This document shows, in pieces, positions 1 to 64,000 of a stretch of DNA of 64,000 nucleotides (position 1 is its first letter; each line of letters begins with the position of its first letter). The DNA lies in NCBI GenBank assembly GCA_965203905.1, contig CBDBDQ010000005.1, positions 4,512,001-4,576,000 of the forward strand, given 5' to 3'. This stretch comes from Spirochaetia bacterium (GTDB lineage Bacteria > Spirochaetota > Spirochaetia > SZUA-6 > Bin103). The position numbers and the translations under genes were made by a program. Below the pieces are notes generated by a model. The model searched no databases, had not been told where the DNA came from, and saw nothing but the letters and a program-made list of their open reading frames with translations.

Positions 1-1548
1 CGGGAGCGCCGAGAACAGGGTGAGCACGACGAAGTCGCGCTGTACCAGGAGGCGGCGCCAACTGCGGTTCGTGCGTCTCCTGCCGCGGAAGCCCGCGAGG
101 GCGCCACGGCCGGTTTCCGGATCGACGGTCACCAGTGCGGCTCCGGCGGAGAACAGCGCCAGCCCGGCCGCCACCAGCAGGGTCTGCTGGTAGCCCAGGC
201 GGTCGGCCAGAATCCCACCGATCGCGGGACCGCACACGAAGGCGGCGAATACCGCCCCCAGGAAGCCGGACATCCCCACCGCGCGGTTTGACTGCACGGT
301 GTGGTGCGCGACGTAGGCCTGCGCCGAGATGAAGATCAACCCGTATCCGAGCCCGGCCAGCGTCCACCAGACCAGCACCTCCGCGATGCTGCCGGACAGC
401 GCCGCCCCCACGTGCCCGGCGACCGACGGGACGATGCCCATGACGAACATCGCCCGCGGAGCGACGCGATCGGTGAGCGCGCCGCCGATCGGAATCGCAA
501 TGAGCACCATCACCATGAACGTGGTGATCGGGAGGCCGATGGTGAGCTCCTGGCTCAGCATCCCGAGCGGCGTGTAGAGCTGGTCGAAGAACAGCGGCAG
601 GAACGGCCGCGACAATTCCTGCGCCAGCATGAACAGGAACAGCGGGATGCGTACGTCCATCGGGGAACGGGGAACGATAGTCTCCTCCGAGCCGGGCAGG
701 GTAAAGCGGAAGCGCCTGCCCAGCGCCGTGACCACGTCGCGGATGCGCTGCTGAACGGTGCGGTCGAGCTGCACCGCGCGCGCATCCTCCGCCTCTTCGG
801 TCAACATCGCGAATGCGCTGTTCACGCGGTGCACGGCGTCGTTGTAGGCCTCGGCGAAAGCCCCGATCTCGTCCTTGTTGCGCAGCCCGATGCGGCGCAG
901 GAAATCGCCCTTCGCGCTGAGGATTATGAGCCGGTCCGCGAGTTGAATGGGGCCGGACACCCGCACCACGACGAAGGCCACCAGCAGTTCGATGCCGACC
1001 AGCAGGGTGGCCAGGAACACCGTGCCGATGTCCAGCCGCAACTCGCCGAGCTCGGACCGGATCGCGCCCTCGTGCACGCCTACCCGGAGGAACGCGACGA
1101 GCTCGTCCCGCACGGTGATCGGGAGCATCAGTGACTGGTCTTCGCCCGGCACCGGGGCCGCCGCGGGGTCCGTGGAGTACAGGACTCGGTCGTTGGTGTC
1201 CAGGACGCCGAGGTAGGTGAAATCCGGGTTGCGCTCCAGCACGCCGCCCAGAAATACGTCCATGTCGACCAGCGAGTCCAGCGGAATCCCCAGCGACAGC
1301 GCGTAGGCGATCTGGCTGGCGGCAAGCTCCCCGGCGACCTCGGCCTTGCGATGGATGTCGGGCAGCAACGACTCCTCGAAGGTGGTGGCCAGGAGAAAGG
1401 AGACGACCCCCTGCGAGAGCAGGAGCAGCACCGCCGTCAACGCGGCGAGGCGCAGCACCACGCCGCGAAAGATGCTCTGCTCCGACCGCTCGGGTGGCGG
1501 CGATGGGTTGCCGGAGCGCGCCTGCCCCCCGCTCGCGACCGAGCTCAT
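1..1548 (-). CDS. MFS transporter fused to an N-terminal TM-periplasmic sensor-TM-HAMP module (runs off window start, 3' partial)
   Basis: Not in the ORF track; translated manually from ATG 1548, which overlaps the upstream stop as ATGA. TM (LAALTAVLLLLSQGVVSFLL), extracytoplasmic domain, TM, HAMP-like 'GDFLRRIGLRNKDEIGAFAEAYN', then MFS helices (LFLFMLAQELSRPFLPLF; GGALTDRVAPR; GPAIGGILADRLGY). Open to position 1. Confidence 0.8.
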   Translation of the reverse strand, partial: MSSVASGGQARSGNPSPPPERSEQSIFRGVVLRLAALTAVLLLLSQGVVSFLLATTFEESLLPDIHRKAEVAGELAASQIAYALSLGIPLDSLVDMDVFLGGVLERNPDFTYLGVLDTNDRVLYSTDPAAAPVPGEDQSLMLPITVRDELVAFLRVGVHEGAIRSELGELRLDIGTVFLATLLVGIELLVAFVVVRVSGPIQLADRLIILSAKGDFLRRIGLRNKDEIGAFAEAYNDAVHRVNSAFAMLTEEAEDARAVQLDRTVQQRIRDVVTALGRRFRFTLPGSEETIVPRSPMDVRIPLFLFMLAQELSRPFLPLFFDQLYTPLGMLSQELTIGLPITTFMVMVLIAIPIGGALTDRVAPRAMFVMGIVPSVAGHVGAALSGSIAEVLVWWTLAGLGYGLIFISAQAYVAHHTVQSNRAVGMSGFLGAVFAAFVCGPAIGGILADRLGYQQTLLVAAGLALFSAGAALVTVDPETGRGALAGFRGRRRTNRSWRRLLVQRDFVVLTLFSALP

Positions 1549-2333
1549 CGATCGCTCCTCGACCCAACCTGCGGCGTTTGGGGATCGGCCTCGATGCGGC
1601 GAATCTCCTCGGTGGCTTCGGCAACCGCCTGCCGCGCTGCCGCCGCGGTCCTGGCAAAATCCGCGGAGGACTGGTCGGGCTGCATGGTCAGGTCCTCCGG
1701 CTCCTGCTCGATCGCCGCCTTCATGTTCTGCAGGCGGCGCCGCAGCTTGCGGGTGAAGAGCACGGCGAGCACCGTGCCGGCCGCGGCGAAACCCAGCAGC
1801 ACGGCGGCGCAGATTCCGGTGATCCGCAGCGCCATGGTGCGCACGGCGCTGTCGAAGTCGGTGCGCGAGTAGCGCAGGGCAAGGGAGCCGACGGCGCGCC
1901 CGATGCTGTCGTGCACCCGCACCCCCACGACGTGGGCGTCATGCTCGACCCGGGCCCACACCGGCTCGGGTGCAGCGTTCCAGGCGGCGGCCCACTCCTT
2001 GGCCACCAGGTCGCCGCGGAGACTCTCGTCGGAGCTGTACAGCACCGTACCCCGCTCGTCGAACATCTCGATCGACAACACGCCGGAGTGACGCGTGGTG
2101 GCTGCCTGCAACGCCTGGTTGACGCCCGGCAGGGCATCCACGGCCAGCCCGAGGGAAAGCGAGGACTCGACCGTGTGGGCGATGTCCTGCAGCACCAGGG
2201 CATGGCGGTCGCGCAACAGGTCGGACAGGAACTTCCGGTACTTGTAGTGATTCATGAGTCCGGTCAGCGAAATCGCCAACGTGAGAATCAGAAAGATGTT
2301 TACCGCAACGCGAGTAGGAAGATTGAGGTGCAT
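1545..2333 (-). CDS. Two-TM membrane protein with periplasmic sensor-like domain and no output domain
   Basis: 262 aa ORF with SD GGAGGG. TM-extracytoplasmic-TM topology. The periplasmic part (SLSLGLAVDAL...VLYS) resembles that of the downstream MFS fusion (ALSLGIPLDSL...VLYS). Confidence 0.7.
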   Translation of the reverse strand: MHLNLPTRVAVNIFLILTLAISLTGLMNHYKYRKFLSDLLRDRHALVLQDIAHTVESSLSLGLAVDALPGVNQALQAATTRHSGVLSIEMFDERGTVLYSSDESLRGDLVAKEWAAAWNAAPEPVWARVEHDAHVVGVRVHDSIGRAVGSLALRYSRTDFDSAVRTMALRITGICAAVLLGFAAAGTVLAVLFTRKLRRRLQNMKAAIEQEPEDLTMQPDQSSADFARTAAAARQAVAEATEEIRRIEADPQTPQVGSRSDR

Positions 2334-2363
2334 GTTCCCTCCATCCGGTCGCCTGTCCTGGCG

Positions 2364-3749
2364 TCAGTCTTCTTCGTCGTCCTCTTCCGGCATCAGCACG
2401 AACTCGGGGTAGGCCTCGATCTTCAGCTCGCTGGCGTCCTGTCCGAGGCGCTCGTGGCTCTTCGACACGCGCACGGTCAACAGCACGTCCAGCAGGCGCC
2501 ACAGCAGCCAGGTGACGATGAACACGAACGCGCCGACCGCCAGCACGCCGACGAGCTGCACGCCGAAGTTGCCGCCGGCGGCGATGCACACCGCCAGCGT
2601 GCCCCAGATGCCTGCGATCAGGTGCGCGGGCACCGCTCCCACCACATCGTCGATCTTGAGCGTCTCCAGCAGCTTGATCCCCGCGGTACACAGCACGCCG
2701 CCGACTGCGCCGATGATCACCGCCCACAGATGCTGGGTGATGTCGGGGCCGGCGGTGATCGACACCAGCCCGGCTATGGCACCGTTCAGCGCCGCGAACA
2801 TGTCGGTGCGACCGAGGATGAAGCGGGAACACGCGAGCGCGGTTATGACCCCCGCGGCGGCGCCCAGGTTGGTGTTGACCAGCACGTTGCTCATCGCCAC
2901 CGCATCCAGGGCGGAGCCCAGTTGCAACTGCGAGCCGCCATTGAACCCGAACCAGCCGAACCACAGGATGAACACGCCGAGGGTCACCAGCACCACGTTG
3001 GAGGGAGCCGACGCCCGGACCGTGCCGTCGCGCCTGAACTTGCCCAGGCGGGGGCCGACGACGAGCACGCCGGCCAGCGCCGCCCAGCCTCCGGTGCCAT
3101 GCACGATGGTGGAACCGGCGAAGTCCTGGAAGCCCATGCTGGCGAGCCAGCCCCCGCCCCAGGTCCAGGCCCCGACCACCGGGTAGACGATGGCGGTCAG
3201 GAGAAAGGTGAAGAGGAAGAACGGCCACATCTTGACGCGCTCGGCCAGCGCTCCGGACACGATCGAGGCGGCCGTCGCCACGAACACCATCTGGAAGAAC
3301 CAGTCCGACATGACCGAGTAGCCGCTGCCGATCACCGCGGCGGCCGCAGCGGCATCTCCGCCGATCAGGGCGAGCTCGTCGGCCGACGGCCCGTAGAGCA
3401 GCTTAAACCTGCCGATCACGCTGCCCACGTCGACGTACATCAGGTTGTACCCCAGCAGGTAGTAGGCCAGTCCGGCGATGGAGTACAGGCCGATGTTCTT
3501 CAGGCAGATGACGGAGGCGTTCTTGGTGCGCACCGAGCCCGCTTCGAGCATCGTGAAGCCGGCGGCCATCCACATCACCAGCGCGCCCCAGATCATGAAC
3601 GAGAACGTGTTGAAGACGAACAGCGACTCCTCGTCCACCGCCGCGTAGGCCAGACTGGCGCCACCGAGTAACAGGCCGAGGACCAGCAGCGGTTTCCGTA
3701 CCGAAACCGTCTGCAAATCCGTCAGCGAGCGTCGCATACGTCGAAGCAT
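2364..3749 (-). CDS. amtB: Ammonium transporter (Amt family)
   Basis: Motifs FFQMVF, ALAER, DFAGSTIVH, WFGWFGFNGGS and DDVVGAVPAH, with the twin His intact. Start chosen at ATG 3749 after GAGGA. Confidence 0.95.
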   Translation of the reverse strand: MLRRMRRSLTDLQTVSVRKPLLVLGLLLGGASLAYAAVDEESLFVFNTFSFMIWGALVMWMAAGFTMLEAGSVRTKNASVICLKNIGLYSIAGLAYYLLGYNLMYVDVGSVIGRFKLLYGPSADELALIGGDAAAAAAVIGSGYSVMSDWFFQMVFVATAASIVSGALAERVKMWPFFLFTFLLTAIVYPVVGAWTWGGGWLASMGFQDFAGSTIVHGTGGWAALAGVLVVGPRLGKFRRDGTVRASAPSNVVLVTLGVFILWFGWFGFNGGSQLQLGSALDAVAMSNVLVNTNLGAAAGVITALACSRFILGRTDMFAALNGAIAGLVSITAGPDITQHLWAVIIGAVGGVLCTAGIKLLETLKIDDVVGAVPAHLIAGIWGTLAVCIAAGGNFGVQLVGVLAVGAFVFIVTWLLWRLLDVLLTVRVSKSHERLGQDASELKIEAYPEFVLMPEEDDEED

Positions 3750-3840
3750 GTACTTATCCTCGTTTCGATTGGTTTTGGCCTCCGGGCCGTGCCGGCGAGC
3801 CGCCCGCGCACGGTGTCGTATCAAGCCGCCGATCCGCCAC

Positions 3841-3878
3841 ACAGTATCATCTGTATCATCGGACCATTTGTATCATAA
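3841..3878 (-). promoter_or_regulatory. Probable amt promoter region with three ATGATAC direct repeats
   Basis: GTATCAT at 3844, 3853 and 3870 in an AT-rich patch. The minus strand contains TATGAT and TGaTACTGT -10-like hexamers. Confidence 0.35.
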
Positions 3879-3947
3879 AACAGATCGACGAGTGCATCTA
3901 CCCGTTGCACCCGTTGGGGCAGCGCGAACGTCGTCGAGGCGGTACGC

Positions 3948-5249
3948 TCAGCACTCGGCGCCGATCTCGGTCACGCCCGTGAAGGGATGCAGCACCTCCG
4001 GTATGGCCACCGAACCGTCCGCGCGCTGGCAGGTCTCCAGGATCGCCGGCAGCAGGCGGCTGGTGGCCAGCCCGGAAGCGTTGAGCGTGTGCACCAGCGA
4101 GGTGCCGCCCGGGCCGCGCACCCGGGTCCGGCCGCGGCGCGCCTGGTAGTCGCGGGTGTTGGAGGCCGAACTCACCTCCTCGTAGCTCTGCATGCTCGGG
4201 ATCCACACCTCGACGTCATAGGTCTTGGCGGCCGCAGCACTGCAATCTCCGGCGGCGAGCTGTGATACCCGGTAGTGCAGGCCCAGATCGCGCACCAGCG
4301 ACTCGGCCTGCTCCAGCATGTCGTCCAGGGCGGCATCCGACTGCTCCGGCGCCACGAACTGGAACAGCTCCACCTTGTGGAACTGGTGGCCGCGAATGGT
4401 GCCGCGGTCGTGGGTACGGTAGCTGCCCGCCTCGCGCCGATAGCAGGGAGTGAAGGCGCAATACTTGCGCGGCAGGGTGGCGGCGTCGAGGATCTCGTCG
4501 CGGTGCACGGCGGCCAGCGCGGTCTCCGCGGTGGGAATCAGCACCTGGCCACCGCGGCCGTCGACCGCGGCCTCGCCGGTGCCGTCGCCGTCGGCGAGCC
4601 GGTATACGTCGTGGCCGAACTTGGGAAACTGACCCGAGACGTAGCCGCAGTCCCAACTCACGATGTGCGGCAGCAGCATCAGTTCGTAACCGGCATTCAC
4701 GTTGCGCGAAATGCAGTAGTTCACCAGCGCGAGTTCCAGCAAGGCGCCGGTTCCATGGTAGACCCAGAAGCCGTTGCCGGCGATCTTCACGCCGCGTTCG
4801 AAGTCGATCAATCCAAGATCGGTGGCCAGGTTGATGTGGTCGCGGGGGACGAAGTCGAAGCGCGCCTGCTGGCCCCAGTCGCGCAGCACGGTGTTGCTCT
4901 CCTTGCCGCCTCCGGCGACGTCGCCGTCCGGCAGGTTGGGGAGCTGTTCCAGAAACTCCTGGAGTTGCCCCTCCACCTCCGTCCGCCGGCCGTCCAGCTG
5001 CTTGATGCGCTGCCCCACTTCCCGCATCTCTGCGATCAGTGCCTGCACCGGCTCGCCGCGCTGTTTGAAGCGCGGGATCTGGCCCGAGACCTCGTTGCGG
5101 CGGGCGCGCAGTGCGTCTGCCTCGACGATGAGACCACGGCGCCGCTCGTCCCACTCCAGTAATTCGGCGAAGTCTGCCTGTACGCCCCGCTTGGCCAGTG
5201 CCGCGGTGACGCCGGCGGGGTCGGAACGGATCCGGTTGAGATCGATCAT
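3948..5249 (-). CDS. serS: Serine--tRNA ligase
   Basis: N-terminal coiled-coil arm (MIDLNRIR), LIPTAE, motif 2 CYRREAG...RGHQFHKVE, motif 3 HTLNASGLATSR. Confidence 0.97.
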   Translation of the reverse strand: MIDLNRIRSDPAGVTAALAKRGVQADFAELLEWDERRRGLIVEADALRARRNEVSGQIPRFKQRGEPVQALIAEMREVGQRIKQLDGRRTEVEGQLQEFLEQLPNLPDGDVAGGGKESNTVLRDWGQQARFDFVPRDHINLATDLGLIDFERGVKIAGNGFWVYHGTGALLELALVNYCISRNVNAGYELMLLPHIVSWDCGYVSGQFPKFGHDVYRLADGDGTGEAAVDGRGGQVLIPTAETALAAVHRDEILDAATLPRKYCAFTPCYRREAGSYRTHDRGTIRGHQFHKVELFQFVAPEQSDAALDDMLEQAESLVRDLGLHYRVSQLAAGDCSAAAAKTYDVEVWIPSMQSYEEVSSASNTRDYQARRGRTRVRGPGGTSLVHTLNASGLATSRLLPAILETCQRADGSVAIPEVLHPFTGVTEIGAEC

Positions 5250-5309
5250 GGACGTTGCGACCGTACCATGCGGAGACCGTGCCAAGCCACTACCATCGCT
5301 TGGCCGGAT

Positions 5310-6035
5310 CTAGGCCGGACGGCTCGGATTACGCTCCAGCTCGGCATGCACGGCAGCGAGGCGCCGGCGCCATGCCGGCGGCAAGTGCACGGCGCCGGTG
5401 AGCCGCACCTCGTCCACCAGTCCGCGCAGCAGCTTGCGGCGCTCGGCCGCCGAGGCCACCCGCCGCCTGGCTAGTGACCGTACCTGCGCCAGAGCATCGA
5501 GAAACTGTTCCAGCTCGGAGACGGGCGGGTCGGGGTGCCCGCCGCCGGCCGGATCCCCGACCGGCGAGGCGGCCTCCGCCAGCAGGATCGCCTCCAGGTC
5601 GCGGCGCAGGCGGCTGGCCAGGGCGGGGGCGGCATTGCTGGTGCTGATGCTGATCCGAAGGTGGCCGCAGGTGACCAGTGCGGCCATCGCCACGGTGGAG
5701 TACCGCGGCAGGTCGAAGGTATTGATCGGGATCCGCCTCCGGAGTGCCTGGGCGTAGACGCGGCGGCACAGCGCGGCATCGGAACGCACCGTGTTCAGCA
5801 CCAGGTGAGCGCTGCGCAGGTCGCTGCGCCGGTAGCGGCGGGCACGGTGGTCGATGCGCCCGGCGGCGGCCCAGTCCTGCAGCTCCCGGTTCAACTCGGG
5901 TGCTACCAGCAGCACCTCGGCGCGCGCCTGCAGCAGCCGTCCGGTCTTGTCGTGGGCCTCCGCTCCGCCGCCGATCACCAGGCAGCGGCGGCCGGCCAGG
6001 TCCAGGCCGAGCTGAAAGTGGGGGTTGAATTCCAC
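5310..6035 (-). CDS. Precorrin-2 dehydrogenase / sirohydrochlorin ferrochelatase family protein (SirC/Met8/CysG-N)
   Basis: LDLAGRRCLVIGGG Rossmann start and LRISISTSNAAPALASRLRRDLE. GTG start after GAGGA. Confidence 0.85.
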   Translation of the reverse strand: MEFNPHFQLGLDLAGRRCLVIGGGAEAHDKTGRLLQARAEVLLVAPELNRELQDWAAAGRIDHRARRYRRSDLRSAHLVLNTVRSDAALCRRVYAQALRRRIPINTFDLPRYSTVAMAALVTCGHLRISISTSNAAPALASRLRRDLEAILLAEAASPVGDPAGGGHPDPPVSELEQFLDALAQVRSLARRRVASAAERRKLLRGLVDEVRLTGAVHLPPAWRRRLAAVHAELERNPSRPA

Positions 6036-6102
6036 GTCCTCACGCGTACTAATTGCAGCCAACGCCGCCATGATAGTGTGGCGTCCACGATAAGGACAGA
6101 CG

Positions 6103-7251
6103 ATGCCCGACACCGTACCCTACCAGTCGCTCAAGTCGGCCGCCGAGTGCCGCTACGATCTGCTCGCCCTGGGCGAGGTGATGCTGCGCTTCGATCCCCG
6201 CGACGTCCCCACCGCACGCATGCGCGACAACATCCGCGTGTCCCAGGGCGGCGGCGAGACCAACGTCGCGTGCGGCGCCGCCTACACCTTCGGCCTGCGT
6301 GCCGGCGTGCTCACCGCGCTGGTGGATGACGCCGTCGGCGAGAACATCCGTAATCAGCTCCGCGAGGCCGGGGTGGACGTCAGCAACATCCTGTGGTGGA
6401 ACACCGACGACGACGGCGGCGCCTATTCCACCGACCAGAAGGGCACGCTGCACAACGGCATCAGCGTCACCACCGTCGGCCGCGGCGTGCTGCCGTCGGA
6501 GACCCTGTACTACCGCGCCAACACGCCGGCGGCGCGCATGCGTCCCGGCGACTTCGACCTGCAACGGCTGTTTGCGGAGGAGGGTACCAGGGTCTTCAGC
6601 ACCGGCGGGATCCTCACCCTGATCGGCAGCGAGACCGCTGAGCTGGCGATCGACGCGGCGCGCGCCGCCCAGGCCCACGGCAGCTTCGTGGCGGCCGACC
6701 TCAACTACCGCTCCAAGGTGGAGCCGAACAAGGAGCGGGCGCGCGCCATCAACCGCCGCCTTGCGCCCTACCTCAGCATGCTGGTGGGCAACGACTCCGA
6801 CCTCTACGACGCCTTCGGCTACGATACCGCCGAACCGGCCTCGGACTCCTTCGACGACTGGCTGCAGGTGTACCGGGAGACCATCGTGCAGGTGGCGCGC
6901 GACTTCCCCAACCTGAGCCTGGTCGGCACCCAGTGGCGTGGCGCCCACGACGCGGACGAGATCAGTTGGGGGGCGGTGCTCTACGACTGCGCAGCCGACA
7001 CCTGGTACCGCGCCCCGCTGCGCGAGCACGTGCACATCACCGACCGCACCGGCGGCGGCGATTCGTTCGCCTGCGGCGTCCTGGCGGCGCTGCTGCAGGG
7101 CGAGTCGTTGCAGACGGCGGTGGAGTGGGGGGCCGCCCACGGCATCCTGGTGCAGGAGACGCCCGGCGACATCACCATGGTCAACCGACGCGCGGTGGAG
7201 GCGGAGGTGAAGCGCGCCGCGGCCGGGGGCGGGGTCAAGGCCGCGCGCTGA
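6103..7251 (+). CDS. kdgK: PfkB-family sugar kinase, 2-keto-3-deoxygluconate kinase-like
   Basis: GEVMLR, GGGETNVA, DLNYR and the PfkB signature DRTGGGDSF. Confidence 0.75.
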   Translation: MPDTVPYQSLKSAAECRYDLLALGEVMLRFDPRDVPTARMRDNIRVSQGGGETNVACGAAYTFGLRAGVLTALVDDAVGENIRNQLREAGVDVSNILWWNTDDDGGAYSTDQKGTLHNGISVTTVGRGVLPSETLYYRANTPAARMRPGDFDLQRLFAEEGTRVFSTGGILTLIGSETAELAIDAARAAQAHGSFVAADLNYRSKVEPNKERARAINRRLAPYLSMLVGNDSDLYDAFGYDTAEPASDSFDDWLQVYRETIVQVARDFPNLSLVGTQWRGAHDADEISWGAVLYDCAADTWYRAPLREHVHITDRTGGGDSFACGVLAALLQGESLQTAVEWGAAHGILVQETPGDITMVNRRAVEAEVKRAAAGGGVKAAR

Positions 7252-7280
7252 GCCGGCCGTACCCGAGGCGGAGTTCACGC

Positions 7281-8285
7281 ATGCGCTACCGGAAGCTGGG
7301 CCGGACCGGCCTGGAGGTGAGCGAGCTCGGCATGGGCGGTGCCTGGATCACCGAACGCGCCGCGGCACGCGCCGACGGCATCGCCGCGGTGCGCCGCGCC
7401 CTGCAGCTCGGCATCAACTACGTCGACACCGCGCCCTCGTACGCCGACAGCGAGGAGGTGCTCGGCCAGGCCCTGGACGGAGTGGTCAAGCCGTTCATCC
7501 TGTCCACCAAGCTGGGCGGCCGCCCGCGGCCCTTCGATGCCCGCGACAAGGATGGCCTGCGGCGCTCGGTCGACACCAGCCTGCGGCTGCTGAAGCTGGA
7601 CCACATCGACATCCTGATGATCCATGAGCCGGACCGCCCCGGCCAGTACGACTGGTTCACCGACTGGGAGCGGTTCCACGGTCCCGTGATCGAGCTGCTG
7701 GACGAGCTCAAGCAGGCCGGCGTGATCCGCTTTACCGGGATCGGCGGCACCACCGCGTACACCATGGCCCACCTCATAGCCACCGGCGAGTTCGACGTGG
7801 TGCTGACCGCCTTCAACTACAGCCTGCTGTGGCAGGAAGCGCTGATCGCGGTCCTGCCGGAGGCGATGCGGCAGCAGATGGGCATCGTGGTGGGATCGCC
7901 GCTGCAGCAGGGCGCGCTGTCGCACGTGTACCGCGAGGAGGTGGAGCACGGCGCCCGCTGGCTCTCGCCACCGCGCCGCGAGCAGTACCGTGCGCTCTAC
8001 GCACTGGTCGACGAGCTGGACATGGGACTTCCGGAGCTGGCCCTGCGGTTCGTGCTGTCCAATCCCGACATCTCCTGCACGCTGACCGGCGCCCGTTCGG
8101 TCGCCGAGGTGGAGGCGAACGTGGCGGCAGCCGAACGGGGACCGCTGCCGGAGGAGGTGCTCGCCAGGATCGGGGAGGTCGCCGCCATGGTGCCGTTCCG
8201 GCCGTTCGAGGAGCCGTTCGTGATGCCGTTCGGCCGGCCCCACCGGGGCCCGGGCCATGCCAACCGGATGCGCGCGCCGTGCTGA
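7281..8285 (+). CDS. Aldo/keto reductase
   Basis: MRYRKLGRTGLEVSELGMG, GINYVDTAPSY, STK and DILMIHEP; true start lies inside ORF 6933..8285. Confidence 0.92.
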   Translation: MRYRKLGRTGLEVSELGMGGAWITERAAARADGIAAVRRALQLGINYVDTAPSYADSEEVLGQALDGVVKPFILSTKLGGRPRPFDARDKDGLRRSVDTSLRLLKLDHIDILMIHEPDRPGQYDWFTDWERFHGPVIELLDELKQAGVIRFTGIGGTTAYTMAHLIATGEFDVVLTAFNYSLLWQEALIAVLPEAMRQQMGIVVGSPLQQGALSHVYREEVEHGARWLSPPRREQYRALYALVDELDMGLPELALRFVLSNPDISCTLTGARSVAEVEANVAAAERGPLPEEVLARIGEVAAMVPFRPFEEPFVMPFGRPHRGPGHANRMRAPC

Positions 8286-8529
8286 CCACGCTGCGTGATT
8301 GACAACCGCGAGACCGCACTGCAAGCTATGATGCGGTACCGGGTGGGCCAGGCAAGGCTGCCGGCGGGACGCCGGTGCGGCCGTCCCGTCGTTGCGCGAA
8401 CGGCGTAGCAGAACAGTCGACTTGGTGCTATCTTTACGATGCATTCCATCATTTCGTGGTGGGGCAACCGGGCGGGGTTCATGGCCGGTGCCTATGCCGC
8501 TTCATCAGGTGGGGCAGGAGACAGTTTGA

Positions 8530-8868
8530 GTGGAAATCAGTAACGAACGCGATGGCGGCACACTGATCGTGCATGCCGCTGGGCGGGTAGATGGCAGCAA
8601 CTCGCAGGAGTTCCAGGATGGTCTGGAGGCGGTGATCGATGACGCCGACCGTGCCGTGGTCCTGGATCTGGAGCAGCTTTCCTACATCAGCAGTTCGGGA
8701 CTCAGGGTAATGCTGCTGATCGCCAGGAAACTGCAACGGCAGCAGGCCAAGTTCGCGCTGTGCTCGCTTTCGGACTCGATCCGAGAGGTGTTCGAGATCA
8801 GCGGTTTCGACCGGATCATCCCGGTGCACGCCTCCCGGTCCGAGGCGGTCTCCGCGGTGGCGGGCTGA
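8530..8868 (+). CDS. STAS-domain anti-sigma factor antagonist (RsbV/SpoIIAA-like)
   Basis: GRVD...VVLDLEQLSYISSSGLRVML (phosphoacceptor Ser) and EVFEISGF. Confidence 0.93.
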   Translation: MEISNERDGGTLIVHAAGRVDGSNSQEFQDGLEAVIDDADRAVVLDLEQLSYISSSGLRVMLLIARKLQRQQAKFALCSLSDSIREVFEISGFDRIIPVHASRSEAVSAVAG

Positions 8869-8918
8869 TCGCGCAGGCATTCGCGTCGCGTAGCGCAGCG
8901 AGCCCGGGGCACTAGAGG

Positions 8919-10094
8919 GTGACGCAGGTGCTGCATCCTCACAAGATCCTGGTGGTCGACGATGAGCCGGACGTCGAACCGCTGGTGCTGCAGCGCATGC
9001 GGCGCCACATCCGTTCCGGCCAATACCGGTTCGTGTTCGCCCAGAACGGCGTCGAGGCCCTGGAGCGGCTGCGGCAGGAACCGGACATCGACATGGTGCT
9101 GTCCGACATCAACATGCCGCAGATGGACGGTCTCACCCTGCTGGAGCAGATCCCCAAGGTGGACCCCAACATCCGTTGCGTCATCGTTTCGGCGTACGGG
9201 GACATGGAAAACATCCGCACGGCGATGAATCGGGGGGCGTTCGACTTTGTCACCAAGCCGCTCGATTTCAACGATCTCAGGGTCACCATCGACCGCACGT
9301 TGCGCCGGGTCGCGGAATGGCGCGAGGCGCTGGCGTCGCGGGACAAGCTGGTCGCGCTGCAGCACGAGCTCGATCTGGCCAGCAAGATGCAGCAATCGAT
9401 CCTGCCGGCCCGGTTCCCCGAAGGTCCGAACTTCCGCGTGTTCGGCCACATGGAGCCCGCCCGCGCCGTGGGCGGAGACTTCTACGACGTCATGCCGCTG
9501 GAGGGCGGTCGTATCGGCCTGGCCATTGCCGACGTCTCGGACAAGGGCGTCCCGGCATCGTTGTTCATGATGTCCACGCGTACGCTGCTGAAGGGGGCGG
9601 CGGTCGGGCTGTCGGATCCCGGCGCGGTGCTGCGCGAGGTCAACGACCTGCTCAACGACGACAACGAGGCCTCGATGTTCGTCACGGTGCTGTACGCGAC
9701 GTTCGACCCGGAGAGCGGCGAGTTCAACTATGCCAACGGAGGTCACAATTCGCCGCTCATGGTGCGCGCCGACGGCAGCTCCGAGTTGCTGCCGCTCACC
9801 GGCGGGATTGCGCTCGGGGTGATGCCCGGCTTCGAGTACGCGCAGCGGACGGTCACGCTGGAGCCCGGTGACACGCTGGTCCTGTACACCGACGGCGTCA
9901 CGGAGGCGATGAACGACGAGCACGAAGAGTTTGGCGTCGAGCGGCTGCGTGCGATCTTCGCCTCCGGCGCACCGGGTGAGAGCATGAAGACCAGTCAGGC
10001 CGTGTTCGACGCCGTGCATGAATTTGCCGGCGCTACCCCGCAGTCCGATGACGTCACCTGTCTGACGCTCTGCCGCGGCGAGTTTGGCCCTTGA
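8919..10094 (+). CDS. Response regulator receiver fused to PP2C/SpoIIE phosphatase (RsbU/RsbY-like)
   Basis: REC: ILVVDDE, SDINMP, FVTKP. PP2C: VGGDFYD, IADVSDKG, NGGH, LYTDGVTEA, SDDVT. Confidence 0.95.
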   Translation: MTQVLHPHKILVVDDEPDVEPLVLQRMRRHIRSGQYRFVFAQNGVEALERLRQEPDIDMVLSDINMPQMDGLTLLEQIPKVDPNIRCVIVSAYGDMENIRTAMNRGAFDFVTKPLDFNDLRVTIDRTLRRVAEWREALASRDKLVALQHELDLASKMQQSILPARFPEGPNFRVFGHMEPARAVGGDFYDVMPLEGGRIGLAIADVSDKGVPASLFMMSTRTLLKGAAVGLSDPGAVLREVNDLLNDDNEASMFVTVLYATFDPESGEFNYANGGHNSPLMVRADGSSELLPLTGGIALGVMPGFEYAQRTVTLEPGDTLVLYTDGVTEAMNDEHEEFGVERLRAIFASGAPGESMKTSQAVFDAVHEFAGATPQSDDVTCLTLCRGEFGP

Positions 10095-10510
10095 GCGCGC
10101 GGCTGCAACTGAACCTCGAAGCGCGCCCCGAGGAGCTGGAACGTATCAACGCGGCGGTGGAGGAGTTCGGGGAACGTGAAGACTGGCCCCCCAAGCTGCT
10201 GTTCCGCGTCAACCTGGTGCTGGAGGAACTGGGCCTCAACGTGATGACCCACGGCCAGGAAGCGGGTGCGAGTGAGTTGGAGGTCATCGTGACCTCCGAT
10301 GCGGAAACGATAACCATCGAGATCGTGGATGACGGACCGCGTTTCGACCCGTTGCGGGACGCGCCGATTCCCGACCCGGAGGCGTCCCTGGAAGAGCGTC
10401 CGGTAGGCGGGCTCGGCATTCACCTGGTACGTACGATGATGGACGAGGTGCGCTATCGGTACGAGGACGGGAAGAACCGTCTGACCCTGGTTACCGGCAC
10501 TTCCGCATGA
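10091..10510 (+). CDS. Anti-sigma factor Ser kinase (RsbW-like HATPase)
   Basis: LEELGLNVMTHG, DDGPRFDP and GGLGIHLV. Confidence 0.92.
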   Translation: MSARLQLNLEARPEELERINAAVEEFGEREDWPPKLLFRVNLVLEELGLNVMTHGQEAGASELEVIVTSDAETITIEIVDDGPRFDPLRDAPIPDPEASLEERPVGGLGIHLVRTMMDEVRYRYEDGKNRLTLVTGTSA

Positions 10511-11811
10511 CCGGGCGCCGCTCGGGAATGGCGTGCGGCGCGTACGGCAGGCGGGGCTGGTCCACTTCCGTTGCCGGCGCGCTGCTGGCGGCAAGCCTCA
10601 TCTCCTGCAGCAGCCGGGTCGAGGAACCTGCCCCGAGTGCCGTGGTGGCACCGGTCCCGGACGCGGCGGCCGACGGCGGTTCGCGCGCCGCGGACGCTCC
10701 CGTACCCGGCGTGACCGCAACCCGCATCCGGTTCGGCCAGTCGGCCGCCTTCAGCGGCCCCGCCCAGGAGCTGGGCCGGAACATGCGACTCGGAATCGAG
10801 GCTGCGTTCGAAGAGGCAAACCGACGCGGCGGCGTTCACGGCCGGTCCCTGGAGCTGGTCTCGCATGACGACGCCTACGAGCCGGAGGCGGCCATCGCCA
10901 ACACCGTCCACCTCATCGAAGTGGACCAGGTGTTCGCGTTGATCGGCGCCGTGGGCACTCCCACTTCGCGTTCCGCGACGCCGGTGGCCGCCGAGGCCGG
11001 GGTCCCCTACATCGCCCCGTTCACGGGTGCCGAGTTCCTGCGCGACGCGAGCTGGGGCAACGTGCTCAACCTGCGCGCCTCCTACTACCAGGAGACCGAG
11101 GAGATGGTCGCGCGGCTGACCGAGGACCTGGACGTGAGCCGTATCGCCGTGCTGTACCAGGACGACTCGTTCGGCCGCGCCGGCTACCGCGGGGTGCGGC
11201 TGGCACTCGACCGGCGCGCCATGCAGCCGGTGTCGATCGGCCTCTACCCGCGCAACACGACCGCGGTGAAGACCGCGCTGCTCGACCTGCAACGGGGCGA
11301 GCCCGAAGCGGTGATCATGATCGGCGCCTACCAGCCGGTCGCGGCGCTGATCAGATGGGCGCGCCACGTGGGCATGGACCCCACCTTCCTGACCGTGTCG
11401 TTCGTCGGCAGCAACGCCCTGGCGCAGGAGCTCGGTGCGGCCGGGGCCGGGGTGTACGTGACCCAGGTGGTGCCGTTTCCCAGCGATGCCACGCTGCCGG
11501 TGGTCGGCGCCTACCTGCGCGCCCTGGCGGCGTATGACGCGGAGGCGGTGCCCGGATTCGTTTCGTTCGAGGGCTATCTGGCGGGGCGCCTGGCGGTCGC
11601 GGGGGTGCAGGGTTGCGGCACCGAGCCGGCCCGCGAGTGCTTCCTGGTCAGCCTGCTCGGCAGCGAAGAAATCGACATCGACGGCTTCACGCTGCGCTTC
11701 GGCGCGTCCGACAACCAGGGCTCGGACGCGGTGTTCCTGACCAGAATCGGCGCCGACGGCCGCTATCATCCCGCCACCAGGTTGCAGGCCGGCGCCGCGG
11801 CGCGCCGCTGA
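10507..11811 (+). CDS. Periplasmic/lipoprotein ligand-binding protein, type 1 PBP (branched-chain amino acid-binding family)
   Basis: Lipobox-like LISC, GQSAAFSGPA, DDAYEP, GAVGTPTS and LRASY. No permease genes adjacent. Confidence 0.85.
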   Translation: MTGRRSGMACGAYGRRGWSTSVAGALLAASLISCSSRVEEPAPSAVVAPVPDAAADGGSRAADAPVPGVTATRIRFGQSAAFSGPAQELGRNMRLGIEAAFEEANRRGGVHGRSLELVSHDDAYEPEAAIANTVHLIEVDQVFALIGAVGTPTSRSATPVAAEAGVPYIAPFTGAEFLRDASWGNVLNLRASYYQETEEMVARLTEDLDVSRIAVLYQDDSFGRAGYRGVRLALDRRAMQPVSIGLYPRNTTAVKTALLDLQRGEPEAVIMIGAYQPVAALIRWARHVGMDPTFLTVSFVGSNALAQELGAAGAGVYVTQVVPFPSDATLPVVGAYLRALAAYDAEAVPGFVSFEGYLAGRLAVAGVQGCGTEPARECFLVSLLGSEEIDIDGFTLRFGASDNQGSDAVFLTRIGADGRYHPATRLQAGAAARR

Positions 11812-11812
11812 C

Positions 11813-13972
11813 ATGCACCAGCGCCTGCAGCGGCTGCTCGACTACCGCTTCCGGCTGTCGGGGCAGTTCTCGCTCGGGATCGGAGGTGCGGTGGCGCTCA
11901 CCTTCGCGGCCAGCTTGGTGGGATGGTTCTCGTTCGACAGGGTGGCCAGCGTCCAGCGGCAGGTGAACGAGGGCAGCGTGCCGGAAATGGTAGCCGCGTT
12001 CGGCGTGGCGCGGCATGCCGGCAGCCTGGTGGCCGCGGCGCCGCGGCTCACCACCGCGGCCAGCCCCGAGGAACTGGCCGTGGTGGCGTCCCGCATCGCT
12101 GCCACCGACCACGCATTGCAGGACGAGCTGGACGCCCTGCAGGAGGCGGGCGCAGACCCCGCCGGAATTGCGCGGGTCCGCACCCACGCGGATACGGTGC
12201 TGTCCAACATCGAGGCGATCCGCCTGGGGATGACCGAACTGTTCCCGCTGTACGAGCGCAGCACCGCCCTGCGCGCCGAGCTGGCCACGTTGCGCGGCCG
12301 GCTGGACGAGCTGGTGGTGCCTGCCATCGACGACCAGCTCTTCTATACCATCACCGGCTACCACACCCTCGGAGAACCACCCGCGCCCCGGGCCCAGCGC
12401 CTGTCGGAGCGAGAGCTGGGACGCTACCGCCGGCTGGCCGACCTGCACGCGGATGGCAGCATCGCCTCGCAGCTCCTGGCGAGCGCCTTCAACCTTCAGG
12501 ATGCGTCGTCGATCGAGCCGTTGCGGGAGCGTTTCGAGTCAGCCGCGGGCCGCATCGAACGCAGCCTGGCGGCGCTGGAGGAATCGCCGCTGCGCCGTGC
12601 CGTGGTACCGCTGTTCGCCCGCCTGCTGGCGTTGGGCCTGGAGCGGCCAGGCGGCTTCGACCTGCGCACGCAGGAAGTGCGACTCTCCTCGCGGCAGCGG
12701 GAGCTGCTGGCACGCAACCGTGACCTCACCGTCGAGCTGGTCGCGGTGGTGGACGAGCTGGTCGACACCGCGCACGGCCATACGCGGGCGGCGACTCAGG
12801 CCTCGACCAGGGCGATCCTGACCGCCCGCACCCTGCTGCTGCTGATCAGCGGGATCAGCCTCGGCGGCGCGCTGCTGATCGCCTGGCTGTTCGTCGGCCG
12901 GGTGCTGCTGCACCGCCTGGGGATGCTGTCCGACTGGATGCGACGCATGGCCGGCGGCGACCTGGAGGCGCGGGTGGAGATGGGCGGCCGCGACGAGGTG
13001 GCGGACATGGCCGCGGCGCTGGAGGTGTTTCGCCGCCATGCCCTCGAAGTGCAGCGGCTGAACCTGGTGGAGAAGCTGGCCGAGGAACTGCAGGGCAAGA
13101 ACGCGCAGCTGGAGAAGGCGCTCGAGGACCTGGCTCGGGCGCAGGACCAGATTGTCATGCGCGAGAAGCTGGCCGCGCTGGGCGAACTGACCGCGGGTGT
13201 CGCCCACGAGATCAGGAACCCGCTGAACTTCGTCAAGAACTTTTCCGAGGCCTCCGAAGAGCTGCTCGACGAGTTGCAGGAGGTGCTCGAGGAGGGCGGC
13301 GATAAGCTGGACCAGGAGCAACGCTCGCTGCTGGAGGAGATCAGGAGCGATCTGGTCGACAACCTGCAGCGCATCCGCTCGCACGGCGACCGCGCCAACC
13401 GCATCGTCCACGACATGCTGATGATGGGCCGCAGCTCCGCCGAGGTGCAGGAGGTGGACGTCAACGGCCTGCTGGAGGAGTACGCACGGCTGGCCTACCA
13501 CAGCGCACGGGCCAGCGACACGGAGTTCCAGCTCGACGTGAAGTTCGACCTCGACCCGGAGATGGGCGCGCTGAAGGTGGTTCCGCAGGACCTGGGGCGG
13601 GTGTTCCTGAACATGGTGGCGAACGCCTGCGACGCCACCGACGAAAAGCGGCGCACCGAAGCGGGCGAGCGGCAGCAGGACGCCCCCTACGTGCCGACGC
13701 TCTCGATCTCCAGCAAGCGCGAAGCGGAACGCGCCGTGATCCGCATCAAGGACAACGCCGACGGCATGCCGGCGGAGGTCGTGGAGAAGATATTCACACC
13801 ATTCTTCACTACCAAGCCGGCCGGCAAGGGCACCGGTCTCGGCCTGGCAATGTCCGCCGACATCGTGCGCGAGCACGGCGGTACGATCCAGGTGAACACC
13901 GAGCCGGGCGCGTTCACCGAGATGGTGATCGATCTGCCCCTGCACCCGCCCGCCGACCTGGCCGCGGAGTGA
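11813..13972 (+). CDS. Membrane sensor histidine kinase with TorS-like helical periplasmic domain and HAMP
   Basis: Two TMs, HAMP (MAGGDLEARV...DEVADMA), H-box GVAHEIRNPL, N-box NMVANACDA, and FTPFFTTKPAGKGTGLGL. Confidence 0.92.
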   Translation: MHQRLQRLLDYRFRLSGQFSLGIGGAVALTFAASLVGWFSFDRVASVQRQVNEGSVPEMVAAFGVARHAGSLVAAAPRLTTAASPEELAVVASRIAATDHALQDELDALQEAGADPAGIARVRTHADTVLSNIEAIRLGMTELFPLYERSTALRAELATLRGRLDELVVPAIDDQLFYTITGYHTLGEPPAPRAQRLSERELGRYRRLADLHADGSIASQLLASAFNLQDASSIEPLRERFESAAGRIERSLAALEESPLRRAVVPLFARLLALGLERPGGFDLRTQEVRLSSRQRELLARNRDLTVELVAVVDELVDTAHGHTRAATQASTRAILTARTLLLLISGISLGGALLIAWLFVGRVLLHRLGMLSDWMRRMAGGDLEARVEMGGRDEVADMAAALEVFRRHALEVQRLNLVEKLAEELQGKNAQLEKALEDLARAQDQIVMREKLAALGELTAGVAHEIRNPLNFVKNFSEASEELLDELQEVLEEGGDKLDQEQRSLLEEIRSDLVDNLQRIRSHGDRANRIVHDMLMMGRSSAEVQEVDVNGLLEEYARLAYHSARASDTEFQLDVKFDLDPEMGALKVVPQDLGRVFLNMVANACDATDEKRRTEAGERQQDAPYVPTLSISSKREAERAVIRIKDNADGMPAEVVEKIFTPFFTTKPAGKGTGLGLAMSADIVREHGGTIQVNTEPGAFTEMVIDLPLHPPADLAAE

Positions 13973-14072
13973 CCGCCCGTAACGGAAACGGCCCGCGTTG
14001 CGAATCCTCGTTTGCCGGCTTTAGAATGAAGCGGGCACCAGCGTGAGCGGGTGACCCCGAGCGGGAGATGGC

Positions 14073-15506
14073 GTGGAGTTCGACGCGTACGGCCTGGATC
14101 CGACCTACCATGACGAGATGTTCCTGGCGGATGGAACGCCGCGCGGGCACTGCCACGAGCTCCACGAAGCGCTGCGCCAGCTTTCCGCGCAGGAGCTCCG
14201 GAGTGTCCAGGAGCGGGTGACCCGTTCATTCTCGACCGAGGGGATCACGTTCACGGTCTACGGCGATGCCGAGGCCGAGGAGCGGATCATTCCCGTCGAC
14301 TGCGTACCCCGGATTCTGGCGGCCCCCGACTGGCAGCTGCTGGAAGCGGGACTGACCCAGCGCCTGCGGGCGCTGAACCGCTTCCTCGAGGACATCTACA
14401 ACGACGCCCGCATTCTGAACGACGGCGTCATCCCCGCGGAGATGGTGCACGGGTGTCCGCAGTACCGCCCCCAGATGCGCGGATTCCGCGCGCCGCACGG
14501 CACCTGGGTAGCGATCTGCGGCACCGACCTGGTGCGCACCAACGACGGATTCCGGGTGCTGGAGGACAACCTGCGGGTTCCGTCGGGGGTATCCTACATG
14601 ATCGCCAACCGCAAGGCCGTAAAGGCCTCCTTCCGGCGCCTGTACCGAAGCTCCAACGTGCGCGAGGTGGAGCACTACGGGCGCGTGCTTCTGACTACCC
14701 TGCGCGAGCTGGCGCCACCCGGGCGCAGCGACCCGACGCTGGCGCTGCTGACGCCGGGGGTCTACAACTCGGCGTTCTACGAGCACATGTTCCTGGCCGG
14801 TGAGCTGGACGCGGAACTGGTCGAGGGCAGCGACCTGCTGGCCGTGGACGGATTCGTCTACATGCGCACCACCACCGCGCTGCGGCGCGTGGACGTGATC
14901 TACCGCCGGGTGGACGACGACTTCATCGATCCGCGCGAGTTTCGTTCCGATTCGTTGCTCGGGGTGCCCGGATTGATGGATGCGTGCCGGCGCGGCAACG
15001 TGTCGCTGGTGAACGCTCCCGGCACCGGCGTGGCGGACGACAAGAGCGTCTACGCCTACGTGCCCGACATGATCCGCTACTACCTCGGCGAGGAGCCGCT
15101 GCTGGCCAACGTGGAGACCCTGCTGTGCCGCCGGCCGGAGGATCTGGAGCAGACCCTGGACAACCTCGACCGGCTGGTGGTGAAGCGGGTGGGCGAGTCG
15201 GGCGGCTATGGCATGCTGGTAGGCCCGCACGCCACGCCGCAGGAGCGCGCGGAGTACGCCGAGCAGGTACGTGCCAACCCGGCGGATTTCATCGCCCAGC
15301 CGACGCTCGCGCTGTCGCGGGCGCCGTGCCTGATCGACGGCCGCTTCGAACCGCGGCACGTGGACCTGCGGCCGTTCGTGCTGCACGGCCGCGAGACCCG
15401 CATCGTACCGGGCGCGTTCTGCCGCGTCGCCCTGCGCCGCGGCAGTCTGGTGGTCAACTCCAGCCAGGGGGGCGGAGGCAAGGACCTGTGGGTGCTGGCG
15501 GATTGA
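14073..15506 (+). CDS. Circularly permuted type 2 ATP-grasp protein (DUF407-type)
   Basis: GITFTVY, LEDNLRVPSGVSY, LTPGVYNSAFYEH, DVIYRRVDDDF, HVDLRPF and VVNSSQGGGGKD. Confidence 0.93.
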   Translation: MEFDAYGLDPTYHDEMFLADGTPRGHCHELHEALRQLSAQELRSVQERVTRSFSTEGITFTVYGDAEAEERIIPVDCVPRILAAPDWQLLEAGLTQRLRALNRFLEDIYNDARILNDGVIPAEMVHGCPQYRPQMRGFRAPHGTWVAICGTDLVRTNDGFRVLEDNLRVPSGVSYMIANRKAVKASFRRLYRSSNVREVEHYGRVLLTTLRELAPPGRSDPTLALLTPGVYNSAFYEHMFLAGELDAELVEGSDLLAVDGFVYMRTTTALRRVDVIYRRVDDDFIDPREFRSDSLLGVPGLMDACRRGNVSLVNAPGTGVADDKSVYAYVPDMIRYYLGEEPLLANVETLLCRRPEDLEQTLDNLDRLVVKRVGESGGYGMLVGPHATPQERAEYAEQVRANPADFIAQPTLALSRAPCLIDGRFEPRHVDLRPFVLHGRETRIVPGAFCRVALRRGSLVVNSSQGGGGKDLWVLAD

Positions 15507-15543
15507 GCGGCGCCGCCGCGCGCGCGAGCGCGCCGCGGGGGGA

Positions 15544-16527
15544 GTGAGGCGCGTGCTGGCGCGGAACGCACAGGGGCTCTACTGGATGAGCCGCTACCTG
15601 GAGCGGGCCAAGCAGCTCTGTCGCCTGCTGCGGCTGCAGGCGGAGGCGCTGGTGGACCGCCCGTTGCGCGAGATCCGCTTCGGCTGGCACCGCATCTACC
15701 GCACCGTGGGCAGCGAGCCTCCCCCGGGCAGCCTGGAGGCGTTCGACAGCGACGACTATACGCTGGCGGACTCCTACACCCTGGCCGATCATCTCACCTT
15801 CGATCGCCTCAATCCCGCTTCCGTGTGGAGCTGTTTCGCCCTTGGCCGCGAGAACGCGCGCCAGATGCGGCGCTGCATCAGCGCGGAGATGTGGACCCGC
15901 CTGAACCGTGCCTACCTGCGGCTCCGGGAACTCGAGATCCACGAGATCTGGCGCCCGTCGCCGGAGAGCTTCTACGCCGACACCGCGGCCCAGGTCGATA
16001 CCTTCGCGGGTGTCGCCGCGGCCACGATGTACCATGATGCGGGCTGGCGGTTCATGCGCCTCGGGCGCTACGTCGAGCGCACCCAGCTCGCGACCGGCCT
16101 GTTGCTGGCACACCTCGCCGTCGAGCGGAGCAGCGACGACTCGCGGGAGGCGGACTGGATCGGCCTGCTGCGCTGCGGCTACGCCCTGGAAGCCTACCAG
16201 CGCCGCTGCGGCATCGCGGTCGAGCCGGACCGCGTTCTGGATCTCCTGGTTACCGACACCCTGCTGCCCGGGTCCCTCTGTCATGCGCTCGACGGGGCTG
16301 CCGCGGAGCTGGCGGCCATCGGTTCCGGGCCGCACGCGGCTGCCAGCTCCTCGGTACAGCGTCTGGCGCAGCGTCTCAGCTCCCTGGTCCACTACGAGTG
16401 GCCGGACCGGGAGGACCGCGCGGAACTGCTGCGGCAGATAGACGCGGACTGTCGCAACCTGCACCAACGGGTGGTCGACGCCTACTTCGACTACCCGGCG
16501 GCAGGGCTGGCGGGTCCGCGCCGCTGA
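15544..16527 (+). CDS. Alpha-E domain protein (DUF403)
   Basis: LYWMSRYLERA, RENAR and FMRLGRYVER (duplicated ER motifs); directly downstream of the ATP-grasp gene. Confidence 0.9.
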   Translation: MRRVLARNAQGLYWMSRYLERAKQLCRLLRLQAEALVDRPLREIRFGWHRIYRTVGSEPPPGSLEAFDSDDYTLADSYTLADHLTFDRLNPASVWSCFALGRENARQMRRCISAEMWTRLNRAYLRLRELEIHEIWRPSPESFYADTAAQVDTFAGVAAATMYHDAGWRFMRLGRYVERTQLATGLLLAHLAVERSSDDSREADWIGLLRCGYALEAYQRRCGIAVEPDRVLDLLVTDTLLPGSLCHALDGAAAELAAIGSGPHAAASSSVQRLAQRLSSLVHYEWPDREDRAELLRQIDADCRNLHQRVVDAYFDYPAAGLAGPRR

Positions 16528-17680
16528 CGGGGGGCGCCGGCGCTGCCCGGCGCCCCCGCTGCTCAATTGCGGCAGCTTGCCGGGTTCCCGGGAGCAAGGC
16601 GCGGAAACCGCAGATGCGGTGGAACGTGGTGTAGTTGGCATCGTGGGCGCGATGCGCGCCGCCGCTGCCGTCGTCGTAGGCGGTGCGCGACAGGAACACG
16701 ATGTCGTCGCCGTCGATGAGCCAGTCGACGTACTGAAACGCGTGCGCGGTGGGGTCGGGATGGAACAGCACCTCGTGGACGATGGCCCACTCACGCAGGT
16801 CGCGCGAGGCGGACAGGACCAGGCGGTTGCGGTAACGCCGCGGCCGGTCCTGCGGGTTGACCAGTGCCAGGTAGCAGCCGGTGACGGGGTCCCGGTTGAT
16901 GGTGAACTTGGTGTTGGCGCCCGGAAACGCGATCTGATCGGCGTCCGGGGAATGGGTGAGAGAGACGCCGTCGGCGGAGACGCGCACCACCACCGCCCGT
17001 TCGGCAGCACGACGCGCGAAGCGGCCGGCGTCCTGGTCCTGCCGCAGCACGTTCCACAGCTCGCCGTCCGGAGCCGCCACCATGTTGCCCTCGATCCACT
17101 GGCATTGCGACCAGCGGTGCGACAGGCGTTCGCTGAAGGTCCAGTTGGCCCGCTGCAGCAGGTCGGCGCCGGCGGGTGCCGACAGCACGAACGCCTCCCA
17201 GGTCTTGCGGTCGGGCGTCGGCGCAAACTCCATCGCCTTCCAGATCCTGCCGCCGTGCTCGACTACCGCCACGGCGGCGGTGTGGTAGCCCTCCTCGTCG
17301 CTGAGCAGGCCGCTGGCGGCGTCCCGCGCCTCGCTCCAGGTGGCTCCGCCGTCGAGCGAGCGCCGGATCACCATCCTGCCGTTGAGCCGCCCGCCATAGC
17401 GGTCGCAGTGATCGGTCCCGATCAGGTAGAGGACATCGTGATGGAGAAACAGCTTGGACCAGATCTGGCCACGCACGGTGGCAATGCGGCGCCACGACTG
17501 CCCGCGATCGGTCGACCGGTAAACGAAGCTGTCGGTGTTGGTCGCGGCGGGGCCGAACAGCGAGTGGCTGGCAACGTAGTCGCCGCCCGGCAGGATTGCC
17601 AGCGACGGACAGCCGTTGTACTGGCGCAGGGCGGCCGGAGTATGGTTCACCACCACCCCGGGAACCGTATGAGGCGTCAC
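16376..17680 (-). CDS. Sialidase-like BNR-repeat beta-propeller glycosidase
   Basis: Asp-boxes STDRGQSW and SLDGGATW; C-terminal FQYVDW...AHDANYTTFHR. The low-complexity tail overlapping the alpha-E gene is doubtful. Confidence 0.8.
   Translation of the reverse strand: MTPHTVPGVVVNHTPAALRQYNGCPSLAILPGGDYVASHSLFGPAATNTDSFVYRSTDRGQSWRRIATVRGQIWSKLFLHHDVLYLIGTDHCDRYGGRLNGRMVIRRSLDGGATWSEARDAASGLLSDEEGYHTAAVAVVEHGGRIWKAMEFAPTPDRKTWEAFVLSAPAGADLLQRANWTFSERLSHRWSQCQWIEGNMVAAPDGELWNVLRQDQDAGRFARRAAERAVVVRVSADGVSLTHSPDADQIAFPGANTKFTINRDPVTGCYLALVNPQDRPRRYRNRLVLSASRDLREWAIVHEVLFHPDPTAHAFQYVDWLIDGDDIVFLSRTAYDDGSGGAHRAHDANYTTFHRICGFRALLPGTRQAAAIEQRGRRAAPAPPVSGADPPALPPGSRSRRRPPVGAGCDSPRLSAAAVPRGPPGPATRSGPGS
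16529..16558. terminator. GC-rich hairpin between convergent genes
   Basis: GGGGGCGCCGG / CCGGCGCCCCC 11-bp stem just after the alpha-E stop; no U-tract. Confidence 0.45.
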
Positions 17681-17833
17681 ACCGCCAGCGTAGCATCCGG
17701 CCGCCATCTCGGCCAGCCGGCTCACCGCGGGCACCGCAGGCACCTCGGACGCTGTGCGAAATCGCCGGACACGCTACGATAGCGCGCAACCGCGTCGCAG
17801 CCGGGCGGCGTGGTCGGCAGGGAGGATTTGACC

Positions 17834-18391
17834 GTGACCGTAACGCGTACTCTGGTGCGCACCACCTATCTCGAACTGCAGGCGGCGACCGAGCCGCGCC
17901 CGCCGGGACGAGCGAAGCCCGACTACGAACTGCGGCGGGCCGCCGCCGCCAGCCCGGAGTTCGCCCGTTTCCTGTATGCCGCCGTCGGCTACCGCTGGAA
18001 CTGGACCAGGCGACTCGGTTGGACCTGGGCGGAGTGGGACAACTACCTGCGACGGGACGGTCTGCAGACCTGGGTCGCCTATGTTGGCGGCACCCCGGCG
18101 GGTTTCTTCGAGTTGGCGACCGGCGCCGCCGGCGGCGTCGAGATCGTCCAGTTCGGGCTGCTGCCGAGCTTCATCGGCATCGGGCTCGGCGGCTATCTGC
18201 TGTGCGATGCCGTGCAGCGCGCCAGGGAGCTGCGCCCCGGGCGAGTCTGGCTGCACACCTGCTCCGAGGACCACCCCCATGCGCTGTCCAACTACCGGGC
18301 CCGCGGCTTCCGGCCGTTCAAGGAAGAGGAAGAGTACGAAGACGTGCACGCCGACGTCGAGCTGTGGCCAGGCGCCCAAGCTCCACACTGA
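17834..18391 (+). CDS. GNAT family N-acetyltransferase
   Basis: FGLLPSFIGIGLGGYLL, RVWLHTC and HALSNYRARGF; SD GGAGGA at 17821. Confidence 0.88.
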   Translation: MTVTRTLVRTTYLELQAATEPRPPGRAKPDYELRRAAAASPEFARFLYAAVGYRWNWTRRLGWTWAEWDNYLRRDGLQTWVAYVGGTPAGFFELATGAAGGVEIVQFGLLPSFIGIGLGGYLLCDAVQRARELRPGRVWLHTCSEDHPHALSNYRARGFRPFKEEEEYEDVHADVELWPGAQAPH

Positions 18392-18421
18392 TCGAAAGCA
18401 GCGCCGACGGGCGCCCGTAGA

Positions 18422-19933
18422 TCAGGACGCCGGCCGCGTCGATCCGGGCAGCCACTGCACCTGTTGCATGTCGGTGCGAGGCGGCGGTGGCCAGTGTCCC
18501 CCGCGCTGTCCCGAGAGGCCCTTGTTGGGTCCGTGGTGGTAGTCCGCGTCGGGCAATCCGACCAGATTCCCTTCGCGTATCCACGCGCAGTCGTCGCCGT
18601 ACAGCTGCGCCATCAGCACCCCTTGCAGGCGCTGGCGCGCCGCACCGGCTTCGCTCGTATCAGGAGCCTGGCCAAGGTCGGTCAACTCGTGCGGATCGGT
18701 TGCCAGGTCGAAGAGCTGGGTACGGTTGCCGGCGGGGTAGTAGATCAGCTTGTAGCGCCCGGCGTGCACCATGCGCCCGGCCAGGATCCCCTCACCGAGT
18801 TCGCCGTAGAGCCACGGGCGCGGCGGGTCCGTCAGCGCGGAGCGTCCCTCCACGCTCTCGGGAACGGTGATCCCGGCCATCCCAAGTAGCGTCGGCATCA
18901 CGTCCTGCAGTCCCACCACCCGCTCGTCGACTCCGATCTTCACGGGCGGCTCCGCACTGTCGGCGCCGACCAGCAGCAGCGGCACGTTGGCGGACGGCTC
19001 GTAGAAGAGCTGCTTGGCCCACAGGCCGTGGTTGCCGAGCATGTCGCCGTGATCGGAGGTGAAGCAAATGACGGTGTCGTCCAGCAGTGCCTCCTCGCGC
19101 AGGGTCCCGACGATCACGCTGAGCTGGTGGTCGATATGGGTGCACAGCGCGTAGAAGGCGCGCCGGGCGGCTGCGATTTGCGCCGGCGTCGCCAGGTACG
19201 CCTCGCGCATGCGGACCGCGCGCAGGCGCAACGGCAGACATTCGGATTCGTCCGCCCAGGAACCGCACCGGGGCTTGTCCAGGGGCTGGTCGCGGTACAG
19301 GTCCAGGTAGGCCGCGAGCGGCACCAGCGGCGGATGGGGATGGCGGTAGGCGAGATACCAGAACGCCGGCCGGGTGGGGTCGCGGCGCTTGATGGTGCGC
19401 ACCATCGCCGCGGTGGCCCAGTTGGTGGGGTGGGCAGGCTCCGGCAGGTGCCAGGGACGGCTGACGTAGCGGTTGTTGCTCATGCCGTGGAAGAACTGGC
19501 GGCCGGCATGGCCGGAGTCTCCGAGGAACAGCTCGTAGTCGTCCGTGACCCCGTACTGGGTCCGGCCCTCCTCGTCGAGGATCACGTCGTCGAAGCCGAT
19601 GCGGTTGCGCTGGGGATAGACGTGCAGCTTGCCCACCGCGGTGGCTTGGTAGCCGGCATCGCGGAAGGTCTGCGCCAGCGTCGGGAGCTCGGGCATCGGC
19701 ATCCGTTCGCCGAAGTTGCGATCGCCGTGGGTGCGCGGACTGACTCCCGTCATCAGCGTGCGCCGCGCCGGGATGCACACCGGACACTCCGAGTAGGCGT
19801 TGCTGAAGCGAAGCCCGCTCGCGGCCAGCGCATCGAGAGTCGGGGTCTGGATCGCAGGATGACCGGCGCAGCCGAGCAACGCGGCGGGCCAGTGGTCGGT
19901 GGTAACGAGCAGCACGTTGGGGCGTTTTGCCAT
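18422..19933 (-). CDS. Sulfatase (Cys-type formylglycine enzyme)
   Basis: PNVLLVTTD, CIPARRTLMTG (CxPxR), GKLH, HPHPP and FTSDHGDMLG. Confidence 0.93.
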   Translation of the reverse strand: MAKRPNVLLVTTDHWPAALLGCAGHPAIQTPTLDALAASGLRFSNAYSECPVCIPARRTLMTGVSPRTHGDRNFGERMPMPELPTLAQTFRDAGYQATAVGKLHVYPQRNRIGFDDVILDEEGRTQYGVTDDYELFLGDSGHAGRQFFHGMSNNRYVSRPWHLPEPAHPTNWATAAMVRTIKRRDPTRPAFWYLAYRHPHPPLVPLAAYLDLYRDQPLDKPRCGSWADESECLPLRLRAVRMREAYLATPAQIAAARRAFYALCTHIDHQLSVIVGTLREEALLDDTVICFTSDHGDMLGNHGLWAKQLFYEPSANVPLLLVGADSAEPPVKIGVDERVVGLQDVMPTLLGMAGITVPESVEGRSALTDPPRPWLYGELGEGILAGRMVHAGRYKLIYYPAGNRTQLFDLATDPHELTDLGQAPDTSEAGAARQRLQGVLMAQLYGDDCAWIREGNLVGLPDADYHHGPNKGLSGQRGGHWPPPPRTDMQQVQWLPGSTRPAS

Positions 19934-20007
19934 GGCGTGATTCTACCGCCGGCGCGGCGGCACTGACAGCGGTGACGGCGGCGCCGCATACGGCTACATT
20001 GGGCGCC

Positions 20008-21411
20008 GTGAGCGCTGACGGACAGCAACTGACGCAGGGCTGGGCGGGACCGGGCCTGGACGCGCTGATGTCGCGGCGGATACAGAAGCTGAACGCCGGT
20101 TCGGCGACCGACTGGGGCCTCTCCGCCCGCCGACCGGACCCGGCGGCGCAGCCGATCTCCCTGGCCGGCGGCATCCCCGACGATGCCACCCTGCCGCGTG
20201 CGGGTTTGCTGGCGGCGGTGTCCCGGGCGTTGGGCTTGAGCTCGGGGCCATCCCGTGCCAGCGGCGCGCCCGGCAGCGCCGCGGCGGCGGAGTGCGACTG
20301 CGGGCCGGCCGCAGCCGGGGCCGAGTGCGACGGCGGACGGGCCGCGGGGGATGCGTCCGATTCCGGCGCGCAGCAGGGCGCGGCCGCACTTTCCTACGGT
20401 GGCCCGCAGGGCTATGAGCCGCTGCGTGAGGCGGTGGCGCGGTTCTTCGCCCGCGACCAGCACCCAGCGATCGACGGCGAGCACTTCGTGCTTACCAACG
20501 GCGCCGCCGGGGCCATCGACCTGGCCTGCTCGGCGCTGCTCGATCCGGGCGACGTGGTGGTTACCGAGGTGCCGGCTTTCTCGGGCTCGCTGCGTACCAT
20601 CCGTGGCCACGGCGCGCGGCTGGTCGGGGTGACCATGGACGCCGACGGCATGTGCGTCGACCAACTCGACGCCACCCTGCGGCGGCTCGCCGCCGCGGGC
20701 ACCCCGGCCAAGCTGATCTACGCATCGCCTACCTTCCACAATCCCACCGGAATCACCATGCCGGTAGCTCGCCGCCGCGATCTGCTGCAGGTCGCCTCGC
20801 GCCACGGCGTCCTGATACTGGAAGACACCGCCTACAACGAGCTCTACTTCGGGTCCGAGCTGTGGCCCACCCTGGCGGCGCTGGCCCAGGGCCACTTCGT
20901 GATCACCGCCGGCACCTTCTCCAAGGTGATCGCTCCCGGTCTCCGGGTCGGCTGGCTGCAGGCGCGCCCGGAACTGCTGCGGCTGCTGCTGCCGGCGCGC
21001 TTCGACATGGGCAACAGCCCGCTGCAGCACCGCATGCTGTACGAGTTCATGGTCTCCGGCGAGCTGGAGGCGCACGTGGTGCGAATGCGCGCGCTCTACC
21101 GCACCAAGATGCGCGTCCTGGCCGACGCGTTGCGCGCCGCCTGCGGCGCGGCGCTGCAGTTCACCGAGCCGGCCGGCGGCTTCTTCCTCTGGCTGCGGCT
21201 GGCCGCGCCGTGCTCGGCGCAAATGGTACAGGAACGGGCCCTGGAGCGTGGTGTCGTGTTCCCGGTCGGACGCGGTTTCTTTCCCGCCGAGGGGCCGCGA
21301 CCGGATGCAGAGTACCTGCGGCTGGCCTACTCGCGAGTAGGCGTCGACGAGCTGCGCGCGGGGGCCGAGCGGCTCGCCGCCTGCCTGGAGGAGGATCGAG
21401 ATGGGTGTTGA
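20008..21411 (+). CDS. PLP-dependent aminotransferase class I/II (MocR/Aro8-like, no HTH)
   Basis: ISLAGGIPD, PTFHNPTG, EDTAY and GTFSKVIAPGLRVGW. Contains an about 45-aa low-complexity insert. Confidence 0.9.
   Translation: MSADGQQLTQGWAGPGLDALMSRRIQKLNAGSATDWGLSARRPDPAAQPISLAGGIPDDATLPRAGLLAAVSRALGLSSGPSRASGAPGSAAAAECDCGPAAAGAECDGGRAAGDASDSGAQQGAAALSYGGPQGYEPLREAVARFFARDQHPAIDGEHFVLTNGAAGAIDLACSALLDPGDVVVTEVPAFSGSLRTIRGHGARLVGVTMDADGMCVDQLDATLRRLAAAGTPAKLIYASPTFHNPTGITMPVARRRDLLQVASRHGVLILEDTAYNELYFGSELWPTLAALAQGHFVITAGTFSKVIAPGLRVGWLQARPELLRLLLPARFDMGNSPLQHRMLYEFMVSGELEAHVVRMRALYRTKMRVLADALRAACGAALQFTEPAGGFFLWLRLAAPCSAQMVQERALERGVVFPVGRGFFPAEGPRPDAEYLRLAYSRVGVDELRAGAERLAACLEEDRDGC
20287..20346 (+). 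repeat. Imperfect 33-bp in-frame tandem duplication
   Basis: GCGGAGTGCGACTGCGGGCCGGCCGC and GCCGAGTGCGACGGCGGACGGGCCGC, encoding AECDCGPAA and AECDGGRAA. Confidence 0.7.
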
Positions 21412-21790
21412 GCAGATGGGAGCCTGGCACGTCTCCCAGATTGCGCTGGGCGTGAATGACCTGGACGCCGCCATCGTCTTCTACCGCGACACCCTGGAGG
21501 TGCCGTTCATAGCGCGGGCGAATCCGGGACTGGCATTTTTCGACTGCGACGGCGTGCGTCTGATGCTGTCGAGCGGCGGTGACGGGGGCGCGCGGTGCGC
21601 CCTGTACTTCCAAGTTCCGGACATCGACCGGCGCTACGCCGAGCTTCAGGAGCGCGGCGTGGCGTTCGACGGGCCGCCCCAGGTAATCCACTCGGCCGCC
21701 GACTACGAGCTGCGGATGGCGTTCTTCCGCGATCCGGCCGCCAACCAGCTCGCACTGATGACCGAGCGCGGCACCTACGTCGGACAGTAA
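21401..21790 (+). CDS. VOC/glyoxalase family protein
   Basis: SQIALGVNDLDAAIVFYRDTLE, LYFQVPDID and FFRDPAAN. Confidence 0.88.
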   Translation: MGVEQMGAWHVSQIALGVNDLDAAIVFYRDTLEVPFIARANPGLAFFDCDGVRLMLSSGGDGGARCALYFQVPDIDRRYAELQERGVAFDGPPQVIHSAADYELRMAFFRDPAANQLALMTERGTYVGQ

Positions 21791-21819
21791 GTCGGCTGGC
21801 GGACAGTGAGCGGCGGCTG

Positions 21820-23397
<1,578 letters not shown>

Positions 23398-23419
23398 CAG
23401 CGCGGCCCGCCGAGCCGGG

Positions 23420-24850
23420 TCAGCGAGTGCCGTCCTCCAGCGGCGGCCGGTGTTGTGCCCAGGGCTGGGCCGTCTCGAAAGCCGCCGCCGCGGCCAGCAC
23501 GGCGAGGTCGGCGCGCCGGCGGCCGACGATCTGCACGCCCACCGGGAGGCCGTCGCGGTTGAATCCGCAGGGCACCGTGGCCGCCGGCTGGCCGGTGATG
23601 TTGAACGGGTAGGTGAAGGGCGTCCAACTGAGCCCCGCGTCCAGCACCGCGTCGCCGATCCGCCGCGGCCGGTCGAGACCGGCGGGAAACGCCGGCAACG
23701 GCATGGTGGGCGTGAGCAGCAGCTCGTAGGGCTCCATGAATTGACGCATGCGGTGGTAGTAGTCGAGGCGCGCACGCTGCACCGCGGCGAGCTGCAGGCC
23801 GCTGACCTCGCGCGCGCCTTCGATGATCTGCGCCAGTCCCGGATCGAGCCGCTCCCGCACGGCGTCGAAGCGCTCACCGTGAATCGCTCCCTCCCCCGTG
23901 CACCAGATGACGTTGACCAGCCCCCACGGGTCGGCGACCGGCGGCGTGGCTTCCTCAACCTCGTAGCCCAGCTCGGCGAAGCGGTGCGCGGCCGCGGCCG
24001 TCAACTGCGCCACCTCCGGATCGACGGTGGCGGATCCCAGGTCCGGCGACCACGCGACCCGCGCCCCGGCCCCGCTCCCGGCCGGCAGCGCCTGCAGCGC
24101 GGCCAGGTAGTCGCACGGCTCGGACCAGGCGTTGGGGTCGCGGTCGTCGGCGCCGGCCATGACGCCCAGCATCAGCGCGCCGTCGCCCACGGTGCGCGTC
24201 ATCGGGCCGACGTGGGACAGCAGCTCCACGGCGCTGGCCGGATACTGCGGCACGAGACCGAACGACGGCTTGAATCCGAACAGGCCGCAGAAGCAGCAGG
24301 GGATGCGGATCGAGCCTGCGCCGTCGCTGCCCTGGGCCAGGGGCCCGAGTCCCGCCGCCACCGCCGCCGCGCCACCCCCCGACGAGCCGCCCGGCGTGCG
24401 TCCGTGGCGCCACGGGTTGTGGCTCGTCCCCGCCACCCGGTTGCTGGTCTCCCCCTTCCAGCCGAACTCGGGGGTATTGCTCTTGCCCAGCAGCACGCCG
24501 CCCGCGGCCAGCAGCCGCTCCACCACCGGGGCGTCGAAATCGGGCACCCAGTCCCGCGACAGCAGCGAGCCCATGGTGGTGCGGATCCCCCTGGTGGGAA
24601 CCAGGTCCTTGATCGAGAGCGGGATGCCGGCCAGCGGCCCGGCGCTGCCGTCGCGGTACGCGGCCTCGGCGCCACGCGCCTGCTCCTCGGCCAGCTCCCT
24701 GGTCACCGTAACGAACGCGTTCAGGCGCGGCTGCAGCCGCTCGCTGCGTTCCAGCACCGCGGCCACCACCTCCACCGGCGACAGCTCGCGGCGTCGATAG
24801 CGCGCGCGCAGCTCCAGTGCGGAGAGGTAGCAGACCTCGGCCGGGTTCAC
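23420..24850 (-). CDS. Amidase signature family enzyme
   Basis: IKD, PGGSSGG and GSDGAGSIRIP (Lys-cisSer-Ser triad). Confidence 0.93.
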   Translation of the reverse strand: MNPAEVCYLSALELRARYRRRELSPVEVVAAVLERSERLQPRLNAFVTVTRELAEEQARGAEAAYRDGSAGPLAGIPLSIKDLVPTRGIRTTMGSLLSRDWVPDFDAPVVERLLAAGGVLLGKSNTPEFGWKGETSNRVAGTSHNPWRHGRTPGGSSGGGAAAVAAGLGPLAQGSDGAGSIRIPCCFCGLFGFKPSFGLVPQYPASAVELLSHVGPMTRTVGDGALMLGVMAGADDRDPNAWSEPCDYLAALQALPAGSGAGARVAWSPDLGSATVDPEVAQLTAAAAHRFAELGYEVEEATPPVADPWGLVNVIWCTGEGAIHGERFDAVRERLDPGLAQIIEGAREVSGLQLAAVQRARLDYYHRMRQFMEPYELLLTPTMPLPAFPAGLDRPRRIGDAVLDAGLSWTPFTYPFNITGQPAATVPCGFNRDGLPVGVQIVGRRRADLAVLAAAAAFETAQPWAQHRPPLEDGTR

Positions 24851-25227
24851 GAGCCGTCGACCAGGGTGATGCAGTCCTCGCGGTTGGGGACGATGCAGAG
24901 AAACTCGAAGGGGGCCTCGGTCACCTCGTAGGAGTGAGGCACCTCGGCGGGAATGTACAACGCGGTACCGGCCGCCACCGCGTGCACCTGGTCGCCGATG
25001 GTGACCCGCGCCGCCCCGGTGAGCACGTACTGCTCGTGCTCCACCGCGTTGGTGTGGCGCGGCATGCCGCCGCCGGACCCCATCACGAAACGGCGCAGGG
25101 CGAAGTTGGGGGCGCCATCCTCCGGCCCGATCAGGACCTGCGTCTCGGTGGCGGTGCCGGCGGCCACCGGCTGGCGGGCTACGGCTTCGGCGCGCTTGGT
25201 CACGCCGGCGTTGTCAGTGCGCTGCAT
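24847..25227 (-). CDS. Cupin domain protein
   Basis: APNFALRRF, PRHTNAVEHEQYVL and YIPAEVPHSY. Confidence 0.88.
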   Translation of the reverse strand: MQRTDNAGVTKRAEAVARQPVAAGTATETQVLIGPEDGAPNFALRRFVMGSGGGMPRHTNAVEHEQYVLTGAARVTIGDQVHAVAAGTALYIPAEVPHSYEVTEAPFEFLCIVPNREDCITLVDGS

Positions 25228-25235
25228 GACTCGGA

Positions 25236-25360
25236 GGGTAGCACAGGCAGCGCTGCGCAACACAAGGATGCAGCAACGGGTAGCAGGTAGCTGCAGCGCG
25301 ACACAAGGTTCAGCTACGGGCAGCACAGGCAAGTGCCGCAACACGAGTTGCCGGGCTGCG
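25236..25360. repeat. Three imperfect about 41-bp direct repeats overlapping the cupin promoter
   Basis: Units start at 25236, 25278 and 25318 with consensus GGG(T/C)AGC..AGG...CGC.ACAC.AG. Confidence 0.65.
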
Positions 25361-25395
25361 GCGCCGGCCGTTGCGGGCCGGCACCGGGAGCGTGG

Positions 25396-26391
25396 TCAGG
25401 AGTCGCCGTCGGAATCGGCCCAGGCCTGGGGATTCAGCAGGTTGGGAGGGCGCGCACCCTCCAGGTAGGCGATGATGTTCTCCACGCACACCTCCACCGC
25501 GCGTACCGTCGCCACGGTGGTGTCGCTGCCGATGTGGGGGGCGAGGATGGTGTTGTCCATCGCCAGCAGCGGGTTGTCCGGCGCCACCGGCTCGATCTGG
25601 AATACGTCCAGTGCCGCGCCGGCGAGATGGCCGGAGCGCAGCGCCTCGATCAGCGCGGCTTCGTCGACCACCGCGCCCCGGCTGGTGTTGACCAGGTAGC
25701 TGCCGGGCCGCATCCGCGCGAGTTGAGCCGCTCCGATCAGGCCGCGCGTGCGGTCGGTCAACGGGACATGCAGGCTCACCACGTCGCTGGCGCTGAGAAT
25801 CCGCTCCACCGGGGCCAGCGTGACGCCGTCGCGCTGCGCCTGCGCGGTGCTCAGGCCGCGGCTGAACGCCAGGACCTCCATGCCGTGGGCAATGGCGCGC
25901 TGCGCCACGCCGCGGCCGATGTTGCCGTAGCCGATGATGCCCAGTGTCATGGCGTCGAGCCCGGGAGCCAGGAACAGCTCGCGGCGGGTCCAGCCCTGCT
26001 CGCGCACCGCGCGGTCGGCCACGAGGATGCGGCGCACCAGGGCGGTGATCAGGCCCATGGCGAAGTTGGCGGTGGCGACGTGCATCACCGGCGAATTGGT
26101 CACCAGCACACCGTGGGCGGTGGCCGCCTCCAGATCGACCGAGTTGTAACCCATGCCGTCGCGGGTCACCAGCCGCAGATCGGGCAATGCCGCGAACACC
26201 GCCGCGTCGAAGGTCTCGTCGCTGGCGATCACCGCGTTGGCGCCGGCGGCCGCATCCAGCAGCTCGGCGCGCGTCACGCTGCGCCCGACCACGGGGCCGA
26301 AGGTGAGCCGGGCGCGCGGCCGCAGCGGTTCCAGGGCAGGCATGATCAGGTCGCGGTCGTACTCGGTGCTGACGCAGACGGTAAACGGCAC
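25396..26391 (-). CDS. D-isomer-specific 2-hydroxyacid dehydrogenase (SerA/glyoxylate reductase-like)
   Basis: GIIGYGNIG, SLHVPLT, VNTSRG, LDVFQIEP and PHIG; SD AAGGAG before GTG. Confidence 0.92.
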   Translation of the reverse strand: MPFTVCVSTEYDRDLIMPALEPLRPRARLTFGPVVGRSVTRAELLDAAAGANAVIASDETFDAAVFAALPDLRLVTRDGMGYNSVDLEAATAHGVLVTNSPVMHVATANFAMGLITALVRRILVADRAVREQGWTRRELFLAPGLDAMTLGIIGYGNIGRGVAQRAIAHGMEVLAFSRGLSTAQAQRDGVTLAPVERILSASDVVSLHVPLTDRTRGLIGAAQLARMRPGSYLVNTSRGAVVDEAALIEALRSGHLAGAALDVFQIEPVAPDNPLLAMDNTILAPHIGSDTTVATVRAVEVCVENIIAYLEGARPPNLLNPQAWADSDGDS

Positions 26392-26469
26392 GGTGCTCTC
26401 CTTCGAGGTCCAGATTAACGAAGATCGCCGGCTGCGGACAGGCGGTGACTCCCGCGCCACCCGAATTCA

Positions 26470-27024
26470 TCAGGGAAGGGCTGTTGGAGGAACAGGCTGC
26501 GGCGGTCTGAAAGCGCTCCTGAGCTGCCACGCGATTTCCATCATACGGGCTTTACGGTTTTGGACACCTGGTTCGACACGCACGTTCTGGCAGATGTCGG
26601 CGTGGAAGCTGTTCATGACAGTGCCCGAGTCGTAAACACAGAACAGTCGTTTTCCACTTTCCAGCAATCCCCGGACGTCCATCGTGCAGGTTGCGATGAA
26701 CTGCAAATAACCACTGTATCTTGCGTCGGTGCGTTTGCTTGACATCAAGAGCTCGGGTCCCATCCGGAGCACACGATCAACGGAGAATCCTCTGGCTTCG
26801 GGGTCGCGGCGAAAGTACGCAGGCTTCAAATGACCGTCGGGCCCGACCGTTTGTTCTCTGAAAAGAGTACGTACCAGGACTTCACTGTCATCCACTGGTC
26901 CAGGCGAGTGCTCACTGACCGATTGGTGTTCGCACTCGCAGTCGGGAAACTGCTCACGGTAGCGAGTACACTTGCAATCCCCTTGGCAATGCCGGATCTC
27001 CAGCTCCAAGCAGGTGCACGACAT
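26470..27024 (-). CDS. Hypothetical protein, putative ADP-ribosyltransferase-fold toxin with Cys-rich N-terminus
   Basis: Pattern EVLVR...F...GFSVDR...VR...VYD...NSFHADI resembles R-S-H type ART toxins. AT-richer than the flanks. Confidence 0.5.
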   Translation of the reverse strand: MSCTCLELEIRHCQGDCKCTRYREQFPDCECEHQSVSEHSPGPVDDSEVLVRTLFREQTVGPDGHLKPAYFRRDPEARGFSVDRVLRMGPELLMSSKRTDARYSGYLQFIATCTMDVRGLLESGKRLFCVYDSGTVMNSFHADICQNVRVEPGVQNRKARMMEIAWQLRSAFRPPQPVPPTALP

Positions 27025-27050
27025 AACGATAGCAGTTGGTCTCAGGAGCG

Positions 27051-27662
27051 CTATTGTAACCGCAGGATTCGCAGTATGTCGTCCGGCCAAGGGCCGACCA
27101 CATCCACACCGTCACTGCCGTACTTCTCCGTCACTGCTCCCGGCACTCCACGGACGGCAAAATATGCACACGTGCCGTCGCCCTCGAAGGTCACCTCGGC
27201 GAACACCTGTGCATCCCTGAAGTCCCAGTAAATGCCCACATCTCCCTCGGTGCCTTCCTCCGGGTACGGCGGCGGAATGTTACCGGGTCTGCCGTCGAGG
27301 AAGGTCAGGGCGTCGTTCACTGCCTCTTGTGATGGGGCCTTAGCGCCGTCTCCATCCCAGTTCTCTTCCAAGCGCGCATAGGACCGGAGTTCTTCGCGGA
27401 GTTCGGACTCGGACCCGACCTTTGAGGTGAGTGCGACCCAGCGGCCCGAATCACGACTATTCAGCGCACGGAATGTTAAGCGGCTCGGCGGCACTCCGTG
27501 CCATGGCCGAGTGGTTTGTCGTCGTTCAGTTCGGACGGCTATCAGGTTGCACCCCTGGCCGAACGAATACCTGATGACATACGTGTCCGGTGTTGTTTCT
27601 TCCGGCGTAGACAGTTCCAGAACGGCGGGAGGCAAGGACCGCAAGGCAAGTGCATTAGACAA
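27051..27662 (-). CDS. Hypothetical protein with LEENWDGDGAKAP motif (putative antitoxin/immunity partner)
   Basis: Intact 203 aa ORF; NWDGxGAxxP...P...GxVxxxW motif of small proteins commonly found next to ART/RES-like genes. Confidence 0.6.
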   Translation of the reverse strand: MSNALALRSLPPAVLELSTPEETTPDTYVIRYSFGQGCNLIAVRTERRQTTRPWHGVPPSRLTFRALNSRDSGRWVALTSKVGSESELREELRSYARLEENWDGDGAKAPSQEAVNDALTFLDGRPGNIPPPYPEEGTEGDVGIYWDFRDAQVFAEVTFEGDGTCAYFAVRGVPGAVTEKYGSDGVDVVGPWPDDILRILRLQ

Positions 27663-27671
27663 ATGAAATTC

Positions 27672-28658
27672 CTATTCTGCTCTTGGACCGGTCTTGATCG
27701 AAGTGGTCGCGGGCTCGCTCTCACCAACGTCGTTCTTGTTAGTCACCTGCACATCGTATTCGGTATCGGGCTTGAGATCAACAAACGAGCACTTGTCGAA
27801 CGGTGTCTCGAACCCGGGACTCCACGCTTCCGCTCCCGACTCCCTGATGCGAACGACGGAAGTGACTGTCGGCCTCCATCTGGCTTCTAGGGTCCTCCCG
27901 AGCTTGTCAGGTAGCGATACATAAACCATGTTGTCCTGCCACTTGAGTACGGGATCTTCCGTACGGCTTGACATTTGTTGATCCATGGTCCTGTAATCCC
28001 GACCAAGCCTAGGCGCGATTTGGTTCGCAAGAATACGGTCTAGTACAATCATGGATCTCAACGGAATAAAGATTCGTATGGCAGAAGCGCGACCGACACC
28101 CGAGAGGGAGAGGTGACTGTCGTGCAGCATCCCGCTCGACTGCCAATAGGCAAGAACTGAGCGGAAGTTACGCGCATCGGACGGAGCTTCGTCTCTGGCC
28201 CCCTCCGAGAACGGTTCCACACTCATTTCCATCTCGAAGTCGTGAGCCGCCACCTGATGATATACACTGCACAGGGCCTCCCGCGAATCAGCCGGAAGGG
28301 CATCGAACAACTTGGCGAGGTGAGGTCTTGTCTCATTTACCGGAAGGGCATCCTTGTTCTGGATCAGAAAACTCAGCAAACGAAACGAGTGGACGTAGGC
28401 AAGACCGAGGTTCGACGTTGCGGACAAGCAGGCACCGACGTAACGGACGGCCTTGCCGCTTGGGAGTCCCGCGAACTTGCGCGCAACATGGTCGGGCCCA
28501 GCAGGCCTACCGTCGTGGTCAGTCTTCAACTCCCGGTAACCATCGATCGCCTGCAGAACCGGATCGAGGGTTTCTCTGGCCACATCAAAAAACGAAATCA
28601 CCATTTCGTATAGATATGGCAGATATGGATGAGATCTCTGGGTGGCAGCTTCCGTCAT
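27672..28658 (-). CDS. Helical (HEPN-like) domain fused to C-terminal fibronectin type III domain
   Basis: FN3 signature DLKPDTEYDVQVTNKNDVGES. N-terminal LGLAYVHSFRLL...HLAKLFDALP is reminiscent of HEPN. Confidence 0.65.
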   Translation of the reverse strand: MTEAATQRSHPYLPYLYEMVISFFDVARETLDPVLQAIDGYRELKTDHDGRPAGPDHVARKFAGLPSGKAVRYVGACLSATSNLGLAYVHSFRLLSFLIQNKDALPVNETRPHLAKLFDALPADSREALCSVYHQVAAHDFEMEMSVEPFSEGARDEAPSDARNFRSVLAYWQSSGMLHDSHLSLSGVGRASAIRIFIPLRSMIVLDRILANQIAPRLGRDYRTMDQQMSSRTEDPVLKWQDNMVYVSLPDKLGRTLEARWRPTVTSVVRIRESGAEAWSPGFETPFDKCSFVDLKPDTEYDVQVTNKNDVGESEPATTSIKTGPRAE

Positions 28659-28785
28659 GGCCGGCTATCTCCGCGTGTCTACGGCGCGGGGGCAGCAATT
28701 TTCGGGTGATGCCCGAAGTCATGGTACAGCACCGATACCGTGCTGATCAAGTCGCTGGACTCGTTCGGTGCTATGATGGCGTGTC

Positions 28786-30132
28786 ATGTCATCGCCGAAC
28801 CTCTCCACCAGCCGCTTCCTGCCGATGAACCGGCACCAGGAATACCCGCTGATCGTGCGTGCCACGGGCCGGCGCCTCTACGCCGCCGATGGGCGCGAGT
28901 ACCTGGACGGAGCCTCCGGAGGGGTCGGCGCGGCCAACATAGGCCACGGGGTGCCGGAGGTGCTGGAGGCGATCGCAGAGCAGAGCCGCACCCTGTGCCA
29001 TGCCAACGCCTCGCTGTTCCTCAACCGGCCGGCCCTGGAGCTGGCCGACCTGGTGATCGAGCACTTCGCACCGGACGCCATGGAGCGGGTGTATTTCGTC
29101 TCCACCGGCACCGAGGCCAACGAGCTGTGCATCAAGCTGGCGCGCGTGTGTCACCTGAACCGCGGCGAGCCGCTGCGTCACAAGATCATCACCCGCTGGG
29201 GCGGCTATCACGGCAGCTCGCTGGCGACCCTGGGCTACGCCGGACGCTCCAGCCGGCGTCGCCAGTTCGACCCGTACTACTTCCCCGCCACCCGCATCGC
29301 CCCGGCGTATTACCTGCGCCACGGTGCCGGCCTGGACGAGGAGCAGTACGCCGCGGTAGCCGCCGCGGCGCTGGAGGACGCCATATTGCGTGAAGGGCCG
29401 GAGACGGTCTCCTGCTTCGTGGCCGAGCCGCTGGTCAACACCATGGGCGCGTGTCCCGCGCCGGCCGGCTACTTCCAGCGCGTGCGCGAGATCTGCGACC
29501 GCTACGGCGTGTTGCTGGTATGCGACGAGGTGGTGACCGGCTTCGGCCGCACCGGCCGCAATTTCGGCATCGACCACTGGCAGGTGAGCCCCGACCTGAT
29601 GGCCTGCGGCAAGGGGATCTCGGGAGGGTACACGCCGCTGGCCTGCGCCATAGCCGGACGCACGGTGTGGGAGGCCCTGGAGCGAGACTCGAGCGGCGCC
29701 ACGGTGGTGGGCCACACCCACGCCGCCAACCCGCTGTCCGCGGCCACCGGCCGTGCCGTGCTGCGCTACATCCTCGACCACGACCTGGTGCGCCGCTCCG
29801 AGGAGCTCGGCGGCGAGCTGCTGGCGCGGCTGCAGGAGGCTCTCGGCGCCCACCCGCACGTCGGCGACATCCGCGGCAAGGGGCTGCACCTGGCGGTGGA
29901 GCTCGTGGCCGACCGCGACACGCTGGAGCCGTACGCGGCCGAGTGCAACATGGCGCAGCGCGTCTACCAGGCGTGCATGGAGAACGGGCTCAATCTGTGC
30001 CCGGTGCACGGCGACTCCGACGGCCAGCGCGGCGACAGCCTGATCATCAAGCCGCCGTTCACCTCCACCAGCGCCGAGCTGGAGGAACTGGTGGATCGGC
30101 TGGCGCGCGCCCTGGGAGGCCTCGACTGGTAG
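28786..30132 (+). CDS. Class III PLP-dependent aminotransferase
   Basis: YLDGASG, STGTEANE, YHGSS, DEVVTGFGRTG, PDLMACGKG and GHT. Confidence 0.93.
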   Translation: MSSPNLSTSRFLPMNRHQEYPLIVRATGRRLYAADGREYLDGASGGVGAANIGHGVPEVLEAIAEQSRTLCHANASLFLNRPALELADLVIEHFAPDAMERVYFVSTGTEANELCIKLARVCHLNRGEPLRHKIITRWGGYHGSSLATLGYAGRSSRRRQFDPYYFPATRIAPAYYLRHGAGLDEEQYAAVAAAALEDAILREGPETVSCFVAEPLVNTMGACPAPAGYFQRVREICDRYGVLLVCDEVVTGFGRTGRNFGIDHWQVSPDLMACGKGISGGYTPLACAIAGRTVWEALERDSSGATVVGHTHAANPLSAATGRAVLRYILDHDLVRRSEELGGELLARLQEALGAHPHVGDIRGKGLHLAVELVADRDTLEPYAAECNMAQRVYQACMENGLNLCPVHGDSDGQRGDSLIIKPPFTSTSAELEELVDRLARALGGLDW

Positions 30133-30273
30133 CGGCAGATGCGTCGCTGCGCAATGTCACGGCTGCCGCGACGTTATTACCTTGAGTCGGTACGGGGACA
30201 CGCTGATGAACGGTTCATCGACAGAGGATGCAGCGGCGCGGGCGCGGACGCCGTCGCAAGGACGGAGGCGGCG

Positions 30274-31542
30274 ATGCCTCCGGTAGCGCGCGTCAAGGGG
30301 ACGCAGGACTTCTATCCCGAGGCCTGGGAGCAGCAGGTGGCGTTGCGCGACATCATGCTGGCGGCGGGCCGCGCATACGGCTACCGGGAGTATGAGGGCC
30401 CGCTGATCGAGTACCTGGATCTGTACCTCGGCAAGAGCAGCGAGGAGATCGTCAGCCGGCAGACGTTCCGCATCCAGGATCGCGACGGCAAGGCGCTGCT
30501 GCTGCGTCCCGAGCTTACGCCGACCCTGGCGCGGATGATCGCCGCGCGGGAGCGGGAGATTGCGCTGCCGGCGCGCTGGCAGTCGTTCGGCCAGTTCTTC
30601 CGCTACGAGCGGCCGCAGCGCGGCCGCGGGCGCTCATTCTTCCAGTGGAACGTGGACCTGCTCGGCAGCGAGAGTCCGGTGGCCGACGCCGAGGTGACAC
30701 TCGTCGCCTGCGCCCTGTTCCGAGCCCTCGGGCTCGGCGCGGACGAGGTGCGGATCAAGATCAACGACCGCGCGGCCGTGGAGGCTGACCTCGTCGGCGA
30801 GCTGGGGGTGTCGCAGGACCAGGTGCGCGGCGTGTTCCAGGTGATCGACCGCCTCGACAAGGTCGGCCCCGAGCGCGCCTGCGGCCAGCTCGGCGAGCTG
30901 GGGCTCGGGCCGGGGCAGGCACAGGAGCTGGTGGCGTACGTCGGCTCCCCGGTGGACGCTCCGTCGCAGCGCCTGGCCGCGATCGTCGAGCAGGTGGAGA
31001 TCGCCGGGCAGGACGGTTACGTGGAGCTGGACCGCGCCGTCGTACGCGGCTTCGACTACTACACCAGCACGGTGTTCGAGGCCTGGGCCACCGGCGACCT
31101 GCGGCGGGCCATCTTCGGGGGCGGGCGCTACGACGACCTCACGCGCCAGGTGGGCGGCAAGCAGCGGGTGCCCGGCGTGGGCATGGCGGTGGGCGACCTG
31201 GCGCTGCTGGAACTGCTGCGCGCGCTGGAGCGGCTGCCGGCTCCCGTCGCCGGGAGTCCGACGGCGGTGGTGACCGTTTTCGACGCGAAGCTACAGGCGG
31301 CTTCGGCACGCATCGCCGACGGCCTGCGCCGGCGTGACGTGGCCGTGGAGTTGTGCCTGGAACCCGATCAACGTCTCGAACGGCAGTTGAAGCACGCCGA
31401 CCGCGTGGGGGCGCGCTACGCCCTGATCGTCGGTCCCGACGAAGCGGCCGCCGGTACGGTGGTGGTCAAGGATCTGCAGCAGCGCAGCCAGGAGACGGTT
31501 CCGGCCGGCGACCTGGACGCATTGGCGGCACAGCTCCAATAA
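30274..31542 (+). CDS. hisS: Histidine--tRNA ligase
   Basis: VKGTQDF, LRPELTPTLAR, RYERPQRGR, VRGFDYY, GGGRYD and anticodon-binding domain; SD GGAGG. Confidence 0.96.
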   Translation: MPPVARVKGTQDFYPEAWEQQVALRDIMLAAGRAYGYREYEGPLIEYLDLYLGKSSEEIVSRQTFRIQDRDGKALLLRPELTPTLARMIAAREREIALPARWQSFGQFFRYERPQRGRGRSFFQWNVDLLGSESPVADAEVTLVACALFRALGLGADEVRIKINDRAAVEADLVGELGVSQDQVRGVFQVIDRLDKVGPERACGQLGELGLGPGQAQELVAYVGSPVDAPSQRLAAIVEQVEIAGQDGYVELDRAVVRGFDYYTSTVFEAWATGDLRRAIFGGGRYDDLTRQVGGKQRVPGVGMAVGDLALLELLRALERLPAPVAGSPTAVVTVFDAKLQAASARIADGLRRRDVAVELCLEPDQRLERQLKHADRVGARYALIVGPDEAAAGTVVVKDLQQRSQETVPAGDLDALAAQLQ

Positions 31543-31624
31543 CCTTCGAGACCAAGCCCCTTGCTGATTGCCGAGTGGTTCACCGCTCGCGGTCCGTGTG
31601 CGCAGCCGTAGTAGCGCGCAATCT

Positions 31625-32112
31625 TCAGCGGAATAGTCGCGCGTCCCACCACACCGGCGTCTCGAGTCCGGTAACGATTCGGGCAAATTCGGCGTGGGTC
31701 GTGTTGATGATTATGTTGTTCTCCAGGCGAGCTACTACAGAGGGCACTATCAAGATTGTACTGCGCTGTTGGGCGTACCACTGGTGACCAAATCGTCGGG
31801 CTGTCGTATTGATTGGTTTTTTTGCCAACCCGGCACCTGATGTTGGGTGACCACCTCGTAGCTGATACCAGACGGAATGGTAATTTCGAACATAGTGTTG
31901 ATTGTCCGGTGGGTCCCCGCTCCATCGAACCAGGTCTCAAGCATCGCGGTGGAGTAGTGTTCTGATGCATAGATCACACGGTCGCCAAGCTGGTGCCAGC
32001 GGCCGCGATCACTCCTGCGGGCGCCCTCCGCACTGTAGACAGGATACGTGCCGTTGGCATCGCCGATGCGGTACGCGGTTGTGACGACCGGCAGTTGCCG
32101 AGGGATGCTCAC
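31625..32112 (-). pseudogene. RES-domain toxin, frameshifted
   Basis: AYRIG, GRWH and AMLE in one frame; LVRWSGDPPDNQHY in a second; ILIVPSVVARLENNIIIN...WDARLF in ORF 31625..31828. About three single-base indels. Confidence 0.8.
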
Positions 32113-32582
32113 ACGGCAACGCCAGCCTCCGCCCAGCGCAGCAGACTCAGCACGGCTTCTGCGCCAGCGGAGCTGGATCGCGCCGAGTCCAAAGGCCTAC
32201 CACCGTTGAGCATCTGATGCGGGCGGTTAAGGAAGCCCTTAACCTGCTTAAGGTCGCCATGATAAGCGCGCCCAGCCGCGTCGATTACGCGCCCAAGAGA
32301 ATAGATCCGTTCGCTGTGCTCCTTCGACAAGGCTTTGCCGCTCTTCTTCAGGCGTTGTAACGTGCCACTCGAAATCACCGGCCCTACAATCTCGGAACGG
32401 TCCAGGTCGAGAACCTGGACCAGCGCATTGATGCAATGAGGCGGTAGCCCGTTCGCTACCATGTGCGCGAGAGCCACCTCATCAAACTCCTCGGTTACGT
32501 CCAGCGAGAGCAGCCTGGCGAGCCGCAATGGCTCGCTCTCTACCAAGGCGTTGGGACTGGCGTAGGCTTGGAGTGGATTCAT
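32109..32582 (-). CDS. Xre/MbcA/ParS-type antitoxin
   Basis: HTH TLQRLKK, LSKEHSERI and FLNRPHQMLNGGRPLD...GAEAV; 4-bp overlap with the RES gene. Confidence 0.88.
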   Translation of the reverse strand: MNPLQAYASPNALVESEPLRLARLLSLDVTEEFDEVALAHMVANGLPPHCINALVQVLDLDRSEIVGPVISSGTLQRLKKSGKALSKEHSERIYSLGRVIDAAGRAYHGDLKQVKGFLNRPHQMLNGGRPLDSARSSSAGAEAVLSLLRWAEAGVAV

Positions 32583-32635
32583 CAGCTCCTAATCAGTTGT
32601 GTTGAAAGCGTGCGGTGCAAGATAGGCTGGCTGCC

Positions 32636-34036
32636 TTACGCACCGGCGCCGAGGAAGTGGGCGTCCTGCTCCTTGCGCAGCGCCCACAGCGTCGAACCCG
32701 CGGGGCGCTCGACCATGGCGGCCGTGATCACGGACCCGGCTGGCACGTCGCAGGCCAGGCGGTTGCCGTTGCCCAGGTGGAACGGCAGCGGCGCCGCGGC
32801 CGCCACCGGCACCGCCGGCAGCATCAGCGACTGCAGCTTCGGGCTGTGGTCGTCCGGAAACGTGTCTCCGGCGCTCAGGTCGACGTTGGCGCGCGCTACC
32901 ACGTCGACCCGTGGCAACAACTCGCTGGTACCGGTAGGCGCCCCCAGGAGCCCGGCCCACAGCATGCTGAGCGGGGTCTCCACGCCGCACAGGTGGTAGG
33001 GGCGGTAGATCAGGGCGGCGCTGCCGCGGCGGTTGGCGAGCAGGCCCTTGCCCACCATGATGCGGCGCGAGTAATCGCTGGCGCTGTCCACCACCACGAA
33101 CACGCCGCCGCCCAAGCCCGCCTCCTGCGGCTGGCGGAGACAGATCACGGCATCGATCGCGCCATCACGGGTGAGGATGCCACCGTCTTCGCGCGCGCAG
33201 AGCACTTCCGGGATCTCCGCCACGCACACTATGGGTGCGTGCAGTTCCGGTACGTCGGGCAGCAGACCGGTGCCATTGGCGGCGATCGCCATCTCGCCGA
33301 GGTCCCAGCCGCCGACCGCGGGCAGCTCCCGCGCAATGTGGCGCCTGGTAGCTACTACGGGTTCGGCCGCCCGCGGCGGGATCGGATCGAAGGCGGGCGC
33401 GGTCGCGTCGTCCAGTGTCACCCGATAGTCGCGCTGCCGCGTCTGCCGGCTGACCGTGCGCTGCACCGGATCGTGCAGGTACTCGCCGTCGCACGCCTTG
33501 CCCCCGGCGATCACGTGCAGGCCCAGGGTGCGCGCCCAGTCGACCAGGCCGATCAACAGGCCGTGCTGGTCGCCGTCGACCGCGGTGTAGACTACTCCGG
33601 CGCGGTCGGCCCGGTGTTTCAGGATCGGTCCCACGGTGACGTCGGTTTCCTTGTTGACCATCGCCACGTGCTTGCCGTGCTGAATCGCTGCAGCCGCGTG
33701 GCGCGCCCCTGCTTCCGCGACCCCGGTGGCCTCCGCCACCAGCGTGATCGGCAGCTCCATCATCAGCGCGGCGTCTTCCAGCACCACCTTGGCGCCACGC
33801 TCCAGGGCGTCGAGCGCGGCGCCGCGGCTGGCGCAGACCGCGATGCGTTCGTCGTCCACGCCGGCGTGGCGGTACGCCTGGCGGCCCTTGTCCACGTCCA
33901 CGTCGGCCACCACGGCGACGTCCAGACGGGACATCGACTGCGCCTGGCAGACGATGGCGGTTGCGTAGTGACCGGTGCCGATCACCCCGGCCTTGACCAC
34001 CTGTTGTGGGGGTATCGAGTCGAGGGCGTGGATCAT
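32636..34036 (-). CDS. NAD(P)-dependent oxidoreductase with C-terminal SAF domain (homoserine dehydrogenase-like)
   Basis: GVIGTGHY Rossmann, HVAMVNKETD, DGDQ, YRPYHLCG and the SAF segment ARANVDLSAG...DVPAGSVIT. Confidence 0.85.
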   Translation of the reverse strand: MIHALDSIPPQQVVKAGVIGTGHYATAIVCQAQSMSRLDVAVVADVDVDKGRQAYRHAGVDDERIAVCASRGAALDALERGAKVVLEDAALMMELPITLVAEATGVAEAGARHAAAAIQHGKHVAMVNKETDVTVGPILKHRADRAGVVYTAVDGDQHGLLIGLVDWARTLGLHVIAGGKACDGEYLHDPVQRTVSRQTRQRDYRVTLDDATAPAFDPIPPRAAEPVVATRRHIARELPAVGGWDLGEMAIAANGTGLLPDVPELHAPIVCVAEIPEVLCAREDGGILTRDGAIDAVICLRQPQEAGLGGGVFVVVDSASDYSRRIMVGKGLLANRRGSAALIYRPYHLCGVETPLSMLWAGLLGAPTGTSELLPRVDVVARANVDLSAGDTFPDDHSPKLQSLMLPAVPVAAAAPLPFHLGNGNRLACDVPAGSVITAAMVERPAGSTLWALRKEQDAHFLGAGA

Positions 34037-34140
34037 GGGCGCAGTACACCGCAACCGGGGTGGCGGCGCAACCGGCGCCATCGGCCGGCGATTGACGGAC
34101 GGTCGGGAGGCGCAGGATCATCGGCGCCCGGAAGGTGACG

Positions 34141-34884
34141 ATGGCGAGCGGTGCACTGGCGGACGCGCAGGTTCGGGAGTTCCGGGAACGAGGCTACGTG
34201 GTGGTGCGCGGGCTGGTCTCGGCGGCGGAGCTGGAGCCGATGCTGGTCTCCTACCTGGCGGCGGCGCGTGGCGAGCGCATCGTCACCGGCTGGAATGACC
34301 GCCTGCAGCCGGGGCAGATCGTGCAGTTGGGGGACCCCTCGGCGAAGCTGGGCTGGCGCGGCATGCCCTACTTCGAGCGCATCTGCGCCATCGCCCGCGC
34401 GTTGGGCGGCGACGACATGGTGCTGGCCTACGACCAGATGATCTACAAGCAGCCGGGCCAGGAGACCGAGGTGCTGTGGCACCAGGACGCCGGCTACCAC
34501 TGGCAGGGCAGCGCCGGCGAGCGCGGCATCACCTGCTGGCTGGCGCTGGTGGACGTGACCCGCGACCAGGGCACCATGACCTTCCTGCCGGGAAGCCACC
34601 GCCACGGCATCGTGCCGCACCACTCGGCCCAGGACCGCAACCCGATCGGCGGCGCGCTGGAGGCGGAGGCGGACACCGGCGCCGCGGAGCAGGTGGAATA
34701 CCGCGCCGGCGACTGCAGCTTCCACCACGGCCGCACCCTCCACTACACCGGTGCCAACCGCACCGACCGGCCCCGCGCCAGCCTGTCCTCCCACTTCTGG
34801 CCGCTCGACTCCGCACGCCGCGACGCCCCCGAATGGTCCACGCCGGACTCGCCCGCCTCGGGCGCCTCGGGGAGCGGTGGTTGA
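34141..34884 (+). CDS. Phytanoyl-CoA dioxygenase (PhyH) family Fe/2OG dioxygenase
   Basis: FRERGYVVVRGL, WHQD, PGSH, HHGRTLH and NRTDRPR. Confidence 0.9.
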   Translation: MASGALADAQVREFRERGYVVVRGLVSAAELEPMLVSYLAAARGERIVTGWNDRLQPGQIVQLGDPSAKLGWRGMPYFERICAIARALGGDDMVLAYDQMIYKQPGQETEVLWHQDAGYHWQGSAGERGITCWLALVDVTRDQGTMTFLPGSHRHGIVPHHSAQDRNPIGGALEAEADTGAAEQVEYRAGDCSFHHGRTLHYTGANRTDRPRASLSSHFWPLDSARRDAPEWSTPDSPASGASGSGG

Positions 34885-34977
34885 CATGCGGCGCCGCGTT
34901 GTAGGGTATTACTTGCTGCGGCGACAGGCCCCCGCGGGTGTCGCCGACAACCATCTCAAAGGAGCAAAGGAGCTTCC

Positions 34978-36342
34978 ATGCGTAACCGCAATTCGCTCAG
35001 GACCCTCGGCCTGCTGCTCGTCGGGCTGGCGTTGGCCGCGGCCAACGTCTCTGCCGGCGGCGAGGACGAGGCCGCCGCCACCGGTCCCATCACCATCGGC
35101 CTGCTCAACGCCAAGGGCATGGCGTGGGCCAACAACGAGGATTTGATGGCCTCCCAGGCGGAGGAGTACAACCGCATCCATGGCACCGAGATCACCGTCG
35201 AGTCGTCGCTGGTGCCGTTCGAGAGCCTGCACGAGAAGGCGCTCACCGACTTCGTCTCCGGCACCGGTTCGTTCGACATGATCTCGGTGCTCGGCGACTG
35301 GCTGGCGGAGTTCATCCGCGGCGAGTTCCTGGAGCCGCTCGACGACTACCTCGCGGCTAGGCCCCCCGACGGCTACCCCGAGCAGTTCCCGCCGGCTCTC
35401 ATGTGGATGCAGACCGGCCCCGACGGCAGGATCTACGGTCTGCCGTTCCACGACGGACCGATCATGTTCTACTACCGCAAGGATCTGATCGCGGACCCGG
35501 ACAACCAGGCCGCGTACAAGGACCGCTACGGCTACGATCTGGGCGTGCCCAAGACCTGGGCGCAGTTCCGCGACCACGCCGAGTTCTTCACCACCGAGGA
35601 CAACTACGGCACCATCCTCGGCGCCAAGCAGGGCGGCCAGCAGCTCCCGTACGACTTCATGATCCTGCTCTACAACCACGGCGGGGAGATGTTCGACGAC
35701 GAGTGGCGCCCGGCGTTCAACGATGAAGCCGGTCTCGCCGCCATGGAGTTCTACGTCGACCTGCTCAACGTCTCCATGGTGGCCGATCCCGCTTCCACCA
35801 CCTGGGACGTGGGTGACAAGCTGGGACCGGTGCTGGAAGGCCGCACCGCGGTGGTGTGGGACTGGACCCACGTCGCGATGCTGTCGCTGCGCGAGGATCA
35901 GTCCAAGGTGGTCGGCCAGTTGGGCTGGACCACCATGCCGGTGGCGGAAGAGGGCATGACCCCCTACACCATGGACGACTACTGGGTGTGGTCGATCGGC
36001 TCGGCGAGCCGCCACAAGCAGCAGGTGTACGACTTCATCCGCTGGCAGGTAAGCCGCGAGAACGACGCCCTTACCTACACCAAGGGCAGCGGCGTGGGCG
36101 TGCGCTACGACAACTACCGCGACCCCGACATGATCGAGAAGTTCCCGTTCGTGACCGGCGTCGAGGAGGCGCTGAGCGTGAACTACTTCACGCCGCCGAA
36201 GGTTCCCGAGTATGCCCAGATCAACGACGTGATCGGCCTGGCCATGAGCGAGGTGATCGCCGGCCTGAAGGATGCGCAGACCGCGCTGAACGAGGCCGAG
36301 GAGAAGATCGACCAGATCATGCGCAAGGCCGGCTACTACTAG
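34978..36342 (+). CDS. Sugar ABC transporter substrate-binding protein
   Basis: Signal peptide, IYGLP, FYYRKDL and VPKTW (CUT1 family); SD AAGGAG. Confidence 0.92.
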   Translation: MRNRNSLRTLGLLLVGLALAAANVSAGGEDEAAATGPITIGLLNAKGMAWANNEDLMASQAEEYNRIHGTEITVESSLVPFESLHEKALTDFVSGTGSFDMISVLGDWLAEFIRGEFLEPLDDYLAARPPDGYPEQFPPALMWMQTGPDGRIYGLPFHDGPIMFYYRKDLIADPDNQAAYKDRYGYDLGVPKTWAQFRDHAEFFTTEDNYGTILGAKQGGQQLPYDFMILLYNHGGEMFDDEWRPAFNDEAGLAAMEFYVDLLNVSMVADPASTTWDVGDKLGPVLEGRTAVVWDWTHVAMLSLREDQSKVVGQLGWTTMPVAEEGMTPYTMDDYWVWSIGSASRHKQQVYDFIRWQVSRENDALTYTKGSGVGVRYDNYRDPDMIEKFPFVTGVEEALSVNYFTPPKVPEYAQINDVIGLAMSEVIAGLKDAQTALNEAEEKIDQIMRKAGYY

Positions 36343-36363
36343 CAGCCCGGCCAGCCACGCGGC

Positions 36364-37407
36364 GTGAGCACCAGCGCCCCGAAACCGTCGCCTCGCGGCG
36401 TCGTTTTCGGCCCATCCCCACCGACCGTACGGAGCGCTGGCGGATCTGCCGCTGACGCGTCAATCCGGCAGGCTCCTAGCGCAGCGTCCCAGCCCCCACC
36501 GGCACCGCCGCCGGCCCCCACGGCCCGGCGGCGGTCGCCGTTCTTCATCCATCCAAACAAGCGCGTGCCGCTGCTGATGATGCTGCCGGCGCTGATCGTG
36601 CTGCTCGGAGTGGGGGTGTTTCCGCTCGGCAACTCGCTGCGGCTGGCGATGTCGCGCTGGACCCTTACCAAGGATCCGGCGCCGGTGTTCGCGGGTGCCG
36701 AGAACATCCGCGAGATGCTGGCCGATCCCCGCTTCGGCACGTCACTGAAGGCGACCACCGTGTTCACGGTGGGGTCGGTGACCAGCGAGCTGGTGATCGG
36801 GCTGGCGCTGGCGCTGCTCTTGTCACAGAAGCGCCGCTTCACCGAGGTGGCGCGCACCATCCTGCTGATCCCGATGATGATGACGCCGGTGGTGGTGAGC
36901 ATGTACTGGCGCTACATGCTGAACGGGGAGTTTGGCGTCATCAAGTACCTGCTGTCCCTGGTGGGCATCGACGCGCCGATCTGGACCGGCAAGGTGGCGT
37001 GGGCGATGCCCACCATCATCGTCATCGACGCCTGGCAGTGGACTCCGTTCGTGTACCTGATCCTGCTCGCCGGGCTGCAGAGCCTGCCACTGGACGTGAT
37101 GGAGGCGGCGCGCATCGACGGCGCCTCCGTCTGGCAGCGGTTCTGGCGCATCACCCTGCCGCTGCTGACGCCCTTCATCTACATCGCCGCCCTGCTGCGC
37201 TTCATGGACGCGTTCCGCTCCTTCGACATCGTGTTCGTGCTGACCGGCGGCGGCCCGGCCGACAGCACGCTCCTGGCCAGCATGTACGTCTACATGCAGG
37301 GGCTGCGCTTCTTCAACATGGGCTACGCGGCGGCGCTCTCCTACGTGATCGTGCTGATCGTGCTGGCGGCGGCCTACGTGTTCATCCGCCTGGAACGGGA
37401 GCAGTGA
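36364..37407 (+). CDS. Sugar ABC transporter permease 1
   Basis: DAWQWTPF, EAARIDGA and LTGGGP; start uncertain because of a Pro-rich N-terminus. Confidence 0.9.
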   Translation: MSTSAPKPSPRGVVFGPSPPTVRSAGGSAADASIRQAPSAASQPPPAPPPAPTARRRSPFFIHPNKRVPLLMMLPALIVLLGVGVFPLGNSLRLAMSRWTLTKDPAPVFAGAENIREMLADPRFGTSLKATTVFTVGSVTSELVIGLALALLLSQKRRFTEVARTILLIPMMMTPVVVSMYWRYMLNGEFGVIKYLLSLVGIDAPIWTGKVAWAMPTIIVIDAWQWTPFVYLILLAGLQSLPLDVMEAARIDGASVWQRFWRITLPLLTPFIYIAALLRFMDAFRSFDIVFVLTGGGPADSTLLASMYVYMQGLRFFNMGYAAALSYVIVLIVLAAAYVFIRLEREQ

Positions 37408-37409
37408 GC

Positions 37410-38225
37410 ATGCACAAGCGGCTATCCATCGGAGCGCAGAACCTGGCCATCGTGCTGGTGCTGATCGTGGTGACGTTCCCCTTCGTGTGGGTGTTCCTCG
37501 CTTCCTTCAAGCCGAAGCAGGAGGTCTACGCGTACCCGCCAAAGTTCATCTTCCGGCCCACCTTCGAGAACTACACCCAGGCCCTGATCCGGGAGAAGTT
37601 CTACACCCACTTCGTCGATTCCGCCGTGGTCACGGTGGGGAGCACCTCGATTGCCCTGGTGGCCGGCTCCCTGGTGGCCTACGGCATCGCCCGCCATCGC
37701 CTAGGCGGCACGCCGTTCCGCTTCTTCCTGCTTGCCATGCGCACGCTGCCGGCGATCGCCATCGTGATCCCGGTCTACACCATGTTTCGGGAGTTGCGGC
37801 TGCTGGACACCTACTGGGCCCTGATCCTGGTGTACCCGGTGTACATGACGCCGCTGGTGGCGTGGATCATGGTCGGCTTCTTCCGCGAGGTCCCGCGTGA
37901 GATGGAGGAGGCGGCGCTGATCGACGGCTGCTCTCAGTGGGGCCTGTTCTGGCGCGTCGTGGTGCCGGTGGCCGCCCCCGGCCTGGTGGCGGTGGCGATC
38001 CTCAACTTCATCGGCGGCTGGAACGAGTTCCTGTTCGCCCTGATCCTCACCAGCCGCGACATCCAGACCACCCCGGTCGCCGCCGCCGGCTTCTCCACCA
38101 ACAAGGGCATCCTCTGGGGCGAGATGGCCGCCGTCGGCGTGACCGCCTCGATCCCGGTCATAGTCTTCGCCCTCATCGTCCAGAAACGCCTGGTCCGCGG
38201 CCTCACCCTCGGCGCCGTGCAGTAG
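37410..38225 (+). CDS. Sugar ABC transporter permease 2
   Basis: EEAALIDG, WNEFLFA and RGLTLGAV. Confidence 0.92.
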   Translation: MHKRLSIGAQNLAIVLVLIVVTFPFVWVFLASFKPKQEVYAYPPKFIFRPTFENYTQALIREKFYTHFVDSAVVTVGSTSIALVAGSLVAYGIARHRLGGTPFRFFLLAMRTLPAIAIVIPVYTMFRELRLLDTYWALILVYPVYMTPLVAWIMVGFFREVPREMEEAALIDGCSQWGLFWRVVVPVAAPGLVAVAILNFIGGWNEFLFALILTSRDIQTTPVAAAGFSTNKGILWGEMAAVGVTASIPVIVFALIVQKRLVRGLTLGAVQ

Positions 38226-38243
38226 AGGTCGCAGTTGGAACTG

Positions 38244-38579
38244 ATGGAACTGATCACCCAGGCTCCTTGGCGCGAGGCGGTGACCTACCGGCACACGTGG
38301 CCCCATGAGTACGTACTGATCAAGAAGGACCGTCAGCAGGCACTGCTCTCTGCCATATGCGGTCGAATTGCGAACGGAGAAGGGGTCGAGGGCCACTTCT
38401 TCAGCAAGAAGTTCACCTATCTGTTCATTGGCGACTACAAGTACTGGACCTACACACCGTGCGCCGAGATCGAACTCGACGCCACCGAGGAGGACTTTGT
38501 CCTCAACCGGGCGATGCTATACCGTGATCACAGAGACTTCGACGTTCGACCAGGCGATACGGGTAGAAGGATCCAATAA
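38244..38579 (+). CDS. Small hypothetical protein (WREAVTY...WPHEY motif)
   Basis: Compact ORF with protein-like composition, followed by an SD-led downstream gene. Confidence 0.65.
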   Translation: MELITQAPWREAVTYRHTWPHEYVLIKKDRQQALLSAICGRIANGEGVEGHFFSKKFTYLFIGDYKYWTYTPCAEIELDATEEDFVLNRAMLYRDHRDFDVRPGDTGRRIQ

Positions 38580-38592
38580 GGAGGACACAACG

Positions 38593-39699
38593 ATGTCCGA
38601 AAAAGCTGAGTATGACACGTTACTGGCCCATCTCGCATGGATGTTTGCATGCCGTCACGAGGACATCGCCGTGGAGGCCCTGGGATACATCCTTCAGTCA
38701 GAGTCCGCTCGCCGCGCGCTTGTGAAGCTGGCGCAGGACGCGGGAGCGGATCTCGACACAATTTCCAAAGTCCAGACACAAGCGATTGGCGACGATGCAT
38801 CGCGCCCTGATCTTGCTTGTACGGACCAATACGGTGATAACTGTCTTCTGATAGAAGCGAAATTCTGGGCCTACCTCACCAAGAATCAACCCAACTCATA
38901 CTTAGATCAACTCCCTGAGGGTAAGGCTCTTCTGTTCATCGCACCAGAAAAGAGAATTGGTACTCTTTGGGATGAACTTCAGAAAAAGACGTCCAGCTAT
39001 ACCTCACTTTCTATCCCAGGATCCGTGGTTAGTAGCCTGAGAACTCGCGAGAATAAGTTCCTGATGTTGACGAGTTGGGATCACCTGCTTGATCATCTGA
39101 GGAACTCCGTAGGCGCACAGCGAGAAGCAGAGATTCAACAACTGAGAGGACTCACAGCTGGAGCCGATACAACAGTTGAAAGGAAATTGGTGCCGGTTGG
39201 TCCCAACGAGCTCGACCTTGCAGGTCTGATCCGTGACGCCGCAGCAGGCGCAGCCACAGATGGCTACGCGATTACGTCCGGATTGAGAGCGACTCGTCGC
39301 CCGACAGGTTATGGTAAGTATCTGCTCGTTGCCGGCGCCGGAGCGTGGCTGGGAGTTGACACCAAGCACTGGGGATGCGATTCCGGGCCGAACACGCCTC
39401 TCTGGCTGCACTTTCAGCGCTGGACATCCGGGAGTCCCGAGTTGTCGGTCTCTTTTGACGAGGTATTACACTCATTCAAGGCACATGGCAAGAGTGATGC
39501 GCTTATTGACGGGAAGAACGTCTACGTTCCACTACCACTGCCCGAAGAGGTAAGAATCGATGAGGTGACCGATTTCGTGAAGCCGTTCAAGGGATCAAAG
39601 CAGATTCAGCCATTCCCGTATCCTGTGCAGTATGAAGAGGTTCTCAGGAAGGTTGTCGACGGCATCAAGGAAGTTGCCCGTGTCATCCGCGCTGGATGA
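38593..39699 (+). CDS. PD-(D/E)XK nuclease family protein
   Basis: ED helix, RPDL, LLIEAKF and NQPNSY; SD GAGGA; AT-richer than the backbone. Confidence 0.8.
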   Translation: MSEKAEYDTLLAHLAWMFACRHEDIAVEALGYILQSESARRALVKLAQDAGADLDTISKVQTQAIGDDASRPDLACTDQYGDNCLLIEAKFWAYLTKNQPNSYLDQLPEGKALLFIAPEKRIGTLWDELQKKTSSYTSLSIPGSVVSSLRTRENKFLMLTSWDHLLDHLRNSVGAQREAEIQQLRGLTAGADTTVERKLVPVGPNELDLAGLIRDAAAGAATDGYAITSGLRATRRPTGYGKYLLVAGAGAWLGVDTKHWGCDSGPNTPLWLHFQRWTSGSPELSVSFDEVLHSFKAHGKSDALIDGKNVYVPLPLPEEVRIDEVTDFVKPFKGSKQIQPFPYPVQYEEVLRKVVDGIKEVARVIRAG

Positions 39700-40584
39700 T
39701 CGGGCCAAGAGTGGAGTTGTGCTACCTGAACGGTAGTAGAGTAACATCTTTTTTTGGCTCTGTGTCGTATCCTTCGTGGCGGCTGGCAATCCAACCGGGG
39801 TATCGTTGGATGATTTCCGCCGCCGTAGGAATCAATCAGTGTATCAGTATGCGGGGAGTTCCCGCTTCAGCCCGTTGATCAGCAACGCGAGTAACCCAGA
39901 AACTGCTCAGCCACAAAGGGGTCGAGCTCTGTCGGAGCTGGCCATGAATCTGGGCGAAGATATGAATGACCGCCACCGCACCGTTGGAGGTAAAGCCGTC
40001 GAGTGGGATGCTGGCGATCGACTGTGCGCCGCCATCCGGCAGCAACAGATGGGCGAGGAGCGAGCTATGGTGACGGCCGCAAGTGCGACAAAGACCCATT
40101 TGGCAATGGCGGCACCGCGAAAAACGGTTGGTGACCGGTTGCGGGGACAGATTGTTGAGCATGAGCTTGGACCTCGGTACGGAGATGGTTCATCGCCCCC
40201 CCGGGGCGTGTCAATTCCCGTAGCGCTGTCGCTGCCGGCGCGACGCGATCGCGTAGCATGCGCGCACCGCCGCTACCGCCCGACATAGGTGCCGCGCTCG
40301 GCCATGAGCGCGAGCATCAAAGCCGGTTCACGCAGCCATCGCGCGCCGGCACGTGCTGAAGCGTTGTACTGGGACGCAGCGGATTCTTACCGAGCTACCG
40401 GATGACCGCCATCTGGCTCCGCACGTTGCGGCCGGCTGAGAGTTGGTTGCGGGGCAGCGCGGGGCGTACCGGCGCTTGACGCTCGTCGGCGTCAGTCGCA
40501 GGATGGGGAGGAACGGTTGCCTGCGCTGACTGGGTCTGAATACTCCTGCGATCCGGCGAACGTGGCACCGCTGAAGACGTCCAA

Positions 40585-43500
40585 ATGGCAGTTAACCTGA
40601 TCACCTGCGGTCCCACTGTCAACGAGAGCGAGCGACACGCCATCCAGCATCTCAAGGCAGGTCTCATTGGTCACGGCGGAAACGGGCAGTGGCTGCTGCT
40701 GACGAATCTCGCCTTTTCGGCGACTCATCGACTCCAATCCGACGAGATCGACATCGTCGCCATCGGGCCGCCCGGGGTTCGGGTAATCGAAGTCAAGCAC
40801 TGGGATGCGGCGTGGATCAACCGGAACACGGACTTGGTCGAACACGAAGCCGACCGGGTAACCAGCAAGGCGCGCAGGATCGGCACGAAGCTCCGCGCGA
40901 AGATCCCCGGCCTCCGGCACGTAGCGGGTGCATTCCTGGTGACTCGGCCCGCCACCAAGGACCAACCGCTCAGGAACGAGGAATTCCGGGGCGTGCGCGT
41001 CTACCCACTGAAAAGGTGGCGGGAAGCCGTTGGCTTCGACTTGCCGCAGGCGCTGTCGGCGCCGCAGATCGAGACGGCAGCGCGTGTCCTGGAGCCACGG
41101 AGCCGGGCTGCGATAGACGGCGAATTGCGGCGGTTGCCCGGTTCCGGTTACACCTCGCTCGAGTTGCAGACACCTGCTCACGAGCAGTTTCACCGTGTGT
41201 ATCGGGCGACACACGCCTCCCGGCGGGATCGCGTGATTCTCCACCTCTACGACTGGTCCGCGAGCGACGACCTAAAGAAGGCGGAGGTGAGGGCGCGCCG
41301 CGAGTTCGAGGCCTTGCACCGCTTGCAGCGACACAGTTGGGCACCGCGCATCATCGATTCGTTCCAGGACGTCCGCGGCTATCCCGGGGAGATAGCGTTT
41401 TTCACCGTGGCTGACCCGTCGGCGCCGTCCATCGCCGAACGTGCCAACGACAAGTCCTGGGATTCGGCGGCCCGGCTGGGTTTCGCCCGTAGCGCCATCC
41501 GTGCTCTGGCCGAACTGCACGAAACCGAGTCCGGCGGCGAGCCGATGCTGCATCGGAATCTGACGCCGAAAACGGTGCTGGTCAGGCATGACAATGCCGC
41601 GGTCCTTACTGGGTTCGAGCATGCCCGGATTCCAACTCAGGTCACGGTCGCCTCGTCGCCCTCCGCCACGGAGTGGGACGAGGCCGCCGCGCCCGAGGTG
41701 CGCGTGCAGGGCCGTGGGGCCGCTGACCGTCGCTCCGACACGTATTCCCTGTGCGCTTCACTCCAGATGTTATTCGCCGGACGCGAAGACGACGACAGCC
41801 GCGCCGCCGAGCGCGCCCTTGCTGGCGGTGCCGCGCACGAACCAGATGCGCGGAGCACATTGGCCCAACTGGACGCCGCGCTGAGCGAGATGCTTGGCGA
41901 AGACCCTCCCGCCCCGCCGCCGCCGCCGGCCCGGTACTGGACCGAGGATCAGGTCGTGCGTTTCGAGGGTCACGACTACCGGATCGTCGCTCGTCTCGGT
42001 TCCGGCGGCGTAGGGACGACGTTCAAGGTCGTCGAGATCGACCGCAGGACGAAAGAGGATCTGGGGACGTACGTCGCCAAGGTCGTGCACGAAGGCGAAA
42101 CCGCCGACCGCGTATTACGGACCCACCGGCTGGTTCGTTCCCATCTCCGCCATTCCGCGTTGTCCACCGTCTACCAGGTCGCTTCGGAGTGGCAGGACAA
42201 CGCGATCACCGTCCTGATGACGTGGATCGAAGGCGAACGGCTCGGCGAGTACACCGGGCTGATTAAGGAACTCGCGGACGACTACGGGAAAGAGTCCCGA
42301 GATGCTCTGGTGGTACGCTGGCTGAGGACGACGTGCGAGGCGCTGGGCGAGTTACACGCCAGCGGCCTGGTGCACGGCGACATCAGTCCCCGGAATCTGA
42401 TCCTGTCGGGATCTGACTTGGTTCTGACCGACTACGACTGCGTGACCAAGATAGGCGAACCGAGTGCGGTGCCGGGCACCGTGATGTATTGCTCGCCTCG
42501 CGCCGATGGCCACGTTGCGGCGCCGTCCGACGACCTCTACGCGTTGGCGGCGAGCATGTTTCACGTTCTGCTCGCCAGGGAACCGTTTCGGCGCGATGGC
42601 GACCTCGCTAAAGAACGCGGTTTGAACTGGACCGGCGTTGAACGCGCCGATTTCCCGGTGTTGTCAGCGTTTCTGGATCGAGCGACCGATCCGGATAGGG
42701 ACCGGCGATTCACACGTGCGACGGCGGCGCTGCAAGCGTTAGCTGCCGCTTCGTCGGCAACACCCCGGCCTGACGACTCGACATCCACCGAGGGAGAAGC
42801 TGAAAGAGAGACCGAGCAGCCACGCGTTCAACGGGAACGAACGGAAAACGAAGTGGCTTGGCTGCGCGACGTGCTGCAGTCCTACCCCGGTTCGCGGTGG
42901 GGCAACCGAGAAACGCGCGGCCTGGACAGCGAGTTTGCCGACCGCACCTACGTTGAAACCAAACTGGAACAGGCACTATACCGGGACCTCCAGAACGGCA
43001 ACGTCAGCTTGGTGGTCCTGTGCGGCAACGCTGGAGACGGAAAGACCGCCCTGCTTCAGAGACTCGCACAGCGCCTCGATCTCGGAGATCACAAGTCGTC
43101 GCGGCGTATCCTGGAGGGACAGACGCCGGCTGGATTGACTGTCCGTATGAATCTGGACGGGTCCGCGTCCTGGGAGGGGCGCACGTCGGACCAACTACTC
43201 GACGAGTTTCTGGAGCCGTTTCAGCACGGCCGGCCGAGCGAGAACATTGCCCACCTGCTAGCTATCAACGATGGCCGCTTGCTGGAATGGATCGAGGACC
43301 ACGAACAGAGTCAAGGTGGACCTACGCCGCTGACGCGATCGCTCACCACCGGTCTTGATGGTGGCCGGCAACGGGAGCACGACGCTCACGTCCGATTCGT
43401 GGACCTGAACCAGCGTTCGCTCGTGGGCGCCGTCACCCCAGACAGGACGAGAATCGAGACCGGCTTTCTCGACCGCTTGGTGGATGCGCTATACGGCGGC

Positions 43501-44643
43501 AAAGAGTCTGCGACGATCTGGGCACCGTGCCAAACGTGCTCGGCGCAGCACCGTTGCGAGGTGCTCCGTGCGACGCGTCTGTTTGCCCCCGACAGCCGCG
43601 CCGACGAGCGCGTTCGGAGCCGTGTCCGACAGCGGCTGTTCGAAGCGCTGCAGGCCGTTCACCTGCGCGGAGAGACGCACATCACCGTGCGCGAGTTGCG
43701 CGCGGCGCTGGTATACATCCTGTTCGGTGTTCACTTCTGCAGCGACTACCACTCCGGCGAACACACCGACGCGTTGGCACACTGGGATCGCGCATTCGAT
43801 CCTCAGTCGCCGGGTCGCCAGGGAGAAGTGCTGCGCGAACTGGCTCGCTTCGACCCCGCCCTCGACGCCCATCCGCACATCGACCGCGCTCTACTGCATC
43901 CGTCGACCATTGCCAGGGAGTTCAACGGCCCCGGGTTCCTCGACGCTTCTCGCGGAGCAGCCGAACGCCGCGCGCGGTTGGTGTCGGAGCGGCGCCGCGC
44001 GTACTTCGAGTGGCCCGAGTCGCGGATTGAGAGTCTGGCGGGAGATCCTGATGCACTGGGGCTCGCTCAAGGGCGTCATTTAAGCCAGTTCCGCGACTTG
44101 ACCATCGTCGACAACGCGTCCCGTGACCGGTTGGCTGCGCGTCTCTGTGAAGGAATCTCCCGACTCGAAGCCCTGCCTCCGCAGGCACTGAACCGTTCGG
44201 GTGCCGTGCCATTGCGCATCACGCCGCGAACGCCCACCGAGACCGCCTTCTGGGTCGAGAAGCAGGGCAGCGATTTCCGACTCGAGGTCGAGCTGCCCGG
44301 TACGCCGGACCTGGATCGACTTCACCGCCATGCGAAGCTGATTTACCGCTATCGGAACGGCTCCAATGAAGAACTGCTCCTCGGTGCCGAGCTGTTCCAC
44401 CTGCTGCTGGAGCTGGCCGACGGCTATCAACTGGGCGACGTCGCCACGGACGGCACGTTCGCTCATCTGTCGATCTTCGTCCAGCGCTTGGTGCGGGAGG
44501 ACGAACGGCGTGTGTTGGCATGGAGTCCCATGGCCGACGAAGCCGTCTTCGAAGTCGCTGCGGAGCATGGCGCCTCCGGGCGGCGTCAAACCCTGGCAAT
44601 TGGTCGGCGCGATTCGGGAGATTGGAATGGCGAAACCGGTTAA
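40585..44643 (+). CDS. NERD nuclease - pseudokinase - Ser/Thr kinase - P-loop ATPase multidomain protein (MAD6/DndF-like)
   Basis: NERD: EIDIVAIGPPGVRVIEVKHW. Kinase 1: HRNLTP/TGFE. Kinase 2: LGSGGVG, VAK, HGDISPRN, TDYD. Walker A GNAGDGKT, AINDGRL and CQTC..C. Confidence 0.88.
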   Translation: MAVNLITCGPTVNESERHAIQHLKAGLIGHGGNGQWLLLTNLAFSATHRLQSDEIDIVAIGPPGVRVIEVKHWDAAWINRNTDLVEHEADRVTSKARRIGTKLRAKIPGLRHVAGAFLVTRPATKDQPLRNEEFRGVRVYPLKRWREAVGFDLPQALSAPQIETAARVLEPRSRAAIDGELRRLPGSGYTSLELQTPAHEQFHRVYRATHASRRDRVILHLYDWSASDDLKKAEVRARREFEALHRLQRHSWAPRIIDSFQDVRGYPGEIAFFTVADPSAPSIAERANDKSWDSAARLGFARSAIRALAELHETESGGEPMLHRNLTPKTVLVRHDNAAVLTGFEHARIPTQVTVASSPSATEWDEAAAPEVRVQGRGAADRRSDTYSLCASLQMLFAGREDDDSRAAERALAGGAAHEPDARSTLAQLDAALSEMLGEDPPAPPPPPARYWTEDQVVRFEGHDYRIVARLGSGGVGTTFKVVEIDRRTKEDLGTYVAKVVHEGETADRVLRTHRLVRSHLRHSALSTVYQVASEWQDNAITVLMTWIEGERLGEYTGLIKELADDYGKESRDALVVRWLRTTCEALGELHASGLVHGDISPRNLILSGSDLVLTDYDCVTKIGEPSAVPGTVMYCSPRADGHVAAPSDDLYALAASMFHVLLAREPFRRDGDLAKERGLNWTGVERADFPVLSAFLDRATDPDRDRRFTRATAALQALAAASSATPRPDDSTSTEGEAERETEQPRVQRERTENEVAWLRDVLQSYPGSRWGNRETRGLDSEFADRTYVETKLEQALYRDLQNGNVSLVVLCGNAGDGKTALLQRLAQRLDLGDHKSSRRILEGQTPAGLTVRMNLDGSASWEGRTSDQLLDEFLEPFQHGRPSENIAHLLAINDGRLLEWIEDHEQSQGGPTPLTRSLTTGLDGGRQREHDAHVRFVDLNQRSLVGAVTPDRTRIETGFLDRLVDALYGGKESATIWAPCQTCSAQHRCEVLRATRLFAPDSRADERVRSRVRQRLFEALQAVHLRGETHITVRELRAALVYILFGVHFCSDYHSGEHTDALAHWDRAFDPQSPGRQGEVLRELARFDPALDAHPHIDRALLHPSTIAREFNGPGFLDASRGAAERRARLVSERRRAYFEWPESRIESLAGDPDALGLAQGRHLSQFRDLTIVDNASRDRLAARLCEGISRLEALPPQALNRSGAVPLRITPRTPTETAFWVEKQGSDFRLEVELPGTPDLDRLHRHAKLIYRYRNGSNEELLLGAELFHLLLELADGYQLGDVATDGTFAHLSIFVQRLVREDERRVLAWSPMADEAVFEVAAEHGASGRRQTLAIGRRDSGDWNGETG

Positions 44644-46447
44644 TCCGCGCGACATCGTCCGTGGCGTGTTGCCACGAAACATGGCAAAGGAGCTCTGGTC
44701 GGCGCGCTACGAAAAGGCACTCCCAATCACTTCCAACAGTTTCGAGCTCTCCGCAGTGTTGCCCGCGGTGTTGTACATGTTCAGATACGGACGACGTCGG
44801 GGAACGGGCGAATTCCTGAAGACGTTCGTTCCGGAAGGTGGTACTCCACCCGAGCGCCGGAGGAAGGCGACCGTCGAACGCGTCGCGAAGGCGCTGGCAT
44901 CGAGCGCGGACTTGCATGGTTTCGATGGCCAGGTCGAGCAGGCGGTGCTGGGTGACCTGTTGCTCTGTTTCTGTCTGGAGAATGCGAATCGGAGGCTGGG
45001 TCGGGACCAGCAGATTCAACGGGTTGCCGCGGCGCACTACCTGGCGAGCTGGGTCGACCTTCCAGAAAGAGTAACGGCACTCCGCTCCGTCCCCGAGATG
45101 ATCGTGGCGATGCTGGCAAATCAGTACGGCAATCACGTCGTGCCTACGCATCTCGATAGTCAAAAGACCTGGTTTGCGGTGGCACGCGGCGCTCAGGACA
45201 ACGTGTTGCTCCGTGCCTTCAGTCAAGGAGTAGCGCACCGAGGCGGTCCCCTGGATGATACGGCTTCCGATCGCTTCGATGAGAACCAGACGGTCGGTCT
45301 CGATCAACTCCTGATGATTCGCCTCGCACAGCAGTTGCCGAACGCTCCTGATCGACCACGAGGCAACGAAACCGAGAAGATCTCGAATCAACGTCCGATT
45401 GCCGAACAGACCGCCGAACACTTCTCCGAAGACATCCGCCTGTTTGTGCGAGCTTACGCAGCCACCACGCCGCGCTACATCTTCATTGACATGCTGGAGT
45501 CGTGCATGTCCACCGGCATGACGGCGATCCTGACAAGTGTCATCGAAATCCTGTTCGCATGGTCCGACACCGGTGCGGTACCGCCGAAGCACGAGCAGCG
45601 TCCCGCGAGCATCTTCGTGGATTGCTCGAACGGCGTCGATACCCGACTGCGCGGGCTGGCCGAACACTCCATGGACGATTTCATGCGACGTGTCGAGCGA
45701 GTCCCCGTTGTACTGATGATGCTCAGGCTGCTGGACTACACCGCGAAGCACAATCGGAAGATAAAGAAGCAGCAGATATCAACACTGCCGTACGCTACCA
45801 GATGGCTCAATCTGCTCGGAGACATCATGCATCGACGCCACGAAGAAGCGCCATTCATTCACCGCACGATGGACGACTACTGTGAAGCGCTTGCGGACGC
45901 GTTGGACGCTGAATACCCGGATGCGACCGAAGTGCTGCGTAACGATGCGAGCGAACCCAACTCGATTCGCCGCTTGGCCGCCGGCCTTACACCGCTCTTG
46001 GGATCGAGTCACCGTGGTAATTTGCTCGGGATGGTCGACTCGACGCTGCAAGTTGGCCGCCCCAATGGCTTGGCCCACAAGCGCCTCACCACTCGCGGTG
46101 CGAGTTCCGTGACGTCGGGACGCCGCCGCCGCGAAGTCCGATCGCTGCACCTTACCGACGCGGGGTTGGACTACCTCGTTCATCTGCACGTCTTGAGCAA
46201 GGAGCAGAGCCCCAAACAGCGTCGAATCTCGTTGCGATCGTTTATCGACACGATCCGCAAGCGCTACGGGTTCCACGTAGACGCAGCGCCGGAAGGAATG
46301 ACGATTTCCAACCAGTTGCTGGAGGTCAACCGCACGATTCTCGAGCGCCGGTTGCGTGATCTTGGCTTGCTCGTCGGTGTGAACGACGCCGAAGCCATGA
46401 AGCGGCTCAAGCCTCGTTTCCCGGTGGAGGATGGATGCCTACCGTGA
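44627..46447 (+). CDS. Hypothetical protein, MAD7/DndG-like
   Basis: 606 aa from ATG 44627; overlaps both neighbours. C-terminal winged-helix-like segment FIDTIRKRYG...LERRLRDLGLLVGVNDA. Confidence 0.75.
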   Translation: MAKPVNPRDIVRGVLPRNMAKELWSARYEKALPITSNSFELSAVLPAVLYMFRYGRRRGTGEFLKTFVPEGGTPPERRRKATVERVAKALASSADLHGFDGQVEQAVLGDLLLCFCLENANRRLGRDQQIQRVAAAHYLASWVDLPERVTALRSVPEMIVAMLANQYGNHVVPTHLDSQKTWFAVARGAQDNVLLRAFSQGVAHRGGPLDDTASDRFDENQTVGLDQLLMIRLAQQLPNAPDRPRGNETEKISNQRPIAEQTAEHFSEDIRLFVRAYAATTPRYIFIDMLESCMSTGMTAILTSVIEILFAWSDTGAVPPKHEQRPASIFVDCSNGVDTRLRGLAEHSMDDFMRRVERVPVVLMMLRLLDYTAKHNRKIKKQQISTLPYATRWLNLLGDIMHRRHEEAPFIHRTMDDYCEALADALDAEYPDATEVLRNDASEPNSIRRLAAGLTPLLGSSHRGNLLGMVDSTLQVGRPNGLAHKRLTTRGASSVTSGRRRREVRSLHLTDAGLDYLVHLHVLSKEQSPKQRRISLRSFIDTIRKRYGFHVDAAPEGMTISNQLLEVNRTILERRLRDLGLLVGVNDAEAMKRLKPRFPVEDGCLP

Positions 46448-49400
46448 CGTGGACCGCACTCCATGGCTCGCTTCTCGCTCGGGCGTTCGACAAGGTGCTC
46501 GGCCACCCGCAGCCAGGAGCCGTGGCCTTCGCACGCTGCCTGACGAAGGAAGTCGTACAGCAGCTCGCGATGGATTCTGCCTTCGATCTCGACTCGTGGA
46601 AGGTTTTTCGCGTTGCCGCCGTTCGGTCCGCTGAACGCACCATTACCGCTGACCGAGCCGTGGAGCTGCGCGAGAGCAAGGGCGACGCGCTGTTGCTCCT
46701 GGTCGACACTGTACGCGCGGGAGCCGGCATGGATGGCATTTACAGTGCCGCACGGGAGGTGGATGAGGCAACTTTGTTCCGCGAGGCGCGACGTCTGGCG
46801 CTGGCGACGATCACGAAGCGTCATTCCACCGCAACGCGCCGGTACGCGGAGGATGCGCTGAAGGCGGCGATCCGCACGTCCGGCGGCAGAGACGCGCTCC
46901 CGCCCTGGACGTCATTCGACTTCCTGTGCCGGATCGCCGCCGGCGAGCAGTCACCGGGAACGTACACACATGTTCTCGGACTGTGGCCCATTCGAGACAG
47001 CGCGGAGTCCAACCACGCTGACGACTTGCGCGACGCGCGGAAGTTTGTTGACGTTCTGTTAGGGCCGGCTGCCGCAAGTCTCGCGCCTGCCGCCCGCATC
47101 GACGCGCTACGCCTCGACGGCGACTCCGAACAGCAACGGGCTAGTCTGGAGCACTTCCTGCATGAGGTCGACGCCAAGCCTCTGCGTACGGCCCTCGAAG
47201 AGCTGGCGAAGCCAAACCAGCGGCACCTGTGGGTGGGTTCGCTGCGCACCGAAGGCCCGGCGCTTTCGATCAAGAGCATCGAGCTCACGCCGTGGCGTAA
47301 CGCGCACGGAAAGATTCATCGTTGGTCGGGGTTGGTAGACGACGGCGATGTCAATGACCCGCCGGCACTGATTCTGAGCGCAGACGCGGATCAACCGGGC
47401 GCTACGCTCGAGGTGCGGTGGAAGGTCGATCCCGGTGATCTCGAACGTAATGCGGTCGATTACCGTGTACAAGTCGTTACGGGAAACCTGAACGAGGAAC
47501 TTGCCTATAAGGACGTACCCCACTCCGCTCGAAAGACCGGTGAAAAGTGGCGCTTCAGCGGCGACGACTTCGCGCTTGATGAAGATGCGCAAGTTGCCGC
47601 CAAGGTGGTCGTTTCGGTCGTCGGAGATGAAAAGGTTGAGCGGCGGGAGAGTGAGGAGTTTTTCATCCGTTTTGGTGACGGACCCGATCCGCAGACCGGC
47701 GGGATCGGCGTCAGGGTTCGCGCCTTCAGCGAGGGCGTTGCCGCGCTGAGGAGCCGCGATGTGGTGTCGGAGATCGCGGAGGCCCCGCAGGTGGCGGCCG
47801 GCGGCAGGAGTTACGTTACGTTGCGCACACCGGTTGAGGGACGGCGGCGGCGAAGCTACCGGGTGTTGCGCTCCGCTCTGGTCGCTGAGGTCGAACGTGA
47901 TTGGAGCGCGCGCGAGGGTTGCGTCGGACGCTGGGTACTCAAGGTACGCGGCTCTGGTGAGTGGGCTCGCGGTCCTGACTTCTCGCCGATGGACAGCAGT
48001 GGCGCGGAATGGGATCGCGTCGAGAAGGCGAGCCGCAGAGTGGCCGCGCGATTTGCTACCACTTGCGGCGGCGTGGCACAAATCTACGACGAGCGCAGCA
48101 AGGCACATGACATCGTCAAGTTCTACCTGCGGGCATGGCTGGCTCTGCTGAGGAGCGGAGATCCGGCTTGCGCAATCTGCAATACCGTCGAGGTGCAGTC
48201 GCTGTCAGGTCGCACGATTGGATTGATCGTCCTTCCGGCCCACCCGTTGCGGATGGCGTGGCACGCTGCCTATGACAACCTCGTACTCCATGCGGCCTTC
48301 GAGCAGAGTGTCAGGCACAGCGACCTGCTGCGCGAATTGGCCGGACTCGACGGCGCGATGTTTCCGGCGTTCCTGCCCAACCCGCACGGTGGGGCGTTCG
48401 TGTTCGCCGACACCCTGGGTTTTCACGCGGTCGGTATGGTGCCGGACGACGACCGGGAGCCGAAGGCCGCGGTGGCGATGCTGGCACGTGCCGTGGGAGG
48501 CAGCGACGCGGCTGACAGCGCACCGAGCGTGGGCATGCAGAGCGCCGCGGTGCTCGGGAGCGAAGTGGTAAAGTACCTCGATTGCCATGACACGGCCCGA
48601 CTGTTGCGGATACACGCGCTGCGTGCCGGCGACGGTATGACCGTGGCGCGATCGCTCGGCACCGTTCAGGAGCACTACCAGGACGGCGAAGAAATTGAGG
48701 ACGACACCGATCAACTGAACACAACGGCGCCGGTGTTTTCGCTCGATCTGTATCCATCCGTGGCACAGCAGGGCATTACCGGGCGCTTCATTGCCGAAGC
48801 GCGCGAGAAACGGCGCAGCGGGGCCGGCGTGCTTGCCGAACAAGACCGCTGGATGCTGCAATCCGTGAGTCTTCCCGGCGGGGTCAACCAACCTCGCCTG
48901 CGCTGGGCGCGCAAAGACCAACAGGATCCGAACACGGCAGCGCACGTTGCCATCGCCTTCGATACGTTCGAGTCCCGCGTATCGCCCGATCCGGCAGTGT
49001 CACGCACGGCCCGACCACTTCACGCGTTCGGCCTGCTGTCGTTCTACGAACGTCAGTACGCGAGTCTGCCTGCGCCACAGTGGGTCAGTGCTGCCCCACC
49101 GGGTCACGGGGGCGAGAAGCACCCGTCGAGCCGGACGCACACCGATACGCTCCTGCGCCTGCAGCACGCGATACAACAGGCCGTGTCCAGCCACCTGGGC
49201 ATCACGGGCTTCCCGGTGCTGCGCACCGAGATCTCTGTGGAAATGGCAGACAGCCTCGACAAGTTGCATCGATTGTGCGACTGGGTAGTCACCTTGGACC
49301 GGAACGCCGGTGTCGAGTACTTCGACTCGCCGCGCGACAACCCGACGGTATACGACGCCTATATGATCGACTGCGTGCCGGAACGCGATGACCTTGGCTG

Positions 49401-51432
49401 TCTTCAGTTGATCACGTCGACCGCCAATTTGGACGAGGTCCGCAACCTGCTTGACCGTGCACTCGATCAGATGGGGTTGAGCCGCAGCCGCCGGAACGCG
49501 AAGTTTCTGATAGCACACCTGAAGGCGCTCAGCGGTCGGCTTGCCATTCGCCTCACGGGTCACCGCGCGGTGACATCTGAGCTGATCGCGATGGCCCTAT
49601 CCCACGCCAACTGCCGGCTTGCGCCTGCGAGCGATGATTGCTGGGTATCTCTCGAACATGGATTCTTCATCCCGATCGACGACGTATGCGACCTGCTGCC
49701 ACCCCTCTCGGTGGCCGGCGACCAGGACGATGAAGAATCGCACCGTGGTAGGCCTGATCTGATCTACGTTTCGCTCTCTGCTCCGCGCCGCAAGGTGCTC
49801 ACTTTCAGCTTTATCGAGGTTAAGTATCGCAGACACCTGCGCACGGCGCGGTCCGTAGAGGTTCTCGACAGCATCCGCAAACAGACCCACTCTGTGTGCG
49901 AGCGGTGGTTCCAATGGTACGACCGCGACGTGTGTTCCGCGTTTCGCGCGCTGCGGCGTGCGAAGTTGGCGCGCGTGTTGAGATTCTACGCCGACAAGGC
50001 CCACCGCCACGCCTTGCCGAATCAGCGGTATGAGGCGCTGGTATCTGAAATCGACCGCATGATCGAGCGTGGTGCGGAGTACAAATTCGCTCCCGAACAC
50101 GCCGAAACCCGTGGCTGGGTGTTCTGCCCGGAGTATGCCGGCGACAGCCCGCTGCAGATCTCCCCCGACGAGTGGGACACGCGCATATTCCTGTTTGGCC
50201 CAGGCCGACTGCCGGACTCCGACTTCGGCGACGGCGTGCCCTTCCGGCCGCCGCCGGCGCCCCAGCAGTCGACTTCCCGGCGGACGCCGGAACATGAAGG
50301 AGAGTCCAGTGCGACGGCTGGGTCGGAGAACACCGAGGCAACCCGTGAAGAGCGCCGCGCGTCGGCCTCGACTGCTGCGGAGTCTTCTGAGCCCTCCGTT
50401 TCCTTCGGCACGGATGCACGTACCAACCGAGACGTGCGTTGGCCGCTGAAGGTGCAGGGCAACCCTCACCTGCTGATCGCGGGATTACCAGGGATGGGCA
50501 AGACCACCTGCCTGCTCAACCTCTGCCGTCAAATGGCTGCATCTCAGGTGCGTCCGATTGTCTTCTCCTATCATCAGGACATCGACGAGAAGCTCGCGGA
50601 GTCGGTTTCGGACGTCCGGTTCGTCGACTTCGACGGCCTTGGATTCAATCCGCTGCAGGTGATACCAGGAGCGTCGCGGTTGGCTCACCTGGACGTTGCT
50701 GCGGATATCCGGGACATCTTCATGGCGATCTATCCCGAACTAGGAGATATTCAGGGAGAGCGCCTGCGGACCGCCGTCAAGGACAGCTTCGCGGAAGCGG
50801 GGTGGGGCCCGAATGGCGCCCCCGAAGGTACGTCAGAGCCTGTGTTCGCCCGTTTCGTGGAGATTCTGCGCTCAGATGCGAAGCCGGACAAAGGGTTGCG
50901 AACCCTGCGCGCCCGTCTCAACGAACTTGACGACTACGGATTCTTTCAGGTCCACCAATCTCACCATAGTCTGTGGGACCATGAGCAGCCTACCGTCATC
51001 CGTGTCCACACCACACAGAACGAGAACCTGCAGCGTGCGTTTGCGTCTCTGGTATTCTACGGCCTGTATAAAGACATGTTCCGGCGAGGCACACAGGATC
51101 GGATCACCCACGCGCTGATCTTCGACGAAGCACACCGCGCCGCGCGTTTGAGGCTGATCCCGACGATGGCCAAAGAGTGCCGCAAGTACGGTATCTCCCT
51201 CGTGCTGGCATCCCAGGAAGCACGCGACTTTCACGTATCCGTATTCTCGGCAATCGCGAATTATCTCGTACTGAGGCTGACCGCGACCGACGCTCGATTT
51301 CTGGTCAGGAACGTATCAAGTTCGCAGCAGGAACGGGCGCTGATCGACAGGATCAAGCAGATGGAGCGGTTCAAGGGACTGTTCTTCGTCGAGGGGAAAA
51401 CGCGTCCACATTCGGTGAACCTGTCGTCGTAG
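46435..51432 (+). CDS. Large protein with PD-(D/E)XK nuclease and C-terminal HerA/FtsK ATPase (MAD8/DndH-like)
   Basis: RPDLIYV...FIEVKYR (about 49750-49830); NPHLLIAGLPGMGKT, IFDEAH and KECRKYGISLVLASQ. Confidence 0.88.
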   Translation: MPTVTWTALHGSLLARAFDKVLGHPQPGAVAFARCLTKEVVQQLAMDSAFDLDSWKVFRVAAVRSAERTITADRAVELRESKGDALLLLVDTVRAGAGMDGIYSAAREVDEATLFREARRLALATITKRHSTATRRYAEDALKAAIRTSGGRDALPPWTSFDFLCRIAAGEQSPGTYTHVLGLWPIRDSAESNHADDLRDARKFVDVLLGPAAASLAPAARIDALRLDGDSEQQRASLEHFLHEVDAKPLRTALEELAKPNQRHLWVGSLRTEGPALSIKSIELTPWRNAHGKIHRWSGLVDDGDVNDPPALILSADADQPGATLEVRWKVDPGDLERNAVDYRVQVVTGNLNEELAYKDVPHSARKTGEKWRFSGDDFALDEDAQVAAKVVVSVVGDEKVERRESEEFFIRFGDGPDPQTGGIGVRVRAFSEGVAALRSRDVVSEIAEAPQVAAGGRSYVTLRTPVEGRRRRSYRVLRSALVAEVERDWSAREGCVGRWVLKVRGSGEWARGPDFSPMDSSGAEWDRVEKASRRVAARFATTCGGVAQIYDERSKAHDIVKFYLRAWLALLRSGDPACAICNTVEVQSLSGRTIGLIVLPAHPLRMAWHAAYDNLVLHAAFEQSVRHSDLLRELAGLDGAMFPAFLPNPHGGAFVFADTLGFHAVGMVPDDDREPKAAVAMLARAVGGSDAADSAPSVGMQSAAVLGSEVVKYLDCHDTARLLRIHALRAGDGMTVARSLGTVQEHYQDGEEIEDDTDQLNTTAPVFSLDLYPSVAQQGITGRFIAEAREKRRSGAGVLAEQDRWMLQSVSLPGGVNQPRLRWARKDQQDPNTAAHVAIAFDTFESRVSPDPAVSRTARPLHAFGLLSFYERQYASLPAPQWVSAAPPGHGGEKHPSSRTHTDTLLRLQHAIQQAVSSHLGITGFPVLRTEISVEMADSLDKLHRLCDWVVTLDRNAGVEYFDSPRDNPTVYDAYMIDCVPERDDLGCLQLITSTANLDEVRNLLDRALDQMGLSRSRRNAKFLIAHLKALSGRLAIRLTGHRAVTSELIAMALSHANCRLAPASDDCWVSLEHGFFIPIDDVCDLLPPLSVAGDQDDEESHRGRPDLIYVSLSAPRRKVLTFSFIEVKYRRHLRTARSVEVLDSIRKQTHSVCERWFQWYDRDVCSAFRALRRAKLARVLRFYADKAHRHALPNQRYEALVSEIDRMIERGAEYKFAPEHAETRGWVFCPEYAGDSPLQISPDEWDTRIFLFGPGRLPDSDFGDGVPFRPPPAPQQSTSRRTPEHEGESSATAGSENTEATREERRASASTAAESSEPSVSFGTDARTNRDVRWPLKVQGNPHLLIAGLPGMGKTTCLLNLCRQMAASQVRPIVFSYHQDIDEKLAESVSDVRFVDFDGLGFNPLQVIPGASRLAHLDVAADIRDIFMAIYPELGDIQGERLRTAVKDSFAEAGWGPNGAPEGTSEPVFARFVEILRSDAKPDKGLRTLRARLNELDDYGFFQVHQSHHSLWDHEQPTVIRVHTTQNENLQRAFASLVFYGLYKDMFRRGTQDRITHALIFDEAHRAARLRLIPTMAKECRKYGISLVLASQEARDFHVSVFSAIANYLVLRLTATDARFLVRNVSSSQQERALIDRIKQMERFKGLFFVEGKTRPHSVNLSS

Positions 51433-51448
51433 CTTGGAGGAGATTGAG

Positions 51449-51657
51449 GTGCCATCACTAACGCTGGAGCAGGAGCATGCGTTGCTCGCACCTGGGCGTA
51501 CGCGGGAGCAGTTGCGTGAAAAGGAGAAAGCCGTCACTGCCGTAAACCTGTGTCGGACCGGATCGATGTCGCTGGACGCCGCCGCCGAGTTTGCTGACGT
51601 GCCAAATTCTGGTTGTTGGAATTGATCGCGGAGGACCGGTCCGAACCTCCGCTTTAA
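51449..51657 (+). pseudogene. UPF0175-like antitoxin, probable frameshift
   Basis: AVNLCRTGSMSLDAAAEFADVP continues as KFWLLELIAE in another frame. Confidence 0.5.
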
Positions 51658-51666
51658 AAAGAGGAG

Positions 51667-51966
51667 TTGGGGAGAGATGCAGAGCGCTACATCTCCGTAG
51701 ATCCGGGCATCCTCTCGGGTACGCCTTGTCTGAAGGGGACTCGCGTGCCTGCCCACTATATCGCGGACATGGTCGCGAATGGGGACAGCGTGATCGAGAT
51801 CATCGCTGCGTATCCCTACCTTACGGAAGGTCAGGTCCATGCTGCAGTCGCCTATACACGCGCGTTTCCTCGGCTGGCGAGGCCCGAAAGGGAACCAGCT
51901 TGGCGGCGGCAACAGCCGATCGAATCGAGTGAGATCCCGCTGGATGATCTATTTCCGTCTTCGTGA
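51667..51966 (+). CDS. DUF433 domain antitoxin
   Basis: ISVDPGILSGTPCLKGTRVP...IIAAYPYLT...AAVAY. Confidence 0.88.
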   Translation: MGRDAERYISVDPGILSGTPCLKGTRVPAHYIADMVANGDSVIEIIAAYPYLTEGQVHAAVAYTRAFPRLARPEREPAWRRQQPIESSEIPLDDLFPSS

Positions 51967-52154
51967 AGCTGTTGATCGATGAGCGTCTGAGTCCAGATTC
52001 GGCACGGATCGCATGGTACGCTGGAATAGTTTGCTCACATGTCAGGTGGCTGGGTCTGCAGTCGGCGCAAGACTGGCAGCTTGTGCAACGCGCGGTCAGC
52101 GACGATTGGGTGTTCGTAACGAACAACACCGCCTTCGGCCCGACCGCTTGGTGA
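51963..52154 (+). pseudogene. DUF5615 PIN-like toxin, truncated
   Basis: KLLIDERLSP, HVRWLGL...D and FVTNN; stops at 63 aa. Confidence 0.75.
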
Positions 52155-52282
52155 TGCGCACGAGACCGCCGCGTGGCATCCACCGCCGGCTGTGACGGTT
52201 CCATCTGTCTCCTGCCGTGTCTCGATCGGAACGTGATTACGGAACGATGACAGCGGCGTCACGTCCTGCGACAATGATGCCC

Positions 52283-53877
52283 GTGCGCAAGTTCAACACT
52301 GAAGGCCCAATCCGCGCGGACCGGCACTATCACATTCCGCCGCTGACGCGGCTCGATCTCGACGACGTCCTCGGCCTCATCCGCCACGAGAAGTACTTCG
52401 TGCTGTACGCGCCACGGCAGACCGGCAAGACCTCGGCGCTGCTGGCCCTGCGCGACCTGCTCAACTCAGGGCAGGCGGGCGAATTCCGCTGCGTGTGCGC
52501 CAACGTCGAGGCCGCACAGGCGATGCGGGAGAACATCGGCGAGGGAATCCGCACCGTCCTCGCCGAACTTGCGTTTCGGGCCAGCGTGACGCTACACGAC
52601 GAGACGCTGGAGAACCTCTGGCCCGCGCTGCTGGAGCGCGTCGGGCCGGGGCAGGCGCTGCGCCAGGCGCTGGCGCGTTGGAGCATGGCGGACCCGCGCC
52701 CGTTGGTGCTGCTGATCGACGAGATCGACGCGTTGATCGGCGACACGCTGCTGTCGGTGCTGCTGCAGCTTCGCACCGGCTACGACCAGCGTCCGGACGC
52801 CTTCCCGCACAGCATTATTCTGTGCGGGGTGCGCGACGTGTGCGACTATCGCATCCACTCCAGCGCCGAGAACCGAATGGTGCTCGGTGGCAGTGCATTC
52901 AACATCAAGTCCAAGTCGCTTCGGCTCGGCGACTTCTCCGAACAGGAGATACGCTCGCTGACCACGCAGCACACCGAACAGACCGGGCAGGCGTTCACGC
53001 CGGAAGCGCTGGGCCTGATCTGGACGCGCAGCGCCGGCCAGCCGTGGCTGGTGAACGCGCTGTGCCGGGAGTCATGCTACGACAGCGTCGCCGGCCGCGA
53101 CCGATCGCGGCCCCGATTTCGGCCGATGCCATCCTGGAGGCGCAGGAGCGGCTGATTCTGCGTCGGGACACGCACGTCGACGACCTCGCCAACAAGCTGC
53201 GCGAAGAGCGTGTGCGGCGCGTGATAGGGCCGATCCTCGCCGGCGCCGGCCGGCAGGCGTGGTCGGAGGAAGACATCGCCTACGTCCGCGACCTGGGGCT
53301 GGTCACGCAGGACGTGGGCGGGCGGTCACGCATCGCCAACCCGATCTACGAGGAGCTGGTCCCGCGCCACCTGAACTACGCGGTGCAGGCGGGGCTGCCG
53401 CAGGAGATGGCGTGGTACGTGGACCGCGCCGGCAACCTAGACGTGGTGGGCCTGATCGCGGCGTTCCAGACCTTCTTCCGGGAGCACTCCGAGCACTGGG
53501 TGCAGCGCTTCGAGCGCTACCAGGAGGCCGGCCCGCAGTTGCTGCTGCAGGCGCATCTGCAGCGCGTCGTCAACGGCGGAGGGGGGATCGAGCGGGAGTA
53601 TGCGCTCGGGCGCGGGCGCACGGACCTGCTGATCGTGTGGCCGCAGGGCGGGCTCCAGCGGCGCTGGGTGGTGGAGTGCAAGGTGCGGCACGGGGACCTG
53701 GAGCGGACCATCGCGGATGGGCTGGAGCAGACGCGTGCCTACCTGGATCGATGCGGCGCGGAGGCGGGCCACCTGATCGTGTTCGACCGATCGCAGGAGC
53801 GGAGCTGGGAGGAGAAGATCTTCCGCCGTGACCCGCCGCCCGGCGGAGCCGTTCCGGTCACCGTCTGGGGCATGTGA
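52283..53877 (+). pseudogene. AAA ATPase with C-terminal PD-(D/E)XK domain, split by one frameshift near 53112
   Basis: RKFNTEGP, APRQTGKT, LIDEID and GQPWLVN in one frame; EREYALGRGRTDL...VVECK in another. The junction is a C4 run. Confidence 0.85.
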
Positions 53878-53938
53878 CCCCGGCGCCCGACACGCGGCTC
53901 CGCGGTCCGCAGCGGCCGGGATGCGACCGTGCCGGAAC

Positions 53939-55147
53939 TCAGTCGCGGAAGGGGTCGAACTCGTCGGGGCCGGCCATGGCGACGCCGAGGGGCGTGAGGG
54001 TGTGGAGGATGCGGATGCTGCCGGCGTGGAATCCGAGCACCTCTTCGATGCGCTTGTAGCAGTGCGGTGACTCGTCGGTGCCGGCGCCGCGCAGCTCGAC
54101 GCCGGCGCGCTGCAGCCAATCCTGCATCATTTCGCGGCTGACTTCGCCTTCGCTGATCTGCTCTACGCGGTCGCGCCTGCGACGGCGCTTGCCGGCCGCG
54201 CGGCGGCGTGACATCACCCGCCCGGCGCCGTGCACCGTGGAGCGCAGGGTGAGGCGGCTCTCCTCGCTGTCGATGCCCTCCACGATCACCGAGATGTCGC
54301 CCATGGAGCCGCCGATGAAGCCGCGCTGGCCGGGGAAGGCCGGCGTGGCGCCCTTGCGCACCACCCACAGGTCGCGGCCCAGGTGGTGCTCGCGCCAGGC
54401 GAAGTTGTGGTGGTTGTGCACCTCGTCCAGGACCGTGGCGCCGAGCAGACGGGCGACGCGGGCGCAGACCCAGTCGCGGCCGGCGTAGGCGTAGCGGCCG
54501 GCGAGCTGCATGCACGCCAGGTAGCGCCGTCCCAGGTCGCTGTCGGTGGCCAGCAGCACCGGATCGACGTGGATGCCGTCGCGCCCGCCGCCGGCGCGGA
54601 TGAAGTAGCTGGCCAGCTTGTGGCCCAGTCCGCGGGAGCCGAAGTGCACCCCTACCCAGACCCGGTCCGCCTCGTCGGCGAACAGGTCGACGTAGTGGTT
54701 GCCGGAGCCGATGGTGCCGAGTTGGGCGCGCGCCATGTCGCGGTGCTGCGCGGCTTCCGACAGGTCCCATGCGGGATCGTCGGCGAACAGCTCGTGCTCC
54801 ACCGGCTCCGGGTTCTTGCGGCCGATGCCGAACGAGAGGGTGCGCCACAGGTCGTCCATGATCGGACCGATGTGACGGCGCACCTCGGCGGCCTCGGCGT
54901 CGAGCAATATCGCCTTGTTGCCACAGGAAATATCGAATCCGACGCCGGATGGGCTGAGGTGCTCGGCATAGGCGATCACACCGCCCACCGGGACCGCGTA
55001 GCCGAGGTGGTGGTCGGCCATCAGGGCGGCGTAGTCGGCGCGCTCCCGGCAGCGCTGCATCTGCTCCACGGCGCCGGCGACCGGGACGCCCCACACCGGC
55101 AGCGAGTCGATCACCTGGTGAGACGGCTTCGACGGCCGCTCCGCCAT
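53939..55147 (-). CDS. rtcB: RtcB family RNA ligase
   Basis: ADHHLGY, GFDISCG, GTIGSGNHY, HFGSRG, HNHHN, HGAGR and DESPHCYK. Confidence 0.95.
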   Translation of the reverse strand: MAERPSKPSHQVIDSLPVWGVPVAGAVEQMQRCRERADYAALMADHHLGYAVPVGGVIAYAEHLSPSGVGFDISCGNKAILLDAEAAEVRRHIGPIMDDLWRTLSFGIGRKNPEPVEHELFADDPAWDLSEAAQHRDMARAQLGTIGSGNHYVDLFADEADRVWVGVHFGSRGLGHKLASYFIRAGGGRDGIHVDPVLLATDSDLGRRYLACMQLAGRYAYAGRDWVCARVARLLGATVLDEVHNHHNFAWREHHLGRDLWVVRKGATPAFPGQRGFIGGSMGDISVIVEGIDSEESRLTLRSTVHGAGRVMSRRRAAGKRRRRRDRVEQISEGEVSREMMQDWLQRAGVELRGAGTDESPHCYKRIEEVLGFHAGSIRILHTLTPLGVAMAGPDEFDPFRD

Positions 55148-55148
55148 C

Positions 55149-56210
55149 TCAGGGCGCATCGCCGGACGGACAGACGGCCACCTTGATGGCGCCGCCGACA
55201 CGGCCGGTGAAGGTGCTCAGCGCCTGCCCGAAGTCGGCCAGGGCGAAGCGGTGGGTGAACAGCGGCGCGATGTCGACGCGTCCGTTGATGACCAGGGACA
55301 GCGCCTCCTCGGCGGTGTTGGGATTGGCGCGGCCGCCGCGGATTTCAACCTCGTCGAGCACCAGGCGGCGCACCGGCACCGCGGCGTCCTCCGCCGGCAG
55401 GCCGATCGCCGAGATGAAGCCGCCCTTGGCGGCCAGCTCGCAGGCCTGCCGGAATGCCGTGGTGGTGCCGGCGCACTCCACCACGTGCGGCGCGCCCAAC
55501 CCGCCGGTCAGGCGGCGCACTTCCGCGACCACGTCGGCGGCGCGGTAGTCGATGCCGATGGCGCCCAGCTCGCGGGCACGTGCCAGCCGTTCGCCGCTGC
55601 CGGCGGCGATGATCCGTCCGGCACCCAGGGCAGCCGCGCACAGGATCGCCATCAGTCCCTGCGGGCCGGTGCCGAGGATGACGATGTCGGCGCCCGGCTC
55701 CAGGCGCGTGCGCTTGACGGTGTAGAGGGCAATCGACAGCGGATCGATCACGGCGGCCTCGGCCAGCGCGAGCTGGTCGGGGATGCGGTAGACGCTCTTC
55801 ACGCTGGCGGCCACGTACTCCGCGTAGCCGCCGGCGGTGTAGTGCCCGTACTGGCGGTGGCCGACCGCCTCGTTGCCGTAGTTCAGGCACAGGTTGTAGC
55901 GTCCGGTCAGGCACATGCGGCAGTAACCGCATCCGCAGTGAGAGGTGGCGCACACCCGGTCGCCGGCGCGCCAGCCGAGCCCGGCCGCGACCGGCCCCGC
56001 CTCGACCACGGTGCCGGACCACTCGTGACCGGGCACGAACGGGTAGGACCCGGGCCAGAAGCCGGGGAAGTCGCCGGCGATGATGTGCGGATCGGTGCCG
56101 CAGATGTAGGTCGTGTCGACCCGCACCAGCACGTCATCGCGGCCAATCTCGGGCAGCGCCACGTTCCGCACCGAGAACTCGTTGGGAGCGGTAAGCACCA
56201 GCGCCTGCAC
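55149..56210 (-). CDS. Zinc-dependent (MDR) alcohol/polyol dehydrogenase
   Basis: ICGTD, GHEWSG, CGYCRMC...C and GTGPQG. Confidence 0.93.
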   Translation of the reverse strand: MQALVLTAPNEFSVRNVALPEIGRDDVLVRVDTTYICGTDPHIIAGDFPGFWPGSYPFVPGHEWSGTVVEAGPVAAGLGWRAGDRVCATSHCGCGYCRMCLTGRYNLCLNYGNEAVGHRQYGHYTAGGYAEYVAASVKSVYRIPDQLALAEAAVIDPLSIALYTVKRTRLEPGADIVILGTGPQGLMAILCAAALGAGRIIAAGSGERLARARELGAIGIDYRAADVVAEVRRLTGGLGAPHVVECAGTTTAFRQACELAAKGGFISAIGLPAEDAAVPVRRLVLDEVEIRGGRANPNTAEEALSLVINGRVDIAPLFTHRFALADFGQALSTFTGRVGGAIKVAVCPSGDAP

Positions 56211-56213
56211 GGG

Positions 56214-57038
56214 CTAGTCCTCGGTGATCGCCACGGCCCGGATCGGCGAGCCGGCGCCGTTCCTGATCTTCAGCGGCAGGCCGATGAAGGTGAAGCTGCG
56301 CTTGGGGATGCGGTGCACGTTGGCCAGGTTCTCCATGTTCAGGATACCGCGCTGGCGGCACATCATGTGCGCCGGCTGCACGCGGCGCACTGCCACCTCG
56401 TGGTGGGAGTCGACGCTCGGGGCGTCGGCGCCGAACGCCACCACGCCGGAATCGGCCAGAAAGTGGCTCGCCTGTTCGTCCAGGCCGGGGTAGCCGGCGA
56501 TGTAGGCGTAGGGGTCTCCTGACCACTTGTCGCTCCAGCCGGTGGCGTACAGCAGCGCCGAGCCCTGCCTGATCTCCAGCTTGTGCTCAGCGATCTGCCG
56601 CTCCAGGTCGGCGCGGGTGATGTAGGAGTTGGGCTCCTTGGCGCGGAAGTCGAGCCAGATTCCCGGTGCGATGTGCCACTGCAGGGGGCTCCGGTCGATC
56701 GGCCGGGCGCCCTGCTCGGGCACGATGTGGCTGATCGAGTCGCAGTGGGTGGAGGTGTGGCCGCACAGGGTGAACGCCACCACCTCGTAGGAGTAGGGCG
56801 GCTCGGTGAGCCCGAACTGCTGTACGTCCTGGTGCGACAGGTGCTGCCACATCACCGTGCGCTGGTGGCCCTTGAAGGTGGGGTTGCTCGGCGCGATCTC
56901 GTGGCTCAGGTCGGTGACCGTGCAGCGTTTGCCGAGCAACTCGATGCTGGCGTGGAGCGCCGGCTGCGGGCAGGGCACCATGTCGGGGTAGCGCTCGCGT
57001 ACCCGCCGCTCGTCCGCGGCCGTCCAGTCCGCACGCAT
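56214..57038 (-). CDS. Cyclase family metal-dependent hydrolase (KynB-like)
   Basis: HTSTHCD, YPGL, GADAPSVD, ENL and LPLKIRNGAGSPIRAVA. Confidence 0.88.
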   Translation of the reverse strand: MRADWTAADERRVRERYPDMVPCPQPALHASIELLGKRCTVTDLSHEIAPSNPTFKGHQRTVMWQHLSHQDVQQFGLTEPPYSYEVVAFTLCGHTSTHCDSISHIVPEQGARPIDRSPLQWHIAPGIWLDFRAKEPNSYITRADLERQIAEHKLEIRQGSALLYATGWSDKWSGDPYAYIAGYPGLDEQASHFLADSGVVAFGADAPSVDSHHEVAVRRVQPAHMMCRQRGILNMENLANVHRIPKRSFTFIGLPLKIRNGAGSPIRAVAITED

Positions 57039-57117
57039 CTGCGCGGGCCCGCTCAGCGCGGCGCCGGCGCCGGTGTCCGCGGGCGCCCGCCGTGTCGAGA
57101 AGCAATCATTCGCGGCC

Positions 57118-57873
57118 CTACCGGACGGTGTGGCCGCCGTCCACCACCAGCACGGCGCCGGTGACGAAGCGCGCCTCATCGGAGGCCAGGAACAGCACAC
57201 AGTTGGCAACGTCGACCGGTTGCCCCAGATCCTTGATCAGGTAGGTCTCCCGCATCGGCTCCAGCACCTCGGGATGGTCCAGCAGCCCGGCCGTCATGCC
57301 GGTGTAGACGAAGCCGGGCGCCACCGCGTTCACCCGCACCCCGTGATCGGCGAGGTCGGCCGCCATCACCCGCGTCAGGCCGGGGATCGCGCTCTTCGAG
57401 GTGACGTAGGTGGTGAGGCCGCCGAGCGCGATGTAGGAAAGGTCGGAGGCGGTGTTGACGATCGCGCCGGAGCCGGCGCCGCGCATCACCCTGGCGACGT
57501 GCTTGCCGACCAGGATCATGCCCTTGACGTTGATCGACAGCGCCTCGTCGATGGTGGCCTCGTCGATGTCGAAGATGGAGGCGTCGTTGGCCGGCAGCAG
57601 CCCGGCGTGGTTGTGCAGCACGTCGATCGGCCCGAGCTCCTCCACGGCCTGGGCCACGGCGCGCTGCACCTGCGCCTCGTCGGTCACGTCGGCGGTGAAC
57701 GCCAGCGCGGTGCCCCCGCCCGCGCCGATCGCGTGCGCGGTTTCCTCGGCGCCCGGACCGTTGGCGTCCACCACCGCCACCTTGGCCCCCTCACGGGCGA
57801 ACAGCTCGCAACTCGCCTTGCCGATCCCGGAGGCTCCCCCGGTTACCAGGGCACACTTCCCTTCCAGTTTCAT
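57118..57873 (-). CDS. SDR family oxidoreductase
   Basis: TGGASGIG, NHAG, YVTSK, VRVNAVAPG and VDGG. Confidence 0.94.
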   Translation of the reverse strand: MKLEGKCALVTGGASGIGKASCELFAREGAKVAVVDANGPGAEETAHAIGAGGGTALAFTADVTDEAQVQRAVAQAVEELGPIDVLHNHAGLLPANDASIFDIDEATIDEALSINVKGMILVGKHVARVMRGAGSGAIVNTASDLSYIALGGLTTYVTSKSAIPGLTRVMAADLADHGVRVNAVAPGFVYTGMTAGLLDHPEVLEPMRETYLIKDLGQPVDVANCVLFLASDEARFVTGAVLVVDGGHTVR

Positions 57874-58012
57874 AGCTCGGCAGTGTAAGCACGGTGTGCA
57901 CGACGCACAACGTCTGCCGCACGCCGTGCGTGGCATCGACGGGGAACTCTCGTGTGGCGCTTGGAGACGGTAGGGCCGGCTGCCCCGGCTGCCCCTCTTC
58001 GCACTCCGTTCC

Positions 58013-58249
58013 CTACGAATCCGCCGTCACGGGTCCGTTCCTTACGGCCAACCCGAATGCTCGAAAGCTCGGGCTTCGGCCCTCAATCGTGTGCGGGTCG
58101 AGTTGCTCGGCGATTTCCGCCGACAGCCGCGCGGTATACACGATCTGGTCGCGCCTGAGCAGGTTCTTCAGGTGCTCCTTGGGCCGGATTATTTCGTCAG
58201 GTCGCGATGTGTCTACGTGACCCTGTGACCTGCCGCCAAGATGTCTCCT
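58013..58249 (-). pseudogene. 3' remnant of a DUF4276-like (TOPRIM-type ATPase partner) gene
   Basis: Manual translation: ...PDEIIRPKEHLKNLLRRDQIVYTARLSAEIAEQLDPHTIEGRSPSFRAFGLAV*. The 5' part is missing. Confidence 0.5.
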
Positions 58250-58776
58250 GGGGGACGCGATTGTCGGACTATCTGAGCGTCGGCGTCATCGCGCAGGTGT
58301 TTCCGTTGTCGGCGGTACGGGCAGCGTTGGATGAGACCGGTCGGCGCAGCCGGCGGCAGCGGTCGTTGCCGGCCGAGGTGATGATCTATTACGTCATCAC
58401 GATGGCACTGTTTCGGTCGGTAGCGGCACGGGAGGTGTTGCGCTGTCTGGTGGATGGGTTGCGTTGGCTGGCGCCGATCATGGCGGTGCGAGTGTCGGGC
58501 AAGTCGTCGATCTCGCGGGCTCGGAGCCGGCTGGGCACGGCGCCATTCGCGGCGTTGTGCCGCGCGCGCGTGGGGGTGGTAGCGGAACGCGAGACGCGCG
58601 GGGCGTGGTACCGTGGCCGGTGCCTGATAGCGTTCGACGGATCGACGCTGGACGTACCGGACGAAGCCGAGAACCGGGATGCCTTCGGGCTACCGGGCAC
58701 TGGGCGGGGACAAGCGGCGTTTCCGCAGGTACGGCTGACCGCGATGGTGGAGGTGGGCACGCGGGCGGCCTCTTGA
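58250..58776 (+). mobile_element. IS4 family transposase fragment (N-terminal part only)
   Basis: RLSDYLSVGVIAQVFP, RQRSLPA, SSISRARSRLG, AFDGSTLDVPD and AFPQVR; truncated at both ends. Confidence 0.85.
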
Positions 58777-59009
58777 CTCCTTGAGAATCAAGGCACACCA
58801 TATGCCCCTATGAAGTTTGCGCCGTCTATGCTACCGACTTCATAGGAAAAAATGTGGAGCAACGAATCAGGATGTTCTTGTTGATTAGCACACAAGAACA
58901 TTGGCTGAAAATCATTGGCAAAAACCGCATGGTTTCTGTCAATGACGCATCGTTTACACTTCGGATGAGCCGAAAATTTTATTGGATTCTGTAAACGGTG
59001 CCACCACTC

Positions 59010-59044
59010 TCTCCAGGGGTCTCGGTCCCTGGGGAGATTTTTTT
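59010..59044 (+). terminator. Rho-independent terminator-like hairpin
   Basis: TCTCCAGGG...CCCTGGGGAGA stem followed by T7. Confidence 0.6.
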
Positions 59045-59095
59045 GCCTCTACCAAGGTTTAGACAGGTTGCAGCCATCGTGAACATTGAAGCAAT

Positions 59096-59311
59096 TCAAC
59101 GCCGAGTGTTGAGATAGGTTCGCAGGTACAACCGAAATGCTCGCCAATGGACCTGTTGAATCGTGCAATTAGAATCCTGAGCGATGGCCATGATAGCTCT
59201 TTTAAAAATCGGATGGCGGTCAACTATTCCACGGTGACACGCGGAGTCTCCATGAGGCCATTCTGTAATCTCGAGCGCTTCCTGAATTGCTTTTTCAAGT
59301 TCGCCATGCAT
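59096..59311 (-). CDS. Small hypothetical protein, possible ribbon-helix-helix-like
   Basis: SD AGGAG upstream; 71 aa; C-terminal FKRAIMAIAQDSNCTIQQVHWRAFRLYL. Confidence 0.45.
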   Translation of the reverse strand: MHGELEKAIQEALEITEWPHGDSACHRGIVDRHPIFKRAIMAIAQDSNCTIQQVHWRAFRLYLRTYLNTRR

Positions 59312-59908
59312 AACTCTCTCCTACCATGACGGGGCACATGGGGTCAACTTTGACCGTAAGTCCTTATGTACTAATAAGTTAATCGCCCCACGCGCCCGAC
59401 GCGGCACGATGATGTTAACCGGGTCTATCGAAGCTTTAGCACCGTTAACCAAATTAACCTCAAAAACCGCTTGACTCCTGATCTAGCATATCGTATTAAC
59501 AACGGTAGAGTCAGGTTGCGCCATGACATATCTGTTGGGCATTCCTACCAATTCAGCTTGGCTCTATTGATTCTGTCTCAAGCTGGGCCATGACATATAT
59601 GTACACGGCCCGAATACAAATAACCATCCGTCCGCATGGAGAAATAAAGAAACTCACCTCACCAAGGTGGGTAAAAAATCCATGGAGGGTGCCATTTATG
59701 CACATACTCCGAATACGGATACGATGGAAGAGGAATCATTACACAACGGTTTATCGATGCGCGATTCCTCAAAGGGCAGTTTAGATACATAGTTACTGAT
59801 ATAGTTAAAGTGACGGGCAAGGAGGAACAGATTTGAGTTAATTCCCCTTGCCCATTTTCCTGGGCTTATATACCCAAGAGCCAGCGGGAGCCGGGCCGTC
59901 GCTTAGCT

Positions 59909-60418
59909 CTAATCATCTTCCTCAATAGCATCAAAAAACTCCCTGATTTTTTTGAGGTTGTACCTATAATCTATCTTTCGGTACAATTCATCGAAAAATA
60001 TGGACATGTGCTTAGCCTTGGTGGGGCACTTGATATTGCACCGCTTTGCAAGGAACCCGAGGACTTTGGAGGTTCTATCGCGGAGTATTAATTCAGCAGG
60101 TCGGTCCTCTCCTCTCGGCCTTGTAAGATCATAGCACCTCGACAATTGCGCGAGTTCGTCGCGCATGTTGCGCAGCATCACAATCTTCCTATTGCCAAGC
60201 ACTAGAACCGCTGCAACTGTCAAAAATATCGTGCTGAGTAGCAGCCAGACTACAGCCCAATTTATCTCTACAGACGGGAACAACCCGGTTTCGAGACCGA
60301 GCCATTCAGCTAAACTGGCCAATCCGGCTAGAACCCCAATCACTCCCGACAGCGCCCGGCCCACCCTGCGCAGAAGTCCCATAGCGGGGGCCACATTACC
60401 CCCCGGCTCAGTCATCAT
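59909..60418 (-). CDS. Hypothetical two-TM membrane protein
   Basis: 169 aa ORF in AT-rich DNA with two hydrophobic helices followed by a basic cytoplasmic domain. Confidence 0.6.
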   Translation of the reverse strand: MMTEPGGNVAPAMGLLRRVGRALSGVIGVLAGLASLAEWLGLETGLFPSVEINWAVVWLLLSTIFLTVAAVLVLGNRKIVMLRNMRDELAQLSRCYDLTRPRGEDRPAELILRDRTSKVLGFLAKRCNIKCPTKAKHMSIFFDELYRKIDYRYNLKKIREFFDAIEEDD

Positions 60419-60545
60419 CTTATTACCCAGAGAGAATCTCGCTTCGTTCCTAAGCAGACCACACTATCGTGCCTGATTGCTGCCGGCGTGTCAATTTCGG
60501 AGTAATTCGTTATATCTTCGTTAATTAGCCGACCCGGGGGCGCTG

Positions 60546-60758
60546 CTATATACAGCCGCCCCCAACCATTTTCGTCGCGATAGCCCTACTTTCTTCGCCG
60601 TCTACTTCTTCTCCGGCGATAAAATATCCGGAGATACCAGGGCATCGGAAACTTCTCTTCTCTGGCGTTAGGGTCTGGTGGAAGATTGTTCGCATGAGTA
60701 AACATCCGTTTGAAGACCTCTTCCATGCGTGCCAAAGTAGGATGCTTTCTTGTGACAT
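60546..60758 (-). CDS. Small hypothetical protein downstream of the IS1595 transposase
   Basis: SD GGAGG upstream; ends in a GC hairpin at 60536-60563. Confidence 0.35.
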   Translation of the reverse strand: MSQESILLWHAWKRSSNGCLLMRTIFHQTLTPEKRSFRCPGISGYFIAGEEVDGEESRAIATKMVGGGCI

Positions 60759-60795
60759 CTGACCTCCAACCGTATTTTTGGGTTGCTTGGGACCG

Positions 60796-61770
60796 TTAGG
60801 TTCTACAAGCGCCCCGTCCTGATACCAAATCCTTCCTCTTCAATCTCTTTCCAAGTAAACCCATAGCCACCATCGCCATCCTTTCCAGCGTATCAAGATC
60901 GCGGATATTGTATCGTCCAGCAAACTCGTTTACGTATCTCTGCAAATGCTTACCGCTCATGCGATGGTATACTCCCTTGTATCCGCGCTTCAATAGACCC
61001 CAAGAATTTTCCGTGCCATAATGTGCACGTCACCGTTGACATAGCTCCAGCCGCCATGATTGACGGATTCATAGTTTCGCATTCCCTGGTACGCAGTATG
61101 GTCGTCGGTGTATATCGTCGCTCCGTCCTCAACCCGTTCTTTTACGAATCTCTGGAAAGTAGCCCTTTCTCGATCCGACACTACCTTGGCCGTCACTTGA
61201 CCAGTCTCGCGGTTTTTTTTCCCGCGACAATCGTTTTGGCTTGGCGCCAGGTATCATACTACTGTTTTCTGTCATAGTGCATGAACCTCCACTGGCCACC
61301 AAACATAGCTTCATCAACGTCGACGGTGCCTTCCATCTTCTCTGCTTCCAGAAGGTTAATCGGCTCGTCGAATTGATCTGCAAAGCCTTCCCTGATTCGC
61401 TGCAACAGAAACCAAGCGGTGGGCTGAGAGATTTTCAGCTCTTGCACAATACCGTCGATGCAATTCCCTTTGGACTTGTGACCAACATATAAATGGCGAA
61501 TATCCATTTCTGGAGCCCTACGTGGGTTCCTTCCATAATCGTGTCTTTTCGAACCGAGAATCCGAACCGGCACGGACGACAGCGAAACGGAGTAGGTTTC
61601 CTGCTGGCTACTTCTATAATTGAATCGGAGCCACAAGCAGGACAGCGTACATCCTTTTTTTAGGCCAACGCAATCTTTCCAGCCATTGCTCGGCTGCAAG
61701 ATTATTGGGGAACGCTTGCATCAACTGAAACACCGAAAGGTCGGCGTGTGAGGCTCTTGCAGAGACTCTG
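60796..61770 (-). mobile_element. IS1595 family (ISXO2-like) transposase pseudogene
   Basis: Pieces in several frames: FPNNLAAEQWLERLRWP, RCPACGS..RCRPC zinc ribbon, TAWFLLQRIRE, VDVDEAMFGG, IYTDD and GVYHRMSGKHLQRYVNEF. Confidence 0.88.
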
Positions 61771-61980
61771 TGAGCGTTGATGAGGAGTTGGGGACGCGAT
61801 ACCAAGAGGACTGGATGGTAACCCGGCTTCGGCCGGGACGCCTTCAGAGCGTCGACGGCGCCGCGAATCGCCAGAATTCGCAGGTCATGCCACCTCCGTG
61901 GCTGGGTGCGGACAGTACTGTGGCCTGTCTCCGGGAGATCAACTTGGTCTCGCGCTACCGGATCGGAACGAAGGTCGAGT

Positions 61981-62925
61981 TCAGTTCACCAGACGTAACA
62001 ACTGATCCACGGTCAACGCCAGGACCCCGAACATCAGGTGGCACAGCACCTTGCTGTGGCCGCGCACGCGTACCTGCCGGGCGCCGAACTCATCCTTCAG
62101 CCGACCGTTGACGCGCTCCACCGTCGACCGCTCCCGGTAGCGCACCTCCTTGGCGTCCACCTGGCCCAGCGTGCGCCGCGCTTTCGCCTCCTGCTTCAGT
62201 TCCTGCTTGAATGCGGCACTGTTGTTGCGCGGATTCACATCAATGATCGGCACATGCCCGAGCGCCTCGCTGTGCGCTCTGATCTCGACGGCATCATAGG
62301 CTGCGTCCATCAGGTCGTACAGACTGGTGACCCGTGCCGCGGTCATGGTGGCCAACGGAATCGCGACTTGGCTGTCGTGCACCGAGGCCGAGGTCAAGAT
62401 GCAACTGAGCGGAATCCCGCCGTCGGCCGCGTCGATATGCAGTTTGTAGCCGATCCAGAATTCTTGGTAGCCTTTGGCGTTGCGCTTGGTGCCCACAGCA
62501 CAGGCCTGCGGCAGGTCGTCGAGCATCGCCGCCAGCGTCATGCTCTGCTGCCGCTCAAGACGGCTCGGTTGCTTGGGCCGTTCCTCGCCCTTGCGCGGGC
62601 GCCCGCGCTTGCGCTTCGGCTTGGCTGGCTGCTTGGGCTTCGGCGTCGCTTTCTCGCGCCCCTCGATCGCCGTCGCATCGCGTGACACGTGGCCGACCAA
62701 CTGCTCGGCCATGGTGTCCTCGATCAGCGCCTGGTGCAGGCGACTCGGCAAGGCACCCTCGGCAAACCCGGCAAAGGCCCGCGAGAAGGTCGCCTCGCTG
62801 GGCAGCGCGCCTCTATTCTCCCAGCCGCACAGACGGCGCAGCGCCTGGTCGTTGCCCAGCCGCTCGCGCAGCGCCCTGGTAGTGTCGATCCCGAACACCG
62901 CCTTGGCGATGAAGGCGCGCGCCAA
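61981..62925 (-). mobile_element. IS5/IS1182-like DDE transposase, 5'-truncated
   Basis: PSEATFSRAF, SRDATAI, GYKLH, DAAYD and RSTVERVNGRLK; the N-terminus is replaced by the adjacent element. Confidence 0.85.
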
Positions 62926-63080
62926 CGCTTCTCAGCGCCCGCGCTCTGATAGTGGAAAAGGGATGATATTCTCGGTTTGCTGTAGCTGAGACTGAGCAGA
63001 GAGAAGAAGGGAAACCGGGCATATAGGGTTGCAACCTGACCCGGTTTCCCCTCCAACAGCAACCATACTCATACTCGATA

Positions 63081-63737
63081 TTGACCAGCTACCACTTCGG
63101 GGAGTTCCGGGATGGCTGGCAGGGAGTACTCCAGGGGGCGCGCTGTCCGGCTTGCGGCAGCACCCGGTTGGGGCATCACAGCAGCTACCAGAAGTATCTG
63201 TACGAGCAGCCGATCACAATCCTGCGGCTGCGCTGTTGGGGATGTGGGCGCACCCATGCGGTGATCCCTTCGTGGTCGCTGCCGGACACCTCGGTGGGCA
63301 CCGCGGAGGTAGAGCGCTACCTGGAGGCGCGCGAACGTGGCGCCAGCCGCGCCGTGGCGCTGGAAGAACTGCGGGAGCGGGGGATGCACGCCGGCTACGG
63401 CAAGCAACTGGAGCGCCGGCTGGGTGTGATCGTGAGCCGTGGCAAGGCGCTGTGGCCGCAGGCGGCCGACCTGCACCGCGCCGGCTTGGCATGGATCCGC
63501 GACGCCTGCGCGCCGTTGCCGGCCACCGCTCCGCTGCTGAGTCTCAACCACTTCTGTCTGAGTCACCGCGTCAACGCGATCTGCTGTGCCCGCGTTTCGA
63601 TCCTGTTGTTCGGACGCCCTCCGCTACCAGCACGGAAGCGACCCTCTGCCCCGGCTTGCAGGCGCCGCATAGTCTCTGGGTCATCATCCGCGCCCCCAGG
63701 AGGCACCCATGACCCCAGAACAACGCGCGGACCGTGA
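63081..63737 (+). CDS. DUF6431-like zinc-finger accessory protein of a transposon
   Basis: CPACG...HSSY...RLRCWGCGRTHAVIP; lies upstream of a DDE integrase. Confidence 0.7.
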   Translation: MTSYHFGEFRDGWQGVLQGARCPACGSTRLGHHSSYQKYLYEQPITILRLRCWGCGRTHAVIPSWSLPDTSVGTAEVERYLEARERGASRAVALEELRERGMHAGYGKQLERRLGVIVSRGKALWPQAADLHRAGLAWIRDACAPLPATAPLLSLNHFCLSHRVNAICCARVSILLFGRPPLPARKRPSAPACRRRIVSGSSSAPPGGTHDPRTTRGP

Positions 63738-64000
63738 CTGCAGAATCACCGAGTTCCGCTACCAGTTGGTGGCCGAGTTGGCCAACCCTTACCTGTCCGC
63801 CACCAAGTGCCGAGAATTGATCCAGCAGAAGGCCCAGATCCAGCACGAGGTGCCGTTCCTCGGTCCACGTCGCCATTCGGTGGGCTGCATCCACAAGTGG
63901 CTGACCTTCTACCGCAAGCATGGCAGAGCTGGCTTGGCCCCGCGCCCGCGGCGCGATGCCGGACGCGCACGCTCGCTCTCCGACACCGAGACTGCCGTGT
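63709..64000 (+). mobile_element. DDE integrase/transposase (Mu/TnsB/IS481-like) N-terminus, partial
   Basis: SD AGGAGG, then MTPEQ...EFRYQLVAEL...IHKWLTFYRKHGRAGLAPRPRRDAG (HTH typical of rve transposases); open to the window end. Confidence 0.8.

Follow-up and report, generated by a model that had tools for sequence, protein, structure and literature searches.

How can a restriction-type nuclease cassette spare the DNA of its host when no DNA-modification gene travels with it? This question is raised by three adjacent genes in a 64,000-nucleotide stretch of a Spirochaetia bacterium genome (GenBank assembly GCA_965203905.1, contig CBDBDQ010000005.1, positions 4,512,001 to 4,576,000; this whole stretch is hereafter the window), which an initial annotation described as a candidate new defence system resembling the DndFGH and MAD6-MAD7-MAD8 modules. 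Judged by its sequence, the trio is a real, intact and presumably anti-invader cassette akin to the core modules of two defence systems already known. It probably represents a self-contained, horizontally mobile restriction or abortive module of the DndFGH/MAD6-7-8 superfamily, as suggested by analogy with these systems. On the best reading, it is neither part of a split known system nor categorically new, its architecture being already in print.

An open gene trio within a genomic insertion

Gene A (40585..44643, plus strand) encodes a MAD6-like protein of 1352 aa that can also be described as a kinase-fused DndF-like protein; gene B (44627..46447, plus strand) encodes a MAD7-family partner of 606 aa in which no enzymatic motif is recognised; and gene C (46435..51432, plus strand) encodes a DndH/MAD8-type multidomain nuclease-translocase of 1665 aa. 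The coordinates yield overlaps of 17 nt between A and B and of 13 nt between B and C, in agreement with the initial annotation, and all three genes are open on the plus strand, which bears out the claim of frameshift-free ORFs over 10.8 kb. Gene B has an alternative, longer start (ATG at 44366), and the alignments with its homologues begin at residues 4-8 of the 606-aa form. Because the frames remain open over 10.8 kb in a stretch of 63% G+C and the colinear trio recurs in all 79 related loci that were fetched, the arrangement goes far past what chance would give.

In 15 of these 79 loci, one or more of the genes are internally broken, through decay or assembly error, and the insertion that harbours the trio contains low-G+C ORFs of doubtful coding status, two observations that would fit a decaying or silent remnant without a present function in this genome. 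Such a remnant is very improbable given that the 10.8 kb are uninterrupted with all catalytic residues in place, that the gene overlaps suit translational coupling, and that all three genes are intact in 55 of the 79 loci.

The trio is part of a 13.2-kb insertion (38226..51435, plus strand), which also includes two or three unrelated upstream ORFs, given that a genome of the same genus (G007, locus L106) has an empty site, with about 130 bp at the insertion point. In blastn, positions 5832-7580 of that locus match window positions 38225-36478 (90.5%) and positions 5038-5702 match 52130-51461 (72.4%). The G+C content is 0.56-0.66 in the insertion versus 0.68-0.72 in the flanks. Reading of both junction sequences revealed neither a direct repeat nor an att-like site at the island ends; a 5-6 nt 'ttgga' similarity at the two junctions was judged to be due to chance.

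Upstream of the trio, within the insertion, a 368-aa ORF (38593..39699, plus strand; 56% G+C) is a possible PD-(D/E)XK nuclease that lies outside the conserved trio and matches Pfam PDDEXK_4 under the cut-off (E 0.0063, 16.9 bits); none of the 79 loci has a relative of it, and NCBIfam and PADLOC give no match. The ORFs at 38368-39699, 39776-40288 and 52217-53155 were considered as members of the system and rejected, as they recur in 0 of the 79 loci and belong to no PADLOC or NCBIfam family. The initial statement that neighbouring accessory genes are broken was checked in part and applies to an N-terminal fragment of IS4 at 58159-58776. No methyltransferase, specificity or dnd gene was found among the ORFs scanned near the trio, at 25.4-63.7 kb of the window, and the lack of modification genes initially noted extends genome-wide for DndC, DndE and MAD2.

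Domain composition of the three proteins

Protein A starts with a NERD domain, a nuclease domain of the PD-(D/E)xK type (40621..40827, plus strand; residues 13-81; Pfam PF08378, E 1.7e-7), in which the catalytic residues are intact and D56, E69 and K71 are present in 66/66 homologues (here and below, motif conservation is scored over 66-67 intact homologues, and the residue numbers are those of the window proteins). Next comes a kinase-like domain (41182..41904, plus strand; residues about 200-440), located within the region that matches NCBIfam MAD6 (residues 4-441). Because this domain carries HRN (N325 in 58/66 homologues, Asp in none) and TGF instead of DFG (G343 in 58/66, Asp never at the DFG position), it is predicted to be an inactive pseudokinase. 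The domain that follows (41968..42819, plus strand; residues 462-745) is a Ser/Thr protein kinase whose catalytic set is complete, comprising a G-loop, K499 (64/66), HGD with H597 (66/66) and D599 (64/66), N604 (66/66) and DYD; it matches Pfam Pkinase (1.1e-21), the PADLOC PD-T4-6 and MkoA models, and the PknA/PknB structures. Thus, of the two kinases initially proposed, the second stands and the first does not.

The second half of A includes a DndF/SspF-type P-loop domain (42946..43905, plus strand; residues 788-1107). The Walker A motif GNAGDGKT is conserved in 66/66 homologues, and so are the pairs N856/D858 and N895/D896 in the motifs N856-x-D858 and LLAIN895-D896, the latter (LLAIND) placing Asn at the Walker B position. 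The PADLOC SspF model matches this domain at 8.8e-19, and NCBIfam DptF (TIGR03238) reaches 19.8 bits, under the cut-off of 50. The C-terminal region (43906..44640, plus strand; residues 1108-1352) belongs to no known family and is colinear with the C-terminus of MAD6, the alignment extending to residue 1311. The core of DndF, as described in the available text of PMC10853773, consists of a P-loop kinase that has a canonical Walker A motif, Asn replacing the Walker B Asp and a large lid, joined by an alpha+beta domain. The Walker A, N856-x-D858 and LLAIN895-D896 motifs of A agree with this description, and by position its C-terminal region would correspond to the alpha+beta domain.

Protein B is recognised by the MAD7 models alone among the G-type families, with 143.2 bits for NCBIfam MAD7 (cut-off 410) and 1.6e-12 for PADLOC mad7. 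The precomputed Pfam label PF26611 (MAD7) is attached to its own entry and to all 120 homologues among the matches listed, and the nearest Atlas clusters carry the name MAD7 at 0.97-0.98. B is 22% identical to bona fide MAD7 and has 1258 homologues at E<=0.001 among 8000 scored candidates; a profile of B searched against the PDB found no solved structure.

Protein C begins with an alpha/beta domain and continues into a helical region (46435..47229, plus strand; residues 1-265), the secondary structure being taken from an AlphaFold2 model of residues 1-600 (pLDDT 89.5). In DndH, an inactive SWI2/SNF2-type domain and an HTH lie at this place; the assignment is by position, the matches to Brr2 helicase being weak. 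Downstream are a beta-sandwich domain of the Ig/FN3-like type (47263..47688, plus strand; residues 277-418) and a class I SAM-methyltransferase fold (48442..49434, plus strand; residues 670-1000) that has a beta-rich insert and is devoid of the [SDN]PP[FYW] motif. A Gly-rich loop is retained after the first strand of this fold, and its residues 945-1000 (DWV..DRN.G.EYFD) are the most strongly conserved part of the N-terminal 1300 residues and are also kept in MAD8, which is 24% identical to C overall. Foldseek searches with two models of C gave no match at E<=0.001 for residues 560-1300 and low TM scores for residues 1-600, and the structural comparison relies on VIA-align searches.

The PD-(D/E)xK restriction-endonuclease domain of C (RPD...IEVK; 49744..50214, plus strand; residues 1104-1260) retains D1108 in 62/67, E1128 in 62/67 and K1130 in 61/67 homologues; the motif sits at a beta-hairpin in the structure model and is present in MAD8 as well. 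The HerA/FtsK-type P-loop ATPase (50392..51429, plus strand; residues 1320-1665) has K1356 of Walker A and D1564-E1565 of Walker B in 67/67 homologues, along with Arg1583 and the sensor Gln1594, and matches PADLOC DndH (4e-23), mad8 (2.4e-15) and HerA models as well as Pfam FtsK_SpoIIIE and TrwB. The initial annotation's pair of nuclease motifs, NERD and PD-(D/E)XK, is borne out by catalytic residues kept in most or all intact homologues, and its pair of P-loop ATPases, one of the HerA/FtsK type, by a Walker A motif that is invariant in both A and C.

Relationships to MADS, DndFGH, SspFGH and PglW

The trio is close in build to MADS, in which MAD6, MAD7 and MAD8 follow the same gene order as A, B and C, with similar sizes and the same order of domains. 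The bona fide proteins of a same-genus genome (1387, 555 and 1817 aa, respectively) are colinear with those of the trio; A is 26% identical to the 1387-aa MAD6 and colinear with it over residues 297-1311 and at the NERD end. As in A, the first MADS protein combines NERD, kinases and a P-loop domain, and as in C, the third one has the DW..DRN.G.E[YF]FD stretch, the D...EVK nuclease motif and the HerA/FtsK motifs. The PADLOC models mad6, mad7 and mad8 match A, B and C (5.8e-18, 1.6e-12 and 2.4e-15, respectively), in line with the relationship originally suspected, as do the scores of A with MAD6 (193 bits) and SspF, of B with MAD7 (143 bits) and of C with DndH and DptH.

The trio differs from MADS in being only 22-26% identical to it and in missing all three NCBIfam equivalog cut-offs. 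A scores 193.4 bits against MAD6 (NF047741, cut-off 460; 128 bits in the genome search), B scores 143.2 bits against MAD7 (NF047733, cut-off 410), and C has no match at E<=0.01 to MAD8 (NF047742, an N-terminal model of 200 positions, cut-off 175), in contrast to 766 bits for bona fide MAD6 (loci L104 and L105), 611-615 for MAD7 and 213 for MAD8. As the curated cut-offs of MAD6/7/8 and of DptF/G/H are all missed, the trio is a separate clade of distant, full-length paralogues of MAD6-MAD7-MAD8. Furthermore, among the ORFs scanned at 25.4-63.7 kb, it has none of the MADS partners beside it, whether the MAD2 methylase, the MAD5 specificity subunit or the OLD-type MAD3/MAD4 pair. One genome (G010) contains both the trio and a complete MADS, about 190 kb apart, and this coexistence marks the two as distinct systems.

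In the MacSyFinder rule given in the available text of Maestri et al. (bioRxiv 10.1101/2023.03.30.534895), MAD6, MAD7 and MAD8 are mandatory and the other MADS genes are accessory. In the tested MADS, each of mad6-8 is needed for phage resistance. Because the PADLOC mad6, mad7 and mad8 models match A, B and C, a loose model might call the trio an incomplete MADS. The build of the trio is not new, a homologous trio of the same build being the mandatory core of the tested MADS.

The other close relative is DndFGH. According to the available text of Rakesh, Aravind and Krishnan (NAR 2024, PMC10853773), the three genes F-G-H form an operon that commonly occurs without dndABCDE, such coupling being exceptional (all eight genes together in 316 of 5228 taxa). 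[quoted passage not shown] The N-terminus of DndH includes an inactive SWI2/SNF2-type domain with an HTH, and two TRDs are assigned to the protein (PMC10853773); no TRDs were resolved in C in whole-model searches. The stand-alone operation of DndFGH has also been proposed, in PMC10853773 and in bioRxiv 10.1101/2025.10.09.681413, as far as the available portions of these texts go. With both this idea and the architecture of the first gene published, 'candidate new defence system' was an overstatement.

The C-terminus of C also matches the solved C-terminal domain of DptH (PDB 7es4_A, 3.9e-7). A difference from DndH is that the methylase-like domain of C holds the best-conserved N-terminal stretch and does not look eroded. 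None of the three proteins is recognised by the classical models of DptF, DptG and DptH: apart from the DptF score of A given above, no match to DptG (TIGR03236, cut-off 20) or DptH (presumably TIGR03237) was found for B or C at E<=0.01. SspFGH is the restriction arm of the SspABCD-SspFGH system and likewise consists of three genes, with the P-loop protein first; in PADLOC, the models for SspF hit the P-loop region of A, and those for SspG and SspH hit neither B nor C. The DndC model, presumably a relative of SspD, gave no match in the genome of the window.

PglW of type 2 BREX resembles A in having a NERD domain, a pseudokinase, an active S/T/Y kinase and a sensing C-terminal half (bioRxiv 10.1101/2025.10.09.681413, available text), and bona fide MAD6 scores 243 bits against the PglW model. 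It differs in that A has no match to PglW (NF033442) at E<=0.01 and in that the C-terminal half of A is DndF-like rather than BrxA/BrxB-like. No PglZ or PglX turned up among the ORFs scanned at 25.4-63.7 kb.

Over their full length, bona fide MAD6 and MAD8 are the counterparts of the kinase-fused DndF and of DndH, so that MADS reads as a DndFGH-type trio to which a type-I-like methylase/specificity pair and an OLD-type pair have been added. This link seems to be absent from the literature that we consulted: the term 'MADS' does not occur in the available portions of PMC10853773 and bioRxiv 10.1101/2025.10.09.681413, nor 'Dnd' in those of PMC13662399, nor 'DndH' in those of bioRxiv 10.1101/2023.03.30.534895.

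Spread of the trio, marking genes and probable mode of action

Among the 79 related loci, the genes are colinear throughout (order and strand agree in 79/79, 79/79 and 77/79), and the ORFs overlap or abut. Judging by the titles of MAG records, the trio is present in at least 15 phyla. Its copies are mostly chromosomal, and the few plasmid carriers (2 of 72,556 plasmid records) are conjugative Rhizobium plasmids, where the trio sits beside IS66; one is a Rhizobium phaseoli plasmid, which provides a cultured and non-pathogenic carrier. When 2414 flank ORFs from the 79 loci were clustered, no conserved partner gene emerged, the largest cluster covering 8 of the 79 loci, barring synteny among close kin. 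The trio moves horizontally between very different bacteria without a DNA-marking gene. Across phyla, the related trios are 50-72% identical, which is unusually high for defence genes and counts against the module reading.

This high conservation, the occurrence on conjugative plasmids, the location of several loci amid housekeeping genes, where the flanks showed no defence genes, and the activity of HerA/FtsK motors also in conjugation and segregation (PMC10853773, available text) could all be taken to mean that the trio serves a mobile element (a plasmid or ICE, in competition, exclusion or addiction) or acts on DNA in another process, and is not host immunity. Such a role is distinctly improbable, given the scarcity of plasmid copies, the lack of any conserved integrase, relaxase or replication gene beside the trio, the requirement for the homologous MADS trio in phage defence, and the two nuclease domains and kinase, which suit an effector.

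According to the available texts, MADS relies on an m6A mark and Dnd on a phosphorothioate mark. Given that each of the two tested relatives needs such a mark, marker-free action of the trio is a prediction, and the trio could instead be the effector arm of a split system, reading a mark set by an unlinked enzyme (a host type I or type II methylase, MAD2/MAD5 or Dnd) and restricting unmarked DNA. Type I R-M components are indeed present in the flanks of 10 of the 79 loci (BLAST of all flanks with flank type I proteins), directly upstream on the same strand in three (L062, L067 and L070), and Pfam searches of 112 of 452 candidate flank ORFs (19 of the 79 loci) yielded one N6_Mtase and one HsdS/HsdR set. 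The genome of the window itself encodes an HsdM-like methylase (G000:C5:3763301-3764518), with a weak HsdS-like match, and among 42 trio-bearing genomes, DndC exceeds the cut-off in 12 (canonical DptG, TIGR03236, being found in none of five DndC-bearing genomes searched) and bona fide MAD2 in three.

A split arrangement is nevertheless unlikely. The flank methylases are ordinary type I enzymes, only 23-58% identical to one another and located on either side and either strand. The genome of the window contains no match to DndC or DndE and no MAD2 at E<=1e-20, and its best MAD5 match reaches 51 bits versus a cut-off of 400; 30 of the 42 genomes are without DndC and 39 without MAD2 over the cut-off, and where present, these genes are at least 155 kb from the trio. 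A cassette that crosses phyla alone cannot rely on one particular mark. The initial annotation had allowed for a split known system with high-scoring MAD6-8 matches; those observed are full-length yet low-scoring, and mad1-5 are neither elsewhere in the genome nor adjacent in most homologous loci. Two candidates were set aside in the course of this analysis: the upstream genes of L062, L067 and L070, considered as a MADS-like module, are ordinary type I R-M (670-686 bits for PADLOC MTase_I versus 166-174 for mad2), and a mad3/mad4-like pair (G000:C5:5268097-5269706) is about 0.7 Mb away from the trio, its mad4 match being 30 bits; the mad3 model matches more than 200 ABC-type ATPases in this genome.

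We return, then, to the self-contained module. DndFGH is a reported DNA nickase-translocase complex. By analogy with DndFGH and MADS, A, B and C would form a complex on DNA. Protein B and the N-terminal domains of C (the alpha/beta and helical region, the beta-sandwich and the methylase-like fold) may find or hold the target DNA, the HerA/FtsK motor of C would translocate it, and the PD..EVK nuclease of C would cut or nick it. A could serve as a sensing and regulatory hub, with nucleotide bound by the DndF-type P-loop; its live Ser/Thr kinase, paired with the dead one, might gate the complex or phosphorylate targets, and its NERD nuclease may be a second or backup effector. As the equivalog cut-offs are missed, the functions given here are borrowed from relatives that share 22-26% identity with the trio.

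Since the trio is not accompanied by a marking enzyme, discrimination between self and non-self would most likely depend on infection cues or on features of the incoming DNA, and not on a dedicated epigenetic mark. A sister clade of the MAD6-8 trio that moves alone, with no marking gene, makes the question of how a restriction-type nuclease-translocase spares its host directly testable. The stand-alone layout has been predicted in print, as far as the available texts go, and if the trio alone proved protective, the stand-alone DndFGH model would gain its first experimental support.

A more speculative proposal, itself rather unlikely, is that the methylase-fold domain of C is the working heart of a marker-free system, either as a sensor of a ligand (SAM or nucleotide) or as a non-canonical catalytic centre. 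One polypeptide would then read or write the state of DNA and cut it, and self would be told apart from invader without a separate modification gene, under the control of the kinase of the trio. The domain is perhaps no dead relic, given that it includes the best-conserved N-terminal stretch, which is kept in MAD8, and has preserved its Gly-rich loop.

An inserted three-gene cassette

Genes A, B and C are open ORFs of 1352, 606 and 1665 aa located on the + strand at 40585-44643, 44627-46447 and 46435-51432, respectively; from these coordinates, A and B overlap by 17 nt, and B and C by 13 nt. Re-derivation of the ORFs on this strand reproduced the coordinates, lengths and overlaps of the initial annotation, and codon-position G+C is consistent with the coding status of all three frames. 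The G+C content is ~69% in the window and 0.60-0.66 in the trio stretch.

In G007, a genome of the same genus with an empty site, the ABC permease and RtcB genes are convergent and 1.7 kb apart. In the window, where the ABC permease gene runs up to 38225 and RtcB occupies 53939-55216 (- strand), alignment shows that positions 36478-38225 and 51461-52130 adjoin each other in G007 save for ~130 bp. This contiguity of the flanks marks 38226 to ~51435 as a 13.2-kb insertion, with the right end within a few bases of the C stop codon. The insertion also holds two low-G+C ORFs on the + strand, one of 114 aa (38235-38579) that belongs to no family and one of 368 aa (38593-39699) with a D...IEAK motif and a sub-threshold match to PDDEXK_4 (weak PD-(D/E)XK), as well as a doubtful ORF of 170 aa (39776-40288). 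None of these three accompanies the trio elsewhere among the 79 loci compared, and no repeat, integrase or tRNA was seen in the sequence read at the ends of the insertion.

Downstream of the insertion, the match of 51461-52130 to G007 is only 72%, and 52130-53938, with an AAA_22/AAA_16 ATPase ORF (52217-53155), replaces ~0.9 kb of G007; 51461-53938 counts as another variable site next to the trio. Farther along, the stretch 58000-62000 has a G+C content of 0.52-0.54, contains only short ORFs and has an IS4 N-terminal fragment (58159-58776) on one flank and an IS5-like DDE transposase ORF (61981-62931, - strand) on the other.

Domain architecture of the three proteins

Protein A contains a NERD domain (residues 13-81, Pfam E 1.7e-7), a sole Pfam protein-kinase domain (residues 465-672, 1.1e-21) and weak Pfam P-loop matches near residue 810. 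It also matches the PADLOC models of PD-T4-6 (a single-gene kinase system), the MkoA kinase, mad6 (5.8e-18) and, over residues 790-1049, SspF (8.8e-19). Conservation was counted, in window numbering, over 65 A, 74 B and 66 C proteins from related loci aligned with the window's own proteins. The NERD residues D56, E69 and K71 are kept in all 66 A sequences, as are the P-loop GNAGDGKT, N856-L-D858 and LLAIN895-D896. The two kinase domains initially proposed fared differently. The second retains the G-loop and an intact catalytic set, with K499, D599 and D616 in 64/66 and H597 (of H597-G-D599) and N604 in 66/66, but the first carries H-R-N (N325 in 58/66, D never) and T-G-F in the DFG place, features indicative of a pseudokinase.

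The only PADLOC match of B is mad7 (1.6e-12). Residues 1289-1657 of C match the PADLOC models of DndH (4e-23), mad8 (2.4e-15) and HerA, and the C-terminus matches 7es4_A, the solved DptH C-terminal domain (3.9e-7); in NCBIfam, C yields only HerA/CedB-type P-loop matches, with none to MAD8, DptG or DptH. Its nuclease motif, RPD...IEVK, is conserved at D1108 and E1128 in 62 and at K1130 in 61 of the 67 sequences, and the Walker A K1356, the Walker B D1564-E1565, R1583 and Q1594 are present in all 67.

Two AlphaFold2 models of C, covering residues 1-600 (pLDDT 89.5) and 560-1300 (pLDDT 80.6), were built from 67-row alignments; Foldseek matches to the PDB were weak for both, and those from VIA-align against 48,161 chains were clearer. 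The models include an alpha/beta domain followed by helices (together residues 1-265), a methylase-fold region for which the VIA-align aligned span of ~320 residues far exceeds the aligned residues, a beta-rich insert (residues ~810-894) and a nuclease hairpin (residues 1109-1131). After its first strand, the methylase fold has a Gly-rich loop (RAGDG). Within this fold (residues 670-1000, ~48442-49434), conservation peaks for the whole N-terminal 1300 residues, with a column mean of 0.92 at 951-1000, and the conserved stretch is common to MAD8 and the Rhizobium copy. The modeled domain order reproduces most of the eight-domain core described for DndH by Rakesh, Aravind and Krishnan (NAR 2024, PMC10853773), the SWI2/SNF2 and TRD assignments excepted. 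The [SDN]PP[FYW] motif is absent from 66/67 C proteins; the "inactive" methylase fold does not, however well this fits its label, have the look of erosion expected of a relic.

Relationship to MADS and DndFGH

Complete operons of the methylation-associated defence system (MADS) that score above the NCBIfam cut-offs are present in two relatives, G010 of the same genus (locus L104, G010:C1:3578000-3597900) and G012 of the same family (locus L105, G012:C1:3110000-3129900). These operons comprise the methylase MAD2 (737 aa, 1000 bits), a 573-aa ORF of no assigned family, the specificity subunit MAD5 (468 aa, 459 bits), MAD6 (1387 aa, 766 bits), MAD7 (555 aa, 611 bits) and MAD8 (1817 aa, 213 bits). 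MAD5 of L105 comes as two separate ORFs, one of 262 aa that covers profile positions 1-233 and one of 245 aa that covers 241-461; the split could stem from a frameshift, or the specificity subunit could be a shufflable one. Because the NCBIfam models for MAD6 and MAD8 are limited to 612 and 200 N-terminal positions, they hide the size of the real proteins, which is on a par with that of A and C.

In pairwise BLASTP comparisons, A matches MAD6 at 26% over A residues 297-1311, plus the NERD end; B matches MAD7 at 22% over residues 179-600; and C matches MAD8 at 24% over residues 598-1194, plus the P-loop motifs. This colinear, near-full-length similarity, together with the DW..DRN.G.E[YF]FD stretch, D...EVK and HerA motifs common to C and MAD8, identifies the trio as a sister clade of MAD6-8, itself a trio of the DndFGH type. 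G010 carries both the trio and the MADS operon, ~190 kb apart. The original comparison with DndFGH and MAD6-8 captured real homology, attested by the PADLOC, NCBIfam and 7es4_A matches, but every curated membership threshold was missed: A reaches 193 bits against MAD6 (residues 4-441; cut-off 460) and 19.8 bits against DptF (cut-off 50), and B reaches 143 bits against MAD7 across almost the entire profile (cut-off 410). By these tests, the trio lies outside MADS and classical DptFGH.

According to PMC10853773, DndFGH is often uncoupled from DndABCDE (all eight genes in 316/5228 taxa), the F-G-H trio almost always stays together, and DndFGH is proposed to act on its own against invaders, sensing nucleotides as well as macromolecules of the invader. 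The NERD/pseudokinase/kinase/DndF grammar is restated, and likened to PglW of type 2 BREX, in a 2025 preprint that continues this research (bioRxiv 10.1101/2025.10.09.681413). In the MADS preprint (bioRxiv 10.1101/2023.03.30.534895), phage resistance needs each of mad2-4 and mad6-8, and the detection model requires MAD6, MAD7 and MAD8 while treating the other genes as accessory; a 2026 paper describes MAD7/MAD8 as a second module associated with an ATPase, its mechanism being unknown. The MADS-DndFGH link is not stated in the available portions of PMC10853773, bioRxiv 10.1101/2025.10.09.681413, PMC13662399 or the MADS preprint.

By analogy with these relatives, A, B and C probably work as a single DNA-tracking nuclease-translocase. 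In it, A would be the sensor and regulator, equipped with a P-loop for nucleotide binding, an active kinase alongside an inactive one, and the NERD nuclease as a second effector.

Distribution, neighbours and the search for a mark

Among 8000 scored candidates, 1258 B homologues were found at E<=0.001; the 120 listed share 62-73% identity, are mostly 571-620 aa long and all carry precomputed PF26611, named MAD7 by Atlas. With a profile of 29 B homologues, 79 loci were fetched from at least 15 phyla, judging by the MAG record titles. By tblastn, A and B are present in 79/79 and C in 77/79 (both misses end at a contig edge), with constant order and strand. Full-length copies of all three ORFs are present in 55 loci; of the other 24, 9 touch a contig end and 15 are internally broken, breaks that may be assembly errors. 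Three of the 55 contain 1.9-2.1-kb insertions, at the A-B junction in L028 and L034 and at the B-C junction in L075, that may be IS elements splitting the operon.

The survey of homologues for nearby methylases found type I restriction-modification parts (HsdM, HsdR, HsdS) in 10/79 loci, the systems being ordinary and mutually dissimilar by PADLOC. When 2414 flank ORFs were clustered, the largest cluster, HsdM, was shared by 8 loci; other flanks hold housekeeping genes or other defence genes (GmrSD, AAA_15/21, SIR2, AbiEi and a DrmD-like helicase), and none of the 79 loci has a relative of the genes that adjoin the trio in the window. Strong trio matches (69-72% identity) occur in 5/40 relatives (same genus 1/10, sister genus 4/13), with none in the 17 searched genomes of other families. 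It is also found on two Rhizobium conjugative plasmids, at 38% identity to B. The copy on the R. phaseoli plasmid (NZ_CP013540.1, 17202-36965) lies directly downstream of SIR2-family and DUF3616 genes and upstream of IS66, with no methylase annotated in this 20-kb segment; the genes are annotated as "NERD domain-containing protein kinase family protein", "hypothetical protein" and "ATP-binding protein", none being named MADS or Dpt in RefSeq.

The window's own genome (98.7% complete) gave no hits to DndC, DndE or, at E<=1e-20, MAD2 (NF047738), and the top MAD5 match scores 51 bits (cut-off 400). The MAD6 model matches A alone, and the top PADLOC mad2 match, a 511-aa HsdM-like ORF ~790 kb away, scores 195 bits, the level of ordinary type I methylases. 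Among 42 trio-bearing genomes with large contigs, MAD2 exceeds the cut-off in 3 and DndC in 12, always at least 155 kb from the trio. Given this absence and rarity, a fixed unlinked partner is therefore unlikely; the trio may opportunistically use whichever mark the host has. Canonical DptG (TIGR03236) was found in none of the five DndC-bearing trio genomes searched (G046, G054, G059, G060 and G082, the genomes of loci L026, L041, L046, L050 and L099), where the trio might replace DptFGH.

The trio combines its architecture and intact catalytic sets with operon coupling, mobility and the lack of a partner gene, and is clearly a real, intact, defence-type cassette, best regarded as a sister clade of the MAD6-8/DndFGH trio that lacks a methylase. 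Its peculiar first-gene architecture and stand-alone status were already predicted in print; its worth lies in the MADS-DndFGH link and a testable question, that of marker-free self/non-self discrimination.

In the window's own genome, ~0.7 Mb from the trio, a 452-aa mad3-like ATPase ORF matching the full profile adjoins a weak mad4-like Toprim ORF (30 bits; G000:C5:5268097-5269706, loci L019 and L020); this pair resembles an OLD-type pair.
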